From: a virus
DNA length: 16,164 bases
UHGV virus genome: UHGV-0142489
Reading direction: 5' to 3' (one strand)
Shown here: positions 1-16,164 of the stretch, one piece after another
Layout: the number at the start of each line of letters is the position of its first letter
How positions within the stretch are numbered: position 1 is the first letter of the stretch
Notes under the pieces: model-generated
The model's database searches: none
What the model saw: the letters and a program-made list of their open reading frames with translations, nothing else
Told to the model about the DNA's origin: nothing
Position numbers and translations under genes: made by a program

Positions 1-140
1 TGATTGAAATCAAAATAACGATGGGTTTATTATTACCAAAATGGTAAATTTACAACCCATTCCCATTGTGCCATAGTAATCGGGCACTGGCAAAATCCAG
101 TGCCGGGATTGGCGTCCTGGGTTACTACAGAGGCACATAT

Positions 141-160
141 GCCGCATAAGCGGTTTTTTT
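141..160 (+). terminator. Weak candidate intrinsic terminator at the extreme 5' end of the window
   Basis: 4-bp GC stem ccgc(142-145)/gcgg(150-153) with ataa loop, followed by seven consecutive T (154-160). The stem is short, so this is weak; it would end a transcript arriving from upstream of the window. Confidence 0.3.
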
Positions 161-313
161 ATGTGTAAAGCGCACCTATTCTATGGTGGGCTGTGTGGGG
201 GCACCGAAAGGTGCGCCGGGTCCTTTGTAGCCGGTTACGCCAACCCTGCACAGTTCACCACCAACCGATTGGCGTCGGTAGTGGTGATTAACCTAACTAC
301 AAAGGTGATCACT

Positions 314-1000
314 ATGAGTGCTAACGTAACCCCATCTGTTTTTCATTTTGAATCAGAAGCAACCATTCGAGCCATTGTTATTGATGGAAATCCTTGGTTT
401 GTTGCCAAAGACGTTATTAAAGCTCTTCAACTGACAAACCCCACTATGTCAATAAAATCTCTTGATGATGATGAAAGGGCTAAATTTAACTTAGGCCGTC
501 AAGGCGAAACCAATATTATCAACGAGTCAGGCCTCTACACACTGATCCTCCGCTGCCGCGACGCAGTGACACCAGGCACTATCCCCTACCGCTTTCGTAA
601 ATGGGTTACAGGTGAGGTTCTTCCTCAGATCCGCCGCACCGGAAGTTACATTAAAAACTCGCTCCCGCAGGAAGAACGCATAAAGATGGTTGCCGACCAG
701 GTAGCCAACGCCACAGCATCAGCAGTGATGCAGGCAATCAAGATAGAGAACAAAACCTACAGCGCCCCACTGAAGCCCGGCTACCGCAGCCTGATTCACT
801 CGCCGTCTGGTGTTCTCGGCCTGACGGAAAACTCACTGCTGATGAATCTGCTGAACCAGTTACAGGAAGACGGGCACGATGTATCGGGCGCGGCGGCGGA
901 GCTGACCACCATGTTCTGTTACATCGTTGGTGTGAGCAAATGCCTGCGTGATATCCAGACGCACGCGGAGTACATCAACGACAAGGCAGGGTTCTTCTGA
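314..1000 (+). CDS. Bro-N domain protein (phage antirepressor / KilA-type family), 228 aa
   Basis: ORF-track frame 161..1000 trimmed to the ATG at 314, which has an AAAGGTGA Shine-Dalgarno at 301-308 with a 5-nt spacer. The N-terminal ~110 aa (FHFESEATIRAIVIDGNPWFVAKDVIKAL ... GLYTLILRC ... RKWVTGEVLPQIRRTGSY) fit the Bro-N domain pattern, which normally starts within the first 10 residues. The C-terminal half is not recognised. Confidence 0.8.
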   Translation: MSANVTPSVFHFESEATIRAIVIDGNPWFVAKDVIKALQLTNPTMSIKSLDDDERAKFNLGRQGETNIINESGLYTLILRCRDAVTPGTIPYRFRKWVTGEVLPQIRRTGSYIKNSLPQEERIKMVADQVANATASAVMQAIKIENKTYSAPLKPGYRSLIHSPSGVLGLTENSLLMNLLNQLQEDGHDVSGAAAELTTMFCYIVGVSKCLRDIQTHAEYINDKAGFF

Positions 1001-1042
1001 CGGCGGCGGCACAGGGATGTGCCTTTAAATAATTCTGTACGA

Positions 1043-1101
1043 TTGCAGACCGGGGGTGAATAGCGTACTATTACCTTAAAGGTAAACCATGTGTTTACAT
1101 G
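1043..1101 (+). promoter_or_regulatory. Candidate sigma70-like promoter with two adjacent palindromes (possible operator) upstream of the 69-aa gene
   Basis: TTGCAG (1043-1048), 17-bp spacer, TACTAT (1066-1071). Perfect 7-bp inverted repeat TTACCTT-a-AAGGTAA (1071-1085) begins at the end of the -10. Second palindrome CATGT-gttt-ACATG (1088-1101) abuts the GAGGAGGAG ribosome-binding site (1101-1109). Confidence 0.3.
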
Positions 1102-1111
1102 AGGAGGAGAT

Positions 1112-1321
1112 ATGGGATTTTGGTTCGCTCGTACAAAAACGAGGGATAATGCACCCAGCCCTCAGGCAAAAAATGCAGAAGTTCCGGCGTCAGCGCAGGT
1201 TAACAAGCGTGGTGGTGTGTATATCTCATCACAGCAAATTTCTGAGCTTCCTGAGGTTAAGGAGATGCGTCGTCTCGCTGCTGCAATCGTTAAACAGGAT
1301 CTTGCCACTGTAAGGAAATAG
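1112..1321 (+). CDS. Small hypothetical protein, 69 aa, soluble
   Basis: ATG at 1112 preceded by an exceptionally strong Shine-Dalgarno GAGGAGGAG (1101-1109). Balanced, hydrophilic composition. TAG stop (1319-1321) overlaps the GTG start of the next gene by 1 nt. A hand-counted 100-nt sample (1141-1240) has 50 G+C, like the phage backbone. Confidence 0.65.
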   Translation: MGFWFARTKTRDNAPSPQAKNAEVPASAQVNKRGGVYISSQQISELPEVKEMRRLAAAIVKQDLATVRK

Positions 1322-2184
1322 TGTTGTTAGCTCTTCTAATTATCCCCATTCTGGTTAGTGGTTATATTATGATAACCGCTAACCAGTATCATTATTTCCG
1401 TTTATACCGACATGAAGGCCAGCTTCTTTATATGAAAGTAGCTGCATTAGGTACATATTGCCTTGTTGCTTCGGTAATAATTGCCGCATTTATAAAATAT
1501 AAATATCCTGATTTTCACCTAGTTCACGATATGGTGGAAACTTTTAATGTAACGTCAAAACCAGAAACAGATAGAATTTACATGTGGCTACTTCTTCTGT
1601 CAGTCACATCAATTTGCTTCTCTTTGTGTTATGTATCTTTTGTTTGGCTAAAAGATCTTCTTTTAGGTTGTTTTTATAAACGTGATATTTATGACAAAAT
1701 ATCAGAGGCAATGAAAGCTAGGGTATTGCGAAAAACGTACTCCCAGGGTTCTTTAGATTTGCTATTGCTTGATGCAATCGAATCAGATCCTAAGAAACCA
1801 ATGTTAATTACTTTATCATCAAATAAAGTATACGTTGGAATAATAAATGGTTCTGGTGAGCCAACGGAAAATCAAGGGCCACACCAACACATATCTTTTG
1901 TTCCTTTAATGTCAGGGTACAGAAACAAAGAAAATTTATCTGTTACATTTACAAACGCTTACCCAGGTGAAATCCAAATTAAGCGCAGTGCTGCGATAAA
2001 AGGGATAAGCAAAAAGAAAGTTCAAGGTCTAGAAATTATGGTATCTATAGACGAAATAAGTCATATATCATGGTTTGACTTTGAAGTATATAAGGCAACA
2101 AATAACAAAGTAGAAACAAAGGGGCATGTTGTTAATGTGACCAAAAATGGTCGCAACATATACTACAGAAGTGGCAGGAAATAA
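1321..2184 (+). CDS. Hypothetical membrane protein, 287 aa: three N-terminal TM helices plus ~175-aa cytoplasmic domain of unknown function
   Basis: GTG start at 1321 with AAGGA (1312-1316) upstream. Hydrophobic segments LLALLIIPILVSGYIMI, VAALGTYCLVASVIIAAFI and MWLLLLSVTSICFSLCYVSFVWL, followed by a basic stretch (KDLLLGCFYKRDIYDK), which by the positive-inside rule places the C-terminal domain in the cytoplasm. AT-rich (38 G+C in 1321-1420, hand count). An alternative start at ATG 1366 would delete the first helix. Confidence 0.7.
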   Translation: MLLALLIIPILVSGYIMITANQYHYFRLYRHEGQLLYMKVAALGTYCLVASVIIAAFIKYKYPDFHLVHDMVETFNVTSKPETDRIYMWLLLLSVTSICFSLCYVSFVWLKDLLLGCFYKRDIYDKISEAMKARVLRKTYSQGSLDLLLLDAIESDPKKPMLITLSSNKVYVGIINGSGEPTENQGPHQHISFVPLMSGYRNKENLSVTFTNAYPGEIQIKRSAAIKGISKKKVQGLEIMVSIDEISHISWFDFEVYKATNNKVETKGHVVNVTKNGRNIYYRSGRK

Positions 2185-2209
2185 ATTTTACGCAGTTTAG
2201 GTGGCTTAT

Positions 2210-2713
2210 ATGGATAATACTATCTTAGGCGCATTGATAGGTGCAGTTATTGCTATAGTTTCCACTTATATAAATGCAAGACAAGGATACAAAAACAGCA
2301 TAAGATTAGAGCGACAAAAAATATTAAGGGATAAACGCGAGCAATTATTTATAAATTGTATACTTGCTGAAAAAGTCATAAATTCAAGCGCAATTACCAT
2401 TCTCAATTTTGTAAAAAATGCCAGATACCACTCTGATAGTAAATTTGACGTATCAAGAGCGAATCCGTTGCAAACGATGGAAATGCTAATAAACATATAC
2501 CTTCCTGAGTATAAAAAAGAATTACAAGAACTCAATAATGCGTATCAAGAATTTCACAAATACTACTCTCAATATACATGTGCACATACCTTCAAAAATA
2601 TGCCTGATAATGAGAAGTCGAAGTTTATTGAGGAGGCTGATTTTTATGCAAAAAAGATATATGGCAAACTTAATGATATTAAGGACAAGATATCATTTAA
2701 CTCAATAGTATAA
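2210..2713 (+). CDS. Hypothetical membrane-anchored protein, 167 aa: single N-terminal TM helix plus helical K/E/N/Y-rich cytoplasmic domain
   Basis: ORF-track frame 2201..2713 begins at a GTG that is part of the AGGTGG Shine-Dalgarno (2199-2204); the in-frame ATG at 2210 sits 5 nt downstream and is the likelier start. TM segment ILGALIGAVIAIVSTYI followed by basic NARQGYKNSIRLERQKILRDKREQ. Very AT-rich (34 G+C in 2221-2320, hand count). Confidence 0.7.
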   Translation: MDNTILGALIGAVIAIVSTYINARQGYKNSIRLERQKILRDKREQLFINCILAEKVINSSAITILNFVKNARYHSDSKFDVSRANPLQTMEMLINIYLPEYKKELQELNNAYQEFHKYYSQYTCAHTFKNMPDNEKSKFIEEADFYAKKIYGKLNDIKDKISFNSIV

Positions 2714-2788
2714 CAGCGATACTGCCGCTGACGGCTCCCGCTGCGGTGGGCGTTCTGCGGATTCCCGCCCGGGCGGCGGTGGCATTCG

Positions 2789-2815
2789 TTAAAAACAAGG
2801 CCGCGAAAGCGGCCT
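2789..2815 (-). terminator. Intrinsic terminator closing the minus-strand virion operon
   Basis: Perfect 7-bp GC-rich stem AGGCCGC/GCGGCCT with GAAA tetraloop (plus-strand 2798-2815). On the minus strand the hairpin is followed directly by TGTTTTTAAC. It lies 9 nt downstream of the TGA stop of the 98-aa gene (2824-2826). Confidence 0.65.
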
Positions 2816-2823
2816 GTGACATG

Positions 2824-3120
2824 TCACGTTCCTTTTCTGAATGATAGCCGTTCGAAAAATGATGACATTCCACCGCAGACAATAGCAAAGATGATCCCAC
2901 CAAAGAAGAGAAGGCCAGCCTGCCACCACTCCCACCGCCATACATCCACAGCACCAACCATACCAACAATCGCTCCAACAAATGGAATATAGCTCACGAT
3001 GAAAGCAATGGGGGCTGCAATTATCCAGTGCAATCCCCACCATGATTCAAGCCCAGCCATAATTGCTGCCAACTGAAAAAGGCCAACGACGATATAAACA
3101 ATGAATCCTATCGCTTGCAT
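2824..3120 (-). CDS. Small integral membrane protein, 98 aa, three TM helices (holin-like topology or exclusion/immunity protein)
   Basis: ATG at 3120 with AGGTGA Shine-Dalgarno. Three hydrophobic helices separated by Trp-rich loops (ESWWGLHW, DVWRWEWWQ) and a short basic C-terminal tail (ERLSFRKGT). Last gene before the operon terminator. The two overlapping alternative-frame ORFs in the track were not chosen. Confidence 0.7.
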   Translation of the reverse strand: MQAIGFIVYIVVGLFQLAAIMAGLESWWGLHWIIAAPIAFIVSYIPFVGAIVGMVGAVDVWRWEWWQAGLLFFGGIIFAIVCGGMSSFFERLSFRKGT

Positions 3121-3132
3121 GTAGTCACCTAT

Positions 3133-3306
3133 TTACCCAGTAAAAATCAGAGGCCTCCCCTCAATAAGGCTTGCAACAAGAACTATTCCCTGCACAACAA
3201 AGATGAACCAGCAAATAGCTTGAGTCTGAGGGTTAAGAAAATATTTGTAGCGGTCAATAAATAACAACCCACCAGAAATTATCACACTCAAAATAATTAA
3301 AAACAC
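3133..3306 (-). CDS. Possible small two-TM membrane protein, 57 aa (not in the supplied ORF track)
   Basis: My own translation of the minus strand: GTG at 3306-3304 preceded by AAGGAAG, reading (M)FLIILSVIISGGLLFIDRYKYFLNPQTQAICWFIFVVQGIVLVASLIEGRPLIFTG and ending at TAA 3135-3133. No ATG is present in the frame, and AT-rich DNA gives hydrophobic codons by chance, so confidence is low. Confidence 0.3.
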   Translation of the reverse strand: MFLIILSVIISGGLLFIDRYKYFLNPQTQAICWFIFVVQGIVLVASLIEGRPLIFTG

Positions 3307-3315
3307 AACACTTCC

Positions 3316-5790
3316 TTATTGCGGAGTGACATCCTGAGGTCGCCACCAGTATGTCTGATTAAACTCTTTCTTCGAACGTTGCTCCATTTTACGCAAATAG
3401 CCTGGTGAAAAATACTCCTGCATCTGGTTAAAGATCATATGATCGAGAGCCGCCTTTAAGTACCAGAGATTCGCACCTGGCATCAAACCTTTCCCCAGCT
3501 TCACCAGATCACCACCAGTCTGCTCACTCTTCCCTTCCACAGCATTTAACGGTATGCCCTGAGCAATCTTCACTACGTCATCAACCAGACCAGCTACCGG
3601 GCCAAGCATCGACGCCAGCGCGCCGCTTCCGTACCTAGTGTGATCTGACAATAAAAAGTCACCGTAAAGGCCAAGGCCACCACCTTTCAGTAGAGCACCA
3701 AGCCAGAATTTTGCGGCACCTTCTCCTGTCATCTCTCGAGGATTACGACCAGACGCAAGGTCGTTAAGTTGCTGCGACAAAGCGCCAAGAATGGTCGTAC
3801 TGGCAATAAACGTCGCAATATATGCCGCACGCCCACCAGCAGACGGCATACCCATAGCGCGTGACCAGTGACGCATAACAACCGAGATAGGGAACGATTT
3901 AAACAGGAAAACACTTCTCGTTAATTCACCTTTCCATGTTCCACGCTGAATACCAGAACCGGTTATCAGTTGCTCACGTGCTCCCGGTGTAATAATAGCC
4001 ATATCAACTTCTTCAGTTACGGCACCGAGCAGTTTACGCATTGCCTCAAATTTCACTCGTTCAGGCTCACCAAGATGTTTAACTGCTGAATCAGGGATAC
4101 GCATAATGCTTTCCGGTGTCAGCATCGTATTATTACCGTTCCCCCAGTCCTCCTGTTGCGCCAGCTTCCATACGTTCCAGTCTGTGTCAGTAATCCCTTT
4201 GCTTTTCAGGATACGAAAATCAGAGTCATCGAGGCTACGAAGGTCTGGTGTCCGTGACACTACTTCTCCCAGGCTTCCCATCATGGTTACGCCATAGGCG
4301 CGCTTGTGCGCATCTGACCATGCTGTAAGCCCACTGGCACGCATTACGGCCGTTGCCGCCCAACGAGACACTGACGGCCCCATATTATCCATCGCCCAGC
4401 GGTTAACGCTGCCAAGTAGAGATTCCATCGCCAGACCAGCGCGGCGCGCCCGCGCAAGTTCTGTACGGTTCGTTGGGTCCATAGCTTCAAGCTGGTTGCG
4501 GAATAACTGGTTCATTGGAAGGTTGGTAACCTTCGCAGACAGATACATGGTTCCAAGATCAGAGAACGATGACAGCAACGCGGATCCGAGTCTGCTGGCA
4601 ACCAGCCAGTTGCGGATATTGTCAGACCATCGCGCGATGTGCGGATTCGCTACAGGCTGTGTCTTTCCAGAAATAAAGTTGTACAGATTCTCTGTGTTGT
4701 TCGCCAGCCGCTCGACTTTACCGGTTTTACTCGGGTTAGCTGTTGCCGTTTCTGCCTTAACCTGATCAAGAAGAGAGCGGAAAACATGATCGGGGTTTGG
4801 GCCATATGTTTCCACCAGCGCAATATCTTTACTGATACCTTCCAGGTGACCGACCATGATTTCCCATAGAGAGCGATCGCCATAAAGTTGCTGATATTGC
4901 AGATAGGAATCTGCATCTTTGAAATGTATCTGTCGTGATGCATTACCACGGTTAGCACGCACGCCGGAAATTCGCATTCCGGTATCAGTAAGCTTATTCA
5001 GCCCACCAGTAGCGATCGTGTTATAAGCCTCTCCAAGAAATGCAGACAACTCGGCATCGTTCATCAGTTGCCCATCGGCTCGGGTATAATATTTGCGATC
5101 CAGCTTACCTATAACATCGCTAACCCATTTATCTTTTGATACCGCCCCAACCTTTTCCATAGAATGATGTTGAGGGATCCCCCAGTTTTCGAGATAGCCA
5201 ATGTCCCCACCAGCATCATTAAACCGGCGGCGCAGTAGATCTGTCACTTCTCTCCACGCCTTAGCACCTTTTCTTGCTTTAGCATTGCCAGTATTTTGCC
5301 CTCGCATTTCATATACCAGGTCACGCACGCCCGCTTCATCTTCAAACAGACTAAAAAAGCGAGGATCAACTGCTTCGAATGCCTCCTGCAATCGACTCAA
5401 TGCATAATCACGGGTGGCTTTTGTTCTGGATTCAACAGAGAGGAAATTCGATTTACCGTCTGCATTAAAAGCAATAGTACGGTTAAGAGCGCCAAGTTTC
5501 CCATCAGCCCCTTGATAGCTATTGATAAATTTATCCAATCTCTGACGTGCGGCTATAGTGAGGGCCACACGACGTTTCTTTAATGCCGCTTCTCGCTGTA
5601 ATTCTTCAGATGCCAATTGTGCTGCTCGATATAGCCGCTCTGATTCGGAAAGTTGTCGCCACGAGATCGGGTCATCACGAGCAATGGAGCGCATATTTCG
5701 ATAAATGCGGTCTTCAATGTTCTGTATTTCTCGCGCCGTTAAAGTGCGCTGCGCCGCCTGCTGGACCGCTTGTATACATTCCTGTCTCAT
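3316..5790 (-). CDS. Large internal virion / ejection protein, 824 aa
   Basis: ATG at 5790, 5 nt after the stop of the upstream gene. Long, largely helical-looking protein with hydrophobic stretches near the C-terminus (AAYIATFIASTTILGAL, GAAKFWLGALLKGGGLGLYGDFLL). Its position after the tail tubular genes matches the internal core/ejection proteins of T7-type podoviruses. No tail-fibre-like repeats. Confidence 0.75.
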   Translation of the reverse strand: MRQECIQAVQQAAQRTLTAREIQNIEDRIYRNMRSIARDDPISWRQLSESERLYRAAQLASEELQREAALKKRRVALTIAARQRLDKFINSYQGADGKLGALNRTIAFNADGKSNFLSVESRTKATRDYALSRLQEAFEAVDPRFFSLFEDEAGVRDLVYEMRGQNTGNAKARKGAKAWREVTDLLRRRFNDAGGDIGYLENWGIPQHHSMEKVGAVSKDKWVSDVIGKLDRKYYTRADGQLMNDAELSAFLGEAYNTIATGGLNKLTDTGMRISGVRANRGNASRQIHFKDADSYLQYQQLYGDRSLWEIMVGHLEGISKDIALVETYGPNPDHVFRSLLDQVKAETATANPSKTGKVERLANNTENLYNFISGKTQPVANPHIARWSDNIRNWLVASRLGSALLSSFSDLGTMYLSAKVTNLPMNQLFRNQLEAMDPTNRTELARARRAGLAMESLLGSVNRWAMDNMGPSVSRWAATAVMRASGLTAWSDAHKRAYGVTMMGSLGEVVSRTPDLRSLDDSDFRILKSKGITDTDWNVWKLAQQEDWGNGNNTMLTPESIMRIPDSAVKHLGEPERVKFEAMRKLLGAVTEEVDMAIITPGAREQLITGSGIQRGTWKGELTRSVFLFKSFPISVVMRHWSRAMGMPSAGGRAAYIATFIASTTILGALSQQLNDLASGRNPREMTGEGAAKFWLGALLKGGGLGLYGDFLLSDHTRYGSGALASMLGPVAGLVDDVVKIAQGIPLNAVEGKSEQTGGDLVKLGKGLMPGANLWYLKAALDHMIFNQMQEYFSPGYLRKMEQRSKKEFNQTYWWRPQDVTPQ

Positions 5791-5795
5791 TTAAT

Positions 5796-7598
5796 TTAAC
5801 CTCTCAAGAAACACGCCACAGCGACATCAAACAGGCTGGAATCCTGTATTGCCTGCTCACTTTCCCTGTTCGCTTCATCCAGTACTTCACGCGCACTGCG
5901 CGATTGTGGATTACCATCATCATCCAGCACGGTGATTATCATGTCAGGTGATTCAAGCAGCGAGTCTTCAGCTATGCGCAGATCAATATCTCCTGCCTTA
6001 TCTGACATCATTTTTTGTTCTGCCTGTTGCAATATTTTATCAGGCTCAAAAGGAGCTACTTCGTCTGGCGTCCTGACCTCTGCTGTTTTATAGAATGAAA
6101 CAGCCTGAGCATTAAGTTCACTTTCTGCCTGCTGTCTCCGAGCCAGTTCTGCTCGAGCTTCAAAAAGCTGACCGCCAGGCTCGTGCGGTGCCAACGCGTT
6201 ACGGGAAAATTCCAGGCGTTCTTGTGCCTGCCGGATTCGTTGATCAATATCGCGAAGTCTGGCCTGTTTATCTGATCGAGCACGAGACAAAGCTTTACCG
6301 CTACCGGTTGGCTCTTCTGCAAGAATTTGTGCACGCTGTTCAGTGAGATTTTCAATAATTCGTTGGCTATTAGCGATTTCAGACTGGTAAACCTGTCTAT
6401 CTCCACGCGGCAAAAGCTGCGCGGCCTGTTCTTCAAGCAACCGATTTTCTATAGCACGCGCCGTTACTCCATCATCTACAGATGACAGAGCCTCATTAAC
6501 TGCCTGAGACAGCAGACTCTTGCGCCCAGGAATTTCACTGAAAGATGCAGACTCAACAATGCTGGCAACGTCTACAGGTCTCCCCTGGCTAACATCAGAC
6601 ATAGCTTTTCGCAGAGCCTGAATGTGAGAATTGCGCGAAAGCACGTTGATCGGCACGCCGGGCGCAATATCAATTTCAGCATGATGAGCGGCATTCGCCG
6701 CCAGTGCAGCATCGATATCAACTGGTGAAAAATTTGGTGCGTTTGTAGACTCGCCGCGAGAGTTAATAAATCTGCCGACACCACCAAACGCCACCCCAAG
6801 AACAGCATCAATAGCAATTGCCTGTCGATCCAACACATCATACTGGTTAGCCATTTCGCTATAGCCACCATCACGAAGTGTTTTTGCAGTAAGCCCACGC
6901 TGTGCCATACCGAACGCAATATTTGTACCTGCGGCATAGGCAATATCTGGCGTTGCACGTACTGCTGTTGCTGCGGCGCGTCGCACTGAACTCTCACCCG
7001 TCCGCGCAAGCTGAGCCGCCACACCTTCCGCCAGCGCACCACCAGCACGTAACCCGAGGCTCATAGGGATCAGTGTTCCGGCACCAGCAGTAATGCCCTG
7101 CACTAATCCCGCTTCCTGCGCCGTCCTGAAATCAACACCCTGTGCTGTCAGCCGTTCAAACTCAGAAAAACCCTGTAGCGAAGTTACCGCCGCCGCACCT
7201 CCGACAGGACCACCGAGCGTTGTACCGACAACAGCCTGCCCGCCCATATCGAACAACCCATAAAGAACCTGCCCGGCGGTTCCGGTTGTCGCGGCATCAG
7301 GCGTCAGCCGCTTAACCTGCTGCTCTGCTAGTTTTCTCTGCTCGGCAATGTATGAAACTGAAGTATCATTGAGCGAGGTGTTTTCGTTAATAAACTGAGC
7401 AATCGGGGATACGATTTTATCCATCCCTGCCCATAGCAACTGATCTGGCTTTGCCACCAGCCCGGAGTACAAACCAGACAATGCCGCTCCTACAGCATTG
7501 TCGAAAAAACCAACATCGCTGTTAAAGCCCGCTGGATTTGATGCTGCTTCGTCAAGTTGCTGATTCTGGTTTACTGGATTAAGGCCAAAGTAACTCAT
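5796..7598 (-). CDS. Internal virion protein, 600 aa, with Gly/Ala-rich N-terminal third
   Basis: ATG at 7598 overlaps the TGA of the upstream gene (ATGA, 4-nt overlap). Gly/Ala-rich low-complexity segments (GTTLGGPVGGAAAVTSL, GITAGAGTLIPMSLGLRAGGALAEGVAAQLARTG) followed by a charged, coiled-coil-like C-terminal half. Confidence 0.75.
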   Translation of the reverse strand: MSYFGLNPVNQNQQLDEAASNPAGFNSDVGFFDNAVGAALSGLYSGLVAKPDQLLWAGMDKIVSPIAQFINENTSLNDTSVSYIAEQRKLAEQQVKRLTPDAATTGTAGQVLYGLFDMGGQAVVGTTLGGPVGGAAAVTSLQGFSEFERLTAQGVDFRTAQEAGLVQGITAGAGTLIPMSLGLRAGGALAEGVAAQLARTGESSVRRAAATAVRATPDIAYAAGTNIAFGMAQRGLTAKTLRDGGYSEMANQYDVLDRQAIAIDAVLGVAFGGVGRFINSRGESTNAPNFSPVDIDAALAANAAHHAEIDIAPGVPINVLSRNSHIQALRKAMSDVSQGRPVDVASIVESASFSEIPGRKSLLSQAVNEALSSVDDGVTARAIENRLLEEQAAQLLPRGDRQVYQSEIANSQRIIENLTEQRAQILAEEPTGSGKALSRARSDKQARLRDIDQRIRQAQERLEFSRNALAPHEPGGQLFEARAELARRQQAESELNAQAVSFYKTAEVRTPDEVAPFEPDKILQQAEQKMMSDKAGDIDLRIAEDSLLESPDMIITVLDDDGNPQSRSAREVLDEANRESEQAIQDSSLFDVAVACFLRG

Positions 7599-10108
7599 TG
7601 CGGAATATCTCCGGAGAATCTCTGACGCTTCTGTGTCAGATCAAGAACAACAGGAGAACCATCATCTTTCAGCAGATAACCAGTACCAAGTTTCACCAGG
7701 TACTGACTATCGCCGTAACTTTGCAAACCATACTGACCAGGCGGTGTTTTTATCCCGGTGCCGACCACTTGTTCATTCCAAGCCTGATTAACCTGCTTAT
7801 CGAATTGCTCTGCAGACATTCCCCACGGCAAAAGGACATTCCCCATTCCGTTATAGTCATGCACGCCACCTGTAGCTACGTTAACAGCCTGCTTCCAGAT
7901 ATCAGTGTCAATTTCGCCTGATATCACGCCTTTTTTCGCCATCACACCAGCGTAATAGTCCTTTGCGATCTCGTATGCCATTGATGCCCCCTGAGCATCA
8001 CCAGCAAATGCATCCTTCACCATGTCAGAAAACTCAAGGCGAAGATCAGCATCTTTAGGCATCGGAATACCTTTCGCATCATCAGTACCTTTACGAGCCG
8101 CCGCGCCAGTAAGAATTGTCTGCGCAGCGGTTTCAGGAGACACGGAAACATCCGGATTAAACCAGTTTTTTTCTGCCAAAATACCACCAGGCTTGTCCAT
8201 CAGTATCCCGGCAACGGCAGCAGATGGAGCGTTGGCACTGATCTGCTGTAGTGCTGACATATACACCTGCCCACCACCAGTGCTCTGCCTGATGGTATCG
8301 AGATATGCTGCCTGTTGGGAAACTGGAGCATCACGAAAGAAAACACCGATCTGATTGGCCTCGTCTTTGGAAAAGAACGTCAGTGGAGTGCCATATGACT
8401 TAGCAAGGTCACTGACCTGAGCAGCACGCAAGGCAACGCTCTGTCCAAAGTTATCCTTATTGCTCATGTCGATAGGCTTTGCCTGTCCGGCGGCAAGAGA
8501 GAACTGTACAGGATCAGCCTGTCGCTGCTTTATCACCTGACTTGCAGCCGACACAACGTTGTCATAAAGAGCGGCTCGTGCCGCATAACCCTCCCCTGTC
8601 TCACCAGTATCCGGGCGTAATTGCTCAACATATGCTGTAATGCTGCTTGTCGGCATGTTGCGGAAAGAGCCTATATACTGTCCGGCGATTTGCGTATTTC
8701 TGAACTCGGTATATCGCAGGTTTCCTTCTCTGACTCCATAAGCTGCAATAAAATCAGCCTCACCAGGTGGGTTAGGAAATTCAACGCCCCGCATATACGC
8801 AGCTGTCGCATCGCGAACCTTGCTGTCAATCATCGTTTTATATTCAGCCTGCTGCTGCCGACGCAGTTGATCCGCCTGTCGCATAAAACTTGCCTGCGCC
8901 TCAGGAGATGCCGCATCGAATGCTGCATTACCGGTATAGCGTTTGGTGTTGGTTGGAATTGTTGATAAACCAAGTGCTGCACTGACACCAGCAGTTAACT
9001 GCTGATCACTGTATGGCTGGCTACCGTTCTCATGATGGATAATGGCTGCACAAAGCGCCTTCAGGGTATCAGGATTTGATGCATCGAGAGGCTCATCAGC
9101 AGAAACGCCAAGTTGTTCGCACACTGCTTTGATATACGACATAGTGTCATTTTTATCAGTAGGCGGTGCCCAGCGATTAATTATCTCGCTGACGGTATCA
9201 ATACCCTGCCGCTGATACGACATCAGGTTCCGCCCTAATGCACGAATCCCGTGTTCAGGTGTTTCGAATTTAGCAAATCTACCATCATCACCGGTCTGGC
9301 CTACCCACGGATTAGTTTTGCTGTATTCGAGATTTCCGGGGTTATTGTTGCGTATGCCACGGACACGCTCGGAAGAGCCACTATCTGTTACAGCACGGCG
9401 AGCTCCAGCAGCAGTATCACTTAACTCGCCATTACTTTGGATGAATGCGGTCGCATTGTTTGCCGACCACTGGGACAATGCTGCATCAGCAACCTTCTCT
9501 TTAAACTCGATTTTCTTGGTCTGTATTTGCTCGTCGCTCCAGCCATGTGCAGCACCGTACTCCTCAATTTGCTGGAAAGTTTGCTTATTAGCCAATACGT
9601 ATGCGGCATTGTCGCCATACAATGCTGCGGCATTTTTACCATTGTTCAGCAGCGTCGCCTGAAACTGACCTTCTTCGTAGGCATTAATTTGCCCTATCTC
9701 GTGCCGCCCGGCCTGCGTAGTGAACTGAATGCGCTGCTGCTGCGCCTGCTGCATGAAAGCATTACGAGCCTGTTCATCCGGCAGCGACATAGCCAGTTGT
9801 TCGACCTGAGCATCAAACTGCTGCGTATACTCATGGCCTTTTCCAATAGCATTTTTCCCTTTCAGGTTAAGCAAACCTGTTTCAGGGTTATTCAGCAGAT
9901 CACTGCTTATCTGACTGAGGTTAAGAGATGCCTCCTGAGCCAGAGCGATATTGGCACGCTGTTTTGCCTGCCCCAAAACATCAATTGCCTCTGTCCCTGC
10001 CCGAACAAAAGCATCACCAATACCTGGCTGAGAAAACGTCTGCAAGCCTGCTGACTGAACTCCACGGCTCTCAACCTGGCGTCCGGATACTGTTGGTACG
10101 ACTGGCAT
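7595..10108 (-). CDS. Large internal virion protein, 837 aa
   Basis: ORF-track frame 7595..10183 trimmed to the ATG at 10108, which has GGAGG 6 nt upstream and overlaps the TAA of the upstream gene by 1 nt (TAATG). The longer form would overlap the upstream gene by 76 nt. Contains a conserved-looking block GIRNNNPGNLEYSKTNPWVGQTGDDGRFAKFETPEHGIRALGRNL (residues ~250-295). Confidence 0.75.
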   Translation of the reverse strand: MPVVPTVSGRQVESRGVQSAGLQTFSQPGIGDAFVRAGTEAIDVLGQAKQRANIALAQEASLNLSQISSDLLNNPETGLLNLKGKNAIGKGHEYTQQFDAQVEQLAMSLPDEQARNAFMQQAQQQRIQFTTQAGRHEIGQINAYEEGQFQATLLNNGKNAAALYGDNAAYVLANKQTFQQIEEYGAAHGWSDEQIQTKKIEFKEKVADAALSQWSANNATAFIQSNGELSDTAAGARRAVTDSGSSERVRGIRNNNPGNLEYSKTNPWVGQTGDDGRFAKFETPEHGIRALGRNLMSYQRQGIDTVSEIINRWAPPTDKNDTMSYIKAVCEQLGVSADEPLDASNPDTLKALCAAIIHHENGSQPYSDQQLTAGVSAALGLSTIPTNTKRYTGNAAFDAASPEAQASFMRQADQLRRQQQAEYKTMIDSKVRDATAAYMRGVEFPNPPGEADFIAAYGVREGNLRYTEFRNTQIAGQYIGSFRNMPTSSITAYVEQLRPDTGETGEGYAARAALYDNVVSAASQVIKQRQADPVQFSLAAGQAKPIDMSNKDNFGQSVALRAAQVSDLAKSYGTPLTFFSKDEANQIGVFFRDAPVSQQAAYLDTIRQSTGGGQVYMSALQQISANAPSAAVAGILMDKPGGILAEKNWFNPDVSVSPETAAQTILTGAAARKGTDDAKGIPMPKDADLRLEFSDMVKDAFAGDAQGASMAYEIAKDYYAGVMAKKGVISGEIDTDIWKQAVNVATGGVHDYNGMGNVLLPWGMSAEQFDKQVNQAWNEQVVGTGIKTPPGQYGLQSYGDSQYLVKLGTGYLLKDDGSPVVLDLTQKRQRFSGDIPQ

Positions 10109-10653
10109 TATAATCCTCCGGGTAATCTGGTTCCTGCTGCTGCCCCGATTGGCGCAGGGGTGCTTTGAGTAAACGGACTCCACGTCCCACCAAACATCTG
10201 GTACGCACCGTATGCCTTCAGAGGCGCAGTGAGCAATGTTGTTGCTGCTCCCACATTCCCCTGTTTACGGGCTGAACTGGCTTCTGCTTTATAGTTGGCA
10301 GCCTGAACCTGATAACCGTAAGCCTCGCGTTGCGCGTTATTCACCGTCGTCAGCGAATCAAGAGCGCCAAACTGAGCAGTGTCACCAAATATATCCAGCG
10401 CGTTACCGGTAGATAAATCAGCGCCGGTAGCCCCCATTGTCGCCGCCTGTGTACCAAGCCGCTGTCGGGTCTCTCTGCGCCGTTGCTCAGCTTCAGCGTT
10501 ACCCCTGTTTATTGCATCATTTGCCTGAGCTGTGGCTATATCTGCGTTCGCTTCTGCAACCTTCGAGGCATACTTTCCCTGTTGGTACTGGGTGTATGCC
10601 TGAATGCCACTCATGGCGAGCATTGCGCCACCAGCAATAACCGGATCGCACAT
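10108..10653 (-). CDS. Internal virion protein, 181 aa
   Basis: ATG at 10653 with GGAGAG upstream, overlapping the TAA of the upstream gene (TAATG). Ala/Gln-rich with a hydrophobic N-terminus (VIAGGAMLAMSGI). Size and position resemble T7 gp14-type core proteins. Confidence 0.7.
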   Translation of the reverse strand: MCDPVIAGGAMLAMSGIQAYTQYQQGKYASKVAEANADIATAQANDAINRGNAEAEQRRRETRQRLGTQAATMGATGADLSTGNALDIFGDTAQFGALDSLTTVNNAQREAYGYQVQAANYKAEASSARKQGNVGAATTLLTAPLKAYGAYQMFGGTWSPFTQSTPAPIGAAAGTRLPGGL

Positions 10654-11117
10654 TATTTTCTCTCCATGTGAAATCTGTGGAAATTAAGACCAAGAGCACC
10701 ATAAGGCGCGGCTTCTTCAAGCCTGAATCCAAGCCAGTGCAGCCATGCTTTGGCAACATGGTTTCGCTCGTCGACATAGTTTTCCAGGCGCGGATAAACT
10801 GCCAGCATCTGCTGCAATACAGGGCGGCAGTGGCGAAGAAATGTCTTCTGATATTTTTCGATACGGCTGGTTCCGACCAGCCAGGGCGTACCATTGCCAC
10901 CGATCATTGACGCCGGAGATACGCCAAACATGGTTACCAGTTCTCCGTTCGCAAATCCTGACCAGGCCATAGTCGCAGTACGCAGACCAACACGCAGCGC
11001 ATCTTCGGTAGTCATCAGCGATACCGCATACAGTTCGTCAATATCAGCCTGACGAACATCCGGCAAAATCATCTGAAGATGCTCTTCGGTAGCGGGAATA
11101 ATTTGAACGTCGATCAT
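10653..11117 (-). CDS. Virion-associated protein, 154 aa (position equivalent to T7 gp13)
   Basis: ATG at 11117 overlapping the TGA of the tail tubular B gene (TGATG). Immediately downstream of the tubular pair, as gene 13 is in T7-type phages. Function not recognisable from the sequence. Confidence 0.65.
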   Translation of the reverse strand: MIDVQIIPATEEHLQMILPDVRQADIDELYAVSLMTTEDALRVGLRTATMAWSGFANGELVTMFGVSPASMIGGNGTPWLVGTSRIEKYQKTFLRHCRPVLQQMLAVYPRLENYVDERNHVAKAWLHWLGFRLEEAAPYGALGLNFHRFHMERK

Positions 11118-13594
11118 CAGAATCCCCCAACAGTAAGGCGAGGAATAACGGCAAGAACAGACAGCGGCAACGGGTCAAGCTGACGGATTTTTACACGTCC
11201 GTTTTTGCCCCAGTTACTGTCCAGTTTCACTTCTACTTTTCCGGTAGCATCATCAACAGGATCATCGTAGAACTCGAATTCACGCTGTGGATATTCGTAC
11301 CATTTACCGCCAGGCGTAGTCGCCCAGATGCCGCGACTGGCGTTGACCACTAGTGTCACGGTATTGATCAGCTGTTTCTTATCGAGCAGCGTCTCCTGCC
11401 CGTTAATATTGATGTCCAGGGTTTCAAACTGGGCGTTAATCGGCAGTCCGATGTGGACCACGGCGCCGGGTTTCTCCAGCGTAACGGCGCCGCCGGTGAC
11501 GACTTTCTGCGGCTCTACGCTGGCGTCAGACAGTACATTCACGGTCTGTCCTTCGAGGTGATCGAGTCCGGCGAATGTCTGGCGGGCCATGTACCAGTTA
11601 GTGGTGGCGGTATTGCGCAGGGCAGGAGGAATATTCCGGTTGGCTGTGACGGTTACCGAGTTGCCGCTTTCAACCGAAATAATGTCGCAGCGCAGCTGCA
11701 TGGCAACGGCGCTACCATCTTCAGGATCGGTTCCTGTGTAGGGGAACTGGATCTGTGCGCCGACGTCTCCTGCGGTAAAATAGCTGGCCCCGCTCATCGT
11801 CAGGGTATACGGCACCTGATAACTCCAGTCCCCGCTTCCACCGGTTATAGTCGCCGCCCGGCTGCCGGTGTTGCGTCCGTCATAGGTCAGTCCGCTGTCG
11901 ACAAAGAAAGCGTCAAGGTCATCGGTGAACTGGCGGCTTGCCAGCCTCTCGATATAGCGTTTCGTCTGGCCGTTGATAGTGCGGTTAACCACGAAATAGA
12001 TCGCATCCTCGCTGCCTTCACTGATACCGCAAGTGCTCTCATATTTCCCGGCGCTGGATTGCGGAGACCAGGCGAAAACCTGCTGATCGCGCAGATAGGT
12101 CAGCACCAGCAATTTTCCATCATCACGCACGCAGAACGCGCTGGAGAACGGGACAATACAAAACGCCCAGTCGACAATGCTGCGCTTCTGGAAAAGGTGA
12201 TTAGCAAGGATTGTCAGGTCGTTGCCCTGGAATCCATCCACATCAAACGAGTAGGCCAGATCCCGCACGACGCTGCCCTTCTCCTGGATAAAGAGCGCGA
12301 TATTCGAAACTGCGATAGGTGGGACATCGCTGCAGCCGTTTGAGCCCTGAGAACTCAGGGAGAATGCAGAAGGCGTAAGCACTTTATTCTGGTCACCGGT
12401 CACAACAAACTCACCGCCGGAGGTCAGAACAACCAGCGATCCAACATCGATAAGGTGGCGAATTTCGTTAACCTGCCGGCCAGCGTAGGTATAAACGATC
12501 CTGTCATCGTCCTGCGTCGGGTTACTCTTGCCGAAGTCTTTATAGTCACCGGTACGGCTGGCCCAGATGGTTTGCGGATAGGCAGGGGATGCAGCGAAGT
12601 ACAGCCTCTGCTGGTAGTAGACGACCGTCGCCGGATAGCCATTGACGCTGTTCCACGCATAGCGTGCCCACTTGTAGCTGGCCTTGTCAGCCCCGACAAC
12701 GTTCTCAGGGATACGAGAAACCACATCAGCGGTTGCAGTCAGGCCGTCACCGGCGACGGCAGTGATCCGCACAATGCCAAAACCACTATGCAGGTATTCC
12801 CACTGCACGCCTGTATCATCATCGCCGGTTCCGCCCCAGCCATCCCACGCCATACCTTCGGTGTGTGATGGGCGTAACGTCCCGGTTTTTCCTTCGGTAT
12901 TGGCGCGATAGTAGTTGCTGTCGGCGCGCCGGATATCCTCGATCGATGTGCTCTTGCTGGTTTCCCATACTGGTACAGAGTCAACGGCTGGCTGCTCGAG
13001 GTAGAACAGCTTTCCGACCTGCTCGGCGCCGAATATTGCAGAGCTCGAGGTCAGAGTGATTGTGCCAGTAGTGGCGCTGGCCCAGACAGTTTTGGACTCG
13101 TCGACATTGATATCTTCAAACGGGCCGTTAGTTGTCTGCACATCGACGATCTGCCAGTTGTCATGCGCATACCGGCGCAATTCTTTAGGCGGATAGGACG
13201 GGTGCACGATCGTCATCACATCGGCGCTTTGGGTGAATTTCAGGCCGAAAACATCATTTTCTGTATAAGGTGTCGCCAGCTCGTAGATTACATTGCCGGT
13301 GGTCAGCACCAGGCCGCCGTCTTTGATGACGCGCATGTAATTGTGGCCAAACTCCAGCGCATAGGTCTGCACCGTCGAAAACTGGAAAGGGATAAGGCGG
13401 CATTTGCGATCCGGGTATTTCGCCGCGGCGATGAACTGCGTGCCCGGGCGGTTCTCTACCCCGCCATACTGCCGCACGATAAAGTTATCGCACTTGCGCA
13501 GCGCCACCTGGTACTTGGCCATATCGATGCGGCCATAGAGCGATGGAGCAATTTCTCCACCTGAGAAGCTCGGTTGTATCCAGCTAACAGCCAT
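11117..13594 (-). CDS. Tail tubular protein B (T7 gp12-like), ~825 aa
   Basis: The N-terminus (SWIQPSFSGGEIAPSLYGRID ... GGVENRPG) follows the pattern I remember for T7 gp12, and the size is close to gp12 (~800 aa). It follows the tubular protein A gene directly. Start set at ATG 13594 (1-nt TGATG overlap with the upstream stop); the track's GTG at 13600 is the alternative. Confidence 0.8.
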   Translation of the reverse strand: MAVSWIQPSFSGGEIAPSLYGRIDMAKYQVALRKCDNFIVRQYGGVENRPGTQFIAAAKYPDRKCRLIPFQFSTVQTYALEFGHNYMRVIKDGGLVLTTGNVIYELATPYTENDVFGLKFTQSADVMTIVHPSYPPKELRRYAHDNWQIVDVQTTNGPFEDINVDESKTVWASATTGTITLTSSSAIFGAEQVGKLFYLEQPAVDSVPVWETSKSTSIEDIRRADSNYYRANTEGKTGTLRPSHTEGMAWDGWGGTGDDDTGVQWEYLHSGFGIVRITAVAGDGLTATADVVSRIPENVVGADKASYKWARYAWNSVNGYPATVVYYQQRLYFAASPAYPQTIWASRTGDYKDFGKSNPTQDDDRIVYTYAGRQVNEIRHLIDVGSLVVLTSGGEFVVTGDQNKVLTPSAFSLSSQGSNGCSDVPPIAVSNIALFIQEKGSVVRDLAYSFDVDGFQGNDLTILANHLFQKRSIVDWAFCIVPFSSAFCVRDDGKLLVLTYLRDQQVFAWSPQSSAGKYESTCGISEGSEDAIYFVVNRTINGQTKRYIERLASRQFTDDLDAFFVDSGLTYDGRNTGSRAATITGGSGDWSYQVPYTLTMSGASYFTAGDVGAQIQFPYTGTDPEDGSAVAMQLRCDIISVESGNSVTVTANRNIPPALRNTATTNWYMARQTFAGLDHLEGQTVNVLSDASVEPQKVVTGGAVTLEKPGAVVHIGLPINAQFETLDININGQETLLDKKQLINTVTLVVNASRGIWATTPGGKWYEYPQREFEFYDDPVDDATGKVEVKLDSNWGKNGRVKIRQLDPLPLSVLAVIPRLTVGGF

Positions 13595-14199
13595 CAGCAC
13601 ATCCTCGCTACGGTAAACGGATCGTCAGGCATTTGCGGTTCCTGCGATTCGTTCATGCTGTGAGAGCCAGCGCTGAGGATGATCCGGCTATACATGCTCA
13701 GGGCATTATTGCCAAGGTCGGCATTACCCGTGAGAACCATGTTAATAGCCGCGGCCAGGCGCCAGGATAGAGCCTCCTGGAAGATGGAATCGAACATGTT
13801 CACGTCGGTGATGCGGGCAACATACCGAAGCCAGGCCTGCGGCAGATCGGTGTAAATCAGGCGCCCCGTGCCGGCGCTGTCCGCGCCGACCACGTACTGC
13901 ACGCGCATAGCAGCCGTCGGATACCGTACGCCAGGCAGCGGGATCTCAATAATACGGAGGCAGTCAGTGGGATAGGTATACGCATAATCCCAGTCCTGCG
14001 GCGGGTTATTGGTGTCAGCCAGCGCGATATTCTTGGTCGCAAAATTCCAGTCAAAATCGGCCAGGACAGCATCACGAATCGACTCGTAATACAGGGAGCA
14101 TTGCCCGGCTTCTTTGCTGGCTTCCTCCAGGCTGTTGATGCTCCGGTTATTACCGATGTTGCTCAGCGCCCGGTTGCAGATCTCAATGACAGAGGCCAT
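13594..14199 (-). CDS. Tail tubular protein A (T7 gp11-like), 201 aa
   Basis: Size ~200 aa; N-terminal ICNRALSNIG...SINSLEE, a central DFDWNF block and C-terminal EALSWRLAAAIN parallel the T7 gp11 pattern as I remember it. Lies immediately upstream of tubular protein B. ATG at 14199 overlaps the upstream TAA (TAATG). Confidence 0.8.
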   Translation of the reverse strand: MASVIEICNRALSNIGNNRSINSLEEASKEAGQCSLYYESIRDAVLADFDWNFATKNIALADTNNPPQDWDYAYTYPTDCLRIIEIPLPGVRYPTAAMRVQYVVGADSAGTGRLIYTDLPQAWLRYVARITDVNMFDSIFQEALSWRLAAAINMVLTGNADLGNNALSMYSRIILSAGSHSMNESQEPQMPDDPFTVARMC

Positions 14200-14522
14200 T
14201 ACTCGCCCCCTTCACCGTAAAGCGTCTGCGCCGCCGTCTTCGGTGCCTCACCTGAAACAGGTGCCAGCGCCATATCGGTGATTTGCAGATCCGCGCTGCG
14301 GAAAGTGCCATCGTCGCCTTCACGCGCCGAAATACCCTTAATCACTGCTTTTGCGGTGATCATCACCTCAGTGCCTACATTCTGTGGCTGCGCTTTCAGC
14401 TTGTTCAGGGTGTCATTGTTCAGCGTGATGCACAGCCCCCACGGATATTCGTCGCGGGTTTTGGTCTGGCCGCTTTCATCCTGGTAGCTGTCGGTGCCGG
14501 TTTTGAGATTGACCATTTCCAT
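14199..14522 (-). CDS. Hypothetical small virion protein, 107 aa
   Basis: ATG at 14522 with GGAG 6 nt upstream. First gene after the inter-module hairpin and translationally coupled to the tubular A gene. Acidic and hydrophilic. Confidence 0.65.
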   Translation of the reverse strand: MEMVNLKTGTDSYQDESGQTKTRDEYPWGLCITLNNDTLNKLKAQPQNVGTEVMITAKAVIKGISAREGDDGTFRSADLQITDMALAPVSGEAPKTAAQTLYGEGGE

Positions 14523-14530
14523 AGAACGCT

Positions 14531-14557
14531 CCTACAAGAAAGGGGCCGAAGCCCCCT
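14531..14557 (-). terminator. Candidate partial intrinsic terminator / RNA-stabilising hairpin between head and tail gene blocks
   Basis: GC stem GGGGC/GCCCC with CGAA loop (plus-strand 14542-14555). On the minus strand it is followed by TTTCTTGT, and it sits between the stop of the 113-aa gene (14573) and the ribosome-binding site of the 107-aa gene. Comparable in position to terminator T-phi after the capsid gene in T7. Confidence 0.45.
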
Positions 14558-14572
14558 GGTTTATTCTGAGGC

Positions 14573-14914
14573 TCAGACGCCTAAATCTTTTCGCTTTTCG
14601 TCGATCTTCTCGCGCAGCGTTTCGGCTTTGGTGTTGTGATGCGGCTTCTCGTTAAAGAGCAACTCGTACTCTTCGCGGAGCTTATCCAGCTCGTCATCGC
14701 CACCACCGCCTTCGTTCAGCGGCTCAGGTTTAACAACAGCAGGAGCCACAACCTTTTGCGTTGCCTTCGCCTTTGCTTCCTTCGCCGCTTCGTTCAGCGG
14801 CTCCAGCGCCGAGCCAGGCACCCCGTCATACTCAATCTCTGAACCCTCCGGCCAGAGGTTGTTATGGATATGGGACAGACGCAGCACGCGGTATTTTGCT
14901 TTTTCAGCTGACAT
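14573..14914 (-). CDS. Hypothetical charged protein, 113 aa (K/E-rich with a GGGG linker)
   Basis: ATG at 14914 with a strong AAGGAG 5 nt upstream. Highly charged low-complexity C-terminal half (EAAKEAKAKATQK ... NEGGGGDDELDKLREEYE ... REKIDEKRKDLGV). Located in the head gene block. Confidence 0.7.
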   Translation of the reverse strand: MSAEKAKYRVLRLSHIHNNLWPEGSEIEYDGVPGSALEPLNEAAKEAKAKATQKVVAPAVVKPEPLNEGGGGDDELDKLREEYELLFNEKPHHNTKAETLREKIDEKRKDLGV

Positions 14915-14924
14915 CGATATCTCC

Positions 14925-15368
14925 TTAGCCGGTCACTTTAGAGCGGGTCGGGTACAGGGTATTCGCATCAACGTCCAGGTTGATACCGGAGGTGAACGCG
15001 CCAGCAGTCAGCGGGCCGGTGGCTACGGAGTAGTTCACACGCAGATAGCGCTGAACGCCCGCCGGTACCTTCGCCGACACAACGCGCTTACCAGCTTTAA
15101 GCGCTGCCAGAGCCAGGGGGCCGCTGTCATAAATGGTCGTCCAGGTGCTGTTGTCAGGACTGGTCTGCAACTGCACGTTGACGGTAGCGGCGCCAGCAGC
15201 GGTAGCCGTGGTGTTAACGAGAGCCCAGAACTCCAGCGGATAACCAACGCCGATATCACGGCGGGTGCCGTCGACAGGCGCCAGGTCAATCACATCGGTA
15301 GAAGCAGCAGTAGCCGTAACCGCCTGCGCTTCGGAGAACATCAACAGTTTGTCGAGGATCATCTTCAT
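14925..15368 (-). CDS. Small beta-rich virion protein, 147 aa (possible capsid decoration / cement protein)
   Basis: Directly downstream of the capsid gene. Thr/Ala/Val/Gly-rich composition typical of beta-sandwich head accessory proteins. GGAG lies only 2 nt from the ATG at 15368, so the ATG at 15362 may be the real start. Confidence 0.65.
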   Translation of the reverse strand: MKMILDKLLMFSEAQAVTATAASTDVIDLAPVDGTRRDIGVGYPLEFWALVNTTATAAGAATVNVQLQTSPDNSTWTTIYDSGPLALAALKAGKRVVSAKVPAGVQRYLRVNYSVATGPLTAGAFTSGINLDVDANTLYPTRSKVTG

Positions 15369-15415
15369 TTCTCCATTTAGCAGCCCGTTACCGGGCCGCT
15401 GGTTATAGTCAGGGG

Positions 15416-16164
15416 TTAAACCACGCGAGCTTCAGTTTCCAGAAGCGCATCGGTTTCGCGAATCGGAACGCCGCGGAAACTGGTCCACCAATCGCCTTCA
15501 GTCTCTTTGACGCTAATCGCCAGAGAGGATTTCTCCAGAGATTGCAGATCAAGAGCCTGGGCAACAGTGCGGTTCATGTAGAACACCGGGCGCCCCATGC
15601 CACGGTTAGGGATGCGATGCAGCGCTTTCACCATGAGCTTGGCGATGTTTGCTGCCGCAGCAGGATCGGACAGGTCGCTGATATCGATGTTCGCGATGCG
15701 GACAACGTAGCGCCAGTCGCGCAGGCACAGGCCGTTATCCCACTTATAGTGGGTGCGGTAGCCTTCATACTGGCCGCCGCTGGCATCTTTCAGAGTCTGC
15801 TGGCCTTTATCTTCCATCTGCAGACCTGCTTTCTGGCCTTTCGGGAAGATACCGTGAACGGTGTTTTCGCCCCATACAATGAGCCAGATTGAAGTGTTAT
15901 CGGTGCCAGTACCGCCGGCGTCGATAATGTTTTGCGCGTTGGTAGCCGTCAGGTCGGAGTAGCGAGAAGACAGGCCCATGAACTGCTGCGGGTTAACGCT
16001 GGAGTCGCCATAAAAAAGCGTTTGAGCCATCTGCTGATTCATCGCCTCGAGGAAAGCGCGATCTTCTGACAGCCGAAATTCAGCGGTATTTCCGTTCAGA
16101 TCTGCCAGAGATTTATCAATCTCCGCATAGGTTTCCAGCATGCCAATGCCATCGGTAACCTGCA
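15416..16164 (-). CDS. Probable major capsid protein, C-terminal ~249 aa (5' end lies beyond the window)
   Basis: The open frame runs to the window edge without a credible start; the M at 16141 in the track is internal. It is the first gene of the head-tail block and has a composition consistent with an HK97-fold coat protein. The call rests on position and general character only. Confidence 0.6.
   Translation of the reverse strand, partial: QVTDGIGMLETYAEIDKSLADLNGNTAEFRLSEDRAFLEAMNQQMAQTLFYGDSSVNPQQFMGLSSRYSDLTATNAQNIIDAGGTGTDNTSIWLIVWGENTVHGIFPKGQKAGLQMEDKGQQTLKDASGGQYEGYRTHYKWDNGLCLRDWRYVVRIANIDISDLSDPAAAANIAKLMVKALHRIPNRGMGRPVFYMNRTVAQALDLQSLEKSSLAISVKETEGDWWTSFRGVPIRETDALLETEARVV

Follow-up and report, generated by a model that had tools for sequence, protein, structure and literature searches.

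The immI regions of phages P1 and P7 reportedly comprise a c4 antisense RNA with a1/b1 and a2/b2 sites, icd and ant1/2, as set out by Citron and Schuster in 1990, and Hartmann et al. in 1995 are said to have found that P1 C4 is matured from a longer precursor, with RNase P acting at its 5' end. According to a passage in PMC8198154 that cites Citron & Schuster 1990, C4 is required for full repression of ant in P1.

In Gifsy-1, two leader conformers, A and B, have been demonstrated, of which A is silent and has a1 paired in cis with a' (PMC4825925, Hershko-Shalev et al. 2016). The silent conformer was defined with the compensatory mutants G28A/C162U and G31A/C159U, and activation runs via a leader ORF, orf45, that is translationally coupled to anrP (PMC4825925). 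Acting in trans, IsrK raises anrP translation more than 100-fold, and it is required for prophage induction (PMC4825925). An arrangement of isrK, C4 and a BRO-N gene has been described in APSE phages (PMC7313666; LR794149). Finally, in the satellite phage P4, a processed CI leader RNA pairs with repeated complementary sites (seqA/seqC) up- and downstream of itself and so controls downstream genes (PMC4825925).

The DNA analysed here (the window) is a stretch of 16,164 nucleotides from the virus genome UHGV-0142489. A preliminary description, made from the letters alone, had drawn attention to three hairpins within positions 84–214, ahead of a Bro-N gene, and had suggested that they might belong to the 3' end of an upstream transcript followed by a regulated leader, or to a small RNA.

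The phage and its Bro-N gene

About 90% identity to HEMP4, phiv142-3 and phiV10 extends over 82–86% of the 16 kb of the window, which also has a capsid gene of the epsilon15 type; on these matches, the phage with the element is a phiV10-like temperate podovirus. Within positions 1–1100 of the window, the matches of relatives cover 55–77%.

Residues 18–104 of the 228-amino-acid protein encoded from ATG 314 matched the Pfam Bro-N family (PF02498; E 5.4e-20, 72.2 bits against a gathering threshold of 25.6), and the protein also matched PHROG 130, ‘anti-repressor Ant’ (E 1.7e-56). The view that no convincing gene precedes this start was borne out, and in an E. coli prophage of 97.9% identity RefSeq/PGAP begins the gene at the equivalent ATG. 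A tRNA/tmRNA scan of the window found none. On the minus strand there were only short, unconserved ORFs (10..147 and 159..251) and a weak 9/12 promoter-like match, with no Rfam match.

Downstream of the antirepressor gene, the GC content falls to 31–36% in an island at 1321–2713, against about 45–55% around it. Two ORFs lie in this island, both with GTG starts (1321–2184, 287 aa, with a hydrophobic N-terminus; 2201–2713, 170 aa); they had no Pfam or PADLOC match and PHROG matches only of unknown function, and the island looks like moron-type cargo. Inside the start of the first of these ORFs there is a 36-nt hairpin of 15 pairs (1351–1386, CTGGTTAGTGGTTAT...ATAACCGCTAACCAG), which was flagged by the terminator scan and is followed by a poor T-run.

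An IsrK-type RNA and a C4-type RNA in tandem

All three hairpins were present in the sequence at the positions first given for them, and their folding energies were scored against dinucleotide shuffles. The hairpin GCACTGG-CAAAAT-CCAGTGC at 84–103, with a 7-bp stem and a 6-nt loop, reached −10.3 kcal/mol (z −4.1; 0 of 200 shuffles as good). For GCCGC-ATAA-GCGG(T) at 141–154, which runs into a T7 stretch at 154–160, the fold of 141–160 gave −7.1 kcal/mol (z −2.6; 2 of 200 shuffles as good), and the hairpin GCACC-GAAA-GGTGC at 201–214 gave −7.7 kcal/mol (z −5.2; 1 of 200).

Comparison with Rfam placed these hairpins within two larger RNAs (Table 1). The isrK family (RF01394) matched 84–160 of the plus strand over the full length of its model (1–77 of 77) with 72.2 bits, against a gathering threshold of 50. 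Of the three hairpins, the first thus represents hairpin 1 of an IsrK-type sRNA and the second its terminator; this sRNA is laid out as hairpin 1 (84–103), hairpin 2 (104–119), a single-stranded stretch, the terminator (141–153) and the T7 run (154–160). The element thus has three hairpins, a Rho-independent terminator at its end and covarying stems, as isrK does: across the 15 loci described below, hairpin 1 carries compensatory changes in 6 of 6 pairs, and hairpin 2 is conserved with G-C/G-U changes. In addition, a terminator scan flagged 141–154 together with its T-run. The ‘small RNA’ of the preliminary description accordingly corresponds to this family match at 84–160, with its own predicted terminator. 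In a permissive scan, the c4-a1b1 family (RF03163, described as ‘a1, b1 targets of C4 antisense RNA’) scored below its gathering threshold at 71–123 (41.7 against 46.7 bits; E 2.6e-9). The isrK model covers the same element as c4-a1b1, and the two models coincide in VT2-Sakai, YYZ-2008, pPE4 and Gifsy-1; moreover, the a1 and b1 copies of the C4 targets are present upstream of C4 in the window.

Transcription is predicted to start at about position 84, 6 nt beyond the end of a promoter-like site. Tyrion, HEMP4 and two Klebsiella phages keep the motif of this site (GGTAAATTTACA...TTGTGCCATAGT); in the Stx/P1 group, TTGAC(G/C)-17-TATA(T/G)T stands at an unchanged distance to the isrK +1, and the position is that of the annotated constitutive promoter of P1, P1c4/P51b. 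A conserved promoter-like site so close to 84 argues that the terminator at 141–160 would end a short primary transcript from about 84. This location, kept in the homologues and matching P1c4, speaks against the suggestion that the region is the 3' end of an upstream transcript.

The third hairpin forms part of a second RNA. The C4 family (RF01695) matched the plus strand over its whole model (1–87 of 87) with 79.5 bits, against a gathering threshold of 45. The minimum free energy (MFE) fold of these 87 nt is the three-way structure given by Rfam (−45.2 kcal/mol, z −3.6), with a closing stem (184–200/244–260), the GAAA hairpin (201–214) and a hairpin (215–219/231–235) with an 11-nt loop, and its stems show compensatory changes in 13 of 27 pairs across the 15 loci. 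This RNA is located upstream of an antirepressor gene (Bro-N / Ant PHROG) in a phiV10-like phage. By eye, the 3' part of C4, CACCACCA, resembles a tRNA-like acceptor/CCA end.

C4 and the Bro-N leader contain matching sites: b' pairs with b2 over the Shine-Dalgarno sequence in 9 of 9 Watson-Crick pairs, and a' pairs with a2 in 7 of 7. The Shine-Dalgarno sequence itself sits 5 nt upstream of ATG 314. The ‘regulated leader’ proposed earlier can now be described, from Rfam, complementarity and covariation, as a C4-type antisense RNA followed by its target sites in the Bro-N leader (179–313). The preliminary description had overlooked the larger RNA (179–265) of which the GAAA hairpin is a part, and the complementarity to the ribosome-binding site; the hairpins in its range of 84–214 are real, but the range cuts C4 in half and misses targets that reach 308. 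On the evidence of Rfam matches at the gathering threshold and covariation in 15 loci, the structures are far beyond chance.

Table 1. Features of the leader and the gene that follows it (positions in the window).
Feature	Position	Strand	Basis
Promoter-like site: -35 TTTACA (49–54), 17-nt spacer, TG-extended -10 CATAGT (72–77)	49–77	+	Consensus scan, 9/12 matches with TG
IsrK-family small RNA (= c4-a1b1 element)	84–160	+	Rfam RF01394, covariation, terminator scan
a1 site TTGGCGT, in the loop of isrK hairpin 2	109–115	+	7-nt Watson-Crick complement of a' (237–243)
b1 site CTACAGAGG, single-stranded in the IsrK-like RNA	125–133	+	9 contiguous pairs with b' (222–230), one of them G-U
C4-family antisense RNA	179–265	+	Rfam RF01695, fold, covariation
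b' recognition loop of C4, CCTTTGTAG	222–230	+	Within 11-nt hairpin loop 220–230; complementary to b1 and b2
a' recognition segment of C4, ACGCCAA	237–243	+	In unpaired three-way junction 236–243
Alternative hairpin: TCACCAC (255–261, C4 3' arm) with GTGGTGA (281–287)	255–287	+	MFE, covariation
a2 target TTGGCGT	269–275	+	4 nt past the C4 match; complement of a'; position as annotated P1 a2
b2 target CTACAAAGG (297–305), overlapping the Bro-N Shine-Dalgarno AAGGTGA (302–308)	297–308	+	Perfect 9-nt complement of b'
Bro-N domain antirepressor, 228 aa	314–1000	+	Pfam, PHROG, RefSeq start

Recognition sites covary across related loci

BLAST with the leader matched 235 phage records, and matches were found in 939 of 5426 complete E. 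coli genomes, with a coverage of at least 80% in 450. We compared the window with 13 phage loci (APSE-7, phiV10, Tyrion, PhiR26_1, VT2-Sakai, 2H10, Actinobacillus pPE4, two Klebsiella phages, HEMP4, Stx2c phage, YYZ-2008 and Stx2_14040), to which P1 and Gifsy-1 were added, making 15 other phages. In all 13 phage loci, C4 comes 18–31 nt after isrK and an antirepressor-type gene (Bro-N, Ant or Rha) lies downstream of the pair, and the groups with this tandem include Uetakevirus, Stx/lambdoid, APSE, Klebsiella and Actinobacillus. P1 carries c4-a1b1 and C4, and Gifsy-1 carries isrK, with an overlapping c4-a1b1 match, and C4. The preliminary description had proposed a covariance analysis across related phages as a check on its stems, and in the 15 homologous loci the stems covary.

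The same was true of the recognition sites. A MAFFT alignment of the leaders was in register for a1, a', a2 and the alternative helix (with P1 a2 shifted) and out of register for the length-variable b sites, and the b helices were assessed by alignment-free complementarity. In the 15 loci, the a1-a' and a'-a2 helices were each paired in 95.2% of alignment cells, against 21–50%, and for a1-a' 23–50%, when slid by 1–3 columns, the unpaired cells being the P1 row, which is one column out of alignment register. Four of the 7 positions in these helices were compensatory, and 0 of 500 shuffles, a control that ignores phylogenetic relatedness, reached the covariation score. As a', the loci have six different 7-mers, and a1 and a2 complement each of them exactly.

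For the b sites, 13 variants of the b' loop occur in the 15 loci, and b1 and b2 match each of them. Over 16 loci, the mean energy of the cognate b'-b1 duplex was −11.4 kcal/mol, against −5.1 kcal/mol for permuted partners, and that of the cognate b'-b2 duplex −11.2 kcal/mol, against −5.7 kcal/mol; none of 20000 permutations, which likewise take no account of phylogenetic relatedness, was as low in either case. When whole cores were paired instead (C4 215–246 with the isrK middle or with the downstream 75 nt), the cognate partner was best in only 7–8 of 15 rows. The contrast is poor because shared GCCGG/CCGGG stems pair promiscuously, and loop-only tests were therefore used. The recognition sites also vary among otherwise similar leaders, as in the window and Tyrion, which have the same b' and a different a'. 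Thus a'/a1/a2 and b'/b1/b2 covary three ways. Family membership, structure, complementarities and their covariation are, for this leader, matters of observation.

Alternative folds of the leader

Folded as one molecule, the read-through leader (84–330) had an MFE of −105.6 kcal/mol (z −5.3), in which 109–115 pairs with 243–237 and 125–133 with 230–222, that is, a1 with a' and b1 with b'. Forcing separate isrK and C4 folds cost only 1.9 kcal/mol, which predicts a bistable leader, comparable to conformers A and B of Gifsy-1. In the leader folded alone, a2 and part of the Shine-Dalgarno sequence lie in local hairpins. When C4 was co-folded with either the leader or the IsrK-like RNA under a nested model, no trans pairings were returned; kissing complexes fall outside this model, and since it cannot represent kissing-loop pairing, the result neither supports nor opposes pairing in trans.

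The MFE fold of the read-through leader also contains an alternative hairpin, in which the C4 3' arm pairs with 281–287 and a2 is held in the loop. This helix was paired in 96.7% of cells in the 15 loci, with 3 compensatory pairs, against 30–75% in slid controls. Since this helix and the closing stem of C4 rule each other out, it could be a processing or presentation switch; no description of it was found in the literature examined on these RNAs.

In PhiR26_1, a b2 complement, CTACTCAA, is placed at about 912–925, just past the Rha start codon and not on the Shine-Dalgarno sequence, and a C4 target can therefore move into the first codons.

A putative immI-type switch

The region is very probably an immI-type RNA switch, of the kind formed by P1 c4 and Gifsy-1 isrK, that controls the Bro-N antirepressor. 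From the homologues, we infer where transcription starts, how it terminates or reads through, how C4 is processed, in which direction regulation works and what the short RNA does. The promoter at 49–77 would start transcription at about 84, and the intrinsic terminator at 141–160 would stop most transcripts, yielding a 77-nt IsrK-type sRNA with a1 and b1. Transcripts that read through would hold C4 (179–265) and the Bro-N leader; in P1, C4 is excised from such a precursor. The b' loop and a' junction of C4 would then pair with b2 and a2 in the leader and occlude the Shine-Dalgarno sequence; as b2 overlaps that sequence, ribosomes could not load and no antirepressor would be made, so that lysogeny or immunity would be kept. 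As copies of a2 and b2, a1 and b1 may pair in cis with a' and b' to give a folded, silent precursor, and the short RNA may compete for C4 in trans, turning on translation of the antirepressor as in Gifsy-1. Regulation most likely acts directly on the Bro-N Shine-Dalgarno sequence. As the orf45-type frame is broken in the window, the precise way in which activation works may differ from that of Gifsy-1.

These elements can be joined in one reading, which we offer tentatively, as possible but short of probable: in this phage group the 77-nt IsrK-type RNA would be a dedicated anti-antisense decoy that directly titrates C4 off the Bro-N ribosome-binding site, without the leader peptide that Gifsy-1 uses, and the conserved switch between the C4 3' arm and 281–287 would decide whether a read-through transcript goes on to C4 maturation or a2 presentation. 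The ‘address codes’, of which a has 6 variants and b 13 and which recombine freely, would then set up antirepressor immunity groups across unrelated phage families.

Could the region instead be untranslated sequence with no regulatory part, in which 141–160 is the terminator of an upstream gene and the other hairpins belong to a passive 5' UTR? An upstream gene would be out of view, as the window begins at position 1, and in phiV10 a small ORF on the same strand ends about 80 nt before the element. However, a conserved promoter-like site ends 6 nt ahead of 84, two RNA families match over their full lengths, and a three-way covariation of the a and b sites that includes a b2 overlapping the Shine-Dalgarno sequence is not expected of a passive UTR. 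Furthermore, deletion of the isrK promoter in Gifsy-1 abolishes the RNAs and induction (PMC4825925), and we hold this explanation to be extremely improbable. The sequence variation obeys the rules of base pairing rather than those of codons, and in the 15 loci no reading frame across C4 stays open throughout, both of which count against a coding region, be it a Bro-N protein extended from ATG 161 (279 aa) or an orf45-like leader peptide coupled to Bro-N. The ORF 161..1000 is indeed open and in frame with ATG 314, but ATG 161 has no Shine-Dalgarno sequence and comes directly after the T-run; in phiV10, the closest relative, the frame from the equivalent of ATG 161 stops in the b' loop (TTT TAG), and the RefSeq protein starts at the equivalent of 314. 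A leader peptide would have its precedent in Gifsy-1, where orf45 opens at the AUG conserved in the 5' arm of C4 and closes with ATGA on anrP (PMC4825925), and CDSs are annotated across the element in some GenBank records. In the window, by contrast, the orf45 frame (ATG 183) stops at TAG 228–230, 84 nt before ATG 314, and we regard coding as very improbable.

The IsrK-like RNA might, alternatively, work mainly as an Hfq-dependent trans sRNA on host mRNAs, its link to C4 and Bro-N being secondary. The Rfam family bears the name ‘isrK Hfq binding RNA’, a Rho-independent terminator with a U-tail is typical of Hfq sRNAs, and the loop of hairpin 1 (GCAAAATC) is conserved with no partner identified. 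Yet a1 and b1, which are variable and single-stranded, track the adjacent C4 in every locus, which argues that the cognate C4 is the selected partner, and the Gifsy-1 phenotype needs an intact isrK locus (PMC4825925). Nothing that we tested calls for a host-directed role via Hfq, and we consider it unlikely. An immI-type switch acting on Bro-N is the reading that we prefer.

Annotation of the RNAs

The leader consists of two known phage regulatory RNAs in tandem, in an arrangement that is already known, and leaves the class of mechanism unchanged. Its value lies mainly in annotation: of the records that we inspected, namely phiV10-family records and one RefSeq/PGAP E. coli prophage region (19AR0656), none marks the RNAs, and the latter has only the BRO-N CDS and no ncRNA annotated. 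In view of its leader sequence, the Bro-N gene may be taken for an antirepressor under tight RNA control, which would make it a likely induction or anti-immunity switch of phiV10-like prophages.

Several records of the compared loci have CDSs running through or over isrK/C4 (L006 616–1161, L013 369–1202, L007 705–797, L005 763–936 and, on the minus strand, L008 859–1056). They comprise antirepressors started far upstream, small hypotheticals and one CDS on the opposite strand, and are probably over-annotations.

Comparison with known systems

The immI region of P1/P7, as annotated in the P1 GenBank record, resembles the window in the order promoter-a1-b1-C4-a2-b2 over the Shine-Dalgarno sequence and start codon, leading into an antirepressor operon. 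In both, the C4 fold places a' in the junction and b' in the loop of a hairpin, the 7 nt of a' are complemented exactly by a1 and a2, and the promoter is equally distant. The annotated b2 of P1 lies 11 nt before the icd start, whereas the window has no icd-like ORF between C4 and ATG 314 and its b2 is on the Bro-N Shine-Dalgarno sequence. The antirepressor is of the Bro-N type in the window and Ant1/2 in P1; the recognition sequences differ (a' ACGCCAA and b' CCTTTGTAG in the window, a' CTGTCAA and b' TCACTAAC in P1), as do the phages, a podovirus and a P1-like plasmid prophage, respectively. Moreover, a1/b1 in the window is followed by a strong predicted intrinsic terminator, so that this segment can be released as a 77-nt sRNA, whereas the equivalent hairpin and U-run of P1 are weak (z −1.3) and were not flagged by the scan. 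The P1 locus compared here has, at 583–612, a hairpin, CCGCAG...TGCGG, then UAUUUUUG, at the position of the isrK terminator.

The APSE phages of Hamiltonella share with the window isrK, C4 and a Bro-N gene, with an a' and b' that match the APSE leader, at about 69% DNA identity over 225 nt. The GenBank record of APSE-7 lists, in order, an sRNA of the ‘isrK Hfq binding family’, one of the ‘C4 antisense family’, regions for a' and b', and a BRO-N protein. The recognition sequences (a' ATGCGAA, b' CCTGTTTAG) differ from those of the window, as do host and lineage (Sendosyvirus). The likeness to P4 is drawn from the literature; P4 works by terminating transcription, and no Rfam family relates it to these RNAs.

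In the isrK-orf45-anrP-isrJ region of Gifsy-1, isrK, C4, a2, GGTGGTGA, b2 over the Shine-Dalgarno sequence and the antirepressor gene are colinear with the window, and a1 and a' are identical (TTGGCGT/ACGCCAA), whereas b', b1 and b2 differ. A short, terminated sRNA and a read-through mRNA arise from one promoter in Gifsy-1, as is predicted for the window, and in both, two nearly isoenergetic leader conformers are predicted, one with a1/b1 paired to a'/b'. The a1 site of the window corresponds to nt 26–32 of Gifsy-1 IsrK, and the mutant pairs G28A/C162U and G31A/C159U fall exactly on the a1-a' helix, at the equivalents of G111-C241 and G114-C238 in the window. In Gifsy-1, a 45-codon ORF spans C4 and ends ATGA on anrP, whereas the frame in the window stops after 15 codons; in the window, no isrJ follows, no antQ lies upstream and the antirepressor is of a different type. 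Within 34131–34316 of the Gifsy-1 sequence (minus strand), the published orf45 coincides with a full-length Rfam C4 match of 69 bits, and its first AUG, at nt 107 of the transcript of isrK, is the one conserved in the 5' arm of C4. The IsrK paper (PMC4825925) does not name the orf45 region C4. Plausibly, the stable downstream RNA of Gifsy-1, STnc1160, corresponds to this C4 homologue, and the match of the ‘orf45/STnc1160’ region to Rfam C4 links the P1 and Salmonella literatures.

Follow-up and report, generated by a model that had tools for sequence, protein, structure and literature searches.

Among described systems, the closest counterparts of the locus analyzed here are the Rep operators of the Salmonella phages epsilon15 and SPC32H (genus Uetakevirus). 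In these two phages the operators have identical half-sites and identical spacing (ATTACC-N5-GGTAAT), are present in similar copy number, and are part of a switch that comprises homologous Rep and Ant proteins (PDB 5D50/5D4Z). The sites are also syntenic, and are located upstream of terS, upstream of the head genes, upstream of ant, in the spacer between rep and cro, and as pairs 62 bp apart at the early promoters. In the RefSeq record of epsilon15, seven copies with the sequence ATTACC-N5-GGTAAT are labelled ‘protein_bind, repressor, lysogeny’. As described in secondary sources, Rep of SPC32H is a tetramer that binds palindromic DNA and that is dismantled by tetrameric Ant (bioRxiv 10.1101/2021.09.07.459249), and its tetramerisation domain has a fold that is associated with DNA looping (PMC9986798). 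Data are also available for phage ZX5, which has the same repressor sequence as phiV10 and phiv142-3. Overexpression of this repressor decreased phage endolysin and holin transcripts by >99.9%, and a Bro-N protein was found to push ZX5 towards lysis; operators were not mapped in that study (PMC9782041).

Lambdoid phages provide a more distant comparison. Their CI/Cro operators (OR and OL) are likewise palindromes of ~17 bp that overlap the -10 and -35 elements of early promoters, and in these phages, too, several sites are grouped between the repressor gene and a divergent cro gene. However, lambda has two operator clusters and relies on antitermination downstream of them, whereas in Uetakevirus each transcription unit has an operator of its own. 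Moreover, in work attributed to Kim and Ryu in 2013, Rep is said to be inactivated by an anti-repressor rather than by RecA-stimulated autocleavage, in contrast to lambda. In phage P1, a single immunity repressor, C1, acts at numerous dispersed promoters, among which are those that drive accessory genes and the anti-repressor operon, where the operator Op51 stands before the c4-icd-ant (immI) operon. The C1 operator is an asymmetric 17-mer that is bound by a monomer, whereas the Uetakevirus site is symmetric, as for a dimer or tetramer, and the repressors are unrelated. The logic of dispersed operators is nevertheless alike, and the DNA examined here, a 16,164-nucleotide stretch of the virus genome UHGV-0142489 (hereafter, the window), also encodes a P1-type C4 antisense RNA, together with its target, between its first operator and the anti-repressor gene. 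In their function, the operators described below would thus be closer to the dispersed C1 operators of P1 than to the two clusters of lambda.

The window derives from an epsilon15/phiV10-like podophage of Escherichia coli that belongs to the genus Uetakevirus. Similarity to at least some of the window was detected in ~1,050 of 5,426 complete E. coli genomes, and the best whole-window match among these had 96% coverage and 91% identity (with a ceiling of about 91–93%). A prophage integrated at guaA in E. coli (OZ039848) matches positions 960–2720 at 99.8%. The immunity region with the rep gene lies outside of the 16-kb window. A 194-aa Rep that is homologous to 5D50_A is encoded by phiv142-3 and by the OZ039848 prophage, which are the examined relatives that share the locus. 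In the Bro-N protein encoded in the window, the C-terminal 77 residues match Ant, the anti-repressor of SPC32H (5D50_E, E = 1e-13); this protein is referred to as Bro-N::Ant. In close relatives, the gene situated just to the left of the window encodes an 85-aa Ant (5D50_E, E = 1.4e-46).

Three cargo genes follow the Bro-N::Ant gene (Table 1). Searches with their products against Pfam, NCBIfam, PADLOC, and PDB returned no matches, and the only assignments obtained were to PHROGs of unknown function. A remnant of a small membrane-protein gene is located 3' of the three genes and is followed by the GC-rich hairpin at 2798–2815, which probably marks where the accessory operon ends; in phiV10, a terminator is annotated at the equivalent site. 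A further hairpin, that following the Bro-N stop codon, is kept in relatives, and the 42-nt region around it (1001–1042) folds at -10.2 kcal/mol. This hairpin has no proper U-tract and was not reported by a terminator scan of the window. It represents a weak terminator-like element, such that read-through into the cargo genes is possible.

Table 1. Coordinates of features in the window that bear on control of the accessory operon.
Feature	Position	Strand	Remarks
Second copy of the predicted operator, TTACCAAAATGGTAA	33–47		At the end of the best-scoring promoter of the window, TTGAAA-18-TATTAT (4–33)
Bro-N protein gene	161 or 314 to 1000		Upstream of the accessory operon
Hairpin GGCACA-ggga-TGTGCC, then TTTAAATAATT	1008–1023	+	Just 3' of the Bro-N stop codon
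Candidate -35 hexamer, TTGCAG	1043–1048	+	3 of 6 consensus positions
Candidate -10 hexamer, TACTAT	1066–1071	+	Final T is the first T of the predicted operator
Predicted operator (palindrome 1), TTACCTTAAAGGTAA	1071–1085		Predicted to span about -7 to +8 of the candidate promoter
Leader stem, GTAAAC-N5-GTTTAC	1082–1098	+	Overlaps the right edge of the predicted operator; candidate 5'-proximal mRNA hairpin
Palindrome 2, CATGT-gttt-ACATG	1088–1101	+	Abuts the Shine-Dalgarno region
Shine-Dalgarno region, GAGGAGGAG	1101–1109	+	For cargo gene 1
Cargo gene 1	1112–1321	+	69 aa; phrog_5739; WP_000508164.1 in E. coli prophages
Cargo gene 2	1321–2184	+	287 aa; phrog_3630; hydrophobic N-terminal segments
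Cargo gene 3	2201–2713	+	170 aa; phrog_36918; one N-terminal hydrophobic segment
GC-rich hairpin, AGGCCGCGAAAGCGGCCT	2798–2815		Between the cargo operon and the convergent structural (virion) genes

A preliminary description of the region preceding cargo gene 1 had proposed a sigma70-type promoter, a perfect palindrome (palindrome 1) at which a dimeric repressor would block initiation, and a second palindrome (palindrome 2) that could form an RNA hairpin. Together, these elements had been taken to place the accessory genes under specific repressor or post-transcriptional control. Each of the elements is present in the sequence, namely the two hexamers with a 17-nt spacer between them, palindrome 1 in the form TTACCTT-a-AAGGTAA, palindrome 2, and a ribosome-binding site that is followed by an ATG at 1112. 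The shape of palindrome 1 was rejected as being significant on its own, since seven palindromes with 7-bp arms and gaps of 0–3 were counted in the whole window versus 4.4 ± 2.4 expected.

A search for further copies of the motif TTACC-N5-GGTAA returned a second copy in the window (two exact copies versus 0.013 expected) and about 10 copies per related genome. Specifically, exact copies numbered 10 in phiv142-3, 8 in phiV10, 11 in epsilon15, 10 in TL-2011b, 10 in the guaA-integrated E. coli prophage, 10 in SPC32H, and 9 in the Enterobacter phage Tyrion. Thus, 8–11 copies were seen in each of seven genomes, where about 0.02–0.03 would be expected per genome based on dinucleotide shuffles. TTACC was the sole 5-mer whose inverted repeat was enriched at a 5-bp gap. 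A chance origin of palindrome 1 is excluded.

Inspection of the annotation of phiv142-3 and phiV10 revealed that the copies are located outside of genes, with the exception of one phiV10 copy in the start of terS, and this start has probably been over-extended. Copies of the motif cluster in the spacer that separates the repressor gene from the divergent cro-like gene, and in the seven genomes two early promoters are flanked by pairs of copies with a spacing of exactly 62 bp. Further copies precede terS, the head genes, ant, the Bro-N gene, and the cargo. The second copy in the window has its first base at the final position of the -10 hexamer of TTGAAA-18-TATTAT and is the operator that would control the c4-like RNA and Bro-N::Ant operon. 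The predicted operator at 1071–1085 is annotated in none of the E. coli records that we inspected, and text searches of the literature for the motif found nothing relevant.

A logo of 46 unique sites reads (A)TTACC-t-n-W-n-a-GGTAA(T), where the half-sites are fixed by the search pattern that was used to find the copies and where the central 5 bp vary freely except for a central position that is always A/T. The copy at 1071–1085 has T6, A8, and A10, an A on its left flank, and an A on its right flank, where T is the commoner base. With its perfect 7-bp arms, it is simply a near-consensus copy of the operator. A free center between fixed half-sites is more in keeping with recognition by a dimeric protein than with an RNA stem.

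The candidate promoter matches the consensus at 7 of 12 positions, which is indicative of a weak core promoter, and the TTGCAG/TACTAT pair was not reported by a consensus promoter scan of the window that imposed a threshold of at least 9 of 12 positions. The register of its -10 hexamer relative to the operator matches that of the early promoters. The same register is observed in the early-left promoter (TTGACA-17-AATTAT/TACC, with the slash marking the end of the -10 hexamer) and in the Bro promoter (TTGAAA-18-TATTAT/TACC or TTGCAA-17-TATATT/TACC). Among the 46 unique operators, a TAnnnT hexamer that ends on the first operator base was found in 15, versus 4.4 expected (P about 2e-5), and an nAnnnT hexamer in the same register was found in 36. 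One promoter class carries a spacer deletion that places TTGCAG just 10 nt from TACTAT, and TTGCAG therefore cannot serve as the -35 element everywhere. In the related loci with the shorter spacer, TGTACA at a spacing of 18 nt fits as the -35 element instead. Most of the six upstream versions keep the hexamer geometry relative to the operator, with class 3 being without it. Transcription is predicted to start at 1077–1080.

We compared 78 related IMG/VR loci that share the same Bro gene end. The exact motif was present in 55 of these, whereas 16 carried a variant with a single mismatch (TTACC-N5-GGTGA) in front of another cargo, and 7 were devoid of the cargo altogether, as is phiV10. Five promoter classes and at least 10 cargo-start classes are combined among the 78 loci. 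A sixth promoter version, TTGCAT-17-TACGAT/TACC, precedes the same cargo gene in loci L031 and L032 and in a Symbiopectobacterium genome. Conservation of the palindromes in related phages that keep the downstream gene had been named in the preliminary description as a point on which its proposal would stand or fall; the half-sites of palindrome 1 were detected in every relative that keeps this gene at ≥78% identity. In phage records, similarity to the window ends at about 1085–1087, which is the end of the operator. Such a break immediately 3' of the operator indicates that the promoter and operator belong to the phage backbone and not to the cassette. The retention of the half-sites while both flanks have been replaced is the strongest evidence for function. 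Collectively, these patterns suggest that the operator marks a fixed expression slot, in which both the 5' promoter and the 3' cargo cassette are exchanged.

The repressor that is common to the Uetakeviruses of E. coli matches SPC32H Rep (5D50_A, E = 4e-42), and the Uetakevirus Reps that were examined all share an N-terminal ‘(A/Q)NLVNRW’ helix. Covariation of repressor and operator within the genus offered no differences to compare, with epsilon15, SPC32H, Tyrion, and the E. coli phages all sharing one operator. In a distant lineage (L116–118), in which Ant is 35% identical and the product of cargo gene 2 is 54% identical, TTACC-N5-GGTAA is absent and between one and three copies of TAACC-N5-GGTTA are present, one of which occupies the corresponding site ahead of the cargo. 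This change in the motif, seen in sequences that do not include rep, provides partial support for covariation of repressor and operator. We consider it likely that palindrome 1 is a copy of the operator of the Uetakevirus immunity repressor (SPC32H-type Rep) and that it gates the accessory operon. The recurrence, placement, and conservation of the motif and the homology of Rep and Ant to solved structures are established by these comparisons, from which we infer that Rep binds the copy at 1071–1085, that the candidate promoter fires, and where its transcript starts; the site may also be used by Cro-like proteins or other regulators of the phage. The earlier proposal that palindrome 1 is a dimer-type repressor operator overlapping the -10 and +1 positions is thus strongly supported by comparative evidence.

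Control might instead be exerted on the RNA, with palindrome 2, or palindrome 1 within a read-through transcript, forming a hairpin that affects translation of cargo gene 1 or mRNA stability. We regard this as extremely improbable. Palindrome 2 does adjoin the Shine-Dalgarno region, and a GTAAAC/GTTTAC stem is present in all eight leader versions, one of which precedes a different gene. However, palindrome 2 is intact in just four of the eight leader versions (72.5% of cells pair), and its changes are uncompensated. Its left arm is CATGG (L022 and L024) or CAAGC (L031) in relatives that keep the 69-aa gene, and in L032 and L036 the left arm is ACAAT and the right arm is altered too. The predicted stability of palindrome 2 is marginal (-3.7 kcal/mol), and 156 hairpins with 5-bp arms and loops of 3–8 nt were counted in the window, which amounts to about 0.34 per 35-nt leader and is the level expected by chance. 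A search of positions 1000–1120 against Rfam yielded no match even at E ≤ 1. Palindrome 2 is therefore probably fortuitous as judged from these comparisons. Of the specific control that had been proposed for the accessory genes, the repressor part is supported by the recurrence and conservation of palindrome 1, and the part that invoked a hairpin at palindrome 2 is not. The GTAAAC/GTTTAC stem is the minimum free energy structure of the predicted leader (-4.0 kcal/mol, with a leader z-score of -0.8), and all of its cells pair in the eight leader versions, including that before the different first gene (cargo class 6). Covariation was not detected in this stem among the eight versions, in which the stem is almost invariant, with one U-A to U-G change. 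The stem is a candidate RNA element. It was also considered as a second dispersed protein-binding site and was rejected, with no copies elsewhere in the genomes. A purine-rich run of the GGAGG type at the Shine-Dalgarno position is likewise present in all eight leader versions. As to palindrome 1 acting as RNA, its left arm would fall upstream of the predicted transcription start, and its loop varies while its arms are fixed across >60 sites in both orientations.

Two other readings accept a protein-binding site at palindrome 1 and differ in what it controls or in what binds it. In one of these, palindrome 1 is a true Rep operator and 1043–1071 contains no promoter, the cargo genes being read through from the strong, Rep-controlled promoter at 4–33 via Bro-N::Ant. 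The downstream operator would then serve as an auxiliary roadblock, or as an anchor from which tetrameric Rep loops to the Bro and ant operators. A core promoter that matches only 7 of 12 positions and that escaped the scan is compatible with this reading, as is a post-Bro hairpin that lacks a proper U-tract. Looping would agree with the tetrameric state of SPC32H Rep and the looping-associated fold of its domain (PMC9986798; bioRxiv 10.1101/2021.09.07.459249), and with the presence of three operators within about 1.4 kb in the ant-bro-cargo region. Yet in most of the upstream versions, which are unrelated in sequence, an nAnnnT or TAnnAT hexamer ends exactly on the first operator base and a TTG-type hexamer is found 16–18 nt upstream, a pattern that would be difficult to account for if there were no promoter. 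In addition, L032, L036, and the distant L116 lineage encode the cargo without this Bro gene upstream, yet have a palindrome in the same place. We therefore view transcription of the cargo by read-through as unlikely. The other reading, in which the motif is mainly bound by a different phage protein (e.g., the Cro-like product divergent from rep) and times expression rather than imposing silence in the lysogen, seems to us very unlikely. It draws on the tendency of Cro-type proteins to share the operators of the repressor, and on the occurrence of the motif upstream of terminase and head genes, where a simple immunity operator would not usually be found. However, the curators of epsilon15 assigned the sites to the repressor, the drop in endolysin and holin transcripts upon repressor overexpression fits a dispersed Rep regulon (PMC9782041), and a tetrameric repressor would match the arrangement of sites around rep, which are in tandem or in pairs 62 bp apart.

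If palindrome 1 is an operator for Rep that gates the accessory operon, as we favor, then regulation could proceed as follows. Rep would be a non-cleavable, tetrameric helix-turn-helix (HTH) repressor of the SPC32H/epsilon15 Rep family, and the cargo operator would be one member of a dispersed regulon in which about ten promoters each have an identical operator. The 5' end of the operator coincides with the final base of the -10 hexamer and its 3' end with about +8 of what would be a weak sigma70-type promoter, and with this overlap bound Rep would block open-complex formation. The accessory operon (1112–2713) would hence be silent in the lysogen while Rep is active. Upon DNA damage, LexA would be removed, Ant would be made, and Rep tetramers would be disassembled; the Bro-N::Ant fusion protein encoded just upstream of the operon may also dismantle Rep. 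With the loss of Rep, all Rep-gated promoters would fire, including those of Bro-N::Ant, in a feed-forward manner, and of the cargo operon. When a naive cell is infected, the cargo would be expressed early, before Rep accumulates. Of the Rep operators, only those at ant are accompanied by a perfect LexA box (CTGTATAAATATACAG in phiv142-3 and CTGTATAAACATACAG in epsilon15). A search of positions 1–1300 of the window for the LexA box CTGT-N8-ACAG returned none, apart from a match with one mismatch at 191, and control of the cargo or Bro promoters by LexA was rejected because such a box is absent there. Taken together with the comparative data, this scheme suggests that the prophage probably keeps the variable accessory genes silent.

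The regulatory principle is known already from epsilon15 and SPC32H and, by analogy, from P1. Both epsilon15 and SPC32H are without the Bro-N gene and without a cargo module after ant, and the cargo operator and promoter have no counterpart in these phages. What appears to be new is the placement of an operator of the annotated or predicted Rep type before a variable accessory cassette, downstream of Bro-N::Ant. The cassette is similar to morons in being a variable insert between conserved genes, in having a terminator-like hairpin at its end, and in the exchange of its contents among phages. However, morons are autonomous cassettes that bring their own promoter and terminator, whereas the Uetakevirus cassette is inserted immediately 3' of an operator that is conserved and under predicted repressor control. 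With the promoter and operator residing in the backbone, the cassette is predicted to be off in the lysogen, unlike a moron. The break in similarity immediately 3' of the operator argues against the cassette being a moron that arrived with its own promoter.

The 15–17 bp of the operator might themselves be the physical joint for the exchange of accessory cassettes and promoter modules, either as a short-homology target of the RecE/RecT system of the phage or through exchange that is stimulated by bound Rep, although we consider such a role decidedly unlikely. If it were true, Uetakeviruses would own an integron-like, repressor-gated slot, the cargo of which is expressed only during infection or induction. 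Such a slot would capture diverse cargo, e.g., YafO-type toxin modules, DUF2335 proteins, and membrane proteins.

Accessory genes in hotspots of this kind are usually assumed to be morons that are expressed by the prophage and that function in lysogenic conversion. The presence of a predicted immunity operator in front of the cassette changes this reading, in that the cargo would more likely have functions in the infection or induction phase, such as host takeover, exclusion, or anti-defence. The motif may serve as a simple rule for annotating repressor-controlled transcription units in such prophages, and the locus would offer a ready-made, Rep-gated expression slot for engineering.

The Bro-N protein encoded upstream of the cargo genes has a C-terminal domain homologous to Ant, the small anti-repressor of phage SPC32H. 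Its architecture is that of a Bro-N::Ant fusion, and the fusion protein is probably a second anti-repressor directed at the repressor Rep. In relatives, a stand-alone ant gene is located just to the left of the region equivalent to the window. Matches to a P1-type C4 antisense RNA, an isrK-like element, and a c4 a1/b1 target were all identified between the promoter at 4-47, which is predicted to be Rep-controlled, and the Bro-N gene. Because of this arrangement, the anti-repressor operon of this Uetakevirus is predicted to carry an immI-like antisense layer. The earliest ATG in the longest Bro open reading frame, at 161, is directly preceded by a terminator-like hairpin that coincides with the isrK-like element's 3' end, which makes the annotated start at 314 the more plausible of the two.

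Predicted features in the window and in related phages and prophages
Feature	Location	Strand	Match or context
Ant-like C-terminal domain of Bro-N protein	window, gene 314-1000, residues 147-223 of 228-aa form	+	5D50_E, E = 1e-13
P1-type C4 antisense RNA, RF01695	window 179-265	+	Rfam, 79.5 bits (gathering score 45)
isrK-like element, RF01394	window 84-160	+	Rfam, 72.2 bits (gathering score 50)
c4 a1/b1 target, RF03163	window 71-123	+	Rfam, 41.7 bits (slightly under 46.7)
Terminator-like hairpin GCCGCATAAGCGGT, then T7	window 141-160	+	directly 5' of ATG at 161
Perfect LexA box CTGTATAAATATACAG	phiv142-3 (L012) 4812-4827		between Rep operator and ant start codon
Perfect LexA box CTGTATAAACATACAG	epsilon15 (L014) 19841-19856		between Rep operator and ant start codon
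62-bp operator pairs	phiv142-3 (L012) 29902/29964 and 33006/33068
YafO-family toxin and small upstream gene (slot cargo)	TL-2011b (L001 / L015) 32573-33272
DUF2335 protein (slot cargo)	E. coli 4/4 prophage (L011) 2585-3100

Whereas the Bro and cargo promoters carry a Rep operator only, the ant promoter combines a Rep operator with a LexA box. Since this box is positioned between the operator and the start codon, ant is predicted to be under dual control by Rep and LexA. Two early promoters are flanked by operator pairs spaced exactly 62 bp start to start in 7 of 7 genomes (phiv142-3, phiV10, epsilon15, TL-2011b, SPC32H, Tyrion, and prophage L016). This spacing suggests that one Rep tetramer would bridge both operators of a pair.

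In TL-2011b and an E. coli 4/4 prophage, for example, the slot behind the predicted operator is occupied by quite different cargo. At the cargo end, window positions 2745-2830 were compared with the sequence just after the Bro hairpin in L039, L040, L050, and other loci. This segment, in which the gene for a small membrane protein ends and the GGCCGCGAAAGCGGCC hairpin lies, is adjoined by the palindrome GTGACATGTCAC. It is flipped relative to the Bro gene in some cargo-less loci, and in the window and phiV10 it has the other orientation.

In a distant lineage (L116-L118; IMG/VR contigs 2826149675_000003, 2826163176_000001, and 2563367181_000002), cargo genes 1 and 2 have homologs immediately downstream of ant, and there is no Bro gene. 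TTACC-N5-GGTAA was not found in these contigs. They instead harbor 1-3 copies of the palindrome T(T)AACC-N5-GGTT(A)A per 13-15 kb, which may represent a second immunity specificity.

Follow-up and report, generated by a model that had tools for sequence, protein, structure and literature searches.

The window analysed here, a 16,164-nt stretch of the virus genome UHGV-0142489, contains an AT-rich segment with genes for membrane proteins of 287 and 167 aa. The question raised by this locus is whether the segment is foreign accessory cargo, which of its genes belong together, and what they might do. A preliminary description, made from the letters alone, had proposed a candidate undescribed accessory or defence module, a two-gene cassette composed of the 287- and 167-aa proteins and placed at the distal end of the virion operon. 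The features discussed below are collected in Table 1.

Table 1. Position and strand of the features in and around the cargo segment (window coordinates).
Feature	Position	Strand	Remarks
isrK-like element, 5' of the antirepressor	84-160	+	Rfam match above gathering score
C4 antisense RNA element, 5' of the antirepressor	179-265	+	Rfam match above gathering score
Bro-N antirepressor gene (228 aa), directly 5' of the slot	314..1000	+	Pfam Bro-N 8e-20; PHROG anti-repressor Ant
Left flank, antirepressor gene to cargo	1001..1090	+	conserved in all cargo variants
Variable cargo segment	1091..2712	none	flanks conserved in 494/5426 complete E. coli genomes
69-aa small soluble protein, partner of the 287-aa protein	1112..1321	+	phrog_5739
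287-aa inner-membrane protein, candidate effector	1321..2184	+	GTG start; phrog_3630
Conserved mRNA hairpin in the 5' coding region of the 287-aa gene	1351..1386	+	15-bp stem, 6-nt loop
167-aa single-pass membrane protein, cytoplasmic helical bundle	2210..2713	+	ATG start; phrog_36918
3' remnant of the 53-aa "transmembrane anchored protein" gene	2718..2792	+	RefSeq pseudogene in L001
Terminator-like hairpin ending the minus-strand virion operon, facing the cargo	2798..2815	-	AGGCCGCTTTCGCGGCCT then TGTTTTT

Composition and boundaries of the cargo segment

The sharply low G+C content reported in the preliminary description is borne out: its hand counts were recomputed as 38, 34 and 53 G+C per 100 nt (at 1321-1420, 2221-2320 and 8401-8500, respectively), and the G+C content of 1321-2713 as a whole is 33.2%, against 52.3±3.0% in the rest of the window (z = -6.3; standard deviation over 240 other 1393-nt pieces, with a minimum of 46.7%). 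The values for the 287-aa and 167-aa genes are 34.5 and 31.0%, with a GC3 of 0.28-0.29 for both. The 69-aa gene, with 48% G+C, is not low, although it lies inside the exchanged segment.

The edges of that segment were located with blastn against prophages with other cargo (L003, L139-L142). Homology ends at positions ~1085-1090 of the window and resumes at 2713, or at 2754 in two of these prophages. The compositional break at 1321-2713 is real, but what is exchanged is the longer segment 1091-2712, with the 69-aa gene included. Flanking direct or inverted repeats, sought around the cargo as a signature of insertion, gave short matches of chance level only. The segment is dispensable, its edges are sharp (~1090 and 2713), its AT-rich part has a G+C content of 33% as against 52%, and other cargo takes its place in related prophages; the proposal of a horizontally exchanged moron is supported by the homology edges and the alternative cargo, and the AT-rich stretch represents genuine accessory cargo, placed in an exchangeable slot of an E. 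coli prophage.

The slot is a variable cargo site of ε15/TL-2011b-like E. coli prophages, located 3' of a Bro-N antirepressor gene under c4/isrK control. At least six alternative cargo types are found in it among related prophages, including a 59-aa gene with a YafO-like toxin, DUF4760, DUF2335, a 210-aa protein, and a pair of 55 and 146 aa. The YafO-like toxin pair, as in phage TL-2011b, is the commonest occupant, and none of the alternative cargo matches a model of PADLOC-DB 2.0.0. The regions flanking unrelated cargo are 81-100% identical between prophages. In respect to the virion operon, the earlier placement needs correction. The cassette is on the + strand and the virion genes are on the - strand; therefore the cassette lies outside the operon and faces its 3' end in convergent orientation, directly next to it.

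The 69-aa and 287-aa genes form the conserved unit

The stop codon of the 69-aa gene (TAG) shares one nucleotide with the GTG start of the 287-aa gene (the two codons span 1319-1323), and the two genes are a translationally coupled, self-contained two-gene module. A homologue of the small protein is encoded directly 5' of the 287-aa-family gene in 52 of 55 viral loci (the contig start truncates the remaining three) and, by jackhmmer, in ~50 of 61 genome loci, where the spacing between the genes ranges from -1 to 24 nt. The pairing spans Proteobacteria, Flavobacterium and Acidobacteria; it is also seen in Providencia, Citrobacter, Pectobacterium, Symbiopectobacterium and metagenome loci, and V. 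cholerae fits as well. Among the loci examined, no intact 287-aa-family gene without a small ORF upstream was seen. The conserved unit is the 69-aa plus the 287-aa gene, not the 287-aa plus the 167-aa gene, and the 69-aa gene, treated as optional in the preliminary description, is an obligate partner instead.

The small gene is retained where the 287-aa-family gene has been lost (L004) or disrupted (L026, L032, L037, L064), an asymmetry between small and large genes that is typical of an antidote. Also the layout is that of a type II toxin-antitoxin (TA) pair, with a small upstream gene overlapping a larger downstream one and the two inherited as a unit. The core motif of the 69-aa protein is RVxxRGxVxI-x(3)-E(I/V)-...-E(V/F)K-...-A..IV, and the protein has no match in Pfam, NCBIfam or the PDB. 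An AbrB/MazE-like antitoxin was considered on account of the string RGGVYIPSxEI and dropped, because none of the 26 homologues matches such a Pfam family. More generally, no antitoxin DNA-binding domain (RHH, HTH, AbrB) was found in the small protein, the 26 homologues giving scattered chance Pfam matches.

The likeness to the YafO-like pair of TL-2011b includes the small upstream gene overlapping the larger one, the self-contained and mobile character, the retained orphan small genes, and the identical prophage slot. It differs in its putative toxin, a membrane protein of 287 aa outside the known toxin families, and in the 69-aa protein, which has no RHH, HTH or AbrB match. A pure addiction module, which would stabilise the prophage or mobile element by post-segregational killing and have no anti-phage role, is in our view rather unlikely. 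The TA-like gene order and overlap agree with it, as do the occurrence of orphan small genes with never an orphan large gene among the loci examined, the carriage by prophages and an ICE, and the toxin pair as the commonest cargo of the slot. The known type II toxins, however, do not resemble a 287-aa protein that combines three TM helices and a folded domain in the cytoplasm, neither partner belongs to a known toxin or antitoxin family, and many copies are chromosomal at stable loci; moreover, TA and abortive-infection roles are not mutually exclusive.

Topology and predicted fold of the 287-aa protein

The three N-terminal TM helices assigned earlier to the 287-aa protein are supported by hydropathy and charge analysis and by an AF2 model (pLDDT 70.7). 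The hydrophobic segments comprise residues 1-19, 40-58 and 90-108, and the protein is K/R-rich at 20-39 and beyond 109, which indicates the N-out/C-in orientation; the helices of the model extend over residues 2-20, 33-61 and 81-119. Beyond TM3 follow a helical linker (~111-155) and a predicted Sm-like β-barrel (~157-215 and 239-255), modeled as a helix (145-154) and five strands (160-165, 169-178, 190-201, 208-213 and 239-251). The pLDDT of the strands is roughly 55-86 by 10-residue block. In a Foldseek search against the PDB, the best 50 matches are all Sm/LSm proteins (E from 5e-3 to 2e-2, probability ~1), with TM-scores over the target of 0.33-0.66, most of them 0.5-0.66; the matches in BFVD are uncharacterised phage proteins only. 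The model thus points to a cytoplasmic domain of the Sm-like type.

Among the most conserved parts of the family are TM1 with the first loop (ALLLIPILVSGY...GQxLY) and, in the β-barrel, the motifs KVYVG and PLMSGYRxKD. The sequence of TM3 is MWLLLLSVTSICFSLCYVSFVWL, and a helical stretch of ~45 residues lies between it and the barrel. With Sm, LSm and Hfq proteins the domain would share an N-terminal helix and five strongly bent β-strands. It differs from Sm/LSm proteins by its tether to the membrane and by an insertion between β4 and β5; no PDB Sm protein is matched at the sequence level, and on reading of the alignment the conserved motifs are not the Sm1/Sm2 RNA-binding motifs.

Three TM helices in the N-out/C-in orientation, combined with an Sm-like β domain in the cytoplasm, are also found in MscS, whose length is closely similar (287 vs 286 aa). 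In contrast to MscS, TM3 of the 287-aa protein does not show the Gly/Ala pore signature, a helical linker separates TM3 from the barrel, the C-terminal α/β domain is absent, and an obligatory small partner gene is present. At the sequence level, homology to MscS was rejected (hhalign probability of 0.1% against the E. coli protein, no Pfam MS_channel match).

The 287-aa protein has no match in Pfam, NCBIfam or PADLOC, and the family profiles of the 287-, 69- and 167-aa proteins give only chance matches to PDB sequences. In PHROGs, the three proteins match families without an assigned function only, apart from one weak holin match of the 167-aa protein. The earlier statement that no family motif is recognised in either protein needs a qualification for the 287-aa protein: no named family was found, but the protein is a member of a very large unnamed family (at least 2780 clusters at 50% identity, E<=1e-3) and has the predicted Sm-like domain. 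For 49 diverse family members, Pfam gave no match, to MS_channel or otherwise, and PADLOC one match of chance level (E = 0.009).

The 167-aa protein is a separate addition

The 167-aa gene follows the 287-aa gene after a 25-nt spacer, has an AGGTGG Shine-Dalgarno sequence, and starts as in the RefSeq annotation of L001. Hydropathy and charge analysis together with the AF2 model (pLDDT 76.7) agree with the earlier assignment of one N-terminal TM helix, followed by a basic stretch and an all-helical cytoplasmic remainder, in the N-out/C-in orientation. The fold search with this model returned generic helical bundles only (E >= 0.27), and no match was found in Pfam, NCBIfam or PADLOC. The family is small, with only 13 clusters, essentially from E. 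coli.

The preliminary description took the 287- and 167-aa proteins for one defence or exclusion cassette, for which the 69-aa gene would be dispensable. In favour of this, the neighbouring 287- and 167-aa genes share a strand and are both AT-rich, and the close homologues of the 167-aa protein (>=84% identical) whose contexts were read all follow a 287-aa gene. The 287-aa gene was found in 28 of 5426 complete E. coli genomes, and only 8 of these 28 have the 167-aa gene as well; so do 5 of 55 viral loci and none of 61 genome loci, and the 167-aa gene is thus absent from 20, 50 and 61 of them, respectively. Homologues at 54-57% identity follow other genes, namely the gene of a DUF4760 protein (L022) or an ORF whose C-terminus differs (L020). 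The 167-aa segment is also a clean indel with respect to L002, where window positions 2185-2712 replace ~178 nt, and the 53-aa gene, present in the window as a 3' remnant, is intact in prophages without the 167-aa gene (L002, L003, L139, L140, L142). In strain A0 34/86 the unannotated copy of the 167-aa gene aligns over 512 bases of the record against 513 of the query and is probably frameshifted, next to an intact 287-aa gene. We give very little credence to a 287-/167-aa cassette, which is largely refuted by co-occurrence, a yardstick that the preliminary description itself had set; judged by these comparisons of gene content, the 167-aa gene is an independent add-on and not a partner of the 69-/287-aa module.

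In respect to length, the N-terminal TM helix and the ~140-aa helical domain, the 167-aa protein resembles DUF4760, itself uncharacterised, whose genes occupy the same prophage slot and in one case lie directly 5' of a 167-aa homologue. Membership in DUF4760 (PF15956) was nevertheless rejected (hhalign probability 0.4%, no Pfam match). A weak PHROGs match to holins covers the TM segment (E = 0.013). The prophage has its lysis cassette elsewhere, with two holins, a GH19 endolysin and a DUF2514 protein that we take to be Rz/i-spanin-like. With this location, the N-out/C-in topology and the PHROGs match of E = 0.013 only, a holin or spanin identity was discarded, in line with the earlier argument against an i-spanin. 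Searches of Pfam, NCBIfam and PHROGs likewise place neither the 287-aa nor the 167-aa protein in a lysis, LPS-modification or structural family.

Distribution and gene neighbourhood

The 69-/287-aa family is cargo of mobile elements, found at three moron positions of prophages, in an ICE and in chromosomal islets. In ε15-like prophages the module is located between the tailspike/antirepressor genes and the virion genes. Elsewhere it is found at prophage ends, convergent with the integrase, and in E. coli lambdoid prophages a paralogue directly follows the antiterminator Q, in the late Q-to-lysis region. In a further case it adjoins the integrase gene of an ICE that also has TraN and TraG. In 49 of 50 loci the module is poorer in G+C than the DNA flanking it.

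At 36 loci, the two genes closest to the module on either side were read; these 139 neighbours include a CBASS cyclase with NucC, AbiEi with AbiEii, AbiLi, and AriA (PARIS), matched with E values of 1e-36 to 1e-107, in what is a raw list of neighbours. The chromosomal neighbours are mostly ordinary housekeeping genes. No conserved third gene accompanies the module (the 139 neighbours represent 131 Pfam families), and no cyclase or other nucleotide-signalling gene is found within it. A literature search on the protein accessions, Sm-like defence, DUF4760 and ε15-like morons retrieved nothing on these families.

In the Pseudomonas oryzihabitans group, more than ten species-level genomes have the module at the same fixed place in the chromosome, a pattern equally compatible with a physiological gene passed on vertically and with a domesticated defence gene. 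A lysogenic-conversion or physiological membrane function, such as an ion/solute channel or an envelope-stress device of the MscS or NfeD type with a small regulatory subunit, would be compatible with this locus, with the mostly housekeeping neighbours and with the MscS-like topology, length and domain type. We consider it unlikely, in view of the failure of hhalign to relate the protein to MscS, the lack of MS_channel matches in the 49 members, the TM3 that is not Gly/Ala-rich with the ~45 helical residues behind it, and the patchy, AT-rich and mobile-element-borne character of the module.

A candidate conflict module

The cargo at 1091-2712 contains two independent units, and we see about an even chance that the first, the 69-/287-aa unit, is a conflict module of the TA, abortive-infection or exclusion type. 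In this unit the 287-aa membrane protein would be the effector, assembling through the ring-prone Sm-like domain together with the highly conserved TM1 and first loop, and the assembled effector would perturb the inner membrane or block entry. The 69-aa protein would act as its obligatory regulator, either as an antidote or as a sensor. The second unit, the 167-aa gene, is a separate moron restricted to E. coli; its insertion behind the first unit destroyed the 5' part of the 53-aa gene usual in the slot, and its product is possibly another small membrane exclusion factor.

Several observations weigh against the conflict module. The 69-, 287- and 167-aa proteins have no match in PADLOC-DB 2.0.0 at E <= 1, and neither they nor the 49 family members yield a credible PADLOC match. 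The small protein shows no recognisable antitoxin DNA-binding domain, the chromosomal neighbours are mostly housekeeping genes, and a low G+C content is partly expected anyway for a membrane protein rich in hydrophobic residues. The Sm-like assignment comes from a model of medium confidence (pLDDT 70.7), with Foldseek E values of only 5e-3 to 2e-2.

Among the closest parallels to such a module is RexA/RexB of phage lambda, a prophage two-component exclusion system composed of a soluble and a polytopic inner-membrane protein, of which the membrane protein is the proposed effector. The 69-/287-aa pair is likewise a prophage-borne two-gene unit with one soluble and one inner-membrane protein, dispensable for the phage. 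There is no sequence similarity between the two systems (no Pfam match at E <= 1 beyond chance level), the exclusion is putative here, and the sizes are inverted, the membrane protein being the large one, with a folded domain in the cytoplasm, whereas its soluble partner has only ~65 aa. Membrane effectors of CBASS and Pycsar, e.g. Cap15, combine TM helices with a small β-barrel. The 287-aa protein has a similar arrangement of N-terminal TM helices and a small cytoplasmic β-barrel, which could control oligomerisation and membrane disruption. In contrast to those systems, the module has no cyclase gene and no PADLOC match, and its partner protein has ~65 aa.

A more specific version, that the pair is a new and widespread conflict system of mobile elements in which an Sm-like ring protein gates or forms an inner-membrane pore, is offered tentatively and is on balance doubtful. 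The ~65-aa partner would then restrain or trigger the membrane-tethered ring, and infection would be aborted or incoming DNA excluded. If true, no earlier defence effector would have been based on an Sm-like ring, and a family of at least 2780 clusters would have escaped the current defence catalogues. Should the conflict role itself hold, a two-gene family now labelled hypothetical in annotation and defence databases could be recognised as an accessory system of prophages, ICEs and genomic islets, within Proteobacteria and outside them, with an effector architecture (three TM helices, an Sm-like barrel and a tiny obligatory partner) that is unusual. The ε15/TL-2011b-like slot, with at least six unrelated small cargo types, is itself a convenient natural library for exclusion and toxin functions.

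Expression signals

The mRNA region 1300-1400 has a predicted folding energy of -32.6 kcal/mol (z = -6.2). In an alignment of 23 distinct sequences, 84% of the cells of the hairpin at 1351-1386 are paired, and compensatory substitutions occur at two of its pairs (UA11/CG8/AU2 and CG8/UA8/UG5). In covariation the hairpin scores higher than all 500 shuffles and all slid controls. Together with the stop/start overlap, the covarying hairpin suggests that expression of the 287-aa gene may be tightly controlled.

The isrK-like and C4 elements (RF01394, 72.2 bits, and RF01695, 79.5 bits) precede the antirepressor gene in the arrangement of an immI-type unit; the start codon of the latter gene is that of the RefSeq annotation. 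No terminator-like site was found between 1000 and 1112, and the driver of cargo expression must lie within 1001..1090 or upstream. This position, 3' of a c4/isrK-controlled antirepressor, would suit a module that serves the phage's own cycle, through lysis timing (holin/antiholin-like), a membrane change at DNA ejection, or induction linked to the antirepressor. The paralogue in the late Q-to-lysis region and the weak holin similarity of the 167-aa TM segment can be read in the same way. Such a role is highly improbable given that the module is dispensable, with unrelated cargo between nearly the same flanks in other prophages, that a complete lysis cassette is present elsewhere, and that many family members are found outside prophages.

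Inspection by eye of the left flank revealed a weak sigma-70-like sequence at 1043-1071 (TTGCAG-17 nt-TACTAT), which scores under the threshold of the promoter scan.

Genomic setting and composition

The window lies within an ε15/TL-2011b-type (Uetakevirus-like) prophage of E. coli, and the feature within it is a real, uncharacterised accessory module. The low G+C content that had been described was confirmed: positions 1321-2713 contain 33.2% G+C, as compared with 52.3±3.0% (z = -6.3) for 240 further windows of equal length (minimum 46.7%), and the three G+C hand counts of the preliminary description (38, 34 and 53) were reproduced exactly. The predicted membrane topologies also held, with hydrophobic segments 1-19, 40-58 and 90-108 and basic cytoplasmic segments giving an N-out/C-in orientation for the 287-aa protein, and a single TM helix at the N-terminus, then a basic cytoplasmic portion that is helical throughout, for the 167-aa protein. 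As for the proposed position at the end of the virion operon, the genes do adjoin its 3' end, but they are convergent with the operon (opposite strand) and lie outside it.

Positions of the features in the window (nucleotides)
Feature	Position	Strand	Remarks
c4 a1b1 target	71-123	+	Rfam, sub-threshold
isrK	84-160	+	Rfam, 72.2 bits, above gathering score
C4 antisense RNA	179-265	+	Rfam, 79.5 bits, above gathering score
Bro-N antirepressor gene	314-1000	+	near left end
Exchanged unit	1091-2712
69-aa ORF	1112-1321	+	stop TAG 1319-1321, overlapping the GTG start of the 287-aa gene
Shine-Dalgarno and GTG start	1314-1323		pair with 1390-1399 in the window's predicted fold
287-aa ORF	1321-2184	+	GTG start, AAGGA 8 nt upstream
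15-bp hairpin	1351-1386	+	within 5' coding region of the 287-aa gene
167-aa ORF	2210-2713	+	ATG start
Remnant of 53-aa gene	2718-2792
Terminator-like hairpin	2815-2798	-	end of minus-strand virion operon
98-aa ORF	2824-3120	-	phrog_3075, function unknown
57-aa ORF	3133-3306	-
Large virion genes	3316 onward	-

The virion operon is closed by the two small hydrophobic ORFs of 98 and 57 aa, the former with a weak, sub-threshold similarity to a holin family; in related prophages their place is taken by ORFs of 149 and 146 aa (L001, a locus with RefSeq annotation) or of 186 aa (L004, E. coli 4/4).

Of 5426 complete E. coli genomes, 494 have the flanks of the segment and only 8 the full segment. In pairwise blastn comparisons with prophages bearing other cargo, homology stops at ~1085-1090 and resumes at 2713, except in two cases where it resumes at 2754; because of these boundaries the exchanged unit includes the 69-aa gene. 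The suggestion that the cargo is exchangeable is well founded, given flanks shared by many prophages, sharp boundaries and alternative cargo at the same site, and the slot is a hotspot for cargo in E. coli prophages of the ε15-like type. Other occupants of the slot are a 59-aa gene with a YafO-family toxin-like gene (TL-2011b; the commonest type in the spread sample), a DUF4760 protein (179 aa), a DUF2335 protein (171 aa), a hypothetical protein (210 aa) and a pair of 55 and 146 aa, none of which matched the PADLOC defence-system models. The module is thus located in a slot otherwise holding toxin-like and small membrane genes. The alternative cargo is normally followed by a conserved gene for a 53-aa 'transmembrane anchored protein', the 5' part of which is replaced in the window by the 167-aa gene.

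The isrK, C4 and c4 a1b1 elements all lie upstream of the Bro-N gene and form an antirepressor control unit of the P1/P7 immI-like or Gifsy isrK-like kind. Since isrK and C4 precede the Bro-N gene, it is at the slot that an immI-type antirepressor unit ends, and the long ORF 161-1000 is probably mis-started, ATG 314 being the likely start. No terminator-like site was found between 1000 and 1112.

The small and large genes form a coupled pair

The 69-aa gene and the membrane-protein gene make up a self-contained, translationally coupled pair. A 60-115-aa ORF lies immediately upstream of every relative of the 287-aa gene whose context was read: in Providencia, in the same ε15-like slot; in Citrobacter, Pectobacterium and soil/plant metagenome prophages, at the prophage end and convergent with the integrase; and also in Symbiopectobacterium. 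The small proteins have the motif RVGxRGxVYIPSxEIAxLPEVKEMQ in common. In jackhmmer searches seeded with the 69-aa protein, a homologue was found directly upstream (gap of -1 to 24 nt) at ~50 of 61 genome loci, spanning Gamma-, Beta- and Alphaproteobacteria, Flavobacterium and an Acidobacteria MAG, and at 52 of 55 viral loci, the remaining three being truncated where the contig begins. In a second subfamily, represented by Photorhabdus, Pantoea, Morganella and an E. coli paralogue, the upstream ORF has 70-94 aa and has diverged beyond the reach of the HMM. No third gene is conserved, as the 139 nearest neighbours of 36 diverse loci represent 131 Pfam families.

Near the start of the 287-aa gene, the codons for LVSGY and (I/V)xAN form a strong hairpin, which persists in Enterobacterales homologues with no more than ~45-55% protein identity and shows compensatory changes there. 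Homologues from Providencia, Citrobacter and metagenomes retain it and those of Pseudomonas lack it; the synonymous third base of Gly and Tyr codons covaries with the first base of Ile/Val/Thr codons.

In Sodalis, two Arsenophonus genomes and a Lautropia MAG (loci L026, L032, L037 and L064) the small gene is intact and the large gene is disrupted, being split into short ORFs, and in E. coli 4/4 (L004 3115-3324) an orphan 69-aa gene (R33C) adjoins DUF2335. Among the loci examined, no intact large gene was seen without a small ORF. That the pair is purely an addiction module seems unlikely. We infer, with about even confidence, that the pair is a conflict module, whether of a TA-like, an abortive-infection or an exclusion kind; the small protein would then act as an obligatory regulator or antidote and the membrane protein as the effector.

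The 287-aa family and its predicted structure

When 1.84 billion representative proteins were searched with a profile of the family, 2780 clusters at 50% identity had E <= 1e-3 (1615 had E <= 1e-10). The source names are all 'hypothetical protein', without a precomputed Pfam domain, and 49 diverse members gave chance-level matches at most to Pfam and PADLOC. The 69-, 287- and 167-aa proteins fall into PHROGs (phage protein families) of unknown function, and a literature search on these protein families found no paper.

For the 287-aa protein, AF2 predicts (pLDDT 70.7) three long helices, a helical linker, and a helix with five beta-strands (160-165, 169-178, 190-201, 208-213 and 239-251), with a low-confidence insertion at residues 217-235. 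The top 50 Foldseek matches in the PDB are all Sm/LSm proteins (probability ~1, E 5e-3 to 2e-2; TM-score over target 0.33-0.66, most 0.5-0.66), while BFVD returned small uncharacterised phage proteins, one labelled Sm-like. The cytoplasmic domain is therefore predicted to be Sm-like, and the proposed effector might oligomerise through this ring-prone domain. The most conserved positions are K169, Y171, G173, P195, S198, G199, Y200, R201 and Y214 in the barrel, and TM1 with the first cytoplasmic loop (ALLLIPILVSGY...GQxLY, G44) in the membrane part, which, owing to this conservation, is more than a mere anchor.

In its three TM helices, Sm-like beta domain and size the protein resembles MscS (286 aa), but its TM3 has no Gly/Ala richness and a helical linker intervenes. 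Homology to MscS was rejected at the sequence level (hhalign probability 0.1%, no Pfam match), and we regard a physiological, channel-like function as quite improbable.

The 167-aa gene is a separate addition

The preliminary description treated the 287-aa and 167-aa genes as a pair. In complete E. coli genomes the former occurs in 28 and the latter in 8; the other 20 carry 69-aa and 288-aa genes followed by an intact 53-aa gene. The 167-aa gene accompanies a 287-aa relative at only 5 of 55 IMG/VR loci and at 0 of 61 loci of the species-level genome collection. Its family comprises 13 clusters, essentially from E. coli, and 54-57% identical relatives come after other genes, namely a DUF4760 protein (L022) or an ORF with an unrelated C-terminus (L020). 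The predicted model is a membrane-anchored helical bundle, and structure and profile searches gave no significant match. For these reasons the gene is treated as a putative add-on moron, and a functional unit of the 287-aa and 167-aa genes is highly improbable. The earlier observation stands and its interpretation is supported in part; the functional unit and the proposed experiment, cloning that pair with and without the 69-aa gene, need correcting.

In the probiotic E. coli A0 34/86 (NZ_CP120567.1 1690079-1690590, H73) the 167-aa copy aligns over 512 bases of the record against 513 in the query and carries no CDS annotation. This copy is probably a pseudogene with a frameshift; the 287-aa gene of the strain is intact.

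Distribution of the module

The module has a wide, patchy distribution, is carried by mobile elements and is AT-rich, its G+C being lower than that of the flanking DNA at 49 of 50 loci, with a mean difference of 6.6 points. As general background, two papers describe defence systems on prophages and conjugative elements, and AT-rich morons at fixed positions (PMC8791490, PMC3573123). Mobile-element-borne two-gene membrane modules are a known kind with numerous candidates, and this one is a good, well-delimited candidate that belongs to a large unnamed family. Strong matches among the 139 nearest neighbours, as raw occurrences, include CBASS cyclase with NucC, AbiEi with AbiEii, AbiLi and AriA.

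In ε15-like prophages the module lies between antirepressor and virion genes, and in lambdoid or P22-like prophages at the integrase end. Lambdoid E. coli prophages (L143-L147) carry a distant paralogue of 75 and 265 aa (7767-7994 and 8001-8798; 23% identity), for which the collection has 462 indexed blocks. The paralogue immediately follows antiterminator Q, with DNA methylase, nanS-like and lysis genes coming next, and so occupies the place of stx in Stx phages. The V. cholerae copy (L148-L150; 72 and 319 aa, 7731-7949 and 8001-8960) adjoins the integrase of an element encoding TraN and TraG, presumably an ICE. The module is also found in chromosomal islets with heterogeneous neighbours, and a role in the phage life cycle is very unlikely. 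In the P. oryzihabitans group (L039-L049, L061, L062) it occupies the same chromosomal position in >10 species-level genomes, in several of which the small ORF is 5'-extended to 113-115 codons, probably an ORF-calling artefact of high-GC DNA.

What the first reader, a model, noticed from the sequence alone, without database searches (positions are those of the whole stretch)
1112..1323. Small 69-aa gene with a near-consensus ribosome-binding site, joined to the AT-rich cassette by a 1-nt stop/start overlap
The GAGGAGGAG ribosome-binding site is unusually strong. The gene has backbone-like composition (50 G+C per 100 nt at 1141-1240), yet its TAG stop shares a nucleotide with the GTG start of the AT-rich membrane gene. 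The foreign cassette therefore appears to be grafted exactly at this junction and to depend on this gene's promoter and ribosome traffic. The small protein could be a regulator or partner of the cassette.
Basis: partly seen in the sequence, partly recalled or inferred. Interest (0 to 1): 0.45.

Follow-up and report, generated by a model that had tools for sequence, protein, structure and literature searches.

The report
Small partner gene of a mobile membrane-protein pair
The 69-codon gene is not a phage backbone gene onto which foreign DNA was grafted: it is the conserved first gene of an uncharacterised two-gene unit (a small cytoplasmic protein plus a membrane protein) that moves as a pair between prophages and genomic islands of many proteobacteria.

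Summary
ATG 1112, stop TAG 1319-1321, GTG 1321 and GAGGAGGAG 1101-1109 are all there, and this ribosome-binding site is the strongest in the window.

The "graft" interpretation does not hold.
- The small gene and the AT-rich 287-aa gene travel together. They are adjacent in 28 of 28 E. coli genomes that carry the large gene.
- They are also adjacent in Symbiopectobacterium, Providencia, Klebsiella, Vibrio, Xanthomonas, Shewanella and P2-like phages.
- 61 of 80 species loci have a detectable small homologue directly upstream. Most of the others have a look-alike small ORF.
- The two proteins co-diverge (Mantel r = 0.93).
- The real left edge of the acquired unit is about 1087/1088, just before the small gene's ribosome-binding site.
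- Tight stop/start spacing is a family trait: a 1-nt overlap in 17 of 55 pairs.

The small protein is modelled as a disordered N-terminus, a beta-hairpin (motif RGG.YI) and a helix. The large protein has three membrane helices and a cytoplasmic Sm-like barrel. Neither matches Pfam, NCBIfam or PADLOC.

My best inference, untested, is that the small protein neutralises or regulates the large one, like an antitoxin, is made in excess, and that the pair acts in phage exclusion. Interest is moderate.

The parts
1001..1087 (+). Leader shared by all cargo variants at this prophage locus. It holds hairpin 1008-1023 plus TTTAAAT after the antirepressor stop, a weak promoter-like TTGCAG (1043-1048) -17 nt- TACTAT (1066-1071), and the palindrome TTACCTTAAAGGTAA (1071-1085). 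The right end, about 1087, is the true left boundary of the acquired two-gene unit.
   Evidence: Homology to phiv142-3, TL-2011b and other phages ends at window 1085-1087. The promoter matches only 7 of 12 positions and the scan did not call it, so it is an inference. The palindrome is invariant in L010 and L013. It also occurs upstream of BRO-N genes, so it is not specific to this gene.
1101..1109 (+). Shine-Dalgarno sequence GAGGAGGAG of the small gene. The AGGAGG core is at 1102-1107, 4 nt before the ATG.
   Evidence: Pairing energy -12.3 kcal/mol, the strongest in the window. The AGGAGGA core is conserved in L010 and L013.
1112..1321 (+). Small gene, 69 aa. Residues 1-27 are variable and modelled as disordered, with a hydrophobic MGFWF start. 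Residues 28-69 form the conserved core: KRGGVYISSQQISELPEVKEMRRLAAAIVKQDLATVRK (beta-hairpin, short helix, long helix).
   Evidence: ORF and translation. Member of phrog_5739. Codon-position test. Family alignments A4-A6. AF2 model, mean pLDDT 65 and 74-86 in the core. 142 clusters and 185 representatives, all small stand-alone proteins.
1312..1326 (+). Coupling junction: AAGGA (1312-1316) inside the last codons of the small gene, TAG 1319-1321, GTG 1321-1323 (1-nt overlap) and TTG 1324-1326 (the start conserved in relatives).
   Evidence: Sequence. GTAAGGAAATAG is conserved in L010 and L013, and a TTG start is used there and in L014 and L017. Pairing energy for the large gene is -6.1 kcal/mol. 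Spacer statistics for the family.
1321..2184 (+). Large partner gene, 286-287 aa. It has three N-terminal membrane helices (N-terminus out and C-terminus in, by the positive-inside rule; inferred) and a cytoplasmic beta-rich domain with an Sm/LSm-like fold. Invariant motifs are GQLLY in loop 1 and P.MSGYR.K in the barrel.
1351..1386 (+). 15-bp hairpin with a 6-nt loop at codons 10-21 of the large gene, followed by a U-rich stretch. It may brake or attenuate expression of the large gene.
   Evidence: Flagged as terminator-like. dG = -22.5 kcal/mol, z = -7.6. Present at the same place in 9 of 23 lineages tested. 80.6% of cells are paired, against 55% or less for slid controls. Five pairs change on both sides; 0 of 500 shuffles reach the covariation score.

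Best explanation
The 69-aa gene is the first gene of a conserved, horizontally mobile two-gene operon. The second gene encodes a 3-TM inner-membrane protein with a cytoplasmic Sm-like barrel.

Shown:
- The pair is inherited and transferred as a unit, and the two proteins co-diverge.
- The small gene has a much stronger ribosome-binding site than the large gene.
- The large gene starts within a few nucleotides of the small gene's stop, at a weak TTG or GTG codon. Its Shine-Dalgarno sequence lies inside the small gene's last codons.
- In part of the family a conserved hairpin sits in codons 10-21 of the large gene.
- The large gene was not found without a small upstream gene. The small gene is occasionally found alone.

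Inferred:
- The small cytoplasmic protein binds the cytoplasmic face of the membrane protein through its conserved beta-hairpin and helix core. It holds the membrane protein inactive, in the manner of an antitoxin or immunity protein.
- It is made in stoichiometric excess. Translation of the large gene depends on ribosomes that terminate at the small gene.
- Loss or titration of the small protein, for example when an infecting phage shuts off expression, would free the membrane protein to damage the membrane or block the incoming phage.
- The pair would then be a prophage- or island-borne exclusion or abortive-infection module.

Likelihoods: about 0.9 that the small gene is an obligate conserved partner in one operon; about 0.4 for the neutraliser and defence mechanism.
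For: Linkage:
- 28 of 28 E. coli genomes with the large gene have the small gene directly upstream.
- The same pair occurs in a Symbiopectobacterium chromosome next to a tRNA, outside any intact prophage. It also occurs in a metagenome phage, Providencia, two Klebsiella types, Vibrio, Xanthomonas and a Shewanella Mu-like prophage.
- 61 of 80 species loci have an HMM-detectable small partner at a gap of 0-58 nt. The 16 unmatched loci examined have small ORFs directly upstream, most with the same layout.
- Mantel r = 0.927, reached by 0 of 2000 permutations.

Protein-level selection:
- Changes in the core are almost all synonymous, [1, 0, 12] by codon position.

Expression asymmetry:
- Shine-Dalgarno pairing is -12.3 against -6.1 kcal/mol in the window.
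- The family means are -6.7 against -3.6 kcal/mol; the small gene is stronger in 40 of 55 pairs.
- The spacer is -4 to +3 nt in 35 of 55 pairs, with a 1-nt overlap in 17 of 55. The overlap includes P2-like phages SEN5 and ST15-OXA48phi14.1.
- A covarying hairpin lies in the 5' end of the large gene.

Orphan asymmetry:
- The small gene occurs alone in 2 E. coli genomes.
- It also occurs alone in two lytic Vequintavirinae phage records. Its core there is 52-70% identical to chromosomal partners, and the downstream 667-aa protein is unrelated.
- No large gene was seen alone.

Context:
- The pair sits in the gpA-gpQ hotspot of P2-like phages, once next to a TIR protein. That region is described as an antiviral hotspot in PMC9122126.
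- It sits between int and attP in phiES15 and is integrase-adjacent in Klebsiella, Vibrio and Xanthomonas, the last with BrxR nearby.
- In E. coli relatives the same locus slot holds a YafO toxin cassette.
Against: - There is no functional data of any kind.
- Neither protein matches any Pfam, NCBIfam or PADLOC family or any solved structure by sequence.
- The small-protein model is only moderately confident (pLDDT 65) and has no fold match. Its binding mode is a guess; I could not co-fold the two proteins.
- The defence-island signal is weak. About 8 of 129 nearest neighbours hit PADLOC, and many loci sit among housekeeping genes.
- A 287-aa 3-TM protein is unlike classical toxins.
- The orphan counts are small (2 genomes, 2 phage records).
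- In the family statistics I chose each small-gene start partly by its Shine-Dalgarno strength, which biases that comparison.
- A palindrome upstream is shared with antirepressor genes. Expression may therefore follow the phage's own circuit rather than being constitutive.
Confidence: 0.4

Rival explanations
1. The small protein is an obligatory structural or activating subunit of the membrane protein (a co-effector, assembly factor or sensor adaptor) rather than its inhibitor. The pair works only as a complex.
For: The same linkage and co-divergence data fit this reading. Translational coupling is also typical of genes for subunits of one complex. A conserved hydrophobic N-terminal motif (MGFWF, MFF..IG, MSSFF) could dock on the membrane or on the TM domain.
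Against: - A strong excess of the small over the large product is not expected for a 1:1 complex.
- An orphan small gene in lytic phages, and in two E. coli prophages that lost the large gene, is hard to explain if the small protein has no role alone.
- No large gene was seen without a small one, which fits protection from toxicity better.
Confidence: 0.3
2. The small protein is chiefly a DNA-binding autoregulator, with a ribbon-helix-helix-like or AbrB/MazE-like beta-strand plus helices. It represses the operon's promoter, either alone or as the DNA-binding half of an antitoxin.
For: The predicted core is a beta-hairpin, a short helix and a long helix. The motif 'RV..RGG.YIPS.EI..L' superficially resembles the 'GRVVIPKEIR..L' motif of AbrB and SpoVT (from memory, not tested). 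A conserved palindrome, TTACC-N5-GGTAA, lies just upstream.
Against: - There is no Pfam hit to RHH, MazE or SpoVT-AbrB families for any of 50 members, even at E <= 1. Only weak DUF5678 hits appear, in 5 of 50.
- No PDB fold match.
- The palindrome also precedes BRO-N antirepressor genes and other cargo that lack this protein. The exact extended pattern was not found at the distant pairs fetched so far. It is therefore more likely the operator of a phage repressor.
Confidence: 0.12
3. The small gene is a resident backbone gene of the phage. The AT-rich genes are a later graft joined at its stop codon, using its promoter and ribosomes. Any functional link is secondary.
For: - G+C steps down at the junction.
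- In strains 4/4 and Ecol_542 homology breaks right after the TAG and another cassette follows.
- Within E. coli the small gene is 97-100% identical in nucleotides, while the large gene has alleles that are 87-89% identical.
Against: - The small gene is absent from relatives that lack the large gene; their homology ends at about 1087.
- The pair is conserved across proteobacterial classes, with equal GC3 in distant members.
- The allele breakpoint in strain CE0007a lies at about 1590 inside the large gene, not at the junction.
- The small gene's GC3 of 0.40 is well below the backbone's 0.555.
Confidence: 0.04
4. The small ORF is only a translated leader (an upstream ORF) whose act of translation controls the large gene. 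The peptide itself has no function.
For: A strong Shine-Dalgarno sequence and tight stop/start spacing suit a coupling device.
Against: - The amino-acid sequence of the C-terminal 39 residues is under strong purifying selection: 12 of 13 changes against L010 are at third positions.
- The motif is recognisable from Enterobacterales to Alphaproteobacteria.
- Orphan copies persist in lytic phages.
Confidence: 0.02

Closest known systems
Type II toxin-antitoxin operons with the antitoxin first (for example yafN-yafO; a YafO cassette occupies this same locus slot in phage TL-2011b)
   Same: A small upstream gene and a larger downstream gene on the same strand, with the stop and start touching or overlapping. 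The upstream gene is translated more strongly. Carried on prophages and islands. Orphan copies of the upstream gene exist, but none of the downstream gene. Retained intact in decaying symbiont genomes.
   Different: Neither protein resembles a known antitoxin or toxin family by Pfam, NCBIfam, PADLOC or PDB searches. The downstream protein is a 287-aa 3-TM membrane protein with an Sm-like domain, not a small cytoplasmic enzyme. Toxicity, neutralisation and autoregulation are all untested.
Two-component prophage exclusion or abortive-infection systems with a membrane effector (lambda RexA/RexB is the classic case; from established knowledge)
   Same: A prophage-borne gene pair that combines a cytoplasmic protein with a multi-pass inner-membrane protein. 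Located in accessory (moron) positions.
   Different: No sequence or fold similarity was found. Here the cytoplasmic partner is tiny (about 60-90 aa) and the membrane protein carries its own cytoplasmic domain. No phage-resistance phenotype is known.
Phage morons and variable accessory-gene hotspots (the P2 gpA-gpQ antiviral hotspot, PMC9122126)
   Same: Presence/absence polymorphism at a fixed site between conserved phage genes. Lower G+C than the backbone. Alternative cargo at the same site in relatives. Members of this family sit in the P2 gpA-gpQ hotspot.
   Different: The unit's own promoter and terminator are not established. The upstream leader, with its palindrome, belongs to the phage locus rather than to the cargo.
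Sm/LSm/Hfq and WYL small beta-barrel domains (C-terminal domain of the large partner)

Membership tests
phrog_5739 (PHROGs family of unknown function) | Full-length match to the family profile | tested here: met
   E = 7.3e-52, residues 1-69 matched to profile positions 1-69 of 69.
Type II toxin-antitoxin system | Two adjacent co-directional genes, the small one first, with the stop and start touching or overlapping | tested here: met
   TAG/GTG 1-nt overlap, or a 2-nt gap to the TTG. Spacer of -4 to +3 nt in 35 of 55 family pairs.
Type II toxin-antitoxin system | Antitoxin with a recognised DNA-binding fold (RHH, HTH, AbrB/MazE, Phd) | tested here: not met
   No Pfam or NCBIfam hit for the protein or for 50 relatives. 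No PDB match by sequence or fold. The AF2 model (beta-hairpin plus helices, pLDDT 65) does not decide the question.
Type II toxin-antitoxin system | Toxin homologous to a known toxin family | tested here: not met
   No match in Pfam, NCBIfam, PADLOC or PDB sequences for the 287-aa protein or its 60 relatives.
Type II toxin-antitoxin system | Toxicity of the downstream product, neutralised by direct binding of a labile upstream product | not testable with these tools
   Needs expression and interaction experiments. The only indirect hint is the orphan asymmetry: the small gene alone in 2 genomes and 2 phage records, the large gene never alone.
Known anti-phage defence systems (PADLOC-DB 2.0.0) | A protein matches a model of a known or candidate defence system | tested here: not met
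   0 families for the small and large proteins at E <= 1.
Phage moron | Presence/absence polymorphism at a fixed site among related phages, with deviant composition | tested here: met
   Relatives share the flanks but carry other cargo or none; the boundaries are at about 1087 and about 2714. G+C is 0.31-0.36 against a window mean of 0.50.
Phage moron | Its own promoter and terminator flanking the unit | tested here: inconclusive
   Only a 7-of-12 promoter-like site lies in the shared leader, and the scan did not call it. No terminator was called directly after 2184. The leader belongs to the locus, not to the cargo.
SpoVT/AbrB-MazE swapped-hairpin antitoxins | Match to Pfam PF04014 or a related family, or to its fold | tested here: not met
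   No such hit for any of 50 family members at E <= 1. No fold match. The motif resemblance is recalled from memory only.
Sm/LSm-like fold (large partner, C-terminal domain) | Five-stranded bent beta-barrel that superposes on Sm/Hfq structures | tested here: met
MscS-type mechanosensitive channels | Match to Pfam MS_channel or to MscS structures | tested here: not met

The most novel reading that the evidence does not exclude
The pair is a new, widespread family of prophage- and island-borne exclusion or abortive-infection systems. A membrane-anchored Sm-like protein is the effector or sensor, and a small antitoxin-like protein made in excess holds it in check. Some lytic phages (the Vequintavirinae records Kashira and ABPH49) have captured the small gene as a counter-defence that keeps the effector switched off.
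Probability: 0.2. Interest if true: 0.7.

Novelty: new variant of a known kind. Interest (0 to 1): 0.42.

Why it matters
If the inference is right, this small gene marks an undescribed two-gene module present in many Enterobacterales, Pseudomonas, Vibrio and other proteobacteria. Searches here found about 185 representatives of the small protein at 50% identity, at least 70 clusters of the large protein at 90% identity, and 80 species loci. The module rides on prophages, P2-type hotspots and integrase islets. Its effector type, three membrane helices plus an Sm-like barrel, is not found in current defence catalogues. That gives a compact system that can be tested directly for phage exclusion, and a possible phage-encoded antidote.

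For annotation the practical lessons are smaller:
- The composition step at 1321 is not a graft scar. The cargo boundary is at about 1087.
- The conserved start of the large gene is the TTG at 1324.

Without experiments the gene remains a conserved hypothetical partner protein, so interest is moderate.

Tried and rejected
- Pfam, NCBIfam, PADLOC and PHROGs scans of both proteins found only PHROGs families of unknown function.
- Pfam scans of 50 small and 60 large relatives gave only sub-threshold noise. DUF5678 appeared in 5 of 50 small proteins (best E = 0.0014), and a literature search on that name found nothing useful.
- PDB sequence-profile searches found nothing.
- A fold search with the small model found nothing with E < 5.
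- A full-length fold match for the large protein was not found; only the Sm-like domain matched. The afdb50 library was unavailable.
- The search for related loci with the small-protein alignment failed because no stretch was conserved enough.
- The alternative ORF 1089-1313 was rejected as non-conserved.
- The idea that the palindrome TTACC-N5-GGTAA is the small protein's own operator was set aside. The same element precedes BRO-N antirepressor genes and other cargo.
- A strong defence-island association was not found among nearest neighbours.
- Literature searches for this locus, or for Sm-like membrane defence proteins, found no description of the pair.
- The 667-aa gene after the phage orphan is not a large-protein homologue.
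Full report
WHAT THE WINDOW IS. The window matches epsilon15/phiV10-like (Uetakevirus) prophages of E. coli. The finding lies in a variable accessory locus. That locus sits between a BRO-N antirepressor gene (314-1000, Pfam Bro-N E = 5e-20) and small membrane genes plus a gp17-like virion protein on the minus strand (from 2824 on).

CHECK OF THE OBSERVATION.
- Everything described is in the sequence: GAGGAGGAG at 1101-1109, ATG at 1112, a 69-codon ORF, TAG at 1319-1321, and GTG at 1321 opening a 287-codon ORF to 2184.
- The ribosome-binding site is the strongest in the window. Its pairing with the 16S 3' end is -12.3 kcal/mol, against -2.7 to -10.8 for 17 other gene starts and -6.1 for the downstream gene.
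- G+C drops from about 0.49 to 0.31-0.36 across the junction.
- An almost co-extensive ORF in another frame (1089-1313) is not real. It has a stop in one relative and no start in another. Substitutions fall mostly at third positions of the 1112 frame: [10, 4, 22] overall and [1, 0, 12] in the last 39 codons.
- RefSeq already annotates the gene as a hypothetical protein. It belongs to phrog_5739, function unknown.

WHERE THE CARGO REALLY BEGINS.
- Phages that lack the gene (phiv142-3, TL-2011b and others) are homologous to the window only up to about 1085-1087. That point is just before the small gene's ribosome-binding site, and their own different cargo follows.
- TL-2011b, for example, carries a small gene plus a YafO toxin there. 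phiV10 lacks the whole segment.
- Segment 1001-1087 is therefore a locus leader shared by all cargo types.
- The small gene is not compositionally backbone either. Its GC3 is 0.40, against 0.555 for the antirepressor. In distant relatives the small and large genes have the same GC3.

THE TWO GENES ARE ONE UNIT.
- Among 5,426 complete E. coli genomes, 30 have the small gene and 28 have the large gene. In all 28 the two are adjacent. About 440 further genomes share the flanks without them.
- The pair recurs in these places:
  - a Symbiopectobacterium chromosome next to a tRNA and among housekeeping genes, with proteins 78% and 80% identical to the window's;
  - a metagenomic phage contig;
  - Providencia, two Klebsiella lineages, Vibrio, Xanthomonas and a Shewanella Mu-like prophage.
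- In every one of these a small gene lies immediately upstream. Its product shares a core motif, roughly [IV]RV.GRGG.YIPS.EI..LPEV.EM...A..IV.
- I scanned one genome per species and kept 80 loci. An HMM of the small family finds a partner 0-58 nt upstream in 61 of them.
- I inspected 16 of the 19 loci without an HMM hit; the other three have a truncated or fragmentary large gene. All 16 have small ORFs directly upstream, most with the same layout: a hydrophobic N-terminus, a 'V.DGR.S' hairpin motif and then a helix.
- Distance matrices of the two proteins over 60 pairs correlate at r = 0.927, reached by 0 of 2000 permutations.
- The family is not large: 142 clusters at 90% identity and 185 representatives at 50% identity. 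Nearly all are stand-alone proteins of 46-163 aa.

THE JUNCTION.
- In relatives the large gene starts at a TTG that corresponds to window 1324: TAG-TA-TTG in Symbiopectobacterium and TAG-AGGCT-TTG in L013. Providencia and Klebsiella also use TTG. The GTG at 1321, and so the exact 1-nt overlap, is peculiar to the E. coli lineage.
- GTAAGGAAATAG, the last codons of the small gene including an AAGGA Shine-Dalgarno sequence, is conserved.
- Across 55 species pairs the spacer is -4 to +3 nt in 35. A 1-nt overlap is the commonest arrangement, in 17 pairs. It also occurs in P2-like phages SEN5 and ST15-OXA48phi14.1.
- Close stop/start spacing, and hence probable translational coupling, is a family trait. 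Coupling itself is inferred, not shown.
- The small gene's Shine-Dalgarno sequence is stronger in 40 of 55 pairs. This statistic is biased by how I picked the starts.

IS THE JUNCTION A GRAFT POINT?
- Generally not. Compared with strain CE0007a, the window is identical from about 800 to about 1590. It then diverges by 13-19%, inside the large gene.
- Compared with STEC1585, divergence ramps up from about 1288.
- Two genomes, strains 4/4 and Ecol_542, do keep the small gene followed by a different cassette (a small ORF plus a DUF2335 protein). Homology there ends right after the TAG.
- That orphan copy carries R33C at a near-invariant arginine, plus five synonymous changes.
- The junction can therefore be a recombination joint, but only as an exception.

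WHAT THE PROTEINS LOOK LIKE.
- Small protein: AF2 with 50 relatives gives a mean pLDDT of 65. Residues 1-27 are disordered, strands lie at 28-30 and 36-38, and helices at 40-44 and 47-68; the core scores 74-86. It has no fold match and no Pfam family in any of 50 members beyond weak DUF5678 hits.
- Large protein: the AF2 model has pLDDT 78.8. Helices span residues 3-116, forming three membrane segments. By the positive-inside rule the N-terminus is outside and the C-terminus inside; this is my inference. Two short helices follow, then a beta-rich domain at 160-281.
- Invariant residues cluster in cytoplasmic loop 1 (GQLLY) and in the barrel (KVYVG, P.MSGYR.K).
- Neither protein matches PADLOC, NCBIfam or PDB sequences.

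CONTEXT.
- The pair sits in the gpA-gpQ region of P2-like phages, once beside a TIR protein. PMC9122126 describes that region as a hotspot of antiviral systems.
- It sits between int and attP in phiES15 and next to integrases in Klebsiella, Vibrio and Xanthomonas, the last with BrxR nearby.
- A blind survey of 129 nearest neighbours is mixed. It found five integrases, three gpA proteins, about eight PADLOC-positive proteins and many housekeeping genes.
- Association with mobile elements is clear. Association with defence islands is only suggestive.

MECHANISM.
- Shown: an obligate, co-diverging gene pair; strong translation signals for the small gene against weak ones for the large gene; tight spacing; protein-level selection on the small core; and orphan small genes but no orphan large genes.
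- Inferred: the small cytoplasmic protein binds and restrains the membrane protein, like an antitoxin or immunity protein. It is produced in excess, and synthesis of the large protein is tied to its translation. Loss of the small protein would release a membrane-active effector, giving exclusion or abortive infection.
- A Serratia lytic phage, and a near-identical phage record, carry only the small gene. Its core is 52-70% identical to bacterial partners, and the gene that follows is unrelated. This fits a captured antidote, but it rests on two records.
- I put about 0.9 on partner in one operon and about 0.4 on the neutraliser and defence mechanism.
- The main rival is that the small protein is a required subunit or activator (0.3).

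COMPARISON WITH KNOWN SYSTEMS.
- In organisation the pair works like an antitoxin-first type II toxin-antitoxin operon, or like a two-part prophage exclusion system such as RexAB.
- It is not a member of any such family: the sequence and fold criteria were tested and not met.
- It qualifies as phage accessory cargo (a moron) by polymorphism and composition. Its own promoter and terminator are not established.

VERDICT. The closing guess, that the small protein is a partner of the downstream gene, is right. The small gene is the conserved first gene of an uncharacterised, mobile two-gene module. Novelty: a new variant of a known kind of system (TA-like or exclusion-like gene pair). Interest is moderate (0.42).

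Noticed in passing
window 71-265: Rfam finds a P1-type immunity-I control region upstream of the BRO-N antirepressor: c4-a1b1 targets (71-123; 41.7 bits, just below the gathering score), isrK RNA (84-160; 72 bits) and C4 antisense RNA (179-265; 79.5 bits). The antirepressor next to the finding is therefore probably under antisense-RNA control.
   Followed up: partly
window 33-47 and 1071-1085; also L002 1490 and 2542, L006 1552, 2568 and 4971(-), L013 1248 and 3403(-): The palindrome ATTACC-N5-GGTAAA recurs upstream of BRO-N antirepressor genes and of the cargo slot in these phages. The window has 2 copies against 0.32 expected by chance. It looks like the operator of a phage repressor shared by the antirepressor and cargo promoters. 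That would put the two-gene unit under phage control.
   Followed up: partly
window 1351-1386: A 15-bp hairpin (dG = -22.5 kcal/mol, z = -7.6) lies in codons 10-21 of the large gene, followed by a U-rich stretch. It is conserved with compensatory changes in Enterobacterales relatives, for example GTT/AAC to GTG/CAC and AGC/GCT to AGT/ACT. It is absent in distant clades. It may be an attenuator or a translation brake.
   Followed up: partly
window 2210-2713 and 2718-2792: The second AT-rich gene (167 aa, N-terminal membrane helix plus a coiled region, phrog_36918) is a separate add-on. It is present in only 8 of the 28 E. coli genomes with the pair. It is absent from the Symbiopectobacterium and metagenome pairs. 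It displaced the N-terminus of a 53-aa 'transmembrane anchored protein', which survives as a remnant.
   Followed up: partly
window 1089-1111; L010 5980-6000; L013 about 1268-1288: In Symbiopectobacterium, the L013 phage and protein P0007, an ATG seven codons upstream is in frame with the small gene (MF.KEDxMGFW). In the window the same ATG (1089) is out of frame and opens the spurious 74-aa ORF. The strong Shine-Dalgarno sequence would be coding sequence if that start were used.
   Followed up: partly
L008 3037-3228 and L009 2998-3189 (phage records ABPH49 and Kashira): Two lytic Vequintavirinae phage records carry an identical 63-aa orphan homologue of the small protein. It has an acidic tail and no large partner. 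It may be a captured antidote.
   Followed up: partly
L005 3611-4558 (E. coli strain 4/4; also Ecol_542): An orphan small gene with R33C at a near-invariant arginine is followed by a different two-gene cassette: a small ORF plus a DUF2335 membrane protein.
   Followed up: partly
window about 800 and about 1590, compared with L006: Mosaic breakpoints: the window and strain CE0007a are identical between about 800 (inside the antirepressor gene) and about 1590 (inside the large gene) and diverged on both sides. Recombination reshuffles parts of genes at this locus.
   Followed up: no
L010 5690-5775: In Symbiopectobacterium the pair lies about 230 nt from what looks, by eye, like a tRNA gene. It sits among housekeeping genes with no intact prophage, so it is probably a surviving fragment of a degraded element. 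I did not run a tRNA scan on it.
   Followed up: no
L002 2618-3317 (TL-2011b) and E. coli hits H83-H87: The same cargo slot, with the same leader up to GGTAAAC, holds a 59-aa gene that overlaps a YafO-family toxin gene in other prophages. The slot thus hosts TA-like pairs repeatedly.
   Followed up: no

What the first reader, a model, noticed from the sequence alone, without database searches (positions are those of the whole stretch)
2714..2839. GC-rich convergent intergenic zone with a strong terminator and a perfect 12-bp palindrome overlapping a stop codon
The 110-bp spacer between the two converging gene sets is the most GC-rich non-coding stretch in the window. It contains the palindrome CCGCCCGGGCGG (2765-2776), the terminator hairpin (2798-2815) and the perfect palindrome GTGACATGTCAC (2816-2827), which overlaps the TGA of the 98-aa gene. 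The A-tract/hairpin geometry terminates the minus strand well, but the plus-strand cassette has no adjacent T-tract, so it may read through into antisense of the 98-aa gene.
Basis: seen in the sequence. Interest (0 to 1): 0.3.

Follow-up and report, generated by a model that had tools for sequence, protein, structure and literature searches.

The report
Gene remnant, terminator, and regulator site
The GC-rich "spacer" in this epsilon15-like E. coli prophage is mostly the dead tail of a small gene plus an ordinary, already annotated terminator, but its 12-bp palindrome GTGACATGTCAC is one copy of an undescribed motif that recurs wherever phages carry a small uncharacterised regulator gene.

Summary
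The zone breaks into three separable parts.

1. **Gene remnant, 2718-2792 (+).** This is not a spacer. It is the last 24 codons plus TAA of a 53-aa signal-peptide protein gene that is intact in related phages. An AT-rich cargo cassette replaced its 5' part. CCGCCCGGGCGG is simply the codons Ser-Arg-Pro-Gly-Gly.

2. **Terminator, 2798-2815.** With its minus-strand U-tract, this is the intrinsic terminator of the late structural operon. The phiV10 and epsilon15 records already annotate it.

3. **Palindrome, 2816-2827.** It is conserved regardless of which gene lies next to it.
   - Epsilon15 has exactly three copies, each beside a terminator.
   - One copy overlaps the stop codon of gp49 (PHROG 536, "transcriptional regulator").
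   - Distant phages with a 39-70% identical homologue (ZF40, phiKO2, a Yersinia P2-like phage, Vibrio K308) each carry one to three copies of GTGAC-NN-GTCAC. In three of them a copy lies at or just after that gene's stop; in K308 the nearest is 226 nt downstream.
   - The half-sites stay fixed while the centre varies by lineage.

The best reading is a binding site for that regulator. Binding and function are untested. The half-sites equal those of matS, but the spacer is one base shorter.

The parts
1112..2713 (+). AT-rich cargo cassette of three ORFs (69, 287 and 170 aa; 1112-1321, 1321-2184, 2201-2713). Its insertion or replacement truncated the small gene to its right.
   Evidence: GC is 33% for 1321-2713 against 50% for the window. 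There are no Pfam, NCBIfam or PADLOC hits. The cassette is present in only a few E. coli prophages, and BLAST homology with most relatives starts at 2713.
2718..2792 (+). Pseudogene: the 3' remnant (24 codons plus TAA, DTAADGSRCGGRSADSRPGGGGIR*) of a 53-aa signal-peptide protein gene. It contains CCGCCCGGGCGG (2765-2776), which is the codons S-R-P-G-G.
   Evidence: PGAP annotates the identical stretch in strain E275a as a pseudogene 'missing N-terminus'. Intact genes in TL-2011b, AMSHJX01 and Klebsiella phage BUCT711 translate to MKKAFAALFVLLSLVASTQAFAGRCQHDSDTAADGSRCGGRSADSRPGGGGIR. The alignment shows mostly third-position differences between the E. coli and Klebsiella versions.
2790..2797 (-). 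U-tract of the minus-strand terminator (UUGUUUUUA on the RNA). On the + strand it is the A-tract that begins with the TAA of the remnant.
2798..2815 (-). Intrinsic terminator hairpin (7-bp stem, 6 G-C pairs, 4-nt loop) that ends the late structural operon.
   Evidence: Terminator scan. The fold gives -16.5 kcal/mol for 2790-2832 on the minus strand, and 0 of 200 shuffles fold as well. The phiV10 and epsilon15 records annotate it as a terminator. Across relatives the stem is kept while the loop varies (GAAA, TTCG, AAGA, TATT and others).
2816..2827 (.). GTGACATGTCAC: one copy of the dispersed GTGAC-N2-GTCAC motif, the probable binding site of the epsilon15 gp49 / PHROG 536 regulator, whose gene lies outside the window. 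It contains the TGA of the 98-aa ORF.
   Evidence: In the window there is 1 copy against 0.01 expected. Among 78 unbiased E. coli relatives it is exact in 71 and has one mismatch in 7. Epsilon15 has three copies, ZF40 three and phiKO2 three. It lies at the regulator's stop codon in 72 of 79 unbiased loci, allowing one mismatch.
2824..3120 (-). 98-aa hydrophobic small protein, the last gene of the late operon in this variant. Its stop codon is positions 2-4 of the palindrome.
   Evidence: ORF list. It is annotated as a hypothetical protein in RefSeq relatives. Relatives carry alternative end cassettes of about 160, 491 and 599 nt.

Best explanation
The zone is a mosaic joint in a Uetakevirus (epsilon15/phiV10-like) prophage. 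It consists of three independent pieces.

**1. Gene remnant (2713/2718-2792).** This is the dead 3' end of a 53-aa secreted-protein gene. Its 5' part was replaced by an AT-rich cargo cassette. The coding origin explains the GC-richness and CCGCCCGGGCGG. This step is shown.

**2. Terminator (2798-2815 plus the minus-strand U-tract).** This is the intrinsic terminator that ends the late structural operon. It terminates poorly, if at all, on the plus strand. This is shown at the sequence level and inferred functionally.

**3. Palindrome (2816-2827).** This is one of the two to three dispersed copies per genome of GTGAC-N2-GTCAC.
- I infer that it is the DNA site bound, probably as a symmetric dimer, by the phage's small Cys-rich regulator (epsilon15 gp49 family, PHROG 536).
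- That regulator's own stop codon overlaps another copy of the site.
- In Uetakeviruses the copies sit next to terminators at the borders of the terminase block and the structural block.
- My best guess for its action here is that the bound protein marks or insulates the junction between the late operon and the converging immunity/cargo transcription unit. That unit has no U-tract of its own.
- Neither binding nor its effect is shown.

The terminator hairpin travels with the left module. The palindrome travels with the right module.
For: **Remnant**
- In 80 unbiased relatives the gene is intact in 29, reduced to an 85-, 33- or 18-nt 3' stub in 19, and absent in 32. This fits repeated replacement from the left.

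**Terminator**

**Palindrome independent of its neighbours**
- It is invariant in 8 of 8 aligned loci. These include a Klebsiella phage with a 10-bp insert between hairpin and palindrome, and TL-2011b and phiV10, which have different adjacent genes.
- It is exact in 71 of 78 loci found through the gp17-like protein, and none lack it.
- It is present in Salmonella, Enterobacter, Citrobacter and Kluyvera relatives.

**Multiple copies per genome**
- Epsilon15 has copies at 2142, 19517 and 39612. None of 100 shuffles reaches 3.
- PhiV10 has copies at 2262 and 19493, plus a one-mismatch copy spanning the ends of the record.

**Link to the regulator gene**
- The copy at the PHROG 536 stop codon is exact in 58, has one mismatch in 14 and two in 2 of 79 loci found through the protein. 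Only G+TGA of the 12 bases is coding.
- The variants change the two central bases (AG, GG, CT, GT) and leave the half-sites intact.
- Four distant lineages carrying 39-70% identical homologues each have the motif:
  - ZF40 has three copies, at 14944 just after the stop, 5125 and 7622.
  - Yersinia YenM_31.17 has GTGACGCGTCAC on the stop codon.
  - Vibrio K308 has GTGACACGTCAC twice within 8.4 kb.
  - PhiKO2 has GTGACTGGTCAC three times, one of them on the stop codon.
  - Chance expectation is 0.03-0.10 per genome.
- Of 115 loci picked only for the 14-mer, 31 encode a homologue within the fetched 15 kb or less. In 13 of these the gene is not adjacent to the palindrome.

**Separable modules**
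- The Combat2C1 prophage keeps the hairpin without the palindrome.
Against: - No evidence shows that PHROG 536 proteins bind DNA.
  - Pfam finds nothing above threshold.
  - No PDB sequence matches.
  - An AF2 model with pLDDT 81 finds no fold match.
- Sites 2 and 3 are each dispensable. TL-2011b lacks the copy after the large terminase subunit gene (terL), and Combat2C1 lacks the copy at this junction.
- The sites do not lie next to recognisable promoters. In ZF40 two copies lie inside coding regions.
- Many of the sampled contigs are close relatives, so the counts are not independent events.
A 14-mer is expected by chance hundreds of times in a collection of that size.
- The proposed insulating role is speculation. 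A bound protein would also sit in the path of late transcription.
Confidence: 0.55

Rival explanations
1. The palindrome, together with the hairpin, is a recombination 'linker' or boundary sequence. On this reading it is a short block of identity at module borders, and its only role is to let homologous or relaxed (RecT/Erf-type) recombination swap cassettes. It stays identical because it is constantly exchanged, and no protein reads it.
For: BLAST similarity breakpoints pile up at the edges of the unit: on the left at 2713, 2754, 2770, 2790 and 2797, and on the right at 2817, 2828, 2831 and 2837. Unrelated cassettes occur on both sides of an invariant unit of about 31 bp. The copies delimit the terminase block and the structural block. 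These phages encode RecT/RecE-like recombinases.
Against: Twelve base pairs is very short for homology-driven exchange. The same half-sites are kept with lineage-specific centres in Vibrio, Yersinia, N15-like and ZF40 phages that share no flanking DNA. Copies inside coding regions and on the regulator's stop codon are not module borders. The fixed half-sites and free centre are the signature of a read site.
Confidence: 0.15
2. The element works in RNA. On this reading GUGACAUGUCAC, placed just 5' of the terminator hairpin in three transcripts, is a 3'-UTR module. It could be a processing or stability signal, a binding site for an RNA-binding antiterminator, or the seed of a 3'-UTR-derived small RNA.
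For: On the strand that has the U-tract the order is always gene, palindrome, hairpin, U-tract. This holds at epsilon15 39612, 2142 (minus strand) and 19517, at both exact phiV10 copies, and at phiKO2 30784. A terminator with a U-tail preceded by a conserved single-stranded stretch is the usual architecture of Hfq-dependent small RNAs; this last point comes from my own knowledge.
Against: The 12-mer folds at only -1.2 kcal/mol, no better than shuffles. No compensatory changes are seen: the stem positions are fixed in sequence and only the centre varies. Spacing to the hairpin ranges from 1 to 22 nt and more. Some copies lie in coding regions with no terminator nearby. Rfam finds nothing here even at E<=10.
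Confidence: 0.12
3. The palindrome is read by a host protein. The obvious candidate is MatP, whose site matS is GTGAC-RNY-GTCAC. The phage copies would then act as weak or decoy matS sites.
For: The half-sites are identical to matS, and the 12-mer equals the matS consensus with the central N removed. The consensus is quoted in PMC3603311. That paper found no canonical matS in any of 500 prophages and concluded that matS is counter-selected there.
Against: The spacer is 2 bp, not 3, in every copy seen, and no 13-bp version was found in phiV10, epsilon15, TL-2011b, ZF40, phiKO2 or the other genomes scanned. The motif tracks a phage gene rather than a host clade.
Confidence: 0.08
4. One reading: a non-coding GC-rich spacer carries two incidental palindromes and a terminator, and the 12-mer is kept only because it overlaps the stop codon.
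For: Perfect 12-bp palindromes are not rare by chance: the window has 7 against 4.1 expected. The TGA does lie inside the palindrome.
Against: The spacer is a gene remnant. The 12-mer is conserved where no stop codon overlaps it, as in phiV10, TL-2011b and the copies after the large terminase subunit gene, terL. It also recurs far above chance.
Confidence: 0.03

Closest known systems
Rho-independent terminator at the end of the late operon of epsilon15/phiV10 (annotated in NC_007804 and NC_004775)
   Same: It has the same position, after the last small gene that follows the gp17-like virion protein. It has the same GGCCGC/GCGGCC stem and a U-tract on the late-operon strand.
   Different: Nothing essential differs. 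The loop and the distal tail vary between phages. On the plus strand there is no U-tract in this variant, whereas 'TTT' and Klebsiella variants have one.
matS, the MatP binding site of the E. coli Ter macrodomain (GTGACRNYGTCAC; Mercier 2008 as quoted in PMC3603311)
   Same: It has identical GTGAC/GTCAC half-sites in inverted orientation and occurs as a few dispersed copies per replicon.
   Different: The spacer is 2 bp instead of 3 in all copies. The motif tracks a phage gene. The candidate binding protein shows no detectable similarity to MatP (hhalign probability 0.13%).
Phage operator/regulator pairs in which a small dimeric regulator binds a short palindrome near its own gene (for example P22 Arc/Mnt, or the controller proteins of restriction-modification systems); this comparison is from my own knowledge
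   Same: It is a short perfect palindrome with fixed half-sites and a free centre. One copy abuts the regulator's own gene and a few more lie elsewhere in the genome.
   Different: The copies lie at the 3' end of genes and next to terminators, not at promoters. The protein fold is unassigned, with a Cys cluster and no significant match to a ribbon-helix-helix or helix-turn-helix family.
Dispersed centromere palindromes of N15/phiKO2 (GTGCGACCACGGTCGCAC, annotated in phiKO2 as 'putative plasmid partitioning site')
   Same: They are also several identical palindromes scattered through a phage genome, in the same genome (phiKO2) that carries three GTGACTGGTCAC sites.
   Different: The sequence and length are different, they have a known partner (SopB/ParB), and they are not linked to the PHROG 536 gene.
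Boundary or linker sequences at module junctions of mosaic temperate phages, and 'moron' cargo slots bounded by a terminator; this comparison is from my own knowledge
   Same: Variable cassettes lie on both sides of a constant short unit, and there are nested truncations of the gene next to the terminator.
   Different: The constant unit contains a motif that is also conserved in unrelated phage types, away from any junction.

Membership tests
Intrinsic (Rho-independent) terminator | G+C-rich stem-loop immediately followed by a U-tract on the transcribed strand | tested here: met
   On the minus strand there is a 7-bp stem with 6 G-C pairs, a 4-nt loop and the tail UGUUUUUAAC. The fold energy is -16.5 kcal/mol, with z = -3.3. 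The plus strand has no U-tract within 8 nt and is not called.
Intrinsic (Rho-independent) terminator | Lies just downstream of the last gene of an operon, and the structure is conserved while the loop sequence drifts | tested here: met
   It lies 8 nt after the stop of the last late gene. Across relatives the loops are GAAA, TTCG, TTTT, AAGA, TATT and CATT, with the stem kept.
Intrinsic (Rho-independent) terminator | Transcript 3' ends map to the U-tract | not testable with these tools
   No RNA data are available.
Pseudogene remnant of the 53-aa signal-peptide protein gene | Collinear nucleotide identity with the 3' part of intact homologues, in the same frame and with the same stop codon, but without the start codon and N-terminus | tested here: met
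   The remnant is 98-99% identical to relatives from 2713 onward. Residues DTAADGSRCGGRSADSRPGGGGIR* equal residues 30-53 of the intact protein. PGAP calls it a pseudogene in E275a.
Pseudogene remnant of the 53-aa signal-peptide protein gene | The intact gene is a real coding gene (a pattern of purifying selection) | tested here: met
   The E. coli and Klebsiella copies differ mostly at third codon positions over this stretch, and the protein is kept.
matS (MatP binding site) | 13-bp GTGAC-RNY-GTCAC | tested here: not met
   The half-sites match but the spacer is 2 bp. No 13-bp form occurs in the seven phage sequences scanned for it (phiV10, epsilon15, TL-2011b, ZF40, the Yersinia phage, the 8.4-kb piece of Vibrio K308 and phiKO2). 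The consensus is taken from PMC3603311.
matS (MatP binding site) | Bound by MatP and located in the Ter macrodomain | not testable with these tools
   There are no binding data, and the chromosomal position of this window is unknown.
Operator of a phage-encoded dimeric regulator (here PHROG 536 / epsilon15 gp49) | Dyad-symmetric site with conserved half-sites and a tolerant centre | tested here: met
   The variants AT, AG, GG, CT, GT, GC, AC and TG/CA all keep GTGAC and GTCAC.
Operator of a phage-encoded dimeric regulator (here PHROG 536 / epsilon15 gp49) | Several copies per genome, far above chance | tested here: met
   Epsilon15 has 3. ZF40 has 3 against 0.10 expected. PhiKO2 has 3 against 0.03 expected.
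Operator of a phage-encoded dimeric regulator (here PHROG 536 / epsilon15 gp49) | Co-occurs with the regulator gene across divergent lineages | tested here: met
   Five lineages with 39-100% identical proteins all carry the motif. Of 79 unbiased loci, 72 carry it at the stop codon, allowing one mismatch. No proper control set of genomes lacking the gene could be scanned.
Operator of a phage-encoded dimeric regulator (here PHROG 536 / epsilon15 gp49) | The protein has a recognisable DNA-binding fold | tested here: inconclusive
   PHROG 536 is labelled 'transcriptional regulator'. The only Pfam match is a sub-threshold RepB-RCR_reg hit at E = 0.034. No PDB sequence matches and no PDB fold matches.
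Operator of a phage-encoded dimeric regulator (here PHROG 536 / epsilon15 gp49) | Direct binding and a regulatory effect | not testable with these tools
   This needs EMSA, ChIP and mutant phages.
Epsilon15 prophage-repressor operator | Matches the repressor sites annotated in NC_004775 (for example 12-27, ATTACC-N4-GGTAAT-like) | tested here: not met
   The sequence is different, and none of the seven annotated repressor sites coincides with the three palindrome copies.

The most novel reading that the evidence does not exclude
GTGAC-N2-GTCAC together with the PHROG 536 protein forms a phage-borne counterpart of the host MatP/matS system. In this reading a small phage protein reads matS-type half-sites at two or three dispersed positions. 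Its role would be to bridge or compact the phage genome, for example by looping out the terminase and structural blocks, or to interfere with the host's MatP/Ter-macrodomain organisation and cell division. It would not be a classical promoter regulator.
Probability: 0.1. Interest if true: 0.8.

Novelty: new member of a known kind. Interest (0 to 1): 0.42.

Why it matters
The terminator and the gene remnant are ordinary. They do illustrate how cargo slots in epsilon15-like prophages are remodelled while the terminator is kept. About 10% of complete E. coli genomes (568 of 5426) carry this junction.

The useful result is a testable protein-site pair. PHROG 536 is a widespread but uncharacterised 'transcriptional regulator' family, found in Uetakeviruses, N15-like and P2-like phages, ZF40 and Vibrio phages. 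It now has a candidate recognition sequence and a small, defined set of genomic targets.

In epsilon15-like phages those targets sit beside the terminators that punctuate the path from early genes to late genes. Control of late genes in this genus is not understood.

The identity of the half-sites with matS, in prophages reported to avoid canonical matS, is an additional and cheaply testable curiosity.

Tried and rejected
- **tRNA or attachment-site remnant.** ARAGORN finds none.
- **Known RNA family.** Rfam, even at E<=10, has nothing in 2700-2850. Its only hits are C4, isrK and the c4 targets at 71-265.
- **CCGCCCGGGCGG as a functional palindrome.** It is coding sequence (Ser-Arg-Pro-Gly-Gly). 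It is present only where the small gene or a long remnant is kept, and it is broken to CCGCCCCGGCGG in a Klebsiella phage.
- **Palindrome as a stable RNA hairpin.** It folds at -1.2 kcal/mol, no better than shuffles.
- **Palindrome conserved as stop codon or as start codon.** The central ATG does start a xis-like ORF in some phages. Lineages with AG, GG, CT, GC, AC or TG centres have no ATG. Several copies overlap no stop codon.
- **Sigma-70 promoter from GTGACA.** It scores 9 of 12, which is background (21 found against 17.7 expected), and the -10 part lies in variable flank.
- **LexA or CRP site.** The half-site spacing is wrong; this rests on my own knowledge and was not tested further.
- **Prophage-repressor operator.** The annotated epsilon15 sites are a different sequence.
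- **gp49 as the phage's Q-type antiterminator.** ZF40 and phiKO2 carry a separate Q-like gene.
- **gp49 homologous to MatP.** hhalign gives a probability of 0.13%.
- **Fold assignment of gp49.**
  - The first AF2 run was poor (pLDDT 60).
  - The second was usable (pLDDT 81).
  - Foldseek found nothing in the PDB and only a fragment of the same family in BFVD.
- **Literature.** No paper in the searchable library contains GTGACATGTCAC, and none was found on epsilon15 gp49.
- **Cargo ORFs.** Pfam, NCBIfam and PADLOC found nothing for them.
Full report
**What the window is**

The window is part of an epsilon15/phiV10-like (Uetakevirus) prophage of E. coli.
- Megablast of 1000-3400 hits phiv142-3, phiV10, TL-2011b and others. 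It also hits 561 of 5426 complete E. coli genomes.
- On the minus strand lie the late structural genes: a 600-aa ORF, an 824-aa gp17-like ORF, and 57-aa and 98-aa ORFs.
- On the plus strand lies a P1-type immunity module: c4 targets, isrK, C4 RNA and a Bro-N antirepressor. It is followed by AT-rich ORFs of 69, 287 and 170 aa.
- The two sets converge on 2714-2823.

**Check of the observation**

Every coordinate is right.
- The TAA is at 2711-2713.
- CCGCCCGGGCGG is at 2765-2776.
- The hairpin is at 2798-2815.
- GTGACATGTCAC is at 2816-2827 and includes the minus-strand TGA at 2826-2824.

GC is 66% in the zone against 33% in the neighbouring cargo. The terminator scan calls the hairpin only on the minus strand.

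Perfect 12-bp palindromes are not unusual in themselves. The window has 7 against 4.1 +/- 2.3 in shuffles.

**Piece 1: the 'spacer' is a gene remnant**

- Short-query BLAST shows that similarity to most relatives starts exactly at 2713.
- In TL-2011b, E. coli AMSHJX01 and Klebsiella phage BUCT711 this DNA is the 3' end of a 53-aa gene. Its product is MKKAFAALFVLLSLVASTQAFA-GRCQHDSDTAADGSRCGGRSADSRPGGGGIR.
- Window 2718-2792 translates to the last 24 residues plus the stop.
- PGAP marks the identical stretch in strain E275a as a pseudogene lacking its N-terminus.
- The E. coli and Klebsiella versions differ mostly at third codon positions, so the intact gene is under coding constraint.
- CCGCCCGGGCGG is Ser-Arg-Pro-Gly-Gly. 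A synonymous change breaks it in the Klebsiella phage.

Among 80 contigs found through the gp17-like protein, and therefore unbiased for this DNA:
- the gene is intact in 29;
- it is cut to 85 nt in 1, to 33 nt in 14 and to 18 nt in 4;
- it is absent in 32.

The window keeps 77-80 nt. Cargo has therefore been swapped in from the left repeatedly, and the terminator-proximal end has always been spared.

**Piece 2: the terminator**

- The hairpin has a 7-bp stem with 6 G-C pairs.
- It is followed by UUGUUUUUA on the minus strand, 8 nt after the stop of the last late gene.
- The same element is annotated as a terminator in phiV10 and epsilon15.
- Across relatives the stem is kept and the loop drifts.
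- On the plus strand only 3 of the next 8 bases are T.

It cannot be tested further here.

**Piece 3: the palindrome**

It is conserved whatever lies beside it.
- It is invariant in 8 of 8 aligned loci. These include a Klebsiella phage with a 10-bp insert between hairpin and palindrome. They also include TL-2011b (an Ant gene next door) and phiV10 (a 46-aa gene that ends 8 nt away).
- In the unbiased E. coli sample it is exact in 71 of 78, has one mismatch in 7, and is never missing.
- It is present in Salmonella SPN1S and epsilon15, Enterobacter Tyrion, and Citrobacter and Kluyvera prophages.
- It is absent from Pectobacterium and Pantoea prophages whose gp17-like protein is 76-79% identical. 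Those have other terminators.

The hairpin and the palindrome are separable. The Combat2C1 prophage has the small gene and the hairpin followed by unrelated DNA.

**More copies, always by terminators**

PhiV10 has a second exact copy at 2262, beside a different hairpin after the large terminase subunit gene (terL).

Epsilon15 has exactly three copies:
- 39612, where positions 2-4 are the TGA of gp49 and a terminator follows 22 nt later, just before the small terminase subunit gene (terS);
- 2142, 2 nt from the terminator after terL;
- 19517, where positions 2-4 are the TGA of gp18 and the terminator follows after 1 nt.

On the strand with the U-tract the order is always gene, palindrome, hairpin, U-tract.

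Sites 2 and 3 are each dispensable. TL-2011b lacks the terL copy and Combat2C1 lacks the junction copy.

**Link to a regulator gene**

The gene whose stop overlaps the palindrome is epsilon15 gp49 / phiV10 p55, a member of PHROG 536 labelled 'transcriptional regulator'.

In 79 loci retrieved through the protein alone:
- the palindrome at the stop is exact in 58, has one mismatch in 14 and two in 2;
- only G+TGA of the 12 bases is coding;
- the variants change the two central bases and leave GTGAC and GTCAC intact.

The decisive test was distant family members.

| Phage | Identity to gp49 | Motif | Positions |
|---|---|---|---|
| ZF40 | 70% | GTGACATGTCAC, three copies | One lies 3 nt after the stop |
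| Yersinia P2-like phage | 47% | GTGACGCGTCAC | On the stop codon |
| Vibrio K308 | 39% | GTGACACGTCAC, two copies in 8.4 kb | One lies just before terS |
| phiKO2 | 42% | GTGACTGGTCAC, three copies | One lies on the stop codon |

Chance expectation is 0.03-0.10 per genome. Fixed half-sites, a lineage-specific centre, several copies and co-inheritance with one gene are what a cognate protein-DNA pair looks like.

**What is not shown**

The protein's fold is unassigned.
- Pfam gives only a sub-threshold RepB-RCR_reg hit.
- No PDB sequence matches.
- An AF2 model from a diverse alignment has pLDDT 81. It shows four helices and a Cys-rich loop with near-invariant C79, C82, C91 and C99. It has no structural neighbour.

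The sites do not lie at recognisable promoters. ZF40 and phiKO2 have a separate Q-like gene, so this is not simply 'the antiterminator'.

The idea that the bound protein insulates the late operon from the converging transcription unit, which lacks a terminator of its own, is my guess only.

**Comparison with known things**

- The half-sites equal those of matS (GTGAC-RNY-GTCAC; PMC3603311). The spacer is 2 bp rather than 3 in every copy.
- The protein shows no similarity to MatP. It is therefore not a matS site, though it may work in a similar way.
- It is not an epsilon15 repressor operator.
- No paper in the searchable library contains the sequence.

**Verdict**

The zone is mostly ordinary: a pseudogene tail plus a known terminator. 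It also contains one copy of an undescribed motif that very probably belongs to an uncharacterised phage regulator family. That part is new, modest in scope, and directly testable.

Noticed in passing
window 71-265 (+), upstream of the Bro-N antirepressor ORF (314-1000): Rfam finds the c4-a1b1 targets (71-123; at 41.7 bits this is just below the 46.7 gathering score), isrK (84-160) and C4 antisense RNA (179-265). Together these make a P1/P7-type immI antisense-RNA module that controls an antirepressor in a Uetakevirus prophage.
   Followed up: no
window 1112-2713 (+): Three AT-rich cargo ORFs (69, 287 and 170 aa; 33% GC for 1321-2713 against 50% for the window) have no hit in Pfam, NCBIfam or PADLOC. 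They occupy a slot where relatives carry YafO toxins, DUF4760 or DUF2335 proteins. They may be an unknown defence or exclusion cassette.
   Followed up: partly
window 1351-1386 (+): There is a 15-pair inverted repeat (CTGGTTAGTGGTTAT-ATTATG-ATAACCGCTAACCAG) inside the first 22 codons of the 287-aa cargo ORF. It is the longest stem in the terminator scan.
   Followed up: no
L334-L411 (loci found through the gp49-like protein), 5-60 nt after the palindrome: In one clade the palindrome is directly followed by TTGACn-17-TAtACTGTttaaatgTACAGTA, a sigma-70-like promoter overlapped by a near-consensus LexA box. There the regulator's site abuts an SOS-controlled promoter.
   Followed up: no
L135 (phiV10) record ends, 39101-39104 joined to 1-8: PhiV10's third copy, at the stop of p55, is split by the linear record's start point and carries one mismatch (GTGACATGTTAC). 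A plain scan of the record therefore misses it.
   Followed up: yes
window 2824-3306 (-), and L251-L330: The end of the late operon is itself a variable slot. At least three alternative small-membrane-protein cassettes lie between the gp17-like gene and the palindrome, of about 160, 491 and 599 nt.
   Followed up: partly
L244 about 4380-4470, L216 about 7170-7270: In P2-like contigs with 40% identical regulators, the exact palindrome is extended to the 16-bp CTGTGACATGTCACAG in L244. It is flanked by further GTGAC/GTCAC-like half-sites, which looks like a small operator cluster.
   Followed up: partly
L136 1526-1537: In some integrase-proximal contexts the palindrome serves as both stop and start. 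The TGA of the regulator gene and the ATG of a 90-aa xis-like ORF lie 1 nt apart inside it (GTG-TGA-C-ATG-TCA).
   Followed up: partly

What the first reader, a model, noticed from the sequence alone, without database searches (positions are those of the whole stretch)
2824..3306. Two small membrane-protein genes at the very end of the virion operon, one missing from the ORF track
After the last large internal virion protein gene the operon ends with a 98-aa three-TM protein with Trp-rich loops and a short basic C-terminus, preceded by a possible GTG-initiated 57-aa two-TM ORF in an AT-rich stretch. No endolysin gene is adjacent, so these may not be canonical holins. Small membrane proteins next to ejection-protein genes are good candidates for superinfection exclusion (blocking genome entry of related phages) or for lysis timing.
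Basis: partly seen in the sequence, partly recalled or inferred. Interest (0 to 1): 0.5.

Follow-up and report, generated by a model that had tools for sequence, protein, structure and literature searches.

The report
Small membrane genes after ejection operon
Two real but uncharacterised small inner-membrane protein genes close the virion operon of an epsilon15-like E. coli prophage, in a slot where related phages swap many unrelated envelope-protein genes; the larger one belongs to a big unnamed family that recurs right after the DNA-injection channel gene of distant phages.

Summary
The window is an epsilon15/phiV10-like (Uetakevirus) E. coli prophage. On the minus strand, the last internal virion protein gene (3316-5790; epsilon15 gp17-like, the T7 gp16/IVP-D equivalent) is followed by a GTG-started 57-codon two-helix ORF (3133-3306), a 98-codon three-helix ORF (2824-3120), and a strong terminator.

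Both are genuine genes. dN/dS is 0.17-0.25 for the 57-aa ORF and 0.01-0.04 for the 98-aa ORF. The start codon switches GTG/TTG behind a conserved Shine-Dalgarno. RefSeq annotates only the 98-aa gene.

Neither is a recognisable holin or known exclusion protein. The phage's own lysis cassette lies about 6 kb away.

New findings:
- The site after the IVP-D gene is a cassette slot. Relatives fill it with unrelated mini-membrane proteins, lipoproteins and secreted proteins.
- The 98-aa protein belongs to a large family with no model (730 clusters). It sits directly after IVP-D genes in several deeply diverged podovirus lineages, including Acinetobacter phages, and also occurs on bacterial chromosomes.

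Best guess, untested: late-expressed inner-membrane proteins that interfere with DNA entry. No promoter for prophage expression was found. Function remains inferred.

The parts
3316..5790 (-). Last large internal virion (ejection) protein gene, 824 aa. It is epsilon15 gp17-like, the equivalent of T7 gp16 / IVP-D. Included as context and as the left anchor of the cassette slot.
   Evidence: phrog_684 matches over the full length. The last 200 aa are 98% identical to phiV10 p20. Epsilon15 gp17 is assigned to the IVP-D family in PMC4819975.
3311..3317 (-). Shine-Dalgarno AAGGAAG for the 57-aa gene, overlapping the TAA stop of the 824-aa gene.
   Evidence: Read directly from the sequence. Relatives conserve or strengthen it: AAGGAGG before a TTG start in L106 and L107.
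3133..3306 (-). 57-aa mini membrane protein gene with a GTG start. Two hydrophobic helices flank the invariant loop DRYKYFL.
   Evidence: dN/dS is 0.17-0.25 in frame and at least 0.9 out of frame, and the ORF is intact in 26 nucleotide variants. Homologues at 74-98% identity occur in E. coli, Klebsiella, Citrobacter, Salmonella and Enterobacter, in each locus examined about 10 nt after the gp17-like gene. A distant homologue is the 54-aa ORF of L088 (hhalign 91%).
3125..3130 (-). Shine-Dalgarno AGGTGA for the 98-aa gene, within the 12-nt spacer after the 57-aa stop codon.
   Evidence: Read from the sequence. The junction TAGGTGAC(T/C)ACATG is kept even when a different gene precedes it (L107).
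2824..3120 (-). 98-aa membrane protein gene. It has three hydrophobic helices, two Trp-rich acidic loops, a GxxxGxxGA motif and a basic C-terminus. It belongs to a large family that has no model in any library searched.
   Evidence: phrog_3075 at E 5e-54. dN/dS 0.01-0.04. 730 cluster representatives at E<=1e-3. AlphaFold pLDDT 89. No Pfam, NCBIfam or PADLOC model.
2816..2827 (.). Perfect palindrome GTGACATGTCAC that overlaps the TGA stop of the 98-aa gene. It is the conserved right-hand border of the cassette slot.
   Evidence: It is unique in the window and in a 41-kb related prophage locus. It is present next to the terminator in phiV10, SPN1S, Tyrion, BUCT711 and L108, with one-base variants in L106 and L107, whatever cassette precedes it.
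2788..2815 (-). Intrinsic terminator closing the virion operon. The hairpin is AGGCCGCTTTCGCGGCCT followed by a T-run. It also faces the convergent + strand genes, so it may act in both directions (inferred).
   Evidence: 7-bp stem with 6 GC pairs and a T-run. The equivalent site is annotated as a terminator in phiV10 and epsilon15.

Best explanation
The two ORFs are accessory inner-membrane proteins carried in a recombination-prone cargo slot. The slot lies between the last ejection-protein gene (the IVP-D / T7 gp16 equivalent) and the operon terminator.

**Shown**
- They are co-transcribed and translationally coupled with the late virion genes.
- They are dispensable for making a phage, because plaque-forming relatives carry other cassettes instead.
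- They are unrelated to the phage's lysis genes.

**Inferred**
- They insert into the inner membrane of the infected cell, and of the lysogen if there is read-through.
- There they interfere with the membrane step of DNA delivery by incoming podoviruses. This would mean blocking assembly or function of the IVP-D-type channel, as P22 SieA does to gp16/gp20.
- An alternative version of the same mechanism is that they shield the producing cell's membrane from its own channel-forming ejection protein.
- The 98-aa protein probably acts as a homo-oligomer, given its glycine-zipper-like GxxxGxxGA helix and aromatic belts.
- The 57-aa hairpin protein is an independent module, not an obligate partner of the 98-aa protein.
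For: **Genes and expression**
- Both are real genes under purifying selection.
- The gaps are 9 and 12 nt, each with an SD. No sigma-70-like promoter lies upstream here or in three other lineages, and a terminator follows.

**The slot is a cassette site**
Behind nearly identical gp17-like genes (95-99% aa identity over the last 200 residues), relatives carry different content:
- phiV10 and SPN1S carry a 46-aa 2TM protein.
- Tyrion carries a 103-aa 2TM protein.
- ZX5 carries a frameshifted 54-aa ORF plus a 126-aa lipoprotein.
- Klebsiella prophages carry a 123-aa secreted protein or a 103-aa 2TM protein, each followed by the 98-aa gene.
- Salmonella L107 carries 58-aa, 93-aa and 98-aa genes in series.
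- Salmonella L108 carries the 58-aa gene plus an epsilon15 gp18-like gene.
- Citrobacter L106 carries the 58-aa gene plus a lipoprotein.
- Epsilon15, whose gp17 is much more diverged (38% over the same stretch), has gp18 (64 aa, 2TM) in the same position.

A relic of a gp17 3' end in the spacer of L106-L108 and the conserved palindrome-plus-terminator show exchange by recombination.

**The 98-aa family follows IVP-D genes in diverged lineages**
- Cronobacter, with a 1-nt gap.
- Salmonella with T7-like gene order.
- An epsilon15-type gp17 in L188.
- L168 and L210, after a 964-aa protein.
- L140, L152 and Yersinia, after 1125-1130-aa proteins. For these and for L168/L210 the IVP-D identity is inferred from size and position only; tblastn with six IVP-D proteins found no match.
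- Acinetobacter phage TPWB-05 and four IMG/VR contigs (IVP-D 35% identical; hhalign 99.1%).

**Precedent and dispensability**
[quoted passage not shown] It blocks injection, and escape mutants map to the ejection proteins (PMC10883804).
- VP5, BcepC6B, ZCVPP1 and Tr60_Ab31 have the tail fibre or another structural gene directly after IVP-D, so these small genes are not needed for the ejection machinery itself.
Against: - There is no experimental datum of any kind.
- No own promoter was found, so prophage expression, the hallmark of classical exclusion genes such as sieA, is not supported.
- P22 sieA is convergent with its own promoter. Here that position and orientation are held by the + strand low-GC ORFs at 1321-2713.
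- There is no sequence or fold similarity to any known exclusion protein.
- The 98-aa protein evolves extremely slowly (dN/dS about 0.02), which is unlike an arms-race factor.
- The family is also common outside phage late operons. It occurs next to DUF6804 or DUF805 genes, near umuDC or hipBA, and as fusions or tandem repeats. That points to a more general membrane function.
- The recurrent position after IVP-D could simply reflect a permissive module boundary.
Confidence: 0.35

Rival explanations
1. Lysis-timing proteins. On this reading the 98-aa and/or 57-aa protein is an auxiliary holin, pinholin or antiholin made late, which tunes when the membrane is permeabilised.
For: - They are small late-operon membrane proteins.
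- The 98-aa protein has about three hydrophobic helices and a short basic C-terminus, like class I holins.
- There is a marginal Phage_holin_5_2 hit (E 0.027).
- Filling of one slot by many unrelated small TM proteins is also what holins look like.
- In L168/L210 and TPWB-05 the gene lies just before the terminase genes, roughly where T7 carries gene 17.5; the T7 gene order is from my own knowledge.
Against: - The holin hit is below threshold and is seen in only 4 of 27 members.
- hhalign gives no relation to the phage's own holin-like proteins.
- A complete lysis cassette with two holin-like genes is present both in phages with these genes and in phages without them.
- The same slot also holds lipoproteins and secreted proteins.
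- The family is highly conserved across phyla. It also occurs as chromosomal, fused or tandem copies, which is unlike holins.
- The 57-aa protein lacks a charged cytoplasmic tail.
Confidence: 0.2
2. Ejection-module helper. On this reading the 98-aa family protein is functionally tied to the IVP-D protein of its own phage. It might be a membrane-side chaperone or immunity factor during assembly, or a small hydrophobic virion component co-ejected with IVP-D.
For: - Direct adjacency to IVP-D genes recurs in at least seven diverged IVP-D types, with overlapping or 1-35-nt junctions.
- It is co-transcribed with the virion genes.
- Purifying selection is very strong.
Against: - It is absent from functional close relatives with 96-98% identical IVP-D C-termini (phiV10, SPN1S), from epsilon15, and from VP5 and BcepC6B.
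- Family subtype and IVP-D type are not congruent. L140 and L152 share an IVP-D type, but their family members are 35% and 55% identical to the window protein.
- Many family members lie far from any phage structural gene.
Confidence: 0.15
3. Generic cargo with a host-physiology role unrelated to phage entry or lysis, for example a small channel or a membrane-stress protein. It would sit after IVP-D only because that module boundary tolerates insertions.
For: - The family is large (730 clusters at 50% identity) and is found in many chromosomal contexts.
- It is paired with other uncharacterised small membrane proteins, DUF6804 and DUF805.
- Cassette turnover at the site is evident.
Against: - The same family has landed in the same position in lineages as far apart as Enterobacterales and Acinetobacter phages. 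In each lineage examined it is in the late-operon orientation, and in most it is tightly coupled.
- A random-cargo model predicts both orientations and own promoters.
Confidence: 0.25

Closest known systems
P22 SieA (superinfection exclusion, Lederbergvirus; PMC10883804)
   Same: Both are inner-membrane proteins encoded immediately beside the gene for the membrane-spanning ejection protein, ahead of an antirepressor region and the tailspike gene. SieA exists as several barely related sequence types and is present in only some relatives.
   Different: There is no sequence similarity (BLASTP E 19; hhalign probability 0.2%). SieA is 164 aa, convergent to gene 16, and has its own promoter for prophage expression. 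The window genes are co-oriented with the late operon and tightly coupled to it, with no promoter found.
Epsilon15 gp18 and phiV10 p21 / SPN1S_0020 (annotated only as hypothetical or putative integral membrane proteins)
   Same: They occupy the same position, directly after the gp17-like gene and before the same terminator. They have the same build as the 57-aa protein: 46-64 aa with two TM helices around a short basic loop.
   Different: They are not detectably homologous to the 57-aa family (hhalign probability 0.3%). Nothing is known of their function either. These phages lack the 98-aa gene.
Class I holins, and the Pfam family Phage_holin_5_2 (Hol44)
   Same: Small size, roughly three hydrophobic helices, a short basic C-terminus and late expression.
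   Different: The profile match is below threshold (15.1 bits against 29.2). The genes are not adjacent to an endolysin. The phage has its own two holin-like genes elsewhere. Family conservation, chromosomal copies, tandem repeats and fusions are atypical for holins.
PHROG phrog_3075 (unknown function)
   Same: The 98-aa protein matches over its full length at E 5e-54, so the protein is already catalogued as a phage protein family.
   Different: The PHROG carries no function. It does not capture the much wider bacterial family or the link to IVP-D genes found here.
Prophage morons and envelope-acting exclusion proteins such as HK97 gp15, Cor, Llp and T4 Imm (recalled from my own knowledge, not tested individually)
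   Same: They are small membrane or lipoprotein cargo at the edge of a structural operon. They show presence/absence polymorphism, and the 57-aa gene has deviant GC (37% against 50%).
   Different: A classical moron has its own promoter, and none was found here. There was no significant hit in the whole-library Pfam and PADLOC searches; I did not check which exclusion models those libraries contain.

Membership tests
Holin (any Pfam/PHROG holin family) | Significant match to a holin family profile | tested here: not met
   The best hit is Phage_holin_5_2 at E 0.027, 15.1 bits against a cut-off of 29.2, and only 4 of 27 family members hit it. The PHROG hit is to an unknown-function family. hhalign against the phage's own holin-like proteins gives probability <=0.4%.
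Holin (any Pfam/PHROG holin family) | Encoded in a lysis cassette next to an endolysin and spanin | tested here: not met
   There is no endolysin in the 16-kb window. The cassette lies about 6 kb away beyond the tailspike in a near-identical prophage, and likewise in phiV10, epsilon15 and TPWB-05.
Holin (any Pfam/PHROG holin family) | Small protein with at least one TM helix and a charged C-terminal tail | tested here: met
   This is met for the 98-aa protein: three helices in the AlphaFold model, and a family-wide C-terminal net charge of +1.5. It is not met for the 57-aa protein, whose tail is EGRPLIFTG.
Holin (any Pfam/PHROG holin family) | Timed lethal permeabilisation of the inner membrane that releases endolysin | not testable with these tools
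   This needs induction and lysis-curve experiments.
P22 SieA-type superinfection exclusion | Sequence relationship to SieA types A-C, including the motif FxRYPxEAxxFNK | tested here: not met
   BLASTP E 19 and hhalign probability 0.2% against P22 SieA. The motif is absent from both proteins on direct reading.
P22 SieA-type superinfection exclusion | Gene located beside the membrane-spanning ejection-protein gene, between it and the tailspike gene | tested here: met
   The order in the window is IVP-D gene, then the 57-aa gene, the 98-aa gene and the terminator. The Bro-N antirepressor gene follows, with the tailspike beyond it. P22 has 16, sieA, mnt-arc-ant, 9.
P22 SieA-type superinfection exclusion | Own promoter giving expression from the prophage | tested here: not met
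   Consensus scans found no sigma-70-like site upstream on the coding strand, in the window or in the Cronobacter, Klebsiella and Acinetobacter loci. A consensus scan cannot exclude weak or non-canonical promoters, and no transcript data were available.
P22 SieA-type superinfection exclusion | Blocks DNA injection, with escape mutations mapping to the ejection proteins | not testable with these tools
   This needs plating, lysogenisation and K+ efflux assays.
Moron (prophage cargo unit) | Present or absent between otherwise closely related phages | tested here: met
   The gp17-like C-termini are 95-99% identical, yet the downstream content differs completely.
Moron (prophage cargo unit) | Flanked by its own promoter and terminator, with deviant base composition | tested here: inconclusive
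   The terminator is present. No promoter was found. The 57-aa gene is 37% GC and the 98-aa gene 47%, against about 50% for the operon.
phrog_3075 and the wider unnamed 3-helix family | Full-length profile match with the conserved Q16, P46, G49, G53, A57, W61 and W63 | tested here: met
   phrog_3075 at E 5e-54 over residues 1-98. The invariant and near-invariant columns are listed. The profile search finds 730 cluster representatives at E<=1e-3.

The most novel reading that the evidence does not exclude
The 98-aa family is a dedicated antagonist of the IVP-D (T7 gp16-type) inner-membrane DNA-delivery channel. It travels with IVP-D genes across very distant podoviruses. It works either as a self-linked injection blocker against superinfecting podoviruses or as immunity for the producing cell. 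Bacteria have repeatedly domesticated chromosomal copies as an entry-level anti-phage defence. The neighbouring slot of unrelated mini-proteins would then be a diversity-generating locus for envelope-level exclusion.
Probability: 0.15. Interest if true: 0.75.

Novelty: new variant of a known kind. Interest (0 to 1): 0.45.

Why it matters
How short-tailed phages get DNA across the inner membrane, and how cells block that step, is known in detail for very few systems. P22 SieA is the main one.

This locus offers three things. The first is a cheap, testable candidate set: two tiny genes, several natural replacement cassettes, and isogenic phages that differ only there. The second is a large conserved membrane-protein family with no model in Pfam, NCBIfam or PADLOC. 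The third is a genomic rule for finding more candidates: look at the gene after IVP-D.

About 4% of complete E. coli genomes carry this exact arrangement and about 10% carry the slot. That includes ExPEC, APEC and probiotic strains, so any exclusion effect would bear on phage therapy host range.

If instead the genes do nothing measurable, the finding is an ordinary pair of hypothetical prophage membrane proteins, one of which annotation pipelines miss because of its non-ATG start.

Tried and rejected
- **Read-through or fusion of the two ORFs.** They share a frame here, but the spacer is 12 or 13 nt in different relatives, so this was rejected.
- **The 57-aa ORF as a chance ORF in AT-rich DNA.** Rejected by frame-specific dN/dS, start-codon and SD conservation, and homologues in five genera.
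- **Known families.** Pfam, PHROGs, NCBIfam and PADLOC gave nothing significant beyond phrog_3075 and a weak phrog_17645 hit (E 0.064) for the 57-aa ORF.
- **Domain fusions in long family members.** Only RDD and MORN appeared, which is uninformative.
- **Paralogy with the phage's own holin-like proteins, or homology with P22 SieA.** None found.
- **Promoter embedded in the 3' end of the IVP-D gene.** None by consensus scan in four lineages. By eye there is an extended -10-like TGTGATAAT inside the 57-aa ORF; it is weaker in Klebsiella and absent in Citrobacter, so I treat it as chance in AT-rich DNA.
- **Weak hairpin inside the 57-aa ORF (3149-3170).** Judged to be chance.
- **Literature.** No paper mentions WP_001147903/4, and none found in the searches run here discusses these small genes in Uetakeviruses.
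- **Distant-member alignment scan.** The search for related loci with the distant-member alignment failed for lack of a conserved stretch. I replaced it with a degenerate motif scan.
- **Membrane topology.** The family-wide charge pattern has both termini basic and both loops acidic and Trp-rich. That fits N-in/C-in with a re-entrant middle hairpin as well as it fits a plain 3-TM N-out/C-in, so topology is left open.
Full report
**What the window is.** DNA and protein searches place the window in an epsilon15/phiV10-like temperate podovirus (genus Uetakevirus) integrated in E. coli. The minus strand carries the virion operon in this order:
- a tail protein gene (11117-13600);
- two small internal virion protein genes;
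- an SLT-containing gp15-like gene;
- a gp16-like gene (5796-7598);
- an 824-aa gp17-like gene (3316-5790).

Epsilon15 gp17 has been assigned to the family of T7 gp16 (IVP-D), the ejection protein that reaches the inner membrane (PMC4819975).

**Checking the observation.** Nine nucleotides after the TAA of the 824-aa gene, a GTG opens a 57-codon ORF (3133-3306). The SD AAGGAAG overlaps that stop codon. Twelve nucleotides after the ORF's own stop, an ATG behind AGGTGA opens a 98-codon ORF (2824-3120). The TGA of the 98-codon ORF lies inside the palindrome GTGACATGTCAC (2816-2827). A GC-rich hairpin and T-run follow (2788-2815).

The 57-aa product has two hydrophobic segments around the loop DRYKYFL, and its gene is 37% GC in an operon of about 50% GC. 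The 98-aa product has 7 Trp, clustered in LESWWGLHW and DVWRWEWWQ, and a basic tail. AlphaFold, using a 27-sequence alignment, gives a confident model (pLDDT 89) with helices 2-28, 32-42/46-59 and 65-97. The coordinates and description in the finding are therefore correct.

**Are they genes?** Yes.
- I collected about 100 homologous loci. The 57-codon ORF is intact in all 26 distinct nucleotide versions.
- Its dN/dS against Klebsiella-type copies is 0.17-0.25 in frame but 0.9-1.65 in the other frames.
- Its start codon toggles between GTG and TTG behind a conserved or improved SD.
- Its protein family (74-98% identity) occurs in E. coli, Klebsiella, Citrobacter, Salmonella and Enterobacter.
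- The 98-codon ORF has dN/dS 0.01-0.04, with synonymous sites near saturation.
- RefSeq/PGAP annotates only the 98-aa gene in the three E. coli chromosomes I inspected. A non-ATG start and the absence of any internal Met explain the omission.
- The two ORFs share a frame here, but relatives have a 13-nt spacer, so a fusion or read-through product is not conserved.

**What they are not.**
- The only holin signal is a sub-threshold Phage_holin_5_2 hit (E 0.027), seen in 4 of 27 family members.
- Profile comparison with the phage group's own two holin-like proteins and with P22 SieA finds nothing.
- PADLOC and NCBIfam give no hit.
- A near-identical E. coli prophage has a complete lysis cassette (two holin-like genes, a GH19 endolysin and a DUF2514 protein) about 6 kb away beyond the tailspike. 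phiV10, which lacks both small genes, has the same cassette.

**A cassette slot.** The stretch between the gp17-like stop codon and the palindrome-plus-terminator is highly variable, even though the flanks are 95-99% identical.

| Phage or locus | Content after the gp17-like gene |
|---|---|
| phiV10, SPN1S | 46-aa two-helix protein |
| epsilon15, BUCT554 (diverged gp17, 38% over the last 200 aa) | 64-aa gp18 |
| Tyrion | 103-aa two-helix protein |
| ZX5 | frameshifted 54-aa ORF, then a 126-aa lipoprotein |
| Klebsiella prophages | 123-aa or 102-aa signal-peptide protein, or a 103-aa two-helix protein, then the 98-aa gene |
| L104 | 175-aa signal-peptide protein, then the 98-aa gene |
| Citrobacter L106 | 58-aa gene, then a lipoprotein |
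| Salmonella L107 | 58-aa, 93-aa and 98-aa genes |
| Salmonella L108 | 58-aa gene, then an epsilon15 gp18-like gene |
| Cronobacter, another Salmonella prophage | the 98-aa homologue only |

The 54-aa ORF of L088 is a distant homologue of the 57-aa family (hhalign 91%). phiV10 p21 and epsilon15 gp18 are not. So at least three unrelated mini-hairpin families occupy the first position.

The 97-nt spacer after the 58-aa gene in L106-L108 is a relic of an epsilon15-type gp17 3' end. This shows that cassettes move by recombination between the conserved gp17 end and the conserved palindrome and terminator. The palindrome is unique in the prophage.

**The 98-aa family.**
- A profile search of 1.84 billion cluster representatives finds 730 members at E<=1e-3 and 297 at E<=1e-10. 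Most are 90-120 aa; a few are tandem repeats or fusions.
- The near-invariant residues are Q16, A19, P46, G49, G53, A57, W61, W63 and F72.
- No curated model covers the family.
- Family-wide, both termini are basic and both loops are acidic and Trp-rich, so the topology is unresolved. It may be a plain 3-TM protein or N-in/C-in with a re-entrant middle hairpin.

Members occur on bacterial chromosomes and islands. Some lie next to DUF6804 or DUF805 genes, and others near resolvases, umuDC or hipBA.

Family members also sit immediately after the last large internal virion protein gene in lineages whose IVP-D proteins are barely alignable with each other:
- an epsilon15-type gp17 (L188);
- a 964-aa protein, just before the terminase genes (L168, L210);
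- 1125-1130-aa proteins (L140, L152, Yersinia L011);
- Acinetobacter phage TPWB-05 and four related contigs, where the IVP-D is 35% identical and hhalign of the small protein is 99.1% at E 6e-19.

For the 964-aa and 1125-1130-aa proteins, the IVP-D identity rests on size and position only. tblastn with six IVP-D proteins found no match in those loci.

Family subtype and IVP-D type are not congruent, so the adjacency is re-created or maintained despite shuffling. Conversely, VP5, BcepC6B, ZCVPP1 and Tr60_Ab31 have the tail fibre or another structural gene directly after IVP-D. The small genes are therefore not part of the core ejection machinery.

**Expression.** Consensus scans find no sigma-70-like promoter upstream of the small genes in the window, or in the Cronobacter, Klebsiella and Acinetobacter loci. 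Junctions are 1-35 nt with SD sequences, and a terminator or terminator-like hairpin follows in the window, the Klebsiella locus and TPWB-05. The genes therefore look like the last cistrons of the late virion transcript. This is inference from sequence only.

**Mechanism.** I commit, at about 35%, to inner-membrane proteins that interfere with the membrane step of podovirus DNA delivery. This could be exclusion of incoming phages or protection of the producing cell from its own channel-forming ejection protein. The grounds are:
- the position beside the IVP-D gene across lineages;
- the envelope-targeted and interchangeable nature of the neighbouring cassettes;
- dispensability for particle formation;
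- the P22 SieA precedent (PMC10883804).

The main counter-evidence is the lack of a prophage promoter and the opposite orientation relative to sieA. Further points against are the very slow evolution of the 98-aa protein and the many non-phage copies of the family. Rivals are a lysis-timing role (about 20%), a helper or component of the ejection module (about 15%), and unrelated membrane cargo at a permissive boundary (about 25%).

**Novelty and verdict.** The 98-aa protein is already catalogued as a function-less PHROG. The existence of small membrane ORFs after gp17 is visible in the phiV10 and epsilon15 annotations. Three things appear to be new, as far as the libraries and literature searched here show:
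- the evidence that the unannotated 57-aa ORF is a conserved gene;
- the cassette-slot architecture with its recombination anchors;
- the size of the 98-aa family and its recurrent linkage to IVP-D genes.

It is a modestly interesting, readily testable lead rather than a surprise. Interest is 0.45.

Noticed in passing
window 2816-2827: The perfect 12-bp palindrome GTGACATGTCAC abuts the operon terminator. It is unique in the prophage. It is conserved beside the terminator in phiV10, SPN1S, Tyrion, Klebsiella BUCT711 and L108, with one-base variants in L106 and L107, regardless of which cassette precedes it. It could be a recombination anchor or a protein-binding site.
   Followed up: partly
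window 1321-2184 and 2201-2713 (+ strand): Two low-GC (31-35%) ORFs converge on the same terminator: one of 287 aa (phrog_3630) and one of 170 aa with an N-terminal TM helix (phrog_36918). They hold the position and orientation that sieA has in P22, and they have no Pfam, PADLOC or NCBIfam hit. The 170-aa type occurs as four tandem paralogues in L152 6381-8481 (BLASTP E 4e-10 to one of them).
   Followed up: partly
window 2718-2792 (+ strand): This is the 3' remnant of a 53-aa 'transmembrane anchored protein' gene. The gene is intact in other prophages (for example L003 2919-3080), and PGAP flags it as a pseudogene in strain E275a.
   Followed up: partly
L106-L108, about 5178-5275: The 97-nt spacer after the 58-aa gene matches the 3' end of an epsilon15-type gp17 gene, including its SD and the start of gp18. 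It is a scar of cassette exchange by recombination.
   Followed up: yes
L118 (phage vB_EcoP_ZX5) 2110-2280: The 54-aa two-helix gene of the L088 type is split between two frames in ZX5. This is either a frameshift or a sequencing error. A 126-aa lipoprotein gene follows it.
   Followed up: no
L245 (Pseudomonas phage Shamal) 2460-2807; L119 (phage YA3) 2143-2553: Shamal has an unannotated multi-TM ORF of about 115 aa in the 464-nt gap after its IVP-D gene. YA3 has a reverse-strand lipoprotein there that, by eye, resembles the 126-aa lipoprotein of ZX5 and L106. The slot after IVP-D therefore carries envelope proteins in Pseudomonas phages too.
   Followed up: no
L123 2932-2966 (Acinetobacter phage TPWB-05): A 15-bp-stem hairpin with a T-run lies directly after the 98-aa family gene and before the terminase genes. 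In this distant lineage too, the family gene is the last cistron before a terminator-like structure.
   Followed up: no
window 7595-10183 (- strand): The mechanically listed 862-aa ORF is probably over-extended at its GTG start. The phrog_992 match begins at residue 26, and the homologues in phiV10 and other prophages are 837 aa.
   Followed up: no
L003 1-423 (E. coli SF-468 prophage): A prophage with the identical 57-aa plus 98-aa arrangement carries an endosialidase (K1 capsule-specific) tailspike. The same small-gene cassette therefore travels with different receptor specificities.
   Followed up: no
L016, L018, L021, L138; L113, L237: Outside phage late operons, the 98-aa family gene is repeatedly followed by a DUF6804 or a DUF805 small membrane protein gene. 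This suggests a two-gene membrane module of unknown function.
   Followed up: partly

Follow-up and report, generated by a model that had tools for sequence, protein, structure and literature searches.

Amber mutants of the temperate Salmonella phage epsilon15 in genes 15-17 reportedly yield particles devoid of the respective proteins, in a dependent order. The epsilon15 virion contains an ordered internal core located above the portal, and a tubular channel density is seen during infection (review PMC5850374). A hexameric tail hub on the epsilon15 portal is described in PMC12391199, and the RefSeq annotation of the epsilon15 gp11 protein records an HHpred match to the T7 tail tubular protein A (3j4b). 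The tail of LME-1 "closely resembles" the T7 tail and is nearest to the tail of Carin-1, according to the LME-1 paper.

A conserved operon, probably for the tail and DNA injection

The window analysed here is a stretch of 16,164 nucleotides from the UHGV virus genome UHGV-0142489. Positions 3316-14199 of the minus strand are occupied by seven intact, translationally coupled genes encoding proteins of 201, 825, 154, 181, 837, 600 and 824 aa, which are listed below in the order of translation together with the one recognizable enzymatic domain.

13594..14199, minus strand: tail adaptor ("connector", tubular-A position), 201 aa; phrog_394, E 1.6e-80
11117..13594, minus strand: tail nozzle (tubular-B position), 825 aa; phrog_376, E 0
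10653..11117, minus strand: gp13-like internal virion/assembly protein, 154 aa; phrog_308, E 9e-63
10108..10653, minus strand: gp14-like core protein, 181 aa, predicted outer-membrane pore former; Pfam PF24072 T7_gp14
7595..10108, minus strand: first large core protein, 837 aa from ATG; phrog_992, E 0
8915..9364, minus strand: lytic transglycosylase domain, residues about 249-398 of the 837-aa protein; PDB and hhalign
5796..7598, minus strand: middle large protein, 600 aa, ortholog of epsilon15 gp16; phrog_1145, E 0
3316..5790, minus strand: third large core protein, 824 aa, ortholog of epsilon15 gp17; phrog_684, E 0

All seven proteins show full-length PHROG matches (E from 1e-63 down to 0) and have the same lengths as their phiV10 orthologs, and are thus products of real genes rather than chance open reading frames. 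The preliminary description had placed these frames on the minus strand at the same coordinates, and all of them are found there, with PHROG matches and coupled codons. Overlapping stop and start codons (TAATG, TGATG, ATGA) run from the gp10-like gene through the gp16-like gene. The TGATG overlap joins the adaptor stop to the nozzle start. The true start of the frame of 11117-13600 (827 aa) is the ATG at 13594, which gives 825 aa. Collinear full-length orthologs were detected by BLASTP in phiV10 (p13-p20) and epsilon15 (gp11-gp17), with the gp10 staple identified upstream by a Pfam match; the nucleotide identity to phiV10 is 92.7% over 97% of the region (megablast), and at least 80% of the window is present in at least 239 of the 5426 complete E. 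coli genomes. The comparison directly shows orthologous, intact genes together with their domains and order, and by its sequence the region is identified as the predicted tail and DNA-injection operon of a temperate podovirus of the epsilon15/phiV10 type (Uetakevirus) that is common among E. coli and Salmonella prophages. The earlier proposal of a temperate podovirus module combining a T7-style adaptor/nozzle tail with internal-core genes holds. The three large proteins, which had been presented as a departure from the norm, represent the standard gp11-gp17 layout long described for epsilon15 and phiV10; this is not a new arrangement, and three large proteins are the normal state of the family rather than a product of decay.

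The genes directly upstream encode capsid components:

14199-14522, minus strand: capsid staple, gp10-like; Pfam PF21628 Gp10-like, E 2e-47
between the gp10-like staple and the Bbp16-type gene, minus strand: 113-aa gene
14925-15368, minus strand: Bbp16-type cement protein; PF21190 Bbp16, E 3e-45
15416-16141 and beyond, minus strand: major capsid protein, cut by the window end; PF20911 GP7, E 1e-111, profile positions 70-313

This combination of a GP7-type capsid protein, a Bbp16-type cement protein and a gp10 staple is a trait of the Uetakevirus module.

The operon end and the receptor-binding gene

Beyond the 824-aa gene, the window contains the following features:

3133..3306, minus strand: 57-aa protein with two hydrophobic segments (Kyte-Doolittle segments 1-19 and 30-48)
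2824..3120, minus strand: 98-aa protein with three hydrophobic TM-like segments, the last gene of the operon; phrog_3075, E 5e-54
2790..2815, minus strand: intrinsic-terminator-like hairpin and T-run closing the structural operon; 7 bp stem with 6 GC pairs
161..2713, plus strand: accessory island, consisting of a Bro-N/anti-repressor-like gene (161-1000) and a three-gene low-GC cassette

The 57-aa gene occupies the position of phiV10 p21 and epsilon15 gp18, which both encode small proteins with two TM segments, and the 98-aa protein is conserved in E. coli prophages. The GC-rich terminator hairpin, AGGCCGCTTTCGCGGCCT, is followed by TGTTTTTAAC; together with the T-run it spans 2815-2798. As noted previously, no fibre or spike gene is located between the 824-aa gene and the terminator, where only the genes for these two membrane proteins are found. 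The rest of the window contains none either. The Bro-N gene and the moron cassette that had been recognized are likewise present, on the opposite strand. The former matches Pfam Bro-N (E 8e-20) and phrog_130 Ant (E 2.6e-57); the latter encodes proteins of 69, 287 and 170 aa, has a GC content of 34-39% and yields no match in PADLOC. The content of the island differs among phiV10 and the E. coli prophages E275a, PCN033 and A0 34/86: the full three-gene cassette is present in E275a, two of the three genes in A0 34/86 and none in phiV10.

The epsilon15 tailspike gene, gp20, starts about 700 bp after gp17, in a T7-like position, and in phiV10, E275a, PCN033 and A0 34/86, the tailspike gene is located just past the inserted Bro-N/moron island. 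The N-terminus of the phiV10 tailspike resembles that of epsilon15 gp20, and the PCN033 counterpart is annotated as GH28-related. In all these genomes, genes for lysis and then an integrase or attachment site come after the tailspike gene. By analogy, a receptor-binding tailspike gene almost certainly would be found a short way past the left boundary of the window, which it falls outside of because the island is inserted in front of it. The suggestion that the receptor-binding gene is placed elsewhere accordingly does not hold for the relatives, in which this gene is downstream of the core operon, in its usual position, and behind the island in phages of the phiV10 type. The apparent absence of the gene almost certainly reflects the window edge and the inserted moron island, not a biological oddity.

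Tail hub components and the small core proteins

The adaptor is an ortholog of epsilon15 gp11 and phiV10 p14 (76-79% identical to both) and is similar to the "Connector Protein" of Carin-1 (PDB 8ck1_E; E 4.4e-25, 32% identical). The nozzle, an ortholog of epsilon15 gp12, matches the "Tail Nozzle" of the same structure (PDB 8ck1_A; E 4.6e-211, 44% identical to Carin-1 gp36). The LME-1 (9EFK) adaptor and nozzle match as well (orf18, E 1.5e-17; orf17, E 1.3e-5). Direct comparison with T7 gp11 and gp12 reveals no sequence similarity (hhalign below 1% with family profiles on both sides), and the PHROGs differ (394 and 376 versus 446 and 457 for T7). Profile search supports the tubular A/B assignment of the preliminary description by way of the solved adaptors and nozzles of Carin-1 and LME-1, which are T7-like structures.

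The gp13 and gp14 homologs come directly after the nozzle gene, as in T7. The family of the gp13-like protein, phrog_308, is also matched by T7 gp13 (E 1e-42); hhalign relates the two proteins with a probability of 66%, and the identity to Carin-1 gp35 is 51%. The gp14-like protein scores 31.2 bits on PF24072 T7_gp14 (cut-off 27), aligns with the T7 gp14 family profile (hhalign 80%, E 1.4e-5) and shares with T7 gp14 an "MC" plus Ala/Gly-rich N-terminus and an "APIxAAxGT" C-terminus; the E. coli ortholog is named "virion core protein, T7 gp14 family" at NCBI. The label "T7-type" that had been applied to this module is therefore appropriate for fold and gene order and, at the sequence level, for gp13, gp14 and the transglycosylase domain only, and does not extend to gp11, gp12 or gp15.

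The first and third large proteins

The 837-aa protein is an ortholog of epsilon15 gp15 and phiV10 p18 (98% identical to the latter) and is profile-homologous to BPP-1 Bbp11 (98%) and Carin-1 gp33 (E 2e-42). Its lytic transglycosylase domain is similar to residues 3-146 of Gp29 (PDB 9vvp_L; E 4.8e-38), to the endolysin 7q47 (E 3e-17) and to residues 13-146 of the T7 gp16 family (hhalign 95%, E 1.8e-8).

The 824-aa protein is 98.5% identical to phiV10 p20. Its family (gp17-like) aligns with the second large protein of relatives that encode only two large proteins (hhalign 98.6%), and the second large proteins of these relatives match phrog_342, the family of T7 gp16 (E 1e-156 to 8.5e-235, profile positions 192-1227). 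The direct comparison of the 824-aa family with the T7 gp16 family is weak (hhalign 8%), and comparisons with the gp16 body are generally weak (hhalign 8-37%) but collinear, with the alignment of family A2L to the T7 gp16 family extending collinearly over about 450 columns. A search of the PDB with a combined profile did not retrieve T7 gp16, and the AF2 model of the gp17-like protein is of low confidence (pLDDT 40). These comparisons weakly suggest that the 824-aa protein is distantly related to the C-terminal body of proteins of the T7 gp16 type. No counterpart of T7 gp15 was found: families A15, A16a, A16b, A17 and A2L all remain below 1% against the T7 gp15 profile, and the large proteins show no phrog_1339 matches and no PDB match to T7 gp15. 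Likeness to the T7 gp15/gp16 pair is seen for the transglycosylase domain, which resembles the N-terminal domain of gp16, and tentatively for the 824-aa protein, which may correspond to the gp16 body; none was detected for gp15.

The middle large protein

The 600-aa protein, which is 97.5% identical to phiV10 p19, has no specific match in the PDB by sequence or fold and contains no Pfam domain. Its AF2 model (mean pLDDT 79) is all-helical, with long helices. Two conserved modules are apparent, an N-terminal one (about 1-390) and a C-terminal one (about 550-600, "...AVACFLRG"), with only about 160 helical residues and no recognised effector domain between them. The family is represented by 1337 representative clusters at E<=1e-3. 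Residues 1-390 align with the N-termini of phage proteins of 1100-2125 aa from the class of polyvalent proteins, for which Iyer et al. (2017, PMC5512222) predict packaging and injection together with the DNA; these large members share both end modules with it, about 390 aa at the N-terminus and about 40 aa at the C-terminus. An "A[VI]xC[FA]LR"-like motif ends all 22 of the longest family members listed, and a stricter regular expression is matched by 77 of the 127 members of at least 420 aa and by none of 2773 control windows. The relatives P0269, P0253 and P0201 bear ART-PolyVal and ddrB-ParB domains, and the proteins matched in BFVD are annotated as DdrB-like or "large polyvalent protein associated domain" proteins. 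Polyvalent proteins are defined by at least two disparate effector domains in one virion-delivered polypeptide, a combination that the 600-aa protein lacks. The family is widespread, with conserved ends and variable effector-like inserts.

A tentative and rather unlikely interpretation is that the 600-aa protein is a minimal "carrier" for virion-delivered cargo rather than a fixed part of the ejection channel. The two end modules (about 390 aa at the N-terminus; about 40 aa, ...AVxC[F/A]LRG, at the C-terminus) would then ensure that the protein is packaged in the core and can pass the nozzle, and the segment between them would be injected into the host before the DNA. Here this segment would amount to nothing much; in relatives, it would comprise ADP-ribosyltransferase, ParB-like, transglycosylase-like or Bbp10-like inserts. 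If so, the presence of three large proteins in 50 of 80 related viral loci and of two in 23, which lack a gene of the 600-aa type, would reflect gain, loss or swap of an accessory injected protein, and the family would be a candidate delivery scaffold for injected effectors, in phages such as phiV10 and epsilon15 that are genetically tractable.

Proposed function and alternative explanations

The operon is likely to encode the tail hub and the internal core (DNA-ejection apparatus) of an enterobacterial prophage, with the core being ejected via the nozzle. We infer the oligomeric states, the internal location, the ejection and the role of each large protein. The adaptor and nozzle would form a short tail hub beneath the portal, presumably as in the solved homologs, namely the Carin-1 tail and that of LME-1, in which 12 adaptors and 6 nozzles are present. 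The gp13-like protein may aid assembly, whereas the gp14-like protein and the three large proteins would form an ordered core above the portal that is expelled through the nozzle before the DNA. Once ejected, the gp14-like protein would form an outer-membrane pore, the 837-aa protein would cut peptidoglycan by means of its predicted transglycosylase domain, and the 600-aa and 824-aa proteins would provide the rest of the trans-envelope conduit, with the latter in the role of the T7 gp16 body.

An improbable alternative is that the 837-aa and 824-aa proteins, with the aid of the 600-aa protein, form the central tube or hub of the adsorption apparatus outside the capsid instead of an ejected core. 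As summarised in PMC12391199, a genetic study of epsilon15 (Guichard et al., 2013) favours such an arrangement, reading gp15, gp16 and gp17 as external tail tube parts instead of an internal core and listing gp4, gp20, gp15 and gp17/16 as the packaging/injection device. Dependent incorporation, however, is equally expected for a stacked internal core, and gp17 has been placed in the internal core (review PMC5850374). Homologs of the adaptor and nozzle already form the whole tail hub in the Carin-1 and LME-1 structures, the peptidoglycan-cutting domain of the 837-aa protein is typical of ejected core proteins, the large genes come after homologs of gp13 and gp14, just as they do in T7, and the middle protein is predicted to consist entirely of long helices, like T7 core proteins. 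The ejected internal core accordingly remains the preferred reading.

That one of the three large proteins is itself the receptor-binding protein, making a separate fibre gene unneeded, would fit a window without a fibre or spike gene; it is very unlikely given that none of the three matches tail-fibre, tailspike or depolymerase families, that the middle protein is predicted to be helical with no beta-helix, and that a tailspike or other large tail protein is encoded separately, further downstream, in all the relatives inspected. Even less credible is a decaying prophage in which the three large frames are frameshift fragments of one gp16-like gene. The features of T7 gp16 are indeed spread over genes, with the transglycosylase on the first and the similarity to the C-terminal body on the third, and a 565-aa type of middle gene in relatives shows a weak match to phrog_342 in the part that follows the transglycosylase (E 8e-9). 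The three genes are nevertheless separate and intact, as the preliminary description held: each has its own coupled start codon and is full length, matching in length its counterparts in phiV10 and epsilon15, which are viable phages, and the 600-aa protein belongs to a separate family and is no gp16 fragment. Moreover, an identical 600-aa protein is found on hundreds of contigs, intact orthologs of the 824-aa protein are abundant in Klebsiella, and the three-gene layout is common among the related loci. Coupled starts, full lengths and widespread intact orthologs refute the fragment reading. In the preferred reading, the functions of T7 gp16 are divided among several genes, and the middle one is an exchangeable addition.

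Comparison with known phages

As a textbook structural operon carried by several hundred complete E. coli genomes, the locus is of little consequence by itself. The closest known system is Escherichia phage phiV10 (Uetakevirus phiV10, NC_007804), in which p14-p21 are the same genes with the same order and lengths. The gp13- to gp17-like proteins are 97.5-100% identical (about 97-100% from the gp13-like protein onward), the nucleotide identity is 97-99% over 3,300-11,300 of the window, and a Bro-N gene lies on the opposite strand past the operon terminator, as it does here. Differences are found in the adaptor, nozzle and rightward capsid genes, which are only 79-84% identical in amino acid and 65-83% in nucleotide sequence, with a recombination breakpoint near 11,200-11,500, and in the low-GC three-gene cassette of the island, which phiV10 lacks. 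Salmonella phage epsilon15 (NC_004775; gp11-gp18, gp20), the temperate founder of the group, has the same seven-gene order, with large proteins of 842, 634 and 918 aa followed by a small membrane protein and a terminator, and has no Bro-N/moron island. Identity to epsilon15 falls off sharply from gene to gene (nozzle 85%, gp15 59%, gp16 32%, gp17 28%). Cryo-EM of epsilon15 particles revealed an internal core and six tailspikes.

Cobetia phage Carin-1 (PDB 8CK1; PQ119497) and Bordetella phage BPP-1 possess a homologous adaptor, nozzle, gp13-like protein, gp14-like protein and transglycosylase-bearing first large protein, encoded in the same order, with a Bbp16-type cement gene upstream. BPP-1, which had been suggested as a possible analogue, is a true relative (adaptor 31%, nozzle Bbp13 42% and gp14-like protein 32% identical, with a profile-homologous first large protein). 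In place of the 600-aa and 824-aa pair, these phages encode one giant protein (2854 aa in Carin-1, 2052 aa in BPP-1) that has no detectable similarity to either, and a fibre or spike gene follows directly. The proximal block of adaptor, nozzle, gp13, gp14 and transglycosylase protein is conserved in this phage group, whereas the distal core genes are exchanged wholesale between lineages, as two genes, one gene or one giant, which bears on the modelling of podovirus ejectosomes and on host-range or phage-therapy engineering with these prophages.

The T7 gp11-gp16 block has a like functional order of adaptor, nozzle, two small and then large core proteins followed by a fibre; gp13 belongs to the same PHROG, gp14 to the same Pfam family, and the transglycosylase domain is homologous. 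T7 has two large core proteins, T7-type fibres and the transglycosylase on gp16, whereas the temperate phage described here has three large proteins, predicted tailspikes and the transglycosylase on the first large protein, not the last.

Operon organization and family identity

Window positions 2,790-16,164 of the minus strand are occupied by a single long structural operon, which is followed on the left by an island transcribed from the other strand. The main features are as follows:

cut by the right window end, minus strand: major capsid protein, first gene of the operon (Pfam)
next in order, minus strand: Bbp16-type cement protein, then a 113-aa gene, then gp10-type capsid staple (Pfam)
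13594-14199, minus strand: adaptor, 201 aa (PHROG match)
11117-13594, minus strand: nozzle, 825 aa (PHROG match)
between the 825-aa and 837-aa genes, minus strand: gp13-like protein, 154 aa, then gp14-like protein, 181 aa (PHROG matches)
7595-10108, minus strand: first large protein, 837 aa (PHROG match)
5796-7598, minus strand: middle large protein, 600 aa (PHROG match)
3316-5790, minus strand: third large protein, 824 aa (PHROG match)
2824-3306, minus strand: small membrane proteins, 57 and 98 aa, end of the structural operon
2815-2798, minus strand: GC-rich hairpin and T-run, after the small membrane-protein genes
1089-2713, plus strand: low-GC cassette (GC 34-39%) of 69-, 287- and 170-aa genes (phrog_5739, phrog_3630, phrog_36918)

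The capsid, cement and staple genes were recognized with Pfam E-values from 1e-111 to 3e-45, and all seven proteins from the adaptor through the 824-aa protein have full-length PHROG matches (E-values between 1e-63 and 0). From the staple gene through the 600-aa gene, each neighbouring pair of genes overlaps at its stop and start codons (TAATG, TGATG or ATGA), and the gap between the 600-aa and 824-aa genes is only 5 nt. The ORF caller starts the nozzle gene with a GTG at 13600, two codons 5' of the ATG used in the orthologs. The 57-aa protein contains two TM-like segments and the 98-aa protein (phrog_3075) contains three; the same position is held by epsilon15 gp18 and phiV10 p21, and a role in superinfection exclusion or in the membrane is conceivable for these hydrophobic proteins. 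The protein sizes, the gene order, the lack of a fibre gene ahead of the terminator, and the presence of Bro-N and the low-GC cassette, all of which had been read from the sequence in the preliminary description, are borne out by the ORF, Pfam and GC analyses.

The region belongs to the epsilon15/phiV10 type. Escherichia phage phiV10 and its close relatives show 92.7% identity across 97% of the region length, and the more distant relatives include Enterobacter phage Tyrion, Salmonella phages SPN1S and 66FD, and epsilon15. In a set of 5426 complete E. coli genomes, 1050 have a match to at least part of the window, and 239 contain 80% of it or more. Full-length orthologs, equal or near-equal in length, are found protein by protein in phiV10 (p14-p20) and epsilon15 (gp11-gp17), so that the three large proteins correspond to epsilon15 gp15, gp16 and gp17. 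Searches with the 600-aa protein or a gp17-like profile retrieve near-identical copies only, from E. coli (99-100%) or Klebsiella (86-87%). Phages of this type are temperate, as indicated by the integrase and attachment features annotated in phiV10 and epsilon15 and by the E. coli copies, which are prophages adjoining yfgI. The observation of three large proteins thus holds, but the layout has been on record since the phiV10 and epsilon15 genomes were published and is ordinary for this phage family, and the interpretation attached to it is supported in part.

Tail and internal core proteins compared with T7

The nozzle matches the 'Tail Nozzle' of PDB 8CK1 (E 4.6e-211) and the adaptor matches its 'Connector Protein' (E 4.4e-25). 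We identified 8CK1 as Cobetia phage Carin-1 from the lengths of its chains, which are exactly those of the phage's annotated 'tail nozzle' (830 aa) and 'connector protein' (222 aa); these two proteins are 44% and 32% identical to the window proteins, respectively. The adaptor and nozzle of Legionella phage LME-1 (9EFK) were matched as well; its authors describe a dodecameric adaptor and a hexameric nozzle whose structures are very close to the T7 tail although there is no sequence similarity to T7, the nearest structure being that of Carin-1. In line with that report, the window adaptor and nozzle fall into PHROGs different from those of T7 gp11 and gp12, and comparison of family profile with family profile by hhalign gives probabilities below 1%.

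The 154-aa protein and T7 gp13 share a PHROG, and the 181-aa protein scores above the Pfam T7_gp14 cut-off (hhalign 80%) and shares the termini peculiar to T7 gp14. Residues ~249-398 of the 837-aa protein form a lytic transglycosylase domain (PDB 9vvp_L, E 4.8e-38), whose T7 homolog is the N-terminal domain of gp16 (hhalign 95%); BPP-1 Bbp11 and Carin-1 gp33 are homologous to the N-terminal half of the 837-aa protein. No match to T7 gp15 was found among the window proteins by hhalign with family profiles, and PDB sequence and profile searches with the gp14-like, 600-aa, 824-aa and gp15-like families returned transglycosylase-domain matches only. The T7-likeness proposed for the proximal genes holds for fold and order, and in sequence for gp13, gp14 and the transglycosylase, with no sequence signal detected for gp11 and gp12. 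In some phages, represented by library proteins P0264 and P0268, the transglycosylase domain found on the window's 837-aa protein is joined directly to the N-terminal module of the 600-aa family, which shows domain shuffling between neighbouring core genes.

Predicted functions of the large proteins

The best supported model, which we consider quite probable, is a T7-like one consisting of a hub and an ejected internal core. The adaptor and nozzle would form the hub, and the gp14-like protein together with the three large proteins would make up the internal core and be ejected to build a trans-envelope channel, with the peptidoglycan opened by the transglycosylase on the 837-aa protein. The orthology, domains and gene order are directly observed; the location, stoichiometry and ejection of the proteins are predictions of the model. 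For epsilon15 itself, an internal core has been described and a trans-envelope channel seen in tomography (review PMC5850374). A carrier role for the middle protein is a tentative suggestion that we regard as rather unlikely.

The main rival is an older genetic reading, as cited in PMC12391199, in which gp15, gp16 and gp17 form an external tail tube; this reading loses weight in view of the bona fide adaptor and nozzle homologs that are present. One of the three large proteins might instead be the receptor-binding protein, but family searches revealed no receptor-binding-like features in any of them, and structure prediction none in the middle one. Decay of a single gene by frameshifts, which the preliminary description had raised against its own reading, is excluded by the conservation of the genes, their coupled starts and the existence of viable phages with the same genes. 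A review of ejection proteins (PMC8954989, Table 1) lists 'Epsilon 15 gp11 (229 aa), gp12 (499 aa), gp13 (708 aa)' as gp14-, gp15- and gp16-like, whereas in NC_004775 (epsilon15) gp11, gp12 and gp13 are the adaptor, nozzle and gp13-like protein of 201, 825 and 154 aa. The tabulated sizes look like those of a P22-like phage, so what that review concludes on ejection proteins of epsilon15 is probably not about this phage.

Mosaic structure and the probable position of the receptor-binding gene

By sequence comparison, the window is a mosaic. Identity to phiV10 is 97-99% across positions 3,300-11,300 but only 65-83% in the nozzle, adaptor and capsid genes on the right, which match another set of loci. 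A recombination breakpoint is seen at 11,200-11,500, within the 3' end of the nozzle gene, with 97-99% identity to phiV10 and E. coli E275a on its left and 65-83% on its right (nozzle, adaptor, staple, cement and capsid). In several IMG/VR viral loci (L006-L010, L071 and L084), the adaptor/nozzle type of the window is combined with other core-gene types.

In epsilon15, gp17 is followed by the small membrane-protein gene gp18 and a terminator, then by the oppositely oriented gp19 and the tailspike gp20, which starts ~700 bp after gp17, a T7-like position. phiV10 and the E. coli prophages E275a, PCN033 and A0 34/86 keep this order, except that gp19 is separated from the terminator by an inserted variable island on the opposite strand, which carries Bro-N and, varying by strain, a YafO toxin pair or the low-GC cassette of the window. 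A large tail protein (671-875 aa; annotated as GH28-related in PCN033) lies 0.3-2 kb beyond Bro-N in all four. With position 161 as the start of the window's Bro-N ORF, the gp19-like gene and the tailspike would be expected, by analogy, just beyond the left window edge; rather than being placed elsewhere, as had been proposed, the receptor-binding gene appears to have been pushed out of the window by the island.

Besides its Pfam Bro-N match (E 8e-20), the Bro-N gene has matches to PHROGs of anti-repressors (Ant; E 2.6e-57). As called (161-1000, plus strand, 279 aa), it extends ~45-50 residues further at the N-terminus than its orthologs as annotated in E. coli (228-236 aa), and the true start is therefore probably an internal ATG near 290-315. 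The cassette genes have no Pfam match, and PADLOC found no defence-system match among the island genes. The cassette is complete in E275a, represented by the 69- and 287-aa genes (two of three) in A0 34/86, and absent from phiV10 and PCN033; a YafO-family toxin gene is located in or beside the same island in PCN033 and E275a. A perfect hairpin with a 15-bp stem (CTGGTTAGTGGTTAT...ATAACCGCTAACCAG; 1351-1386, plus strand), immediately within the 5' end of the 287-aa ORF, was flagged by the terminator scan.

Variation of the distal core genes

Eighty related viral loci were fetched with the nozzle as anchor (nozzle identity 61-99%). Three large genes (about 835-980, 520-636 and 708-928 aa) are found 3' of the gp13/gp14-like pair in 50 of the 80 loci and two (about 900-1030 and 937-1157 aa) in 23, the other 7 being truncated or irregular. 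The first large protein belongs to one family across these loci. The third proteins of the three-large loci and the second proteins of the two-large loci cluster together (hhalign 98.6% over ~450 columns), and the second proteins of the two-large loci match phrog_342 (E 1e-156 to 8.5e-235) at profile positions 192-1227, that is, the whole profile minus the transglycosylase domain; T7 gp16 matches the same profile at E 0. Direct hhalign to the T7 gp16 family profile is weak (12-19%; 37% against a single sequence) but collinear, and the combined profile did not recover T7 gp16 from PDB. Given the strong phrog_342 chain on the one hand and these weaker direct results on the other, a relationship between the 824-aa protein and the body of T7 gp16 is likely but not proven. 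In several loci (L015, L029, L056, L062, L076 and others, from IMG/VR) with an 84%-identical nozzle, a single ~940-1160-aa T7 gp16-family protein (phrog_342, without the transglycosylase domain) replaces the window's 600-aa and 824-aa pair. In L074 and L019, the first large gene is split into several ORFs, and these may be decayed copies.

The middle gene is the variable extra and comes in two mutually non-matching types, one of ~600 aa, present in the window and epsilon15, and one of ~565 aa, present elsewhere. For the window's type, an origin of the 600-aa and 824-aa genes by the splitting of one long protein was rejected because gp17-like HMMs have no match to the C-terminal parts of long phrog_1145 relatives, Carin-1 gp32 or BPP-1 Bbp10; for the 565-aa type, such a split is weakly suggested. 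The picture that emerges from these comparisons is one of a conserved proximal block followed by a hypervariable, exchangeable distal part. In the more distant BPP-1 and Carin-1, the distal position is taken by one giant protein (2052-2854 aa), for which no similarity to the window's 600-aa or 824-aa protein was detected.

Follow-up and report, generated by a model that had tools for sequence, protein, structure and literature searches.

An Enc34-type peptidoglycan hydrolase domain predicted within an 837-residue putative virion protein of an epsilon15/phiV10-like podovirus

The 16,164-nucleotide stretch of viral DNA analyzed here (UHGV virus genome UHGV-0142489; hereafter, the window) encodes a protein of 837 residues with a central block that stands apart from its surroundings, which raises the question of what this block does and at which stage of infection it would act. 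The initial annotation, made from the sequence alone, had proposed an ordered, motif-bearing region forming an enzymatic or cell-wall-binding module, without naming a family.

RESULTS

The 837-residue protein is encoded in a late structural operon

The gene and its large neighbors all lie on the minus strand:

7595 to 10108, minus strand: gene for the 837-residue putative virion protein (open reading frame [ORF] and translation)
10108 to 10653, minus strand: upstream gene for a 181-residue T7 gp14 homologue, orthologue of epsilon15 gp14 (Pfam and phrog matches)
5796 to 7598, minus strand: downstream gene for a 600-residue protein, orthologue of epsilon15 gp16 (ATGA overlap, phrog_1145, and annotation)
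3316 to 5790, minus strand: gene for an 824-residue virion structural protein, orthologue of epsilon15 gp17 (phrog_684 and phiV10p20 annotation)

The 837-residue protein gene is 98.2% identical at the DNA level to that of phiV10 gp18, and its product shares 59% amino acid identity with epsilon15 gp15; judged by these identities, it is the orthologue of both. Translation likely starts at the ATG at position 10108, which has a GGAGGA Shine-Dalgarno sequence upstream and overlaps the stop codon of the preceding gene (TAATG). At its 3′ end, the gene shares an ATGA overlap with the downstream 600-residue gene, to which it is translationally coupled. The 181-residue upstream product matched the Pfam family T7_gp14 (PF24072; 31.2 bits against a cutoff of 27) and phrog_418, labeled "internal virion protein" (1e-72). 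The gene under study lies directly downstream of this T7_gp14-family gene within the late structural operon, and so occupies the position that gp15 holds in T7. The last large gene in the same block is the 824-residue gene, whose phrog_684 label is "virion structural protein." Hydropathy analyses revealed a single strongly hydrophobic segment in the 600-residue protein (residues 260 to 279) and none in the 837-residue protein, in which the maximum Kyte-Doolittle value over 19 residues was 1.02. T7 gp14 is itself an ejection protein that forms a pore in the outer membrane. PADLOC and Pfam scans of the low-GC ORFs at the window's left end returned no matches.

Beyond position, the likeness to T7 gp15 is weak: hhalign detected no profile similarity between the whole 837-residue protein and T7 gp15 (probability, 0.05%), and Foldseek searches with the full-length model did match T7 gp15 (6yt5_A and 7k5c_A), with probabilities of 0.96 and 0.93 but TM-scores of only 0.13 to 0.17. 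The literature on the virion placement of epsilon15 gp15 is indirect and inconsistent: according to one review, the core of epsilon15 consists of gp17 only, whereas another paper, citing Guichard 2013, places gp15 within the packaging/injection device.

The block is most of an all-helical domain that extends to residue ~380

Positions 9014 to 9367 on the minus strand translate to RVRGIRNNNPGNLEYSK...AAIIHHENGSQP, 118 residues that correspond to residues 248 to 365. The block was located correctly in the initial annotation, with numbering that was off by one (the glutamate of "ERVRG" is residue 247). Its start also held, but its end did not, as the domain reaches residue ~380 (window position 8969), and the last helix (residues 368 to 378) was missed; Y366, G374, and A378 are conserved in this part of the module. 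The block thus represents the first 118 residues of the following feature:

8969 to 9367, minus strand: predicted Enc34-type (PHA02564/PM2 P5-like) peptidoglycan hydrolase domain, residues 248 to 380 (sequence, fold, and conservation)

In the full-length AlphaFold model (pLDDT of 78), the predicted layout consists of a disordered N terminus, a helical region (residues 30 to 226), a linker (residues 234 to 252), the module (residues ~248 to 380), and a second helical region (residues 395 to 826). The module was modeled as an ordered region with a pLDDT of 85 (>90 in its core), in agreement with what had been proposed. The only predicted disorder around it was in the linker spanning residues 234 to 252 (pLDDT of <50), and the segment from residues ~379 to 394, just C-terminal of the module, was modeled without regular secondary structure. 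The description of the flanks as low-complexity sequence proved to be overstated: although they do carry a compositional bias, with an A/Q/G/S fraction of 0.40 to 0.47 versus 0.23 to 0.30 in the block and an entropy per 40 residues of 3.4 to 3.7 bits versus 4.0 to 4.1 bits, AlphaFold predicted long helices with pLDDTs of 80 to 90. Since the flanks are predicted to be helical with good confidence, we rejected the idea that they are low complexity or disordered. Based on this model, residues ~248 to 380 probably form an independently folding, all-helical domain that follows a flexible linker and sits between helical regions.

The module belongs to the Enc34-type family

Residues 248 to 367 matched the crystallized endolysin catalytic domain of phage Enc34 (7Q47_A) in a phmmer search (E = 3e-17), and profile searches matched 7Q47 with E values of 7e-43 and 1.5e-41. 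Among solved structures, Gp29 in 9VVP was the module's nearest relative (phmmer E = 5e-38). When the AlphaFold model of the module was compared with the PDB using Foldseek, the only significant match was 7Q47, chains A and B (E = 3e-11; probability, 1.0; TM-score, 0.67 to 0.74), and the predicted structure matched the lysozyme alpha-lobe-like, all-helical (six-helix) fold. The proposed enzymatic module can now be given a family, namely, CDD PHA02564, the catalytic domain of Enc34-type endolysins (also called PM2 P5-like). The sequence and fold match to 7Q47 and the conserved Glu, Tyr, and Trp residues described below favor the enzymatic half of the original "enzymatic or cell-wall-binding" proposal, and nothing favors a binding-only module.

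Searching with hidden Markov models, which had been suggested as a check, gave a split result: the CDD family was reached through 7Q47 homology, but neither the whole 837-residue protein nor the block matched anything in Pfam or NCBIfam, even at E values up to 1. This blank is a gap in the libraries rather than an absence of the domain. The Enc34/P5-type family comprised 19,195 representatives at E ≤ 1e-3 and >13,000 clusters at 50% identity, and one 90%-identity cluster of the 837-residue protein had 4311 member sequences. The module was also present in proteins labeled as head protein, tape measure, tail injection transglycosylase, and internal virion protein D. Since the 120 matches listed for the full-length protein were only near-identical E. 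coli prophage proteins, a diverse alignment was built from domain-search representatives instead. In a PDB profile search with the full-length alignment, the N- and C-terminal regions of the protein had no matches.

A proposed catalytic signature is conserved in the module

Four features of the module have counterparts in Enc34:

9332 to 9361, minus strand: signature motif RGIRNNNPGN, residues 250 to 259, at the domain start (156-domain alignment)
9170 to 9172, minus strand: W313, equivalent of Enc34 Trp79 (alignment to 7Q47)
9134 to 9136, minus strand: Y325, equivalent of Enc34 Tyr95 (alignment to 7Q47; PMC8943055)
9029 to 9031, minus strand: E360 in the HHENG motif, equivalent of Enc34 Glu131 (alignment to 7Q47)

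The RGIRNNNPGN motif corresponds to the loop region that precedes helix alpha2 in Enc34. Across 156 mutually diverged domains, some of which are embedded in large virion proteins, N256 and N259 were invariant, and R250, G251, R253, N254, N255, P257, and G258 were at least 93% conserved. Glutamate occupied the E360 position in all 156 domains and was invariant in alignment A2 as well; the Y325 position was tyrosine in 151 domains, and the W313 position was tryptophan in 141 and tyrosine in 14. The block is thus motif bearing, as had been suggested. In Enc34, Glu131 is the proposed catalytic acid and the aromatic Trp79 is proposed to position the substrate, with the roles of Glu131, Tyr95, and Trp79 coming from structural superposition, not mutagenesis (PMC8943055).

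The module is also the conservation peak of the 837-residue protein. Among 14 full-length homologues (20 to 56% identical overall), which were found with a domain profile and are therefore biased toward the domain, the mean per-residue identity was 0.58 for residues 248 to 380, relative to 0.21 for residues 1 to 247 and 0.26 for residues 381 to 837.

Weighing a lytic transglycosylase, a relic, and an endolysin

Two characterized members of the family have muralytic activity in vitro. The Enc34 construct ORF39deltaC lyses outer-membrane-permeabilized E. coli, Pseudomonas, and Hafnia (PMC8943055), and M4Lys (as M4LysdeltaTMD) breaks down purified peptidoglycan and strips GlcNAc from muropeptides, data that suggested glucosaminidase plus endopeptidase activity (PMC7143992). 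For the Enc34-type family, the activity proposed in the literature is that of an N-acetylglucosaminidase.

A different chemistry would apply if the module were an SLT/SltB (GH23/GH103) lytic transglycosylase that, like T7 gp16, cleaves the MurNAc-GlcNAc bond nonhydrolytically to yield 1,6-anhydroMurNAc. The Enc34 domain does distantly resemble the GH23 proteins phiKZ gp144 and MltC, on whose catalytic Glu its own can be superimposed, but the authors of the Enc34 study named an N-acetylglucosaminidase of family GH73 as its closest structural relative, and its helix order is permuted relative to GH23 and GH73 (PMC8943055). The GlcNAc removal by M4Lys likewise argues against a transglycosylase. 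In GenBank record AY150271.2, epsilon15 gp15 is annotated as a "putative lytic transglycosylase" from an HHpred match to 4anr_A (SltB); however, our PDB profile search with the full-length alignment gave no SltB match that would reproduce this annotation, and no lytic transglycosylase was among the PDB sequence or Foldseek matches of the module. In favor of a lytic transglycosylase, the module takes the place of the SLT domain in some gp16 proteins, and E360 is the sole invariant carboxylate that stands out among the conserved positions. A single invariant carboxylate is usual for lytic transglycosylases. Given that the module matched neither SLT nor any other Pfam family, and that hhalign of its profile against the T7 gp16 SLT domain gave a probability of 0.3%, we rejected membership in the SLT family and consider a lytic transglycosylase unlikely.

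It is very improbable that the module has lost catalysis and persists as a relic serving only to bind peptidoglycan or as a structural spacer. While the Enc34 authors' attempts to obtain a sugar-bound complex were unsuccessful (PMC8943055), activity is documented for relatives that share the signature (PMC8943055, PMC7143992), all 156 diverged domains retain the proposed catalytic Glu and at least 90% retain the Tyr and the Trp, respectively, and no other part of the 837-residue protein is as conserved. Least plausible of all is that the module is the phage's endolysin, acting late, when the infected cell is lysed, like its counterparts in Enc34 and chi-like phages: although the characterized family members are endolysins (PMC8943055, PMC7143992) and "endolysin" is among the labels of PHROG families with the module, here the module is mid-chain in a protein whose gene adjoins a gp14 homologue in a structural operon, and phiV10, a nearly identical phage, encodes a separate holin, endolysin, and Rz/Rz1 (a lysis cassette seen in phiV10, outside the window). 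The 837-residue protein has an Enc34-type catalytic domain yet differs from an Enc34-type endolysin in its whole architecture; the lack of a hydrophobic segment and the location in the structural operon after the gp14 homologue exclude its identity as such an endolysin.

DISCUSSION

Taken together, the sequence matches, the predicted fold, and the analogy with other ejection proteins make it likely that the module is a peptidoglycan glycosidase that the virion brings along and that works during entry. Catalytic activity, action at entry, and placement of the 837-residue protein in the virion are what we infer from these data. The protein would be part of the particle of an epsilon15/phiV10-like podovirus and be delivered to the periplasm upon infection, where the module would cut glycan strands locally, allowing the trans-envelope DNA channel to pass the murein layer. 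In this scheme, E360 would be the general acid, with Y325 and W313 positioning the sugar, and lysis at the end of infection would fall to a separate holin-endolysin-spanin cassette. By cutting glycan locally for the DNA channel, the module would do the job of the T7 gp16 SLT domain, and it may be dispensable under standard conditions. A literature search returned no zymogram data for epsilon15 virions.

Cell-wall cutting by a module of a virion protein is expected biology, and our results amount to an annotation upgrade that leaves the understanding of phage entry unchanged. They nevertheless offer a specific, testable assignment (a family, E360 as the proposed catalytic residue, and domain boundaries suited to expression) in place of designations like "head protein," "hypothetical protein," or "putative lytic transglycosylase" for a type of protein encoded by thousands of prophages of E. 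coli and Salmonella, and they expose a curation gap in that a large Enc34-type family has no Pfam or NCBIfam model.

Among known systems, the endolysins Enc34 ORF39 and BSPM4 M4Lys have a homologous domain (~36% identity over ~120 to 160 residues) that shares the predicted all-helical fold, the RGIRNNNPGN motif, and the W/Y/E signature with the module. In contrast with these endolysins, of which that of Enc34 has a transmembrane segment, the domain is here internal to a soluble 837-residue putative virion protein that has none and is encoded in a structural operon, which is why we propose a role in entry rather than lysis. Our literature search returned no paper that connects internal virion proteins, ejection proteins, or Uetakevirus with Enc34, 7Q47, or M4Lys. 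PM2 structural protein P5 and the P5-like lysins of Vinavirales/Autolykiviridae are stand-alone homologues of ~140 residues that share this signature; similarity to PM2 P5 is already mentioned in the phiV10 record, and P5 has since been modeled with 7Q47 as the template and recast as a lysin. As proposed for the 837-residue protein, PM2 P5 is a virion component, but it is a single-domain protein of tailless, membrane-containing phages, whereas here the module is part of a large podovirus protein.

In SP6/K1E gp35-36 and phiKMV gp36, a hydrolase, described as a lysozyme, is likewise borne by the gp15-position protein instead of gp16, a likeness of architecture; peptidoglycan hydrolase modules are known to change places between ejection proteins of the gp15 and gp16 types (PMC8954989). 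The Enc34-type module is found in another podovirus virion/ejection protein, Kayfunavirus gp16 (internal virion protein D; 9VVP chain L Gp29 and CLB_P1 gp16), where it is N-terminal on a 1295-residue T7 gp16 homologue rather than internal (residues 248 to 380) to a gp15-position protein, and the regions outside the module are unrelated in sequence to the 837-residue protein; a search for the paper describing 9VVP did not find it. CLB_P1 gp16 and T7 gp16 are 53% identical from residues 125/152 to the C terminus, but the N terminus of the former is the Enc34-type module, while the latter has a Pfam SLT domain there (residues 15 to 127; 1.7e-31), which bears out the analogy with the T7 gp16 transglycosylase drawn in the initial annotation. 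The two domains are thus interchangeable at one gp16 position and would do the same job, local murein cleavage during ejection, even though only SLT has a Pfam model, they have no detectable sequence or profile similarity, and their chemistry is probably different. We regard it as possible, if somewhat doubtful, that Enc34/P5 chemistry departs from that of entry-linked lytic transglycosylases and lysozymes, being that of an N-acetylglucosaminidase, possibly with endopeptidase activity, and that epsilon15/phiV10-like phages and Kayfunaviruses breach murein in this way, SLT domains having been repeatedly displaced. The clean domain-for-domain replacement of SLT by an Enc34-type module in otherwise orthologous gp16 proteins supports the view of ejection proteins as mosaics in which any murein-cutting module suffices.

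A conserved domain with a predicted Enc34 endolysin fold in the 837-aa virion protein

The initial annotation had singled out an ordered block, set in low-complexity surroundings, as perhaps an enzymatic or cell-wall-binding module of the 837-aa virion protein.

7595-10108, minus strand: 837-aa ORF, start ATG at 10108 with a GGAGGA ribosome-binding site
9014-9367, minus strand: conserved block, RVRGIRNNNPGN...HHENGSQP, residues 248-365 of the 837-aa ORF

The block proved to be a clearly conserved core, with a mean per-residue identity of 0.58 (residues 248-380) versus 0.21 (1-247) and 0.26 (381-837) among 14 full-length homologues, although the homologues came from a search with the profile of the domain, a choice that favors the block in this comparison. 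It is a real domain, but its boundary had been drawn one helix short, as the domain extends to ~residue 380 (window position 8969). The description of its surroundings was overstated: sequence entropy is higher and A/Q/G/S content lower in the block than in its flanks, but structurally the flanks do not count as low-complexity, and the full-length AlphaFold model (pLDDT 78, pTM 0.47) predicts long helices on either side of the domain. This model also contains a low-confidence linker at residues 234-252 and no regular secondary structure at ~379-394, between the last helix of the domain and the next helix.

Pfam and NCBIfam searches of the block returned no matches, but among solved structures its sequence matched 9VVP chain L ("Gp29," 1295 aa, E=5e-38) and the endolysin catalytic domain of phage Enc34 (7Q47, E=3e-17; E=7e-43 with a 64-sequence profile). 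The latter is the structure of CDD family PHA02564, the assignment made in the Enc34 paper (PMC8943055). When residues 230-404 were modeled with AlphaFold (pLDDT 85, core >90) and the model was searched with Foldseek, this endolysin domain was the only match in the PDB (E=3e-11, probability 1.0, TM 0.67-0.74), and entries named "virion protein," "internal virion protein D," and "tail-fiber/lysozyme" were matched in BFVD. PHROG families with the block are labeled head protein, endolysin, tape measure protein, and "tail injection transglycosylase"; to judge from these sequence matches, the block is evidently a mobile module common to differently labeled families.

The gene belongs to an epsilon15/phiV10-like phage

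The window is the minus-strand late structural region of a temperate podovirus like epsilon15/phiV10 (genus Uetakevirus). Segment 7595-10108 shares 98.2% DNA identity with phiV10 and ~75% with epsilon15-type Salmonella phages. Its phiV10 counterpart, PhiV10p18, is labeled "head protein" in RefSeq with a remark on similarity to PM2 structural protein P5, and its epsilon15 counterpart, gp15, is 59% identical to the window protein. The ATG at 10108 overlaps the stop codon of the gene upstream, and the stop codon of the ORF overlaps the start of the following gene.

In many E. coli prophages, the protein occurs as a variant of 935 aa (e.g., P0127) with a ~98-aa insertion exactly at the N-terminal edge of the enzyme module, within the predicted disordered linker.

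~9359-9385: residues ~242-250 of the window protein, corresponding to the ~98-aa insert (P0127 residues ~243-347)

The sole match of the insert was phrog_19413 (unknown function, 6e-5), with no Pfam family above threshold.

At the left end of the window, positions 1001-3000 form a low-GC island (38-39% GC versus 47-58% elsewhere).

1321-2184, plus strand: 287-aa ORF
2201-2713, plus strand: 170-aa ORF

Neither ORF had a Pfam or PADLOC match, and no phage record covers >43% of window 1-3315. Placed between the virion-protein genes and a Bro-N gene (161-1000), the island resembles a slot for cargo ("moron") genes.

Candidate catalytic residues are conserved

The isolated Enc34 domain is lytic for E. 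coli, P. aeruginosa, and H. alvei cells with a permeabilised outer membrane; its fold is all-helical, resembling the lysozyme alpha-lobe, with the order of its helices permuted compared with GH73 and GH23, and Glu131 is its proposed catalytic residue, together with Trp79 and Tyr95 (PMC8943055). Alignment to 7Q47 gave W313, Y325, and E360 as the equivalents of Trp79, Tyr95, and Glu131. All 156 domains in a sample taken from clusters at ≤50% identity keep E360, 151 keep Y325, and the W313 position is Trp in 141 and Tyr in 14; the RGIRNNNPGN motif at the N terminus hardly varies. The window copy is thus a putative peptidoglycan hydrolase. Based on the 7Q47 structure, PM2 P5 has been re-read as a lysin, and a T6SS effector domain has been likened to 7Q47.

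Regarding bond specificity, the Enc34 authors favor an N-acetylglucosaminidase (PMC8943055), and the related M4Lys domain breaks down purified peptidoglycan and takes GlcNAc off muropeptides (PMC7143992), although the M4Lys data hint also at endopeptidase activity (PMC8943055, PMC7143992). The updated GenBank record of epsilon15 gp15 would instead make the enzyme a "putative lytic transglycosylase," based on an HHpred match to SltB.

The module is widespread

A search of 1.84 billion cluster representatives with a profile of the module identified 19,195 proteins at E≤1e-3 (13,590 at E≤1e-10), each representing a 50%-identity cluster.

Architectures among the best 150 of the 19,195 matches plus the query
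Internal to a longer protein: 54
Module N-terminal: 37
Stand-alone (≤200 aa): 35
Module C-terminal: 25

In annotated phages, the module is present in 816 records, including Uetakevirus gp15, Kayfunavirus gp16, structural proteins of MP38-related Pseudomonas phages, chi-like endolysins, corticovirus- and autolykivirus-like P5 proteins, and microviruses. Since this family of 19,195 representatives and one crystal structure has no Pfam-A or NCBIfam model, automated labels read "hypothetical," "head protein," or "capsid and scaffold."

A group of proteins of Leclercia spp. (P0013-P0036, ~250-290 aa, on long chromosomal contigs) carry the module at their C-terminal end, after an N-terminal extension of ~110 aa; in P0032, for example, it occupies residues 113-265 of 281. 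These proteins may be lysins of prophages or secreted effectors.

The module most likely acts at entry

Gene position, a domain swap in gp16, and a separate lysis system indicate that the module of the window protein most likely has a role at entry. The 837-aa gene directly follows a gene matching Pfam T7_gp14 above its cut-off.

10108-10653, minus strand: epsilon15 gp14 orthologue, 181 aa, Pfam T7_gp14 (PF24072)

Two more large virion-protein genes come after it, the same layout as in podovirus ejection-protein operons (PMC8954989). For the gp14/15/16 homologues of Epsilon15, that paper gives gp11 (229 aa), gp12 (499 aa), and gp13 (708 aa); these sizes disagree with the GenBank record of epsilon15 (gp14 ~180 aa, gp15 842 aa), so the table assignment looks mistaken. 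In contrast with Enc34-type endolysins, the window protein has no hydrophobic segment, and phiV10 carries a separate holin-endolysin-Rz/Rz1 cassette, so lysis does not require the module.

Outside the module, the full-length model is helical. Given that it matched T7 gp15 chains weakly in Foldseek (probability 0.93-0.96, TM 0.13-0.17) and that the window protein has no profile similarity to T7 gp15, the gp15 likeness rests mainly on synteny. Guichard et al. (2013) reportedly assigned gp15 to the central tube of the adsorption apparatus; a virion-borne enzyme acting at entry is compatible with either an internal core or a tail hub site.

The 9VVP Gp29 protein is Kayfunavirus gp16 ("internal virion protein D"), and we compared two gp16 loci.

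L003 4456-8340: CLB_P1 gp16
L004 3596-7549: T7 gp16

The two proteins are 53% identical from residues 125/152 to the C terminus (~1170 residues), whereas the first ~124 residues of CLB_P1 gp16 are the Enc34-type module and residues 15-127 of T7 gp16 are the Pfam SLT transglycosylase domain, with no profile similarity between the two. By sequence comparison, the gp16 N terminus is the site of a clean domain replacement.

Existing database labels imply as much as a peptidoglycan hydrolase: PHROG "endolysin," GenBank "putative lytic transglycosylase," and, for Kayfunavirus gp16, "internal virion protein with endolysin domain." Among the open-access papers searched, we found none linking the Enc34/7Q47 family to podovirus ejection proteins or Uetakevirus; the precise assignment to this family, the catalytic residues named here, and the gp16 swap appear unremarked there, and all three are routine inferences. 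The analogy to the T7 gp16 transglycosylase drawn in the initial annotation is borne out by this swap: T7 gp16 has its SLT domain in the slot held by the Enc34-type module in Kayfunavirus gp16, and such an exchange of non-homologous modules between orthologous proteins is good evidence for a shared job.

What the first reader, a model, noticed from the sequence alone, without database searches (positions are those of the whole stretch)
10106..14201. Unbroken chain of 1-nt stop/start overlaps through the tail and core genes
Five consecutive junctions are TAATG or TGATG overlaps (14199, 13594, 11117, 10653, 10108), followed by an ATGA 4-nt overlap at 7595-7598 and a 5-nt gap at 5791-5795. This indicates obligate translational coupling and fixed stoichiometry across the tail and ejectosome proteins. 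It is also independent support for the ATG starts chosen over the longer frames in the ORF track.
Basis: seen in the sequence. Interest (0 to 1): 0.3.

Follow-up and report, generated by a model that had tools for sequence, protein, structure and literature searches.

The report
Stop/start overlaps in phage tail operon
The end-to-end gene overlaps are real and inherited from the epsilon15/phiV10 family of temperate phages, and they fit the well-known pattern of translationally coupled genes, but nothing in the sequence shows that the coupling is obligatory or fixes protein ratios.

Summary
Observation confirmed. On the minus strand, five consecutive genes start with an ATG that shares one base with the upstream stop codon: TAATG at 14199, 10653 and 10108, TGATG at 13594 and 11117. 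An ATGA overlap (7595-7598) and a 5-nt gap (5791-5795) follow. The window is the late structural operon of an epsilon15/phiV10-like (Uetakevirus) prophage. It runs: gp10-like, adaptor, nozzle, two small internal virion proteins, a transglycosylase-type protein, gp16-like, gp17-like.

The same junctions are annotated in phiV10, Tyrion and TL-2011b. Four of the five are near-universal in enterobacterial relatives; the gp14/gp15 overlap is a minority state. In more distant relatives the junctions stay tight but change type, and T7 has no overlaps there.

In phiV10, five of the six 1-nt overlaps sit in this run (permutation P about 1.5e-4), so the clustering is not chance. Every start has its own Shine-Dalgarno motif. 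The ATG starts are well supported by nine relatives.

"Obligate coupling" and "fixed stoichiometry" are not supported as stated. Predicted start-site accessibility differs between junctions, no conserved occluding RNA structure was found, and some relatives lack individual overlaps. This is a known, ordinary architecture; interest is low.

The parts
14541..14557 (-). Terminator-like GC hairpin plus T-run between the gp9-like and gp10-like genes; upstream boundary of the overlapped gene run.
   Evidence: AGGGGGCTTCGGCCCCT TTCTTG. epsilon15 annotates a rho-independent terminator at the same place.
14199..14522 (-). gp10-like gene (107 aa), first gene of the run. Pfam PF21628; role in the virion uncertain.
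   Evidence: The 'capsid staple' assignment is contested in PMC9207676. AF2 model pLDDT 80 with no structural neighbour.
14197..14201 (-). TAATG: gp10-like stop overlaps the gp11-like ATG by 1 nt. SD AGGGGGC at 14205-14211.
   Evidence: SD dG -10.8. The junction is -1 in 17 of 18 distinct enterobacterial junction sequences.
13594..14199 (-). gp11-like tail adaptor (T7 tubular tail A type, 201 aa).
   Evidence: PHROG 394 tail protein. PDB 8CK1 connector protein, E 4e-25. epsilon15 gp11 annotation.
13592..13596 (-). TGATG: adaptor stop overlaps the nozzle ATG by 1 nt. SD GAGGA at 13602-13606.
   Evidence: dG -6.5. -1 in 17 of 18. The stop toggles TGA/TAA among relatives.
11117..13594 (-). gp12-like tail nozzle (T7 tubular tail B type, 825 aa from ATG 13594).
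   Evidence: PHROG 376. PDB 8CK1 tail nozzle, E 6e-211. N-terminus MA[VIF]SWIQPSF conserved in 9 relatives.
11115..11119 (-). TGATG: nozzle stop overlaps the gp13-like ATG by 1 nt. SD GGGGGA at 11123-11128, formed by the C-terminal Gly-Gly codons.
   Evidence: dG -8.4. -1 in 18 of 21. The first Gly codon is GGR in 15 of 16, against 33% background.
10653..11117 (-). gp13-like internal virion protein (IVP-A type, 154 aa).
   Evidence: PHROG 308. Hardies et al. PMC4819975.
10651..10655 (-). TAATG: gp13-like stop overlaps the gp14-like ATG by 1 nt. SD GGAGAG at 10660-10665.
   Evidence: dG -6.4. -1 in 13 of 17.
10108..10653 (-). gp14-like internal virion protein (T7 gp14 family, 181 aa, conserved N-terminal MC).
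   Evidence: Pfam PF24072. PHROG 418.
10106..10110 (-). TAATG: gp14-like stop overlaps the gp15-like ATG by 1 nt. SD GGAGGA at 10114-10119. This is the minority state among relatives.
   Evidence: dG -9.5. -1 in only 3 of 18 distinct junctions; the rest have +9 to +12 gaps. The start region is predicted open.
7595..10108 (-). gp15-like large internal/ejection protein with a lytic-transglycosylase-type region (837 aa from ATG 10108).
   Evidence: PHROG 992/1044/7182. epsilon15 gp15 annotation. N-terminus MP[VT]VPT conserved.
7595..7598 (-). ATGA: 4-nt overlap of the gp15-like stop and the gp16-like start. SD GGAGA at 7608-7612.
   Evidence: The junction is -4 or -1 in relatives.
5796..7598 (-). 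gp16-like protein (600 aa).
   Evidence: PHROG 1145. phiV10 p19 / epsilon15 gp16.
5791..5795 (-). 5-nt spacer (ATTAA) between the gp16-like stop and the gp17-like ATG. SD GAGAGG at 5800-5805.
   Evidence: The gp17 start region is predicted very open in all relatives.
3316..5790 (-). gp17-like virion structural protein (IVP-D type, 824 aa), last large gene of the run.
   Evidence: PHROG 684. Hardies et al. assign epsilon15 gp17 to the IVP-D family.
2798..2815 (-). Terminator-like hairpin at the end of the operon, after two small membrane-protein ORFs.
   Evidence: AGGCCGCTTTCGCGGCCT TGTTTTT. phiV10 annotates a terminator at the equivalent place.

Best explanation
This is the late tail/ejection-protein operon of an epsilon15/phiV10-like temperate podovirus. 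It is read as one long minus-strand mRNA that begins just after a leaky terminator (about 14541) and ends at a terminator at about 2800. The genes are packed end to end. Each downstream ATG shares a base with the upstream TAA/TGA or lies within a few bases of it, and each is preceded by a Shine-Dalgarno motif written into the last codons of the upstream gene.

The most likely consequence is partial, junction-specific translational coupling. A ribosome finishing one gene reinitiates at the adjacent ATG, or it keeps that ATG unfolded for a new 30S subunit. Synthesis of neighbouring virion parts therefore rises and falls together. The ratio at each junction would be set by SD strength and local structure, not fixed at 1:1.

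The exact -1 form is an inherited state of this clade that is hard to mutate away, because only TAA<->TGA changes keep both signals. It is not a requirement of the mechanism. Shown here: the anatomy, its conservation, the SD motifs and the start sites. Inferred: that coupling actually occurs, and how strongly.
For: Junctions verified. Identity of the module: 90% DNA identity to phiV10 and relatives, PHROG/Pfam/PDB matches, synteny with epsilon15. No promoter excess inside the run, and terminator-like hairpins at both ends. Clustering of -1 overlaps is non-random. Four junctions are -1 in 13-18 of 17-21 distinct enterobacterial junction sequences, with the stop toggling TAA/TGA while the overlap is kept. 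All starts have SD duplex energy of -6.4 kcal/mol or stronger, against 11.5% of background positions at -6 or stronger. Per-junction SD strength is conserved across the clade. SD-forming GGR Gly codons occur in 15 of 16 at the nozzle C-terminus, against 33% background. Spacing stays between -20 and +28 even in distant relatives. Experimental precedent: 4 of 5 E. coli overlapping pairs are coupled, SD removal lowers reinitiation, and coupling is lost beyond about 20-38 nt. Such pairs are enriched for subunits of complexes.
Against: There is no experimental datum for this phage group. Each gene has its own SD, so independent initiation is possible. Predicted accessibility of the gp14, gp15 and gp17 starts is as high as at free-standing starts. 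No covariation supports an occluding hairpin at gp10/gp11. The homologous T7 module works with 4-80 nt gaps and internal promoters. One tested E. coli overlap (bioBF) was not coupled. Conservation of the overlaps can be explained in part by mutational stickiness and shared ancestry.
Confidence: 0.6

Rival explanations
1. The overlaps are only a by-product of genome compaction and shared ancestry. Every gene is initiated independently at its own SD, and the shared base has no regulatory role.
For: Every start has a good SD. The gp15 and gp17 start regions are predicted open. Junction type turns over freely among relatives (-1, -4, -8, -14, +1 to +12) without loss of the module. T7 has no overlaps. 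bioBF is a precedent for an uncoupled overlap. Only TAA<->TGA changes are tolerated in a -1 overlap, so it persists without positive selection.
Against: -1 overlaps are concentrated in this module, while the rest of the genome uses -4 or gaps. Spacing never drifts beyond a few tens of bases across very distant relatives. In tested E. coli pairs this arrangement usually does couple. The gp11 start is consistently predicted to be more occluded than background.
Confidence: 0.3
2. One reading: translation of each gene depends strictly on the one before it, which fixes the stoichiometry of tail and ejection proteins along the whole chain.
For: Unbroken run of overlaps. [quoted passage not shown] The products assemble into one machine.
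Against: Adaptor and nozzle homologues are present 12:6, and T7 core proteins are present in unequal numbers. Relatives have a 9-12 nt gap at gp14/gp15 in 15 of 18 junctions. Morganella and Klebsiella relatives have gp11 as the leading gene after a terminator. gp15 and gp17 have open start regions with strong SDs. No conserved occluding structure was found.
Confidence: 0.08
3. The overlaps are an artefact of start-codon choice. The true starts are the upstream GTGs (13600, 10183) or downstream ATGs.
For: the ORF listing gives longer frames for two genes.
Against: For three of the five genes the overlapping ATG is the first start codon in the frame. GTG 13600 is absent from seven of nine relatives and lies about 1 nt from the SD. 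GTG 10183 is absent outside the phiV10 subgroup, and the frame is closed there. N-termini are conserved from the ATG onward. PHROG profiles align from residue 1-3.
Confidence: 0.02

Closest known systems
Late structural operon of Uetakevirus phages (Escherichia phage phiV10 p13-p20; Salmonella phage epsilon15 gp10-gp17)
   Same: Same genes in the same order. phiV10, Tyrion and TL-2011b have the same five -1 overlaps, and phiV10 and Tyrion also the same ATGA overlap at gp15/gp16. Window 3316 to about 11320 is 97-99% identical to phiV10.
   Different: epsilon15, SPN1S, PAT1, BUCT554 and ST11-OXA245phi3.2 have a 10-12 nt gap at gp14/gp15. Several have -1 instead of -4 at gp15/gp16 and -1 at gp16/gp17. 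The window is a mosaic: its head/adaptor/nozzle part is 94-99% identical to a Klebsiella prophage-type phage.
Translational coupling by termination-reinitiation at -1/-4 gene overlaps (Huber et al. 2019, 2023; review by Brown & Wade 2025)
   Same: Co-directional genes, TGATG/TAATG or ATGA junctions, an SD inside the 3' end of the upstream gene, and products that form a complex.
   Different: Dependence of downstream on upstream translation has not been measured for any of these phage junctions. -1 rather than the generally commoner -4 dominates this module.
T7 genes 11-16 (tail tubular proteins A and B, internal virion proteins A-D)
   Same: Homologous adaptor, nozzle and gp14-family protein in the same order, downstream of a terminator that follows the capsid genes.
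   Different: T7 has gaps of 23, 80, 4, 6 and 26 nt and internal phage promoters, with no overlaps. So the overlaps are not needed for assembling this kind of machine.
Lambda G/GT-type programmed frameshift in tail assembly genes (own knowledge, not tested here)
   Same: A translational device that sets the ratio of phage tail assembly proteins.
   Different: That device is a slippery-site frameshift giving two products from one start. Here there are separate genes with separate starts, and no frameshift signal was looked for systematically.

Membership tests
Translationally coupled overlapping gene pairs (termination-reinitiation type) | Co-directional genes on one transcript. | tested here: met
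   All genes are on the minus strand. Promoter-like sites are not above shuffles (13 against 12.6). Terminator-like hairpins lie only at the two ends of the run among intergenic positions. This is a sequence-level test only.
Translationally coupled overlapping gene pairs (termination-reinitiation type) | Stop/start distance of -8 to about +10 nt. | tested here: met
   Spacings are -1, -1, -1, -1, -1, -4, +5.
Translationally coupled overlapping gene pairs (termination-reinitiation type) | SD motif in the 3' end of the upstream gene. | tested here: met
   SD duplex energies range from -6.4 to -10.8 kcal/mol at all seven junctions, against 11.5% of background positions at -6 or stronger. The motifs are conserved across the clade.
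Translationally coupled overlapping gene pairs (termination-reinitiation type) | Downstream translation falls when upstream translation is stopped prematurely. | not testable with these tools
   This needs reporter fusions or ribosome profiling. No published data for this phage group were found.
Translationally coupled overlapping gene pairs (termination-reinitiation type) | De novo initiation at the downstream start is suppressed, for example by local RNA structure. | tested here: inconclusive
   Opening energies for gp11 are 9.6-15.8 kcal/mol, against a background of about 9.5. gp13 is slightly above background, gp12 is at background, and gp14, gp15 and gp17 are below it. The consensus fold of the gp10/gp11 junction has no compensatory pairs.
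Uetakevirus (epsilon15-like) structural module | Nucleotide similarity and synteny with phiV10/epsilon15 from capsid to gp17. | tested here: met
   90% identity over 95-98% of 13 kb to phiV10-group phages. The gene order is identical.
T7-type tail/internal-virion-protein module (homology group of Hardies et al. 2016) | Adaptor, nozzle and gp14-family homologues in that order. | tested here: met
   PDB 8CK1 and 9EFK connector and nozzle matches. Pfam PF24072 T7_gp14. PMC4819975.
T7-type tail/internal-virion-protein module (homology group of Hardies et al. 2016) | Gene spacing as in T7 (short gaps, internal promoters). | tested here: not met
   T7 gaps are 23, 80, 4, 6 and 26 nt, with promoters phi13 and phi17. 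The window has overlaps instead.

The most novel reading that the evidence does not exclude
The run acts as a hard-wired translational step-down. Reinitiation efficiency at each UAAUG/UGAUG junction would be tuned by the clade-conserved pattern of strong and weak SD motifs (median dG -10.8, -6.6, -9.3, -6.4, -9.3, -6.3, -6.1). That tuning would deliver the unequal copy numbers of adaptor (12), nozzle (6) and ejection proteins from a single mRNA, and the -1 form would be preferred here because it leaves the conserved second residues (A, A, I, C, P) free.
Probability: 0.15. Interest if true: 0.4.

Novelty: already known. Interest (0 to 1): 0.15.

Why it matters
The practical value is in annotation. 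The comparison fixes the start codons of the adaptor, nozzle and ejection-protein genes of a prophage type found in about a fifth of complete E. coli genomes (1050 of 5426). It also shows that the longer frames offered by ORF finders are wrong. If coupling were demonstrated, the module would be a convenient natural system for asking how a phage sets unequal subunit ratios from one mRNA. As it stands, this is a standard example of a general, already described gene arrangement.

Tried and rejected
1. I planned to argue against fixed stoichiometry from gp10 as a roughly 420-copy capsid staple joined by TAATG to the 12-copy adaptor. I dropped this because PMC9207676 reports that the 111-aa gp10 was probably mis-assigned to the staple density and that the 130-aa gp8-type protein fits instead.

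2. To settle the role of the gp10-like protein, I collected homologues (a narrow enterobacterial family, best match 98% to K. pneumoniae). I predicted the structure (pLDDT 80.2) and searched the PDB by fold. No match was better than E 0.25, so its role and copy number remain unknown.

3. I looked for a conserved hairpin hiding the gp11 start. The single-sequence fold pairs the SD with codons 2-3 (z -1.35). The consensus fold over 15 relatives has -3.9 kcal/mol and no compensatory changes, so this is not supported.

4. NCBIfam gave no hit for any of ten proteins. PADLOC gave none for the left-hand ORFs.

5. Jiang et al. 2006 (virion copy numbers of epsilon15) is not held in the library. Literature searches found no study of translational coupling in this phage group.

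6. The plain motif count (TRATG) is uninformative because the pentamer is common.

7. Large spacings in some distant loci reflect inserted genes or partial matches. They were excluded by requiring an N-terminal anchor.


Full report
**What is there.** All long ORFs between 3316 and 16141 lie on the minus strand.
- GAGTAATGGCC at 14199
- GCTGATGGCT at 13594
- TCTGATGATC at 11117
- AAATAATGTGC at 10653
- TATAATGCCA at 10108
- GCAATGAGT at 7595-7598
- TAA-ATTAA-ATG, leaving a 5-nt gap at 5791-5795

The pentamers sit at 14197-14201, 13592-13596, 11115-11119, 10651-10655 and 10106-10110.

**What the genes are.** The region is 90% identical over 95-98% of 13 kb to Escherichia phage phiV10 and its close relatives, and about 75-80% identical to Tyrion, SPN1S and epsilon15. 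It is therefore the late structural operon of a Uetakevirus (epsilon15-like temperate podovirus). The genes, in order:

| Window coordinates | Gene | Basis |
|---|---|---|
| 15416-16141 | major capsid protein, C-terminal part | |
| 14925-15368 | Bbp16-type cement protein | |
| 14573-14914 | gp9-like | |
| 14199-14522 | gp10-like | Pfam PF21628 |
| 13594-14199 | adaptor, T7 tubular tail A type | PDB 8CK1 connector, E 4e-25 |
| 11117-13594 | nozzle, tubular tail B type | 8CK1 nozzle, E 6e-211 |
| 10653-11117 | IVP-A-type protein | |
| 10108-10653 | T7 gp14-family protein | Pfam PF24072 |
| 7595-10108 | large protein with a transglycosylase-type region | |
| 5796-7598 | gp16-like | |
| 3316-5790 | gp17-like, IVP-D type | |

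A terminator-like hairpin lies just upstream of the gp10-like start (14541-14557). epsilon15 annotates a rho-independent terminator at that spot. Another hairpin closes the operon at 2798-2815. Promoter-like sites inside the run are no more frequent than in shuffles.

**Is it more than chance?** The pentamer TRATG is common (110 copies in the window), so its mere occurrence means nothing. Its placement does. phiV10 has the same junction architecture, and its whole-genome annotation gives 45 co-directional neighbour pairs. Twelve are -4 overlaps and six are -1 overlaps, and five of those six form this run. Permuting spacings among pairs gives a run of 5 or more with P = 1.5e-4. In epsilon15, six of the seven -1 overlaps lie in the same module (P = 0.009). 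This is notable because -4 is the commoner overlap in prokaryotes generally (PMC12548453), and it is also the commoner one in the rest of these genomes.

**Conservation.** I classified junctions by homology-anchored starts in 34 genome loci, 80 IMG/VR loci and 13 phage records. Counts below are for distinct junction sequences of the enterobacterial clade.

| Junction | State in the enterobacterial clade |
|---|---|
| gp10/gp11 | -1 in 17 of 18 |
| gp11/gp12 | -1 in 17 of 18 |
| gp12/gp13 | -1 in 18 of 21 |
| gp13/gp14 | -1 in 13 of 17 |
| gp14/gp15 | -1 in only 3 of 18; the rest have +9 to +12 gaps, as in epsilon15 and SPN1S |
| gp15/gp16 | split between -4 and -1 |
| gp16/gp17 | split between -1 and short gaps |

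- The stop codon toggles between TAA and TGA among relatives while the overlap is retained; one case is TAGTG.
- In more distant relatives the junctions remain tight but change type. BUCT711 has -1, +1, -8, +12, -4, +3. Carin1 has -1, +28, +3, +12, +8. Tr60_Ab31 has -4, -20, -16, -1, -4, -1. AF has -4, -4, +2, +9, -4. Pseudomonas prophages have -4, -14, +2/+3, -1, -4.
- T7, whose adaptor, nozzle and gp14 are homologous, has gaps of 23, 80, 4, 6 and 26 nt and internal promoters.
- So tight packing is a deep trait of the module. The -1 form is a clade-level inherited state, and the fifth overlap in this window belongs to the phiV10 subgroup only.

**Start sites.**
- For three of the five genes the overlapping ATG is the first start codon in the open frame.
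- For the nozzle gene, the GTG two codons upstream (13600) exists only in the window and in ST11-OXA245phi3.2. It lies about 1 nt from the SD (GAGGA), so its spacing is unsuitable for initiation.
- For gp15, the GTG 25 codons upstream (10183) exists only in the phiV10 subgroup. In Tyrion, epsilon15, SPN1S, PAT1 and BUCT554 the frame has only 0-11 open codons upstream and no start codon.
- N-termini are conserved from the ATG onward in all nine relatives: MASV[IV]EICNRAL, MA[VIF]SWIQPSF, MI..Q, MC.P and MP[VT]VPT. PHROG profiles align from residue 1-3.
Using the overlap itself as evidence for the start is partly circular.

**Shine-Dalgarno motifs.** All seven junction starts have an SD-like motif 3-9 nt upstream.
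- Duplex energies with the 16S 3' end are -10.8, -6.5, -8.4, -6.4, -9.5, -6.6 and -6.5 kcal/mol. Only 11.5% of positions in the operon reach -6.
- The per-junction medians across the clade are almost the same: -10.8, -6.6, -9.3, -6.4, -9.3, -6.3, -6.1.
- The motifs are written into the C-terminal codons of the upstream genes. At the nozzle C-terminus (..VGGF*) the first Gly codon is GGA or GGG in 15 of 16 distinct sequences, against 33% in the bulk of these genes. This count does not correct for shared ancestry.
- At the gp10-like C-terminus the amino acids vary (GEGGE, GNGGE, DGEDD) but GGAGG or GGGGG is kept.
- SD motifs are consistent with both reinitiation and independent initiation. In E. 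coli, removing them lowered reinitiation by 60-100% in four of five pairs (PMC6728339).

**Is coupling obligate?** Several findings speak against the strong wording.
- Opening energy: I computed the energy needed to open positions -15..+5 around each start, within a 120-nt context. In the window, gp11 needs 15.2 kcal/mol (95th percentile of operon positions), gp13 12.0 (77th) and gp12 9.7 (51st). gp14 needs 7.0 (22nd), gp15 4.9 (5th) and gp17 4.5 (4th). The last two are as open as the free-standing gp10-like start (5.9).
- Same ranking in relatives: across nine relatives gp11 needs 9.6-15.8, gp15 3.7-6.6 (Tyrion is the exception), and gp17 1.3-4.8.
- No conserved structure: a consensus fold of the gp10/gp11 junction over 15 relatives gave only -3.9 kcal/mol and no compensatory pairs. 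The occlusion is therefore a thermodynamic prediction without comparative support.
- Natural variants: 15 of 18 relatives separate gp14 and gp15 by 9-12 nt and still carry a strong SD.
- Natural variants: Morganella and Klebsiella/BUCT711-type relatives lack the gp10-like gene. There gp11 is the first gene after the terminator, with its own SD.
- Precedent: one of five tested E. coli overlaps (bioBF) was not coupled at all.

**Is stoichiometry fixed?**
- Homologues of the adaptor and nozzle occur as 2 chains to 1 chain per asymmetric unit in 8CK1, and as 12 to 6 chains in 9EFK. The epsilon15 tail hub is hexameric on a dodecameric portal (PMC12391199).
- T7 core proteins are present in unequal numbers (PMC8954989).
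- Coupling, if it occurs, cannot be 1:1. It could still hold ratios constant.
- The general idea that short overlaps are favoured among subunits of complexes is published. In E. coli, 30.4% of gene pairs at distances of -8 to +10 nt encode subunits of heteromeric complexes, against 6.8% of pairs more than 20 nt apart (PMC10666635).
- I could not use the gp10-like protein as a high-copy counter-example. Its assignment as the capsid staple is contested (PMC9207676), and my model of it (pLDDT 80) has no structural neighbour in the PDB.

**Best explanation (confidence 0.6).** The operon is probably translated with partial, junction-specific coupling.
- Ribosomes that terminate at UAA/UGA either reinitiate at the overlapping AUG or keep it accessible.
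- The embedded SD and local structure set the efficiency at each junction.
- The -1 form persists partly because only TAA<->TGA substitutions preserve both signals.

The main rival (confidence 0.3) is that the overlaps are compaction plus inheritance, with fully independent initiation. The strict chain model is unlikely (0.08). Mis-called starts are essentially excluded (0.02).

**Comparison with what is known.** These junctions have been in the public annotation of epsilon15 and phiV10 for years. The mechanism class is well described. I found no paper that examines coupling in this phage group. The only mildly new points are the statistical concentration of -1 overlaps in the tail/ejection module and the conserved per-junction SD strengths. 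The finding is ordinary and already known in kind, and interest is low.

Noticed in passing
window 11320-11365 (inside the 3' end of the nozzle gene 11117-13594): The window is a recombinant. 3316 to about 11320 is 97-99% identical to E. coli phage phiV10. About 11365 to 16164 is 94-99% identical to Klebsiella phage ST11-OXA245phi3.2 and only about 75% to phiV10. The crossover lies about 70-80 codons before the nozzle stop, so the nozzle C-terminus travels with the ejection proteins. The gp10-like protein is 98% identical to a K. pneumoniae protein.
   Followed up: partly
window 14199-14522 (-): The gp10-like protein belongs to Pfam PF21628 ('major coat protein-like') and is named 'capsid staple protein' by NCBI. 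A 2022 paper (PMC9207676) argues that the epsilon15 111-aa gp10 was wrongly fitted to the staple density and that the 130-aa gp8/Bbp16-type protein fits. My AF2 model (pLDDT 80, long beta-hairpin) has no PDB neighbour. The family name may rest on a mis-assignment.
   Followed up: partly
window 1000-2750 (+ strand): A low-GC block (0.34-0.39, against about 0.5-0.57 elsewhere) holds two ORFs, 1321-2184 (287 aa, PHROG 3630) and 2201-2713 (170 aa, PHROG 36918). They are convergent with the late operon and have no Pfam or PADLOC match. Related E. coli prophages carry other cargo around this part of the region (AAA ATPase, YafO toxin, IS66), which suggests a variable moron slot.
   Followed up: partly
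window 161-1000 (+): A Bro-N domain protein (PF02498, E 8e-20), as in phiV10 p23.
   Followed up: no
window 2824-3310 (-): Two small hydrophobic ORFs follow the gp17-like gene: a GTG-started one at about 3305 (like phiV10 p21, two predicted TM helices) and 2824-3120 (98 aa, PHROG 3075). The operon terminator at 2798-2815 comes next.
   Followed up: no
L023 about 3885-3930 and L028 about 3866-3912 (Morganella psychrotolerans, Klebsiella pneumoniae ATCC 13883); also L008 (BUCT711): These relatives lack the gp10-like gene. The adaptor gene follows a terminator hairpin directly (GTG start in Morganella), which shows that the first overlap of the chain is dispensable in nature.
   Followed up: partly
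window 15362-15368 (-): The cement-protein ORF begins ATGAAGATG. phiV10 annotates the shorter form (145 aa), and the SD spacing fits the second ATG better (1 nt against 7 nt).
   Followed up: no
window 10108-10653 (-) and relatives: The T7 gp14-family protein has an invariant N-terminal Met-Cys in all nine relatives. From my own memory, untested here, T7 gp14 starts the same way. The significance is unknown.
   Followed up: no
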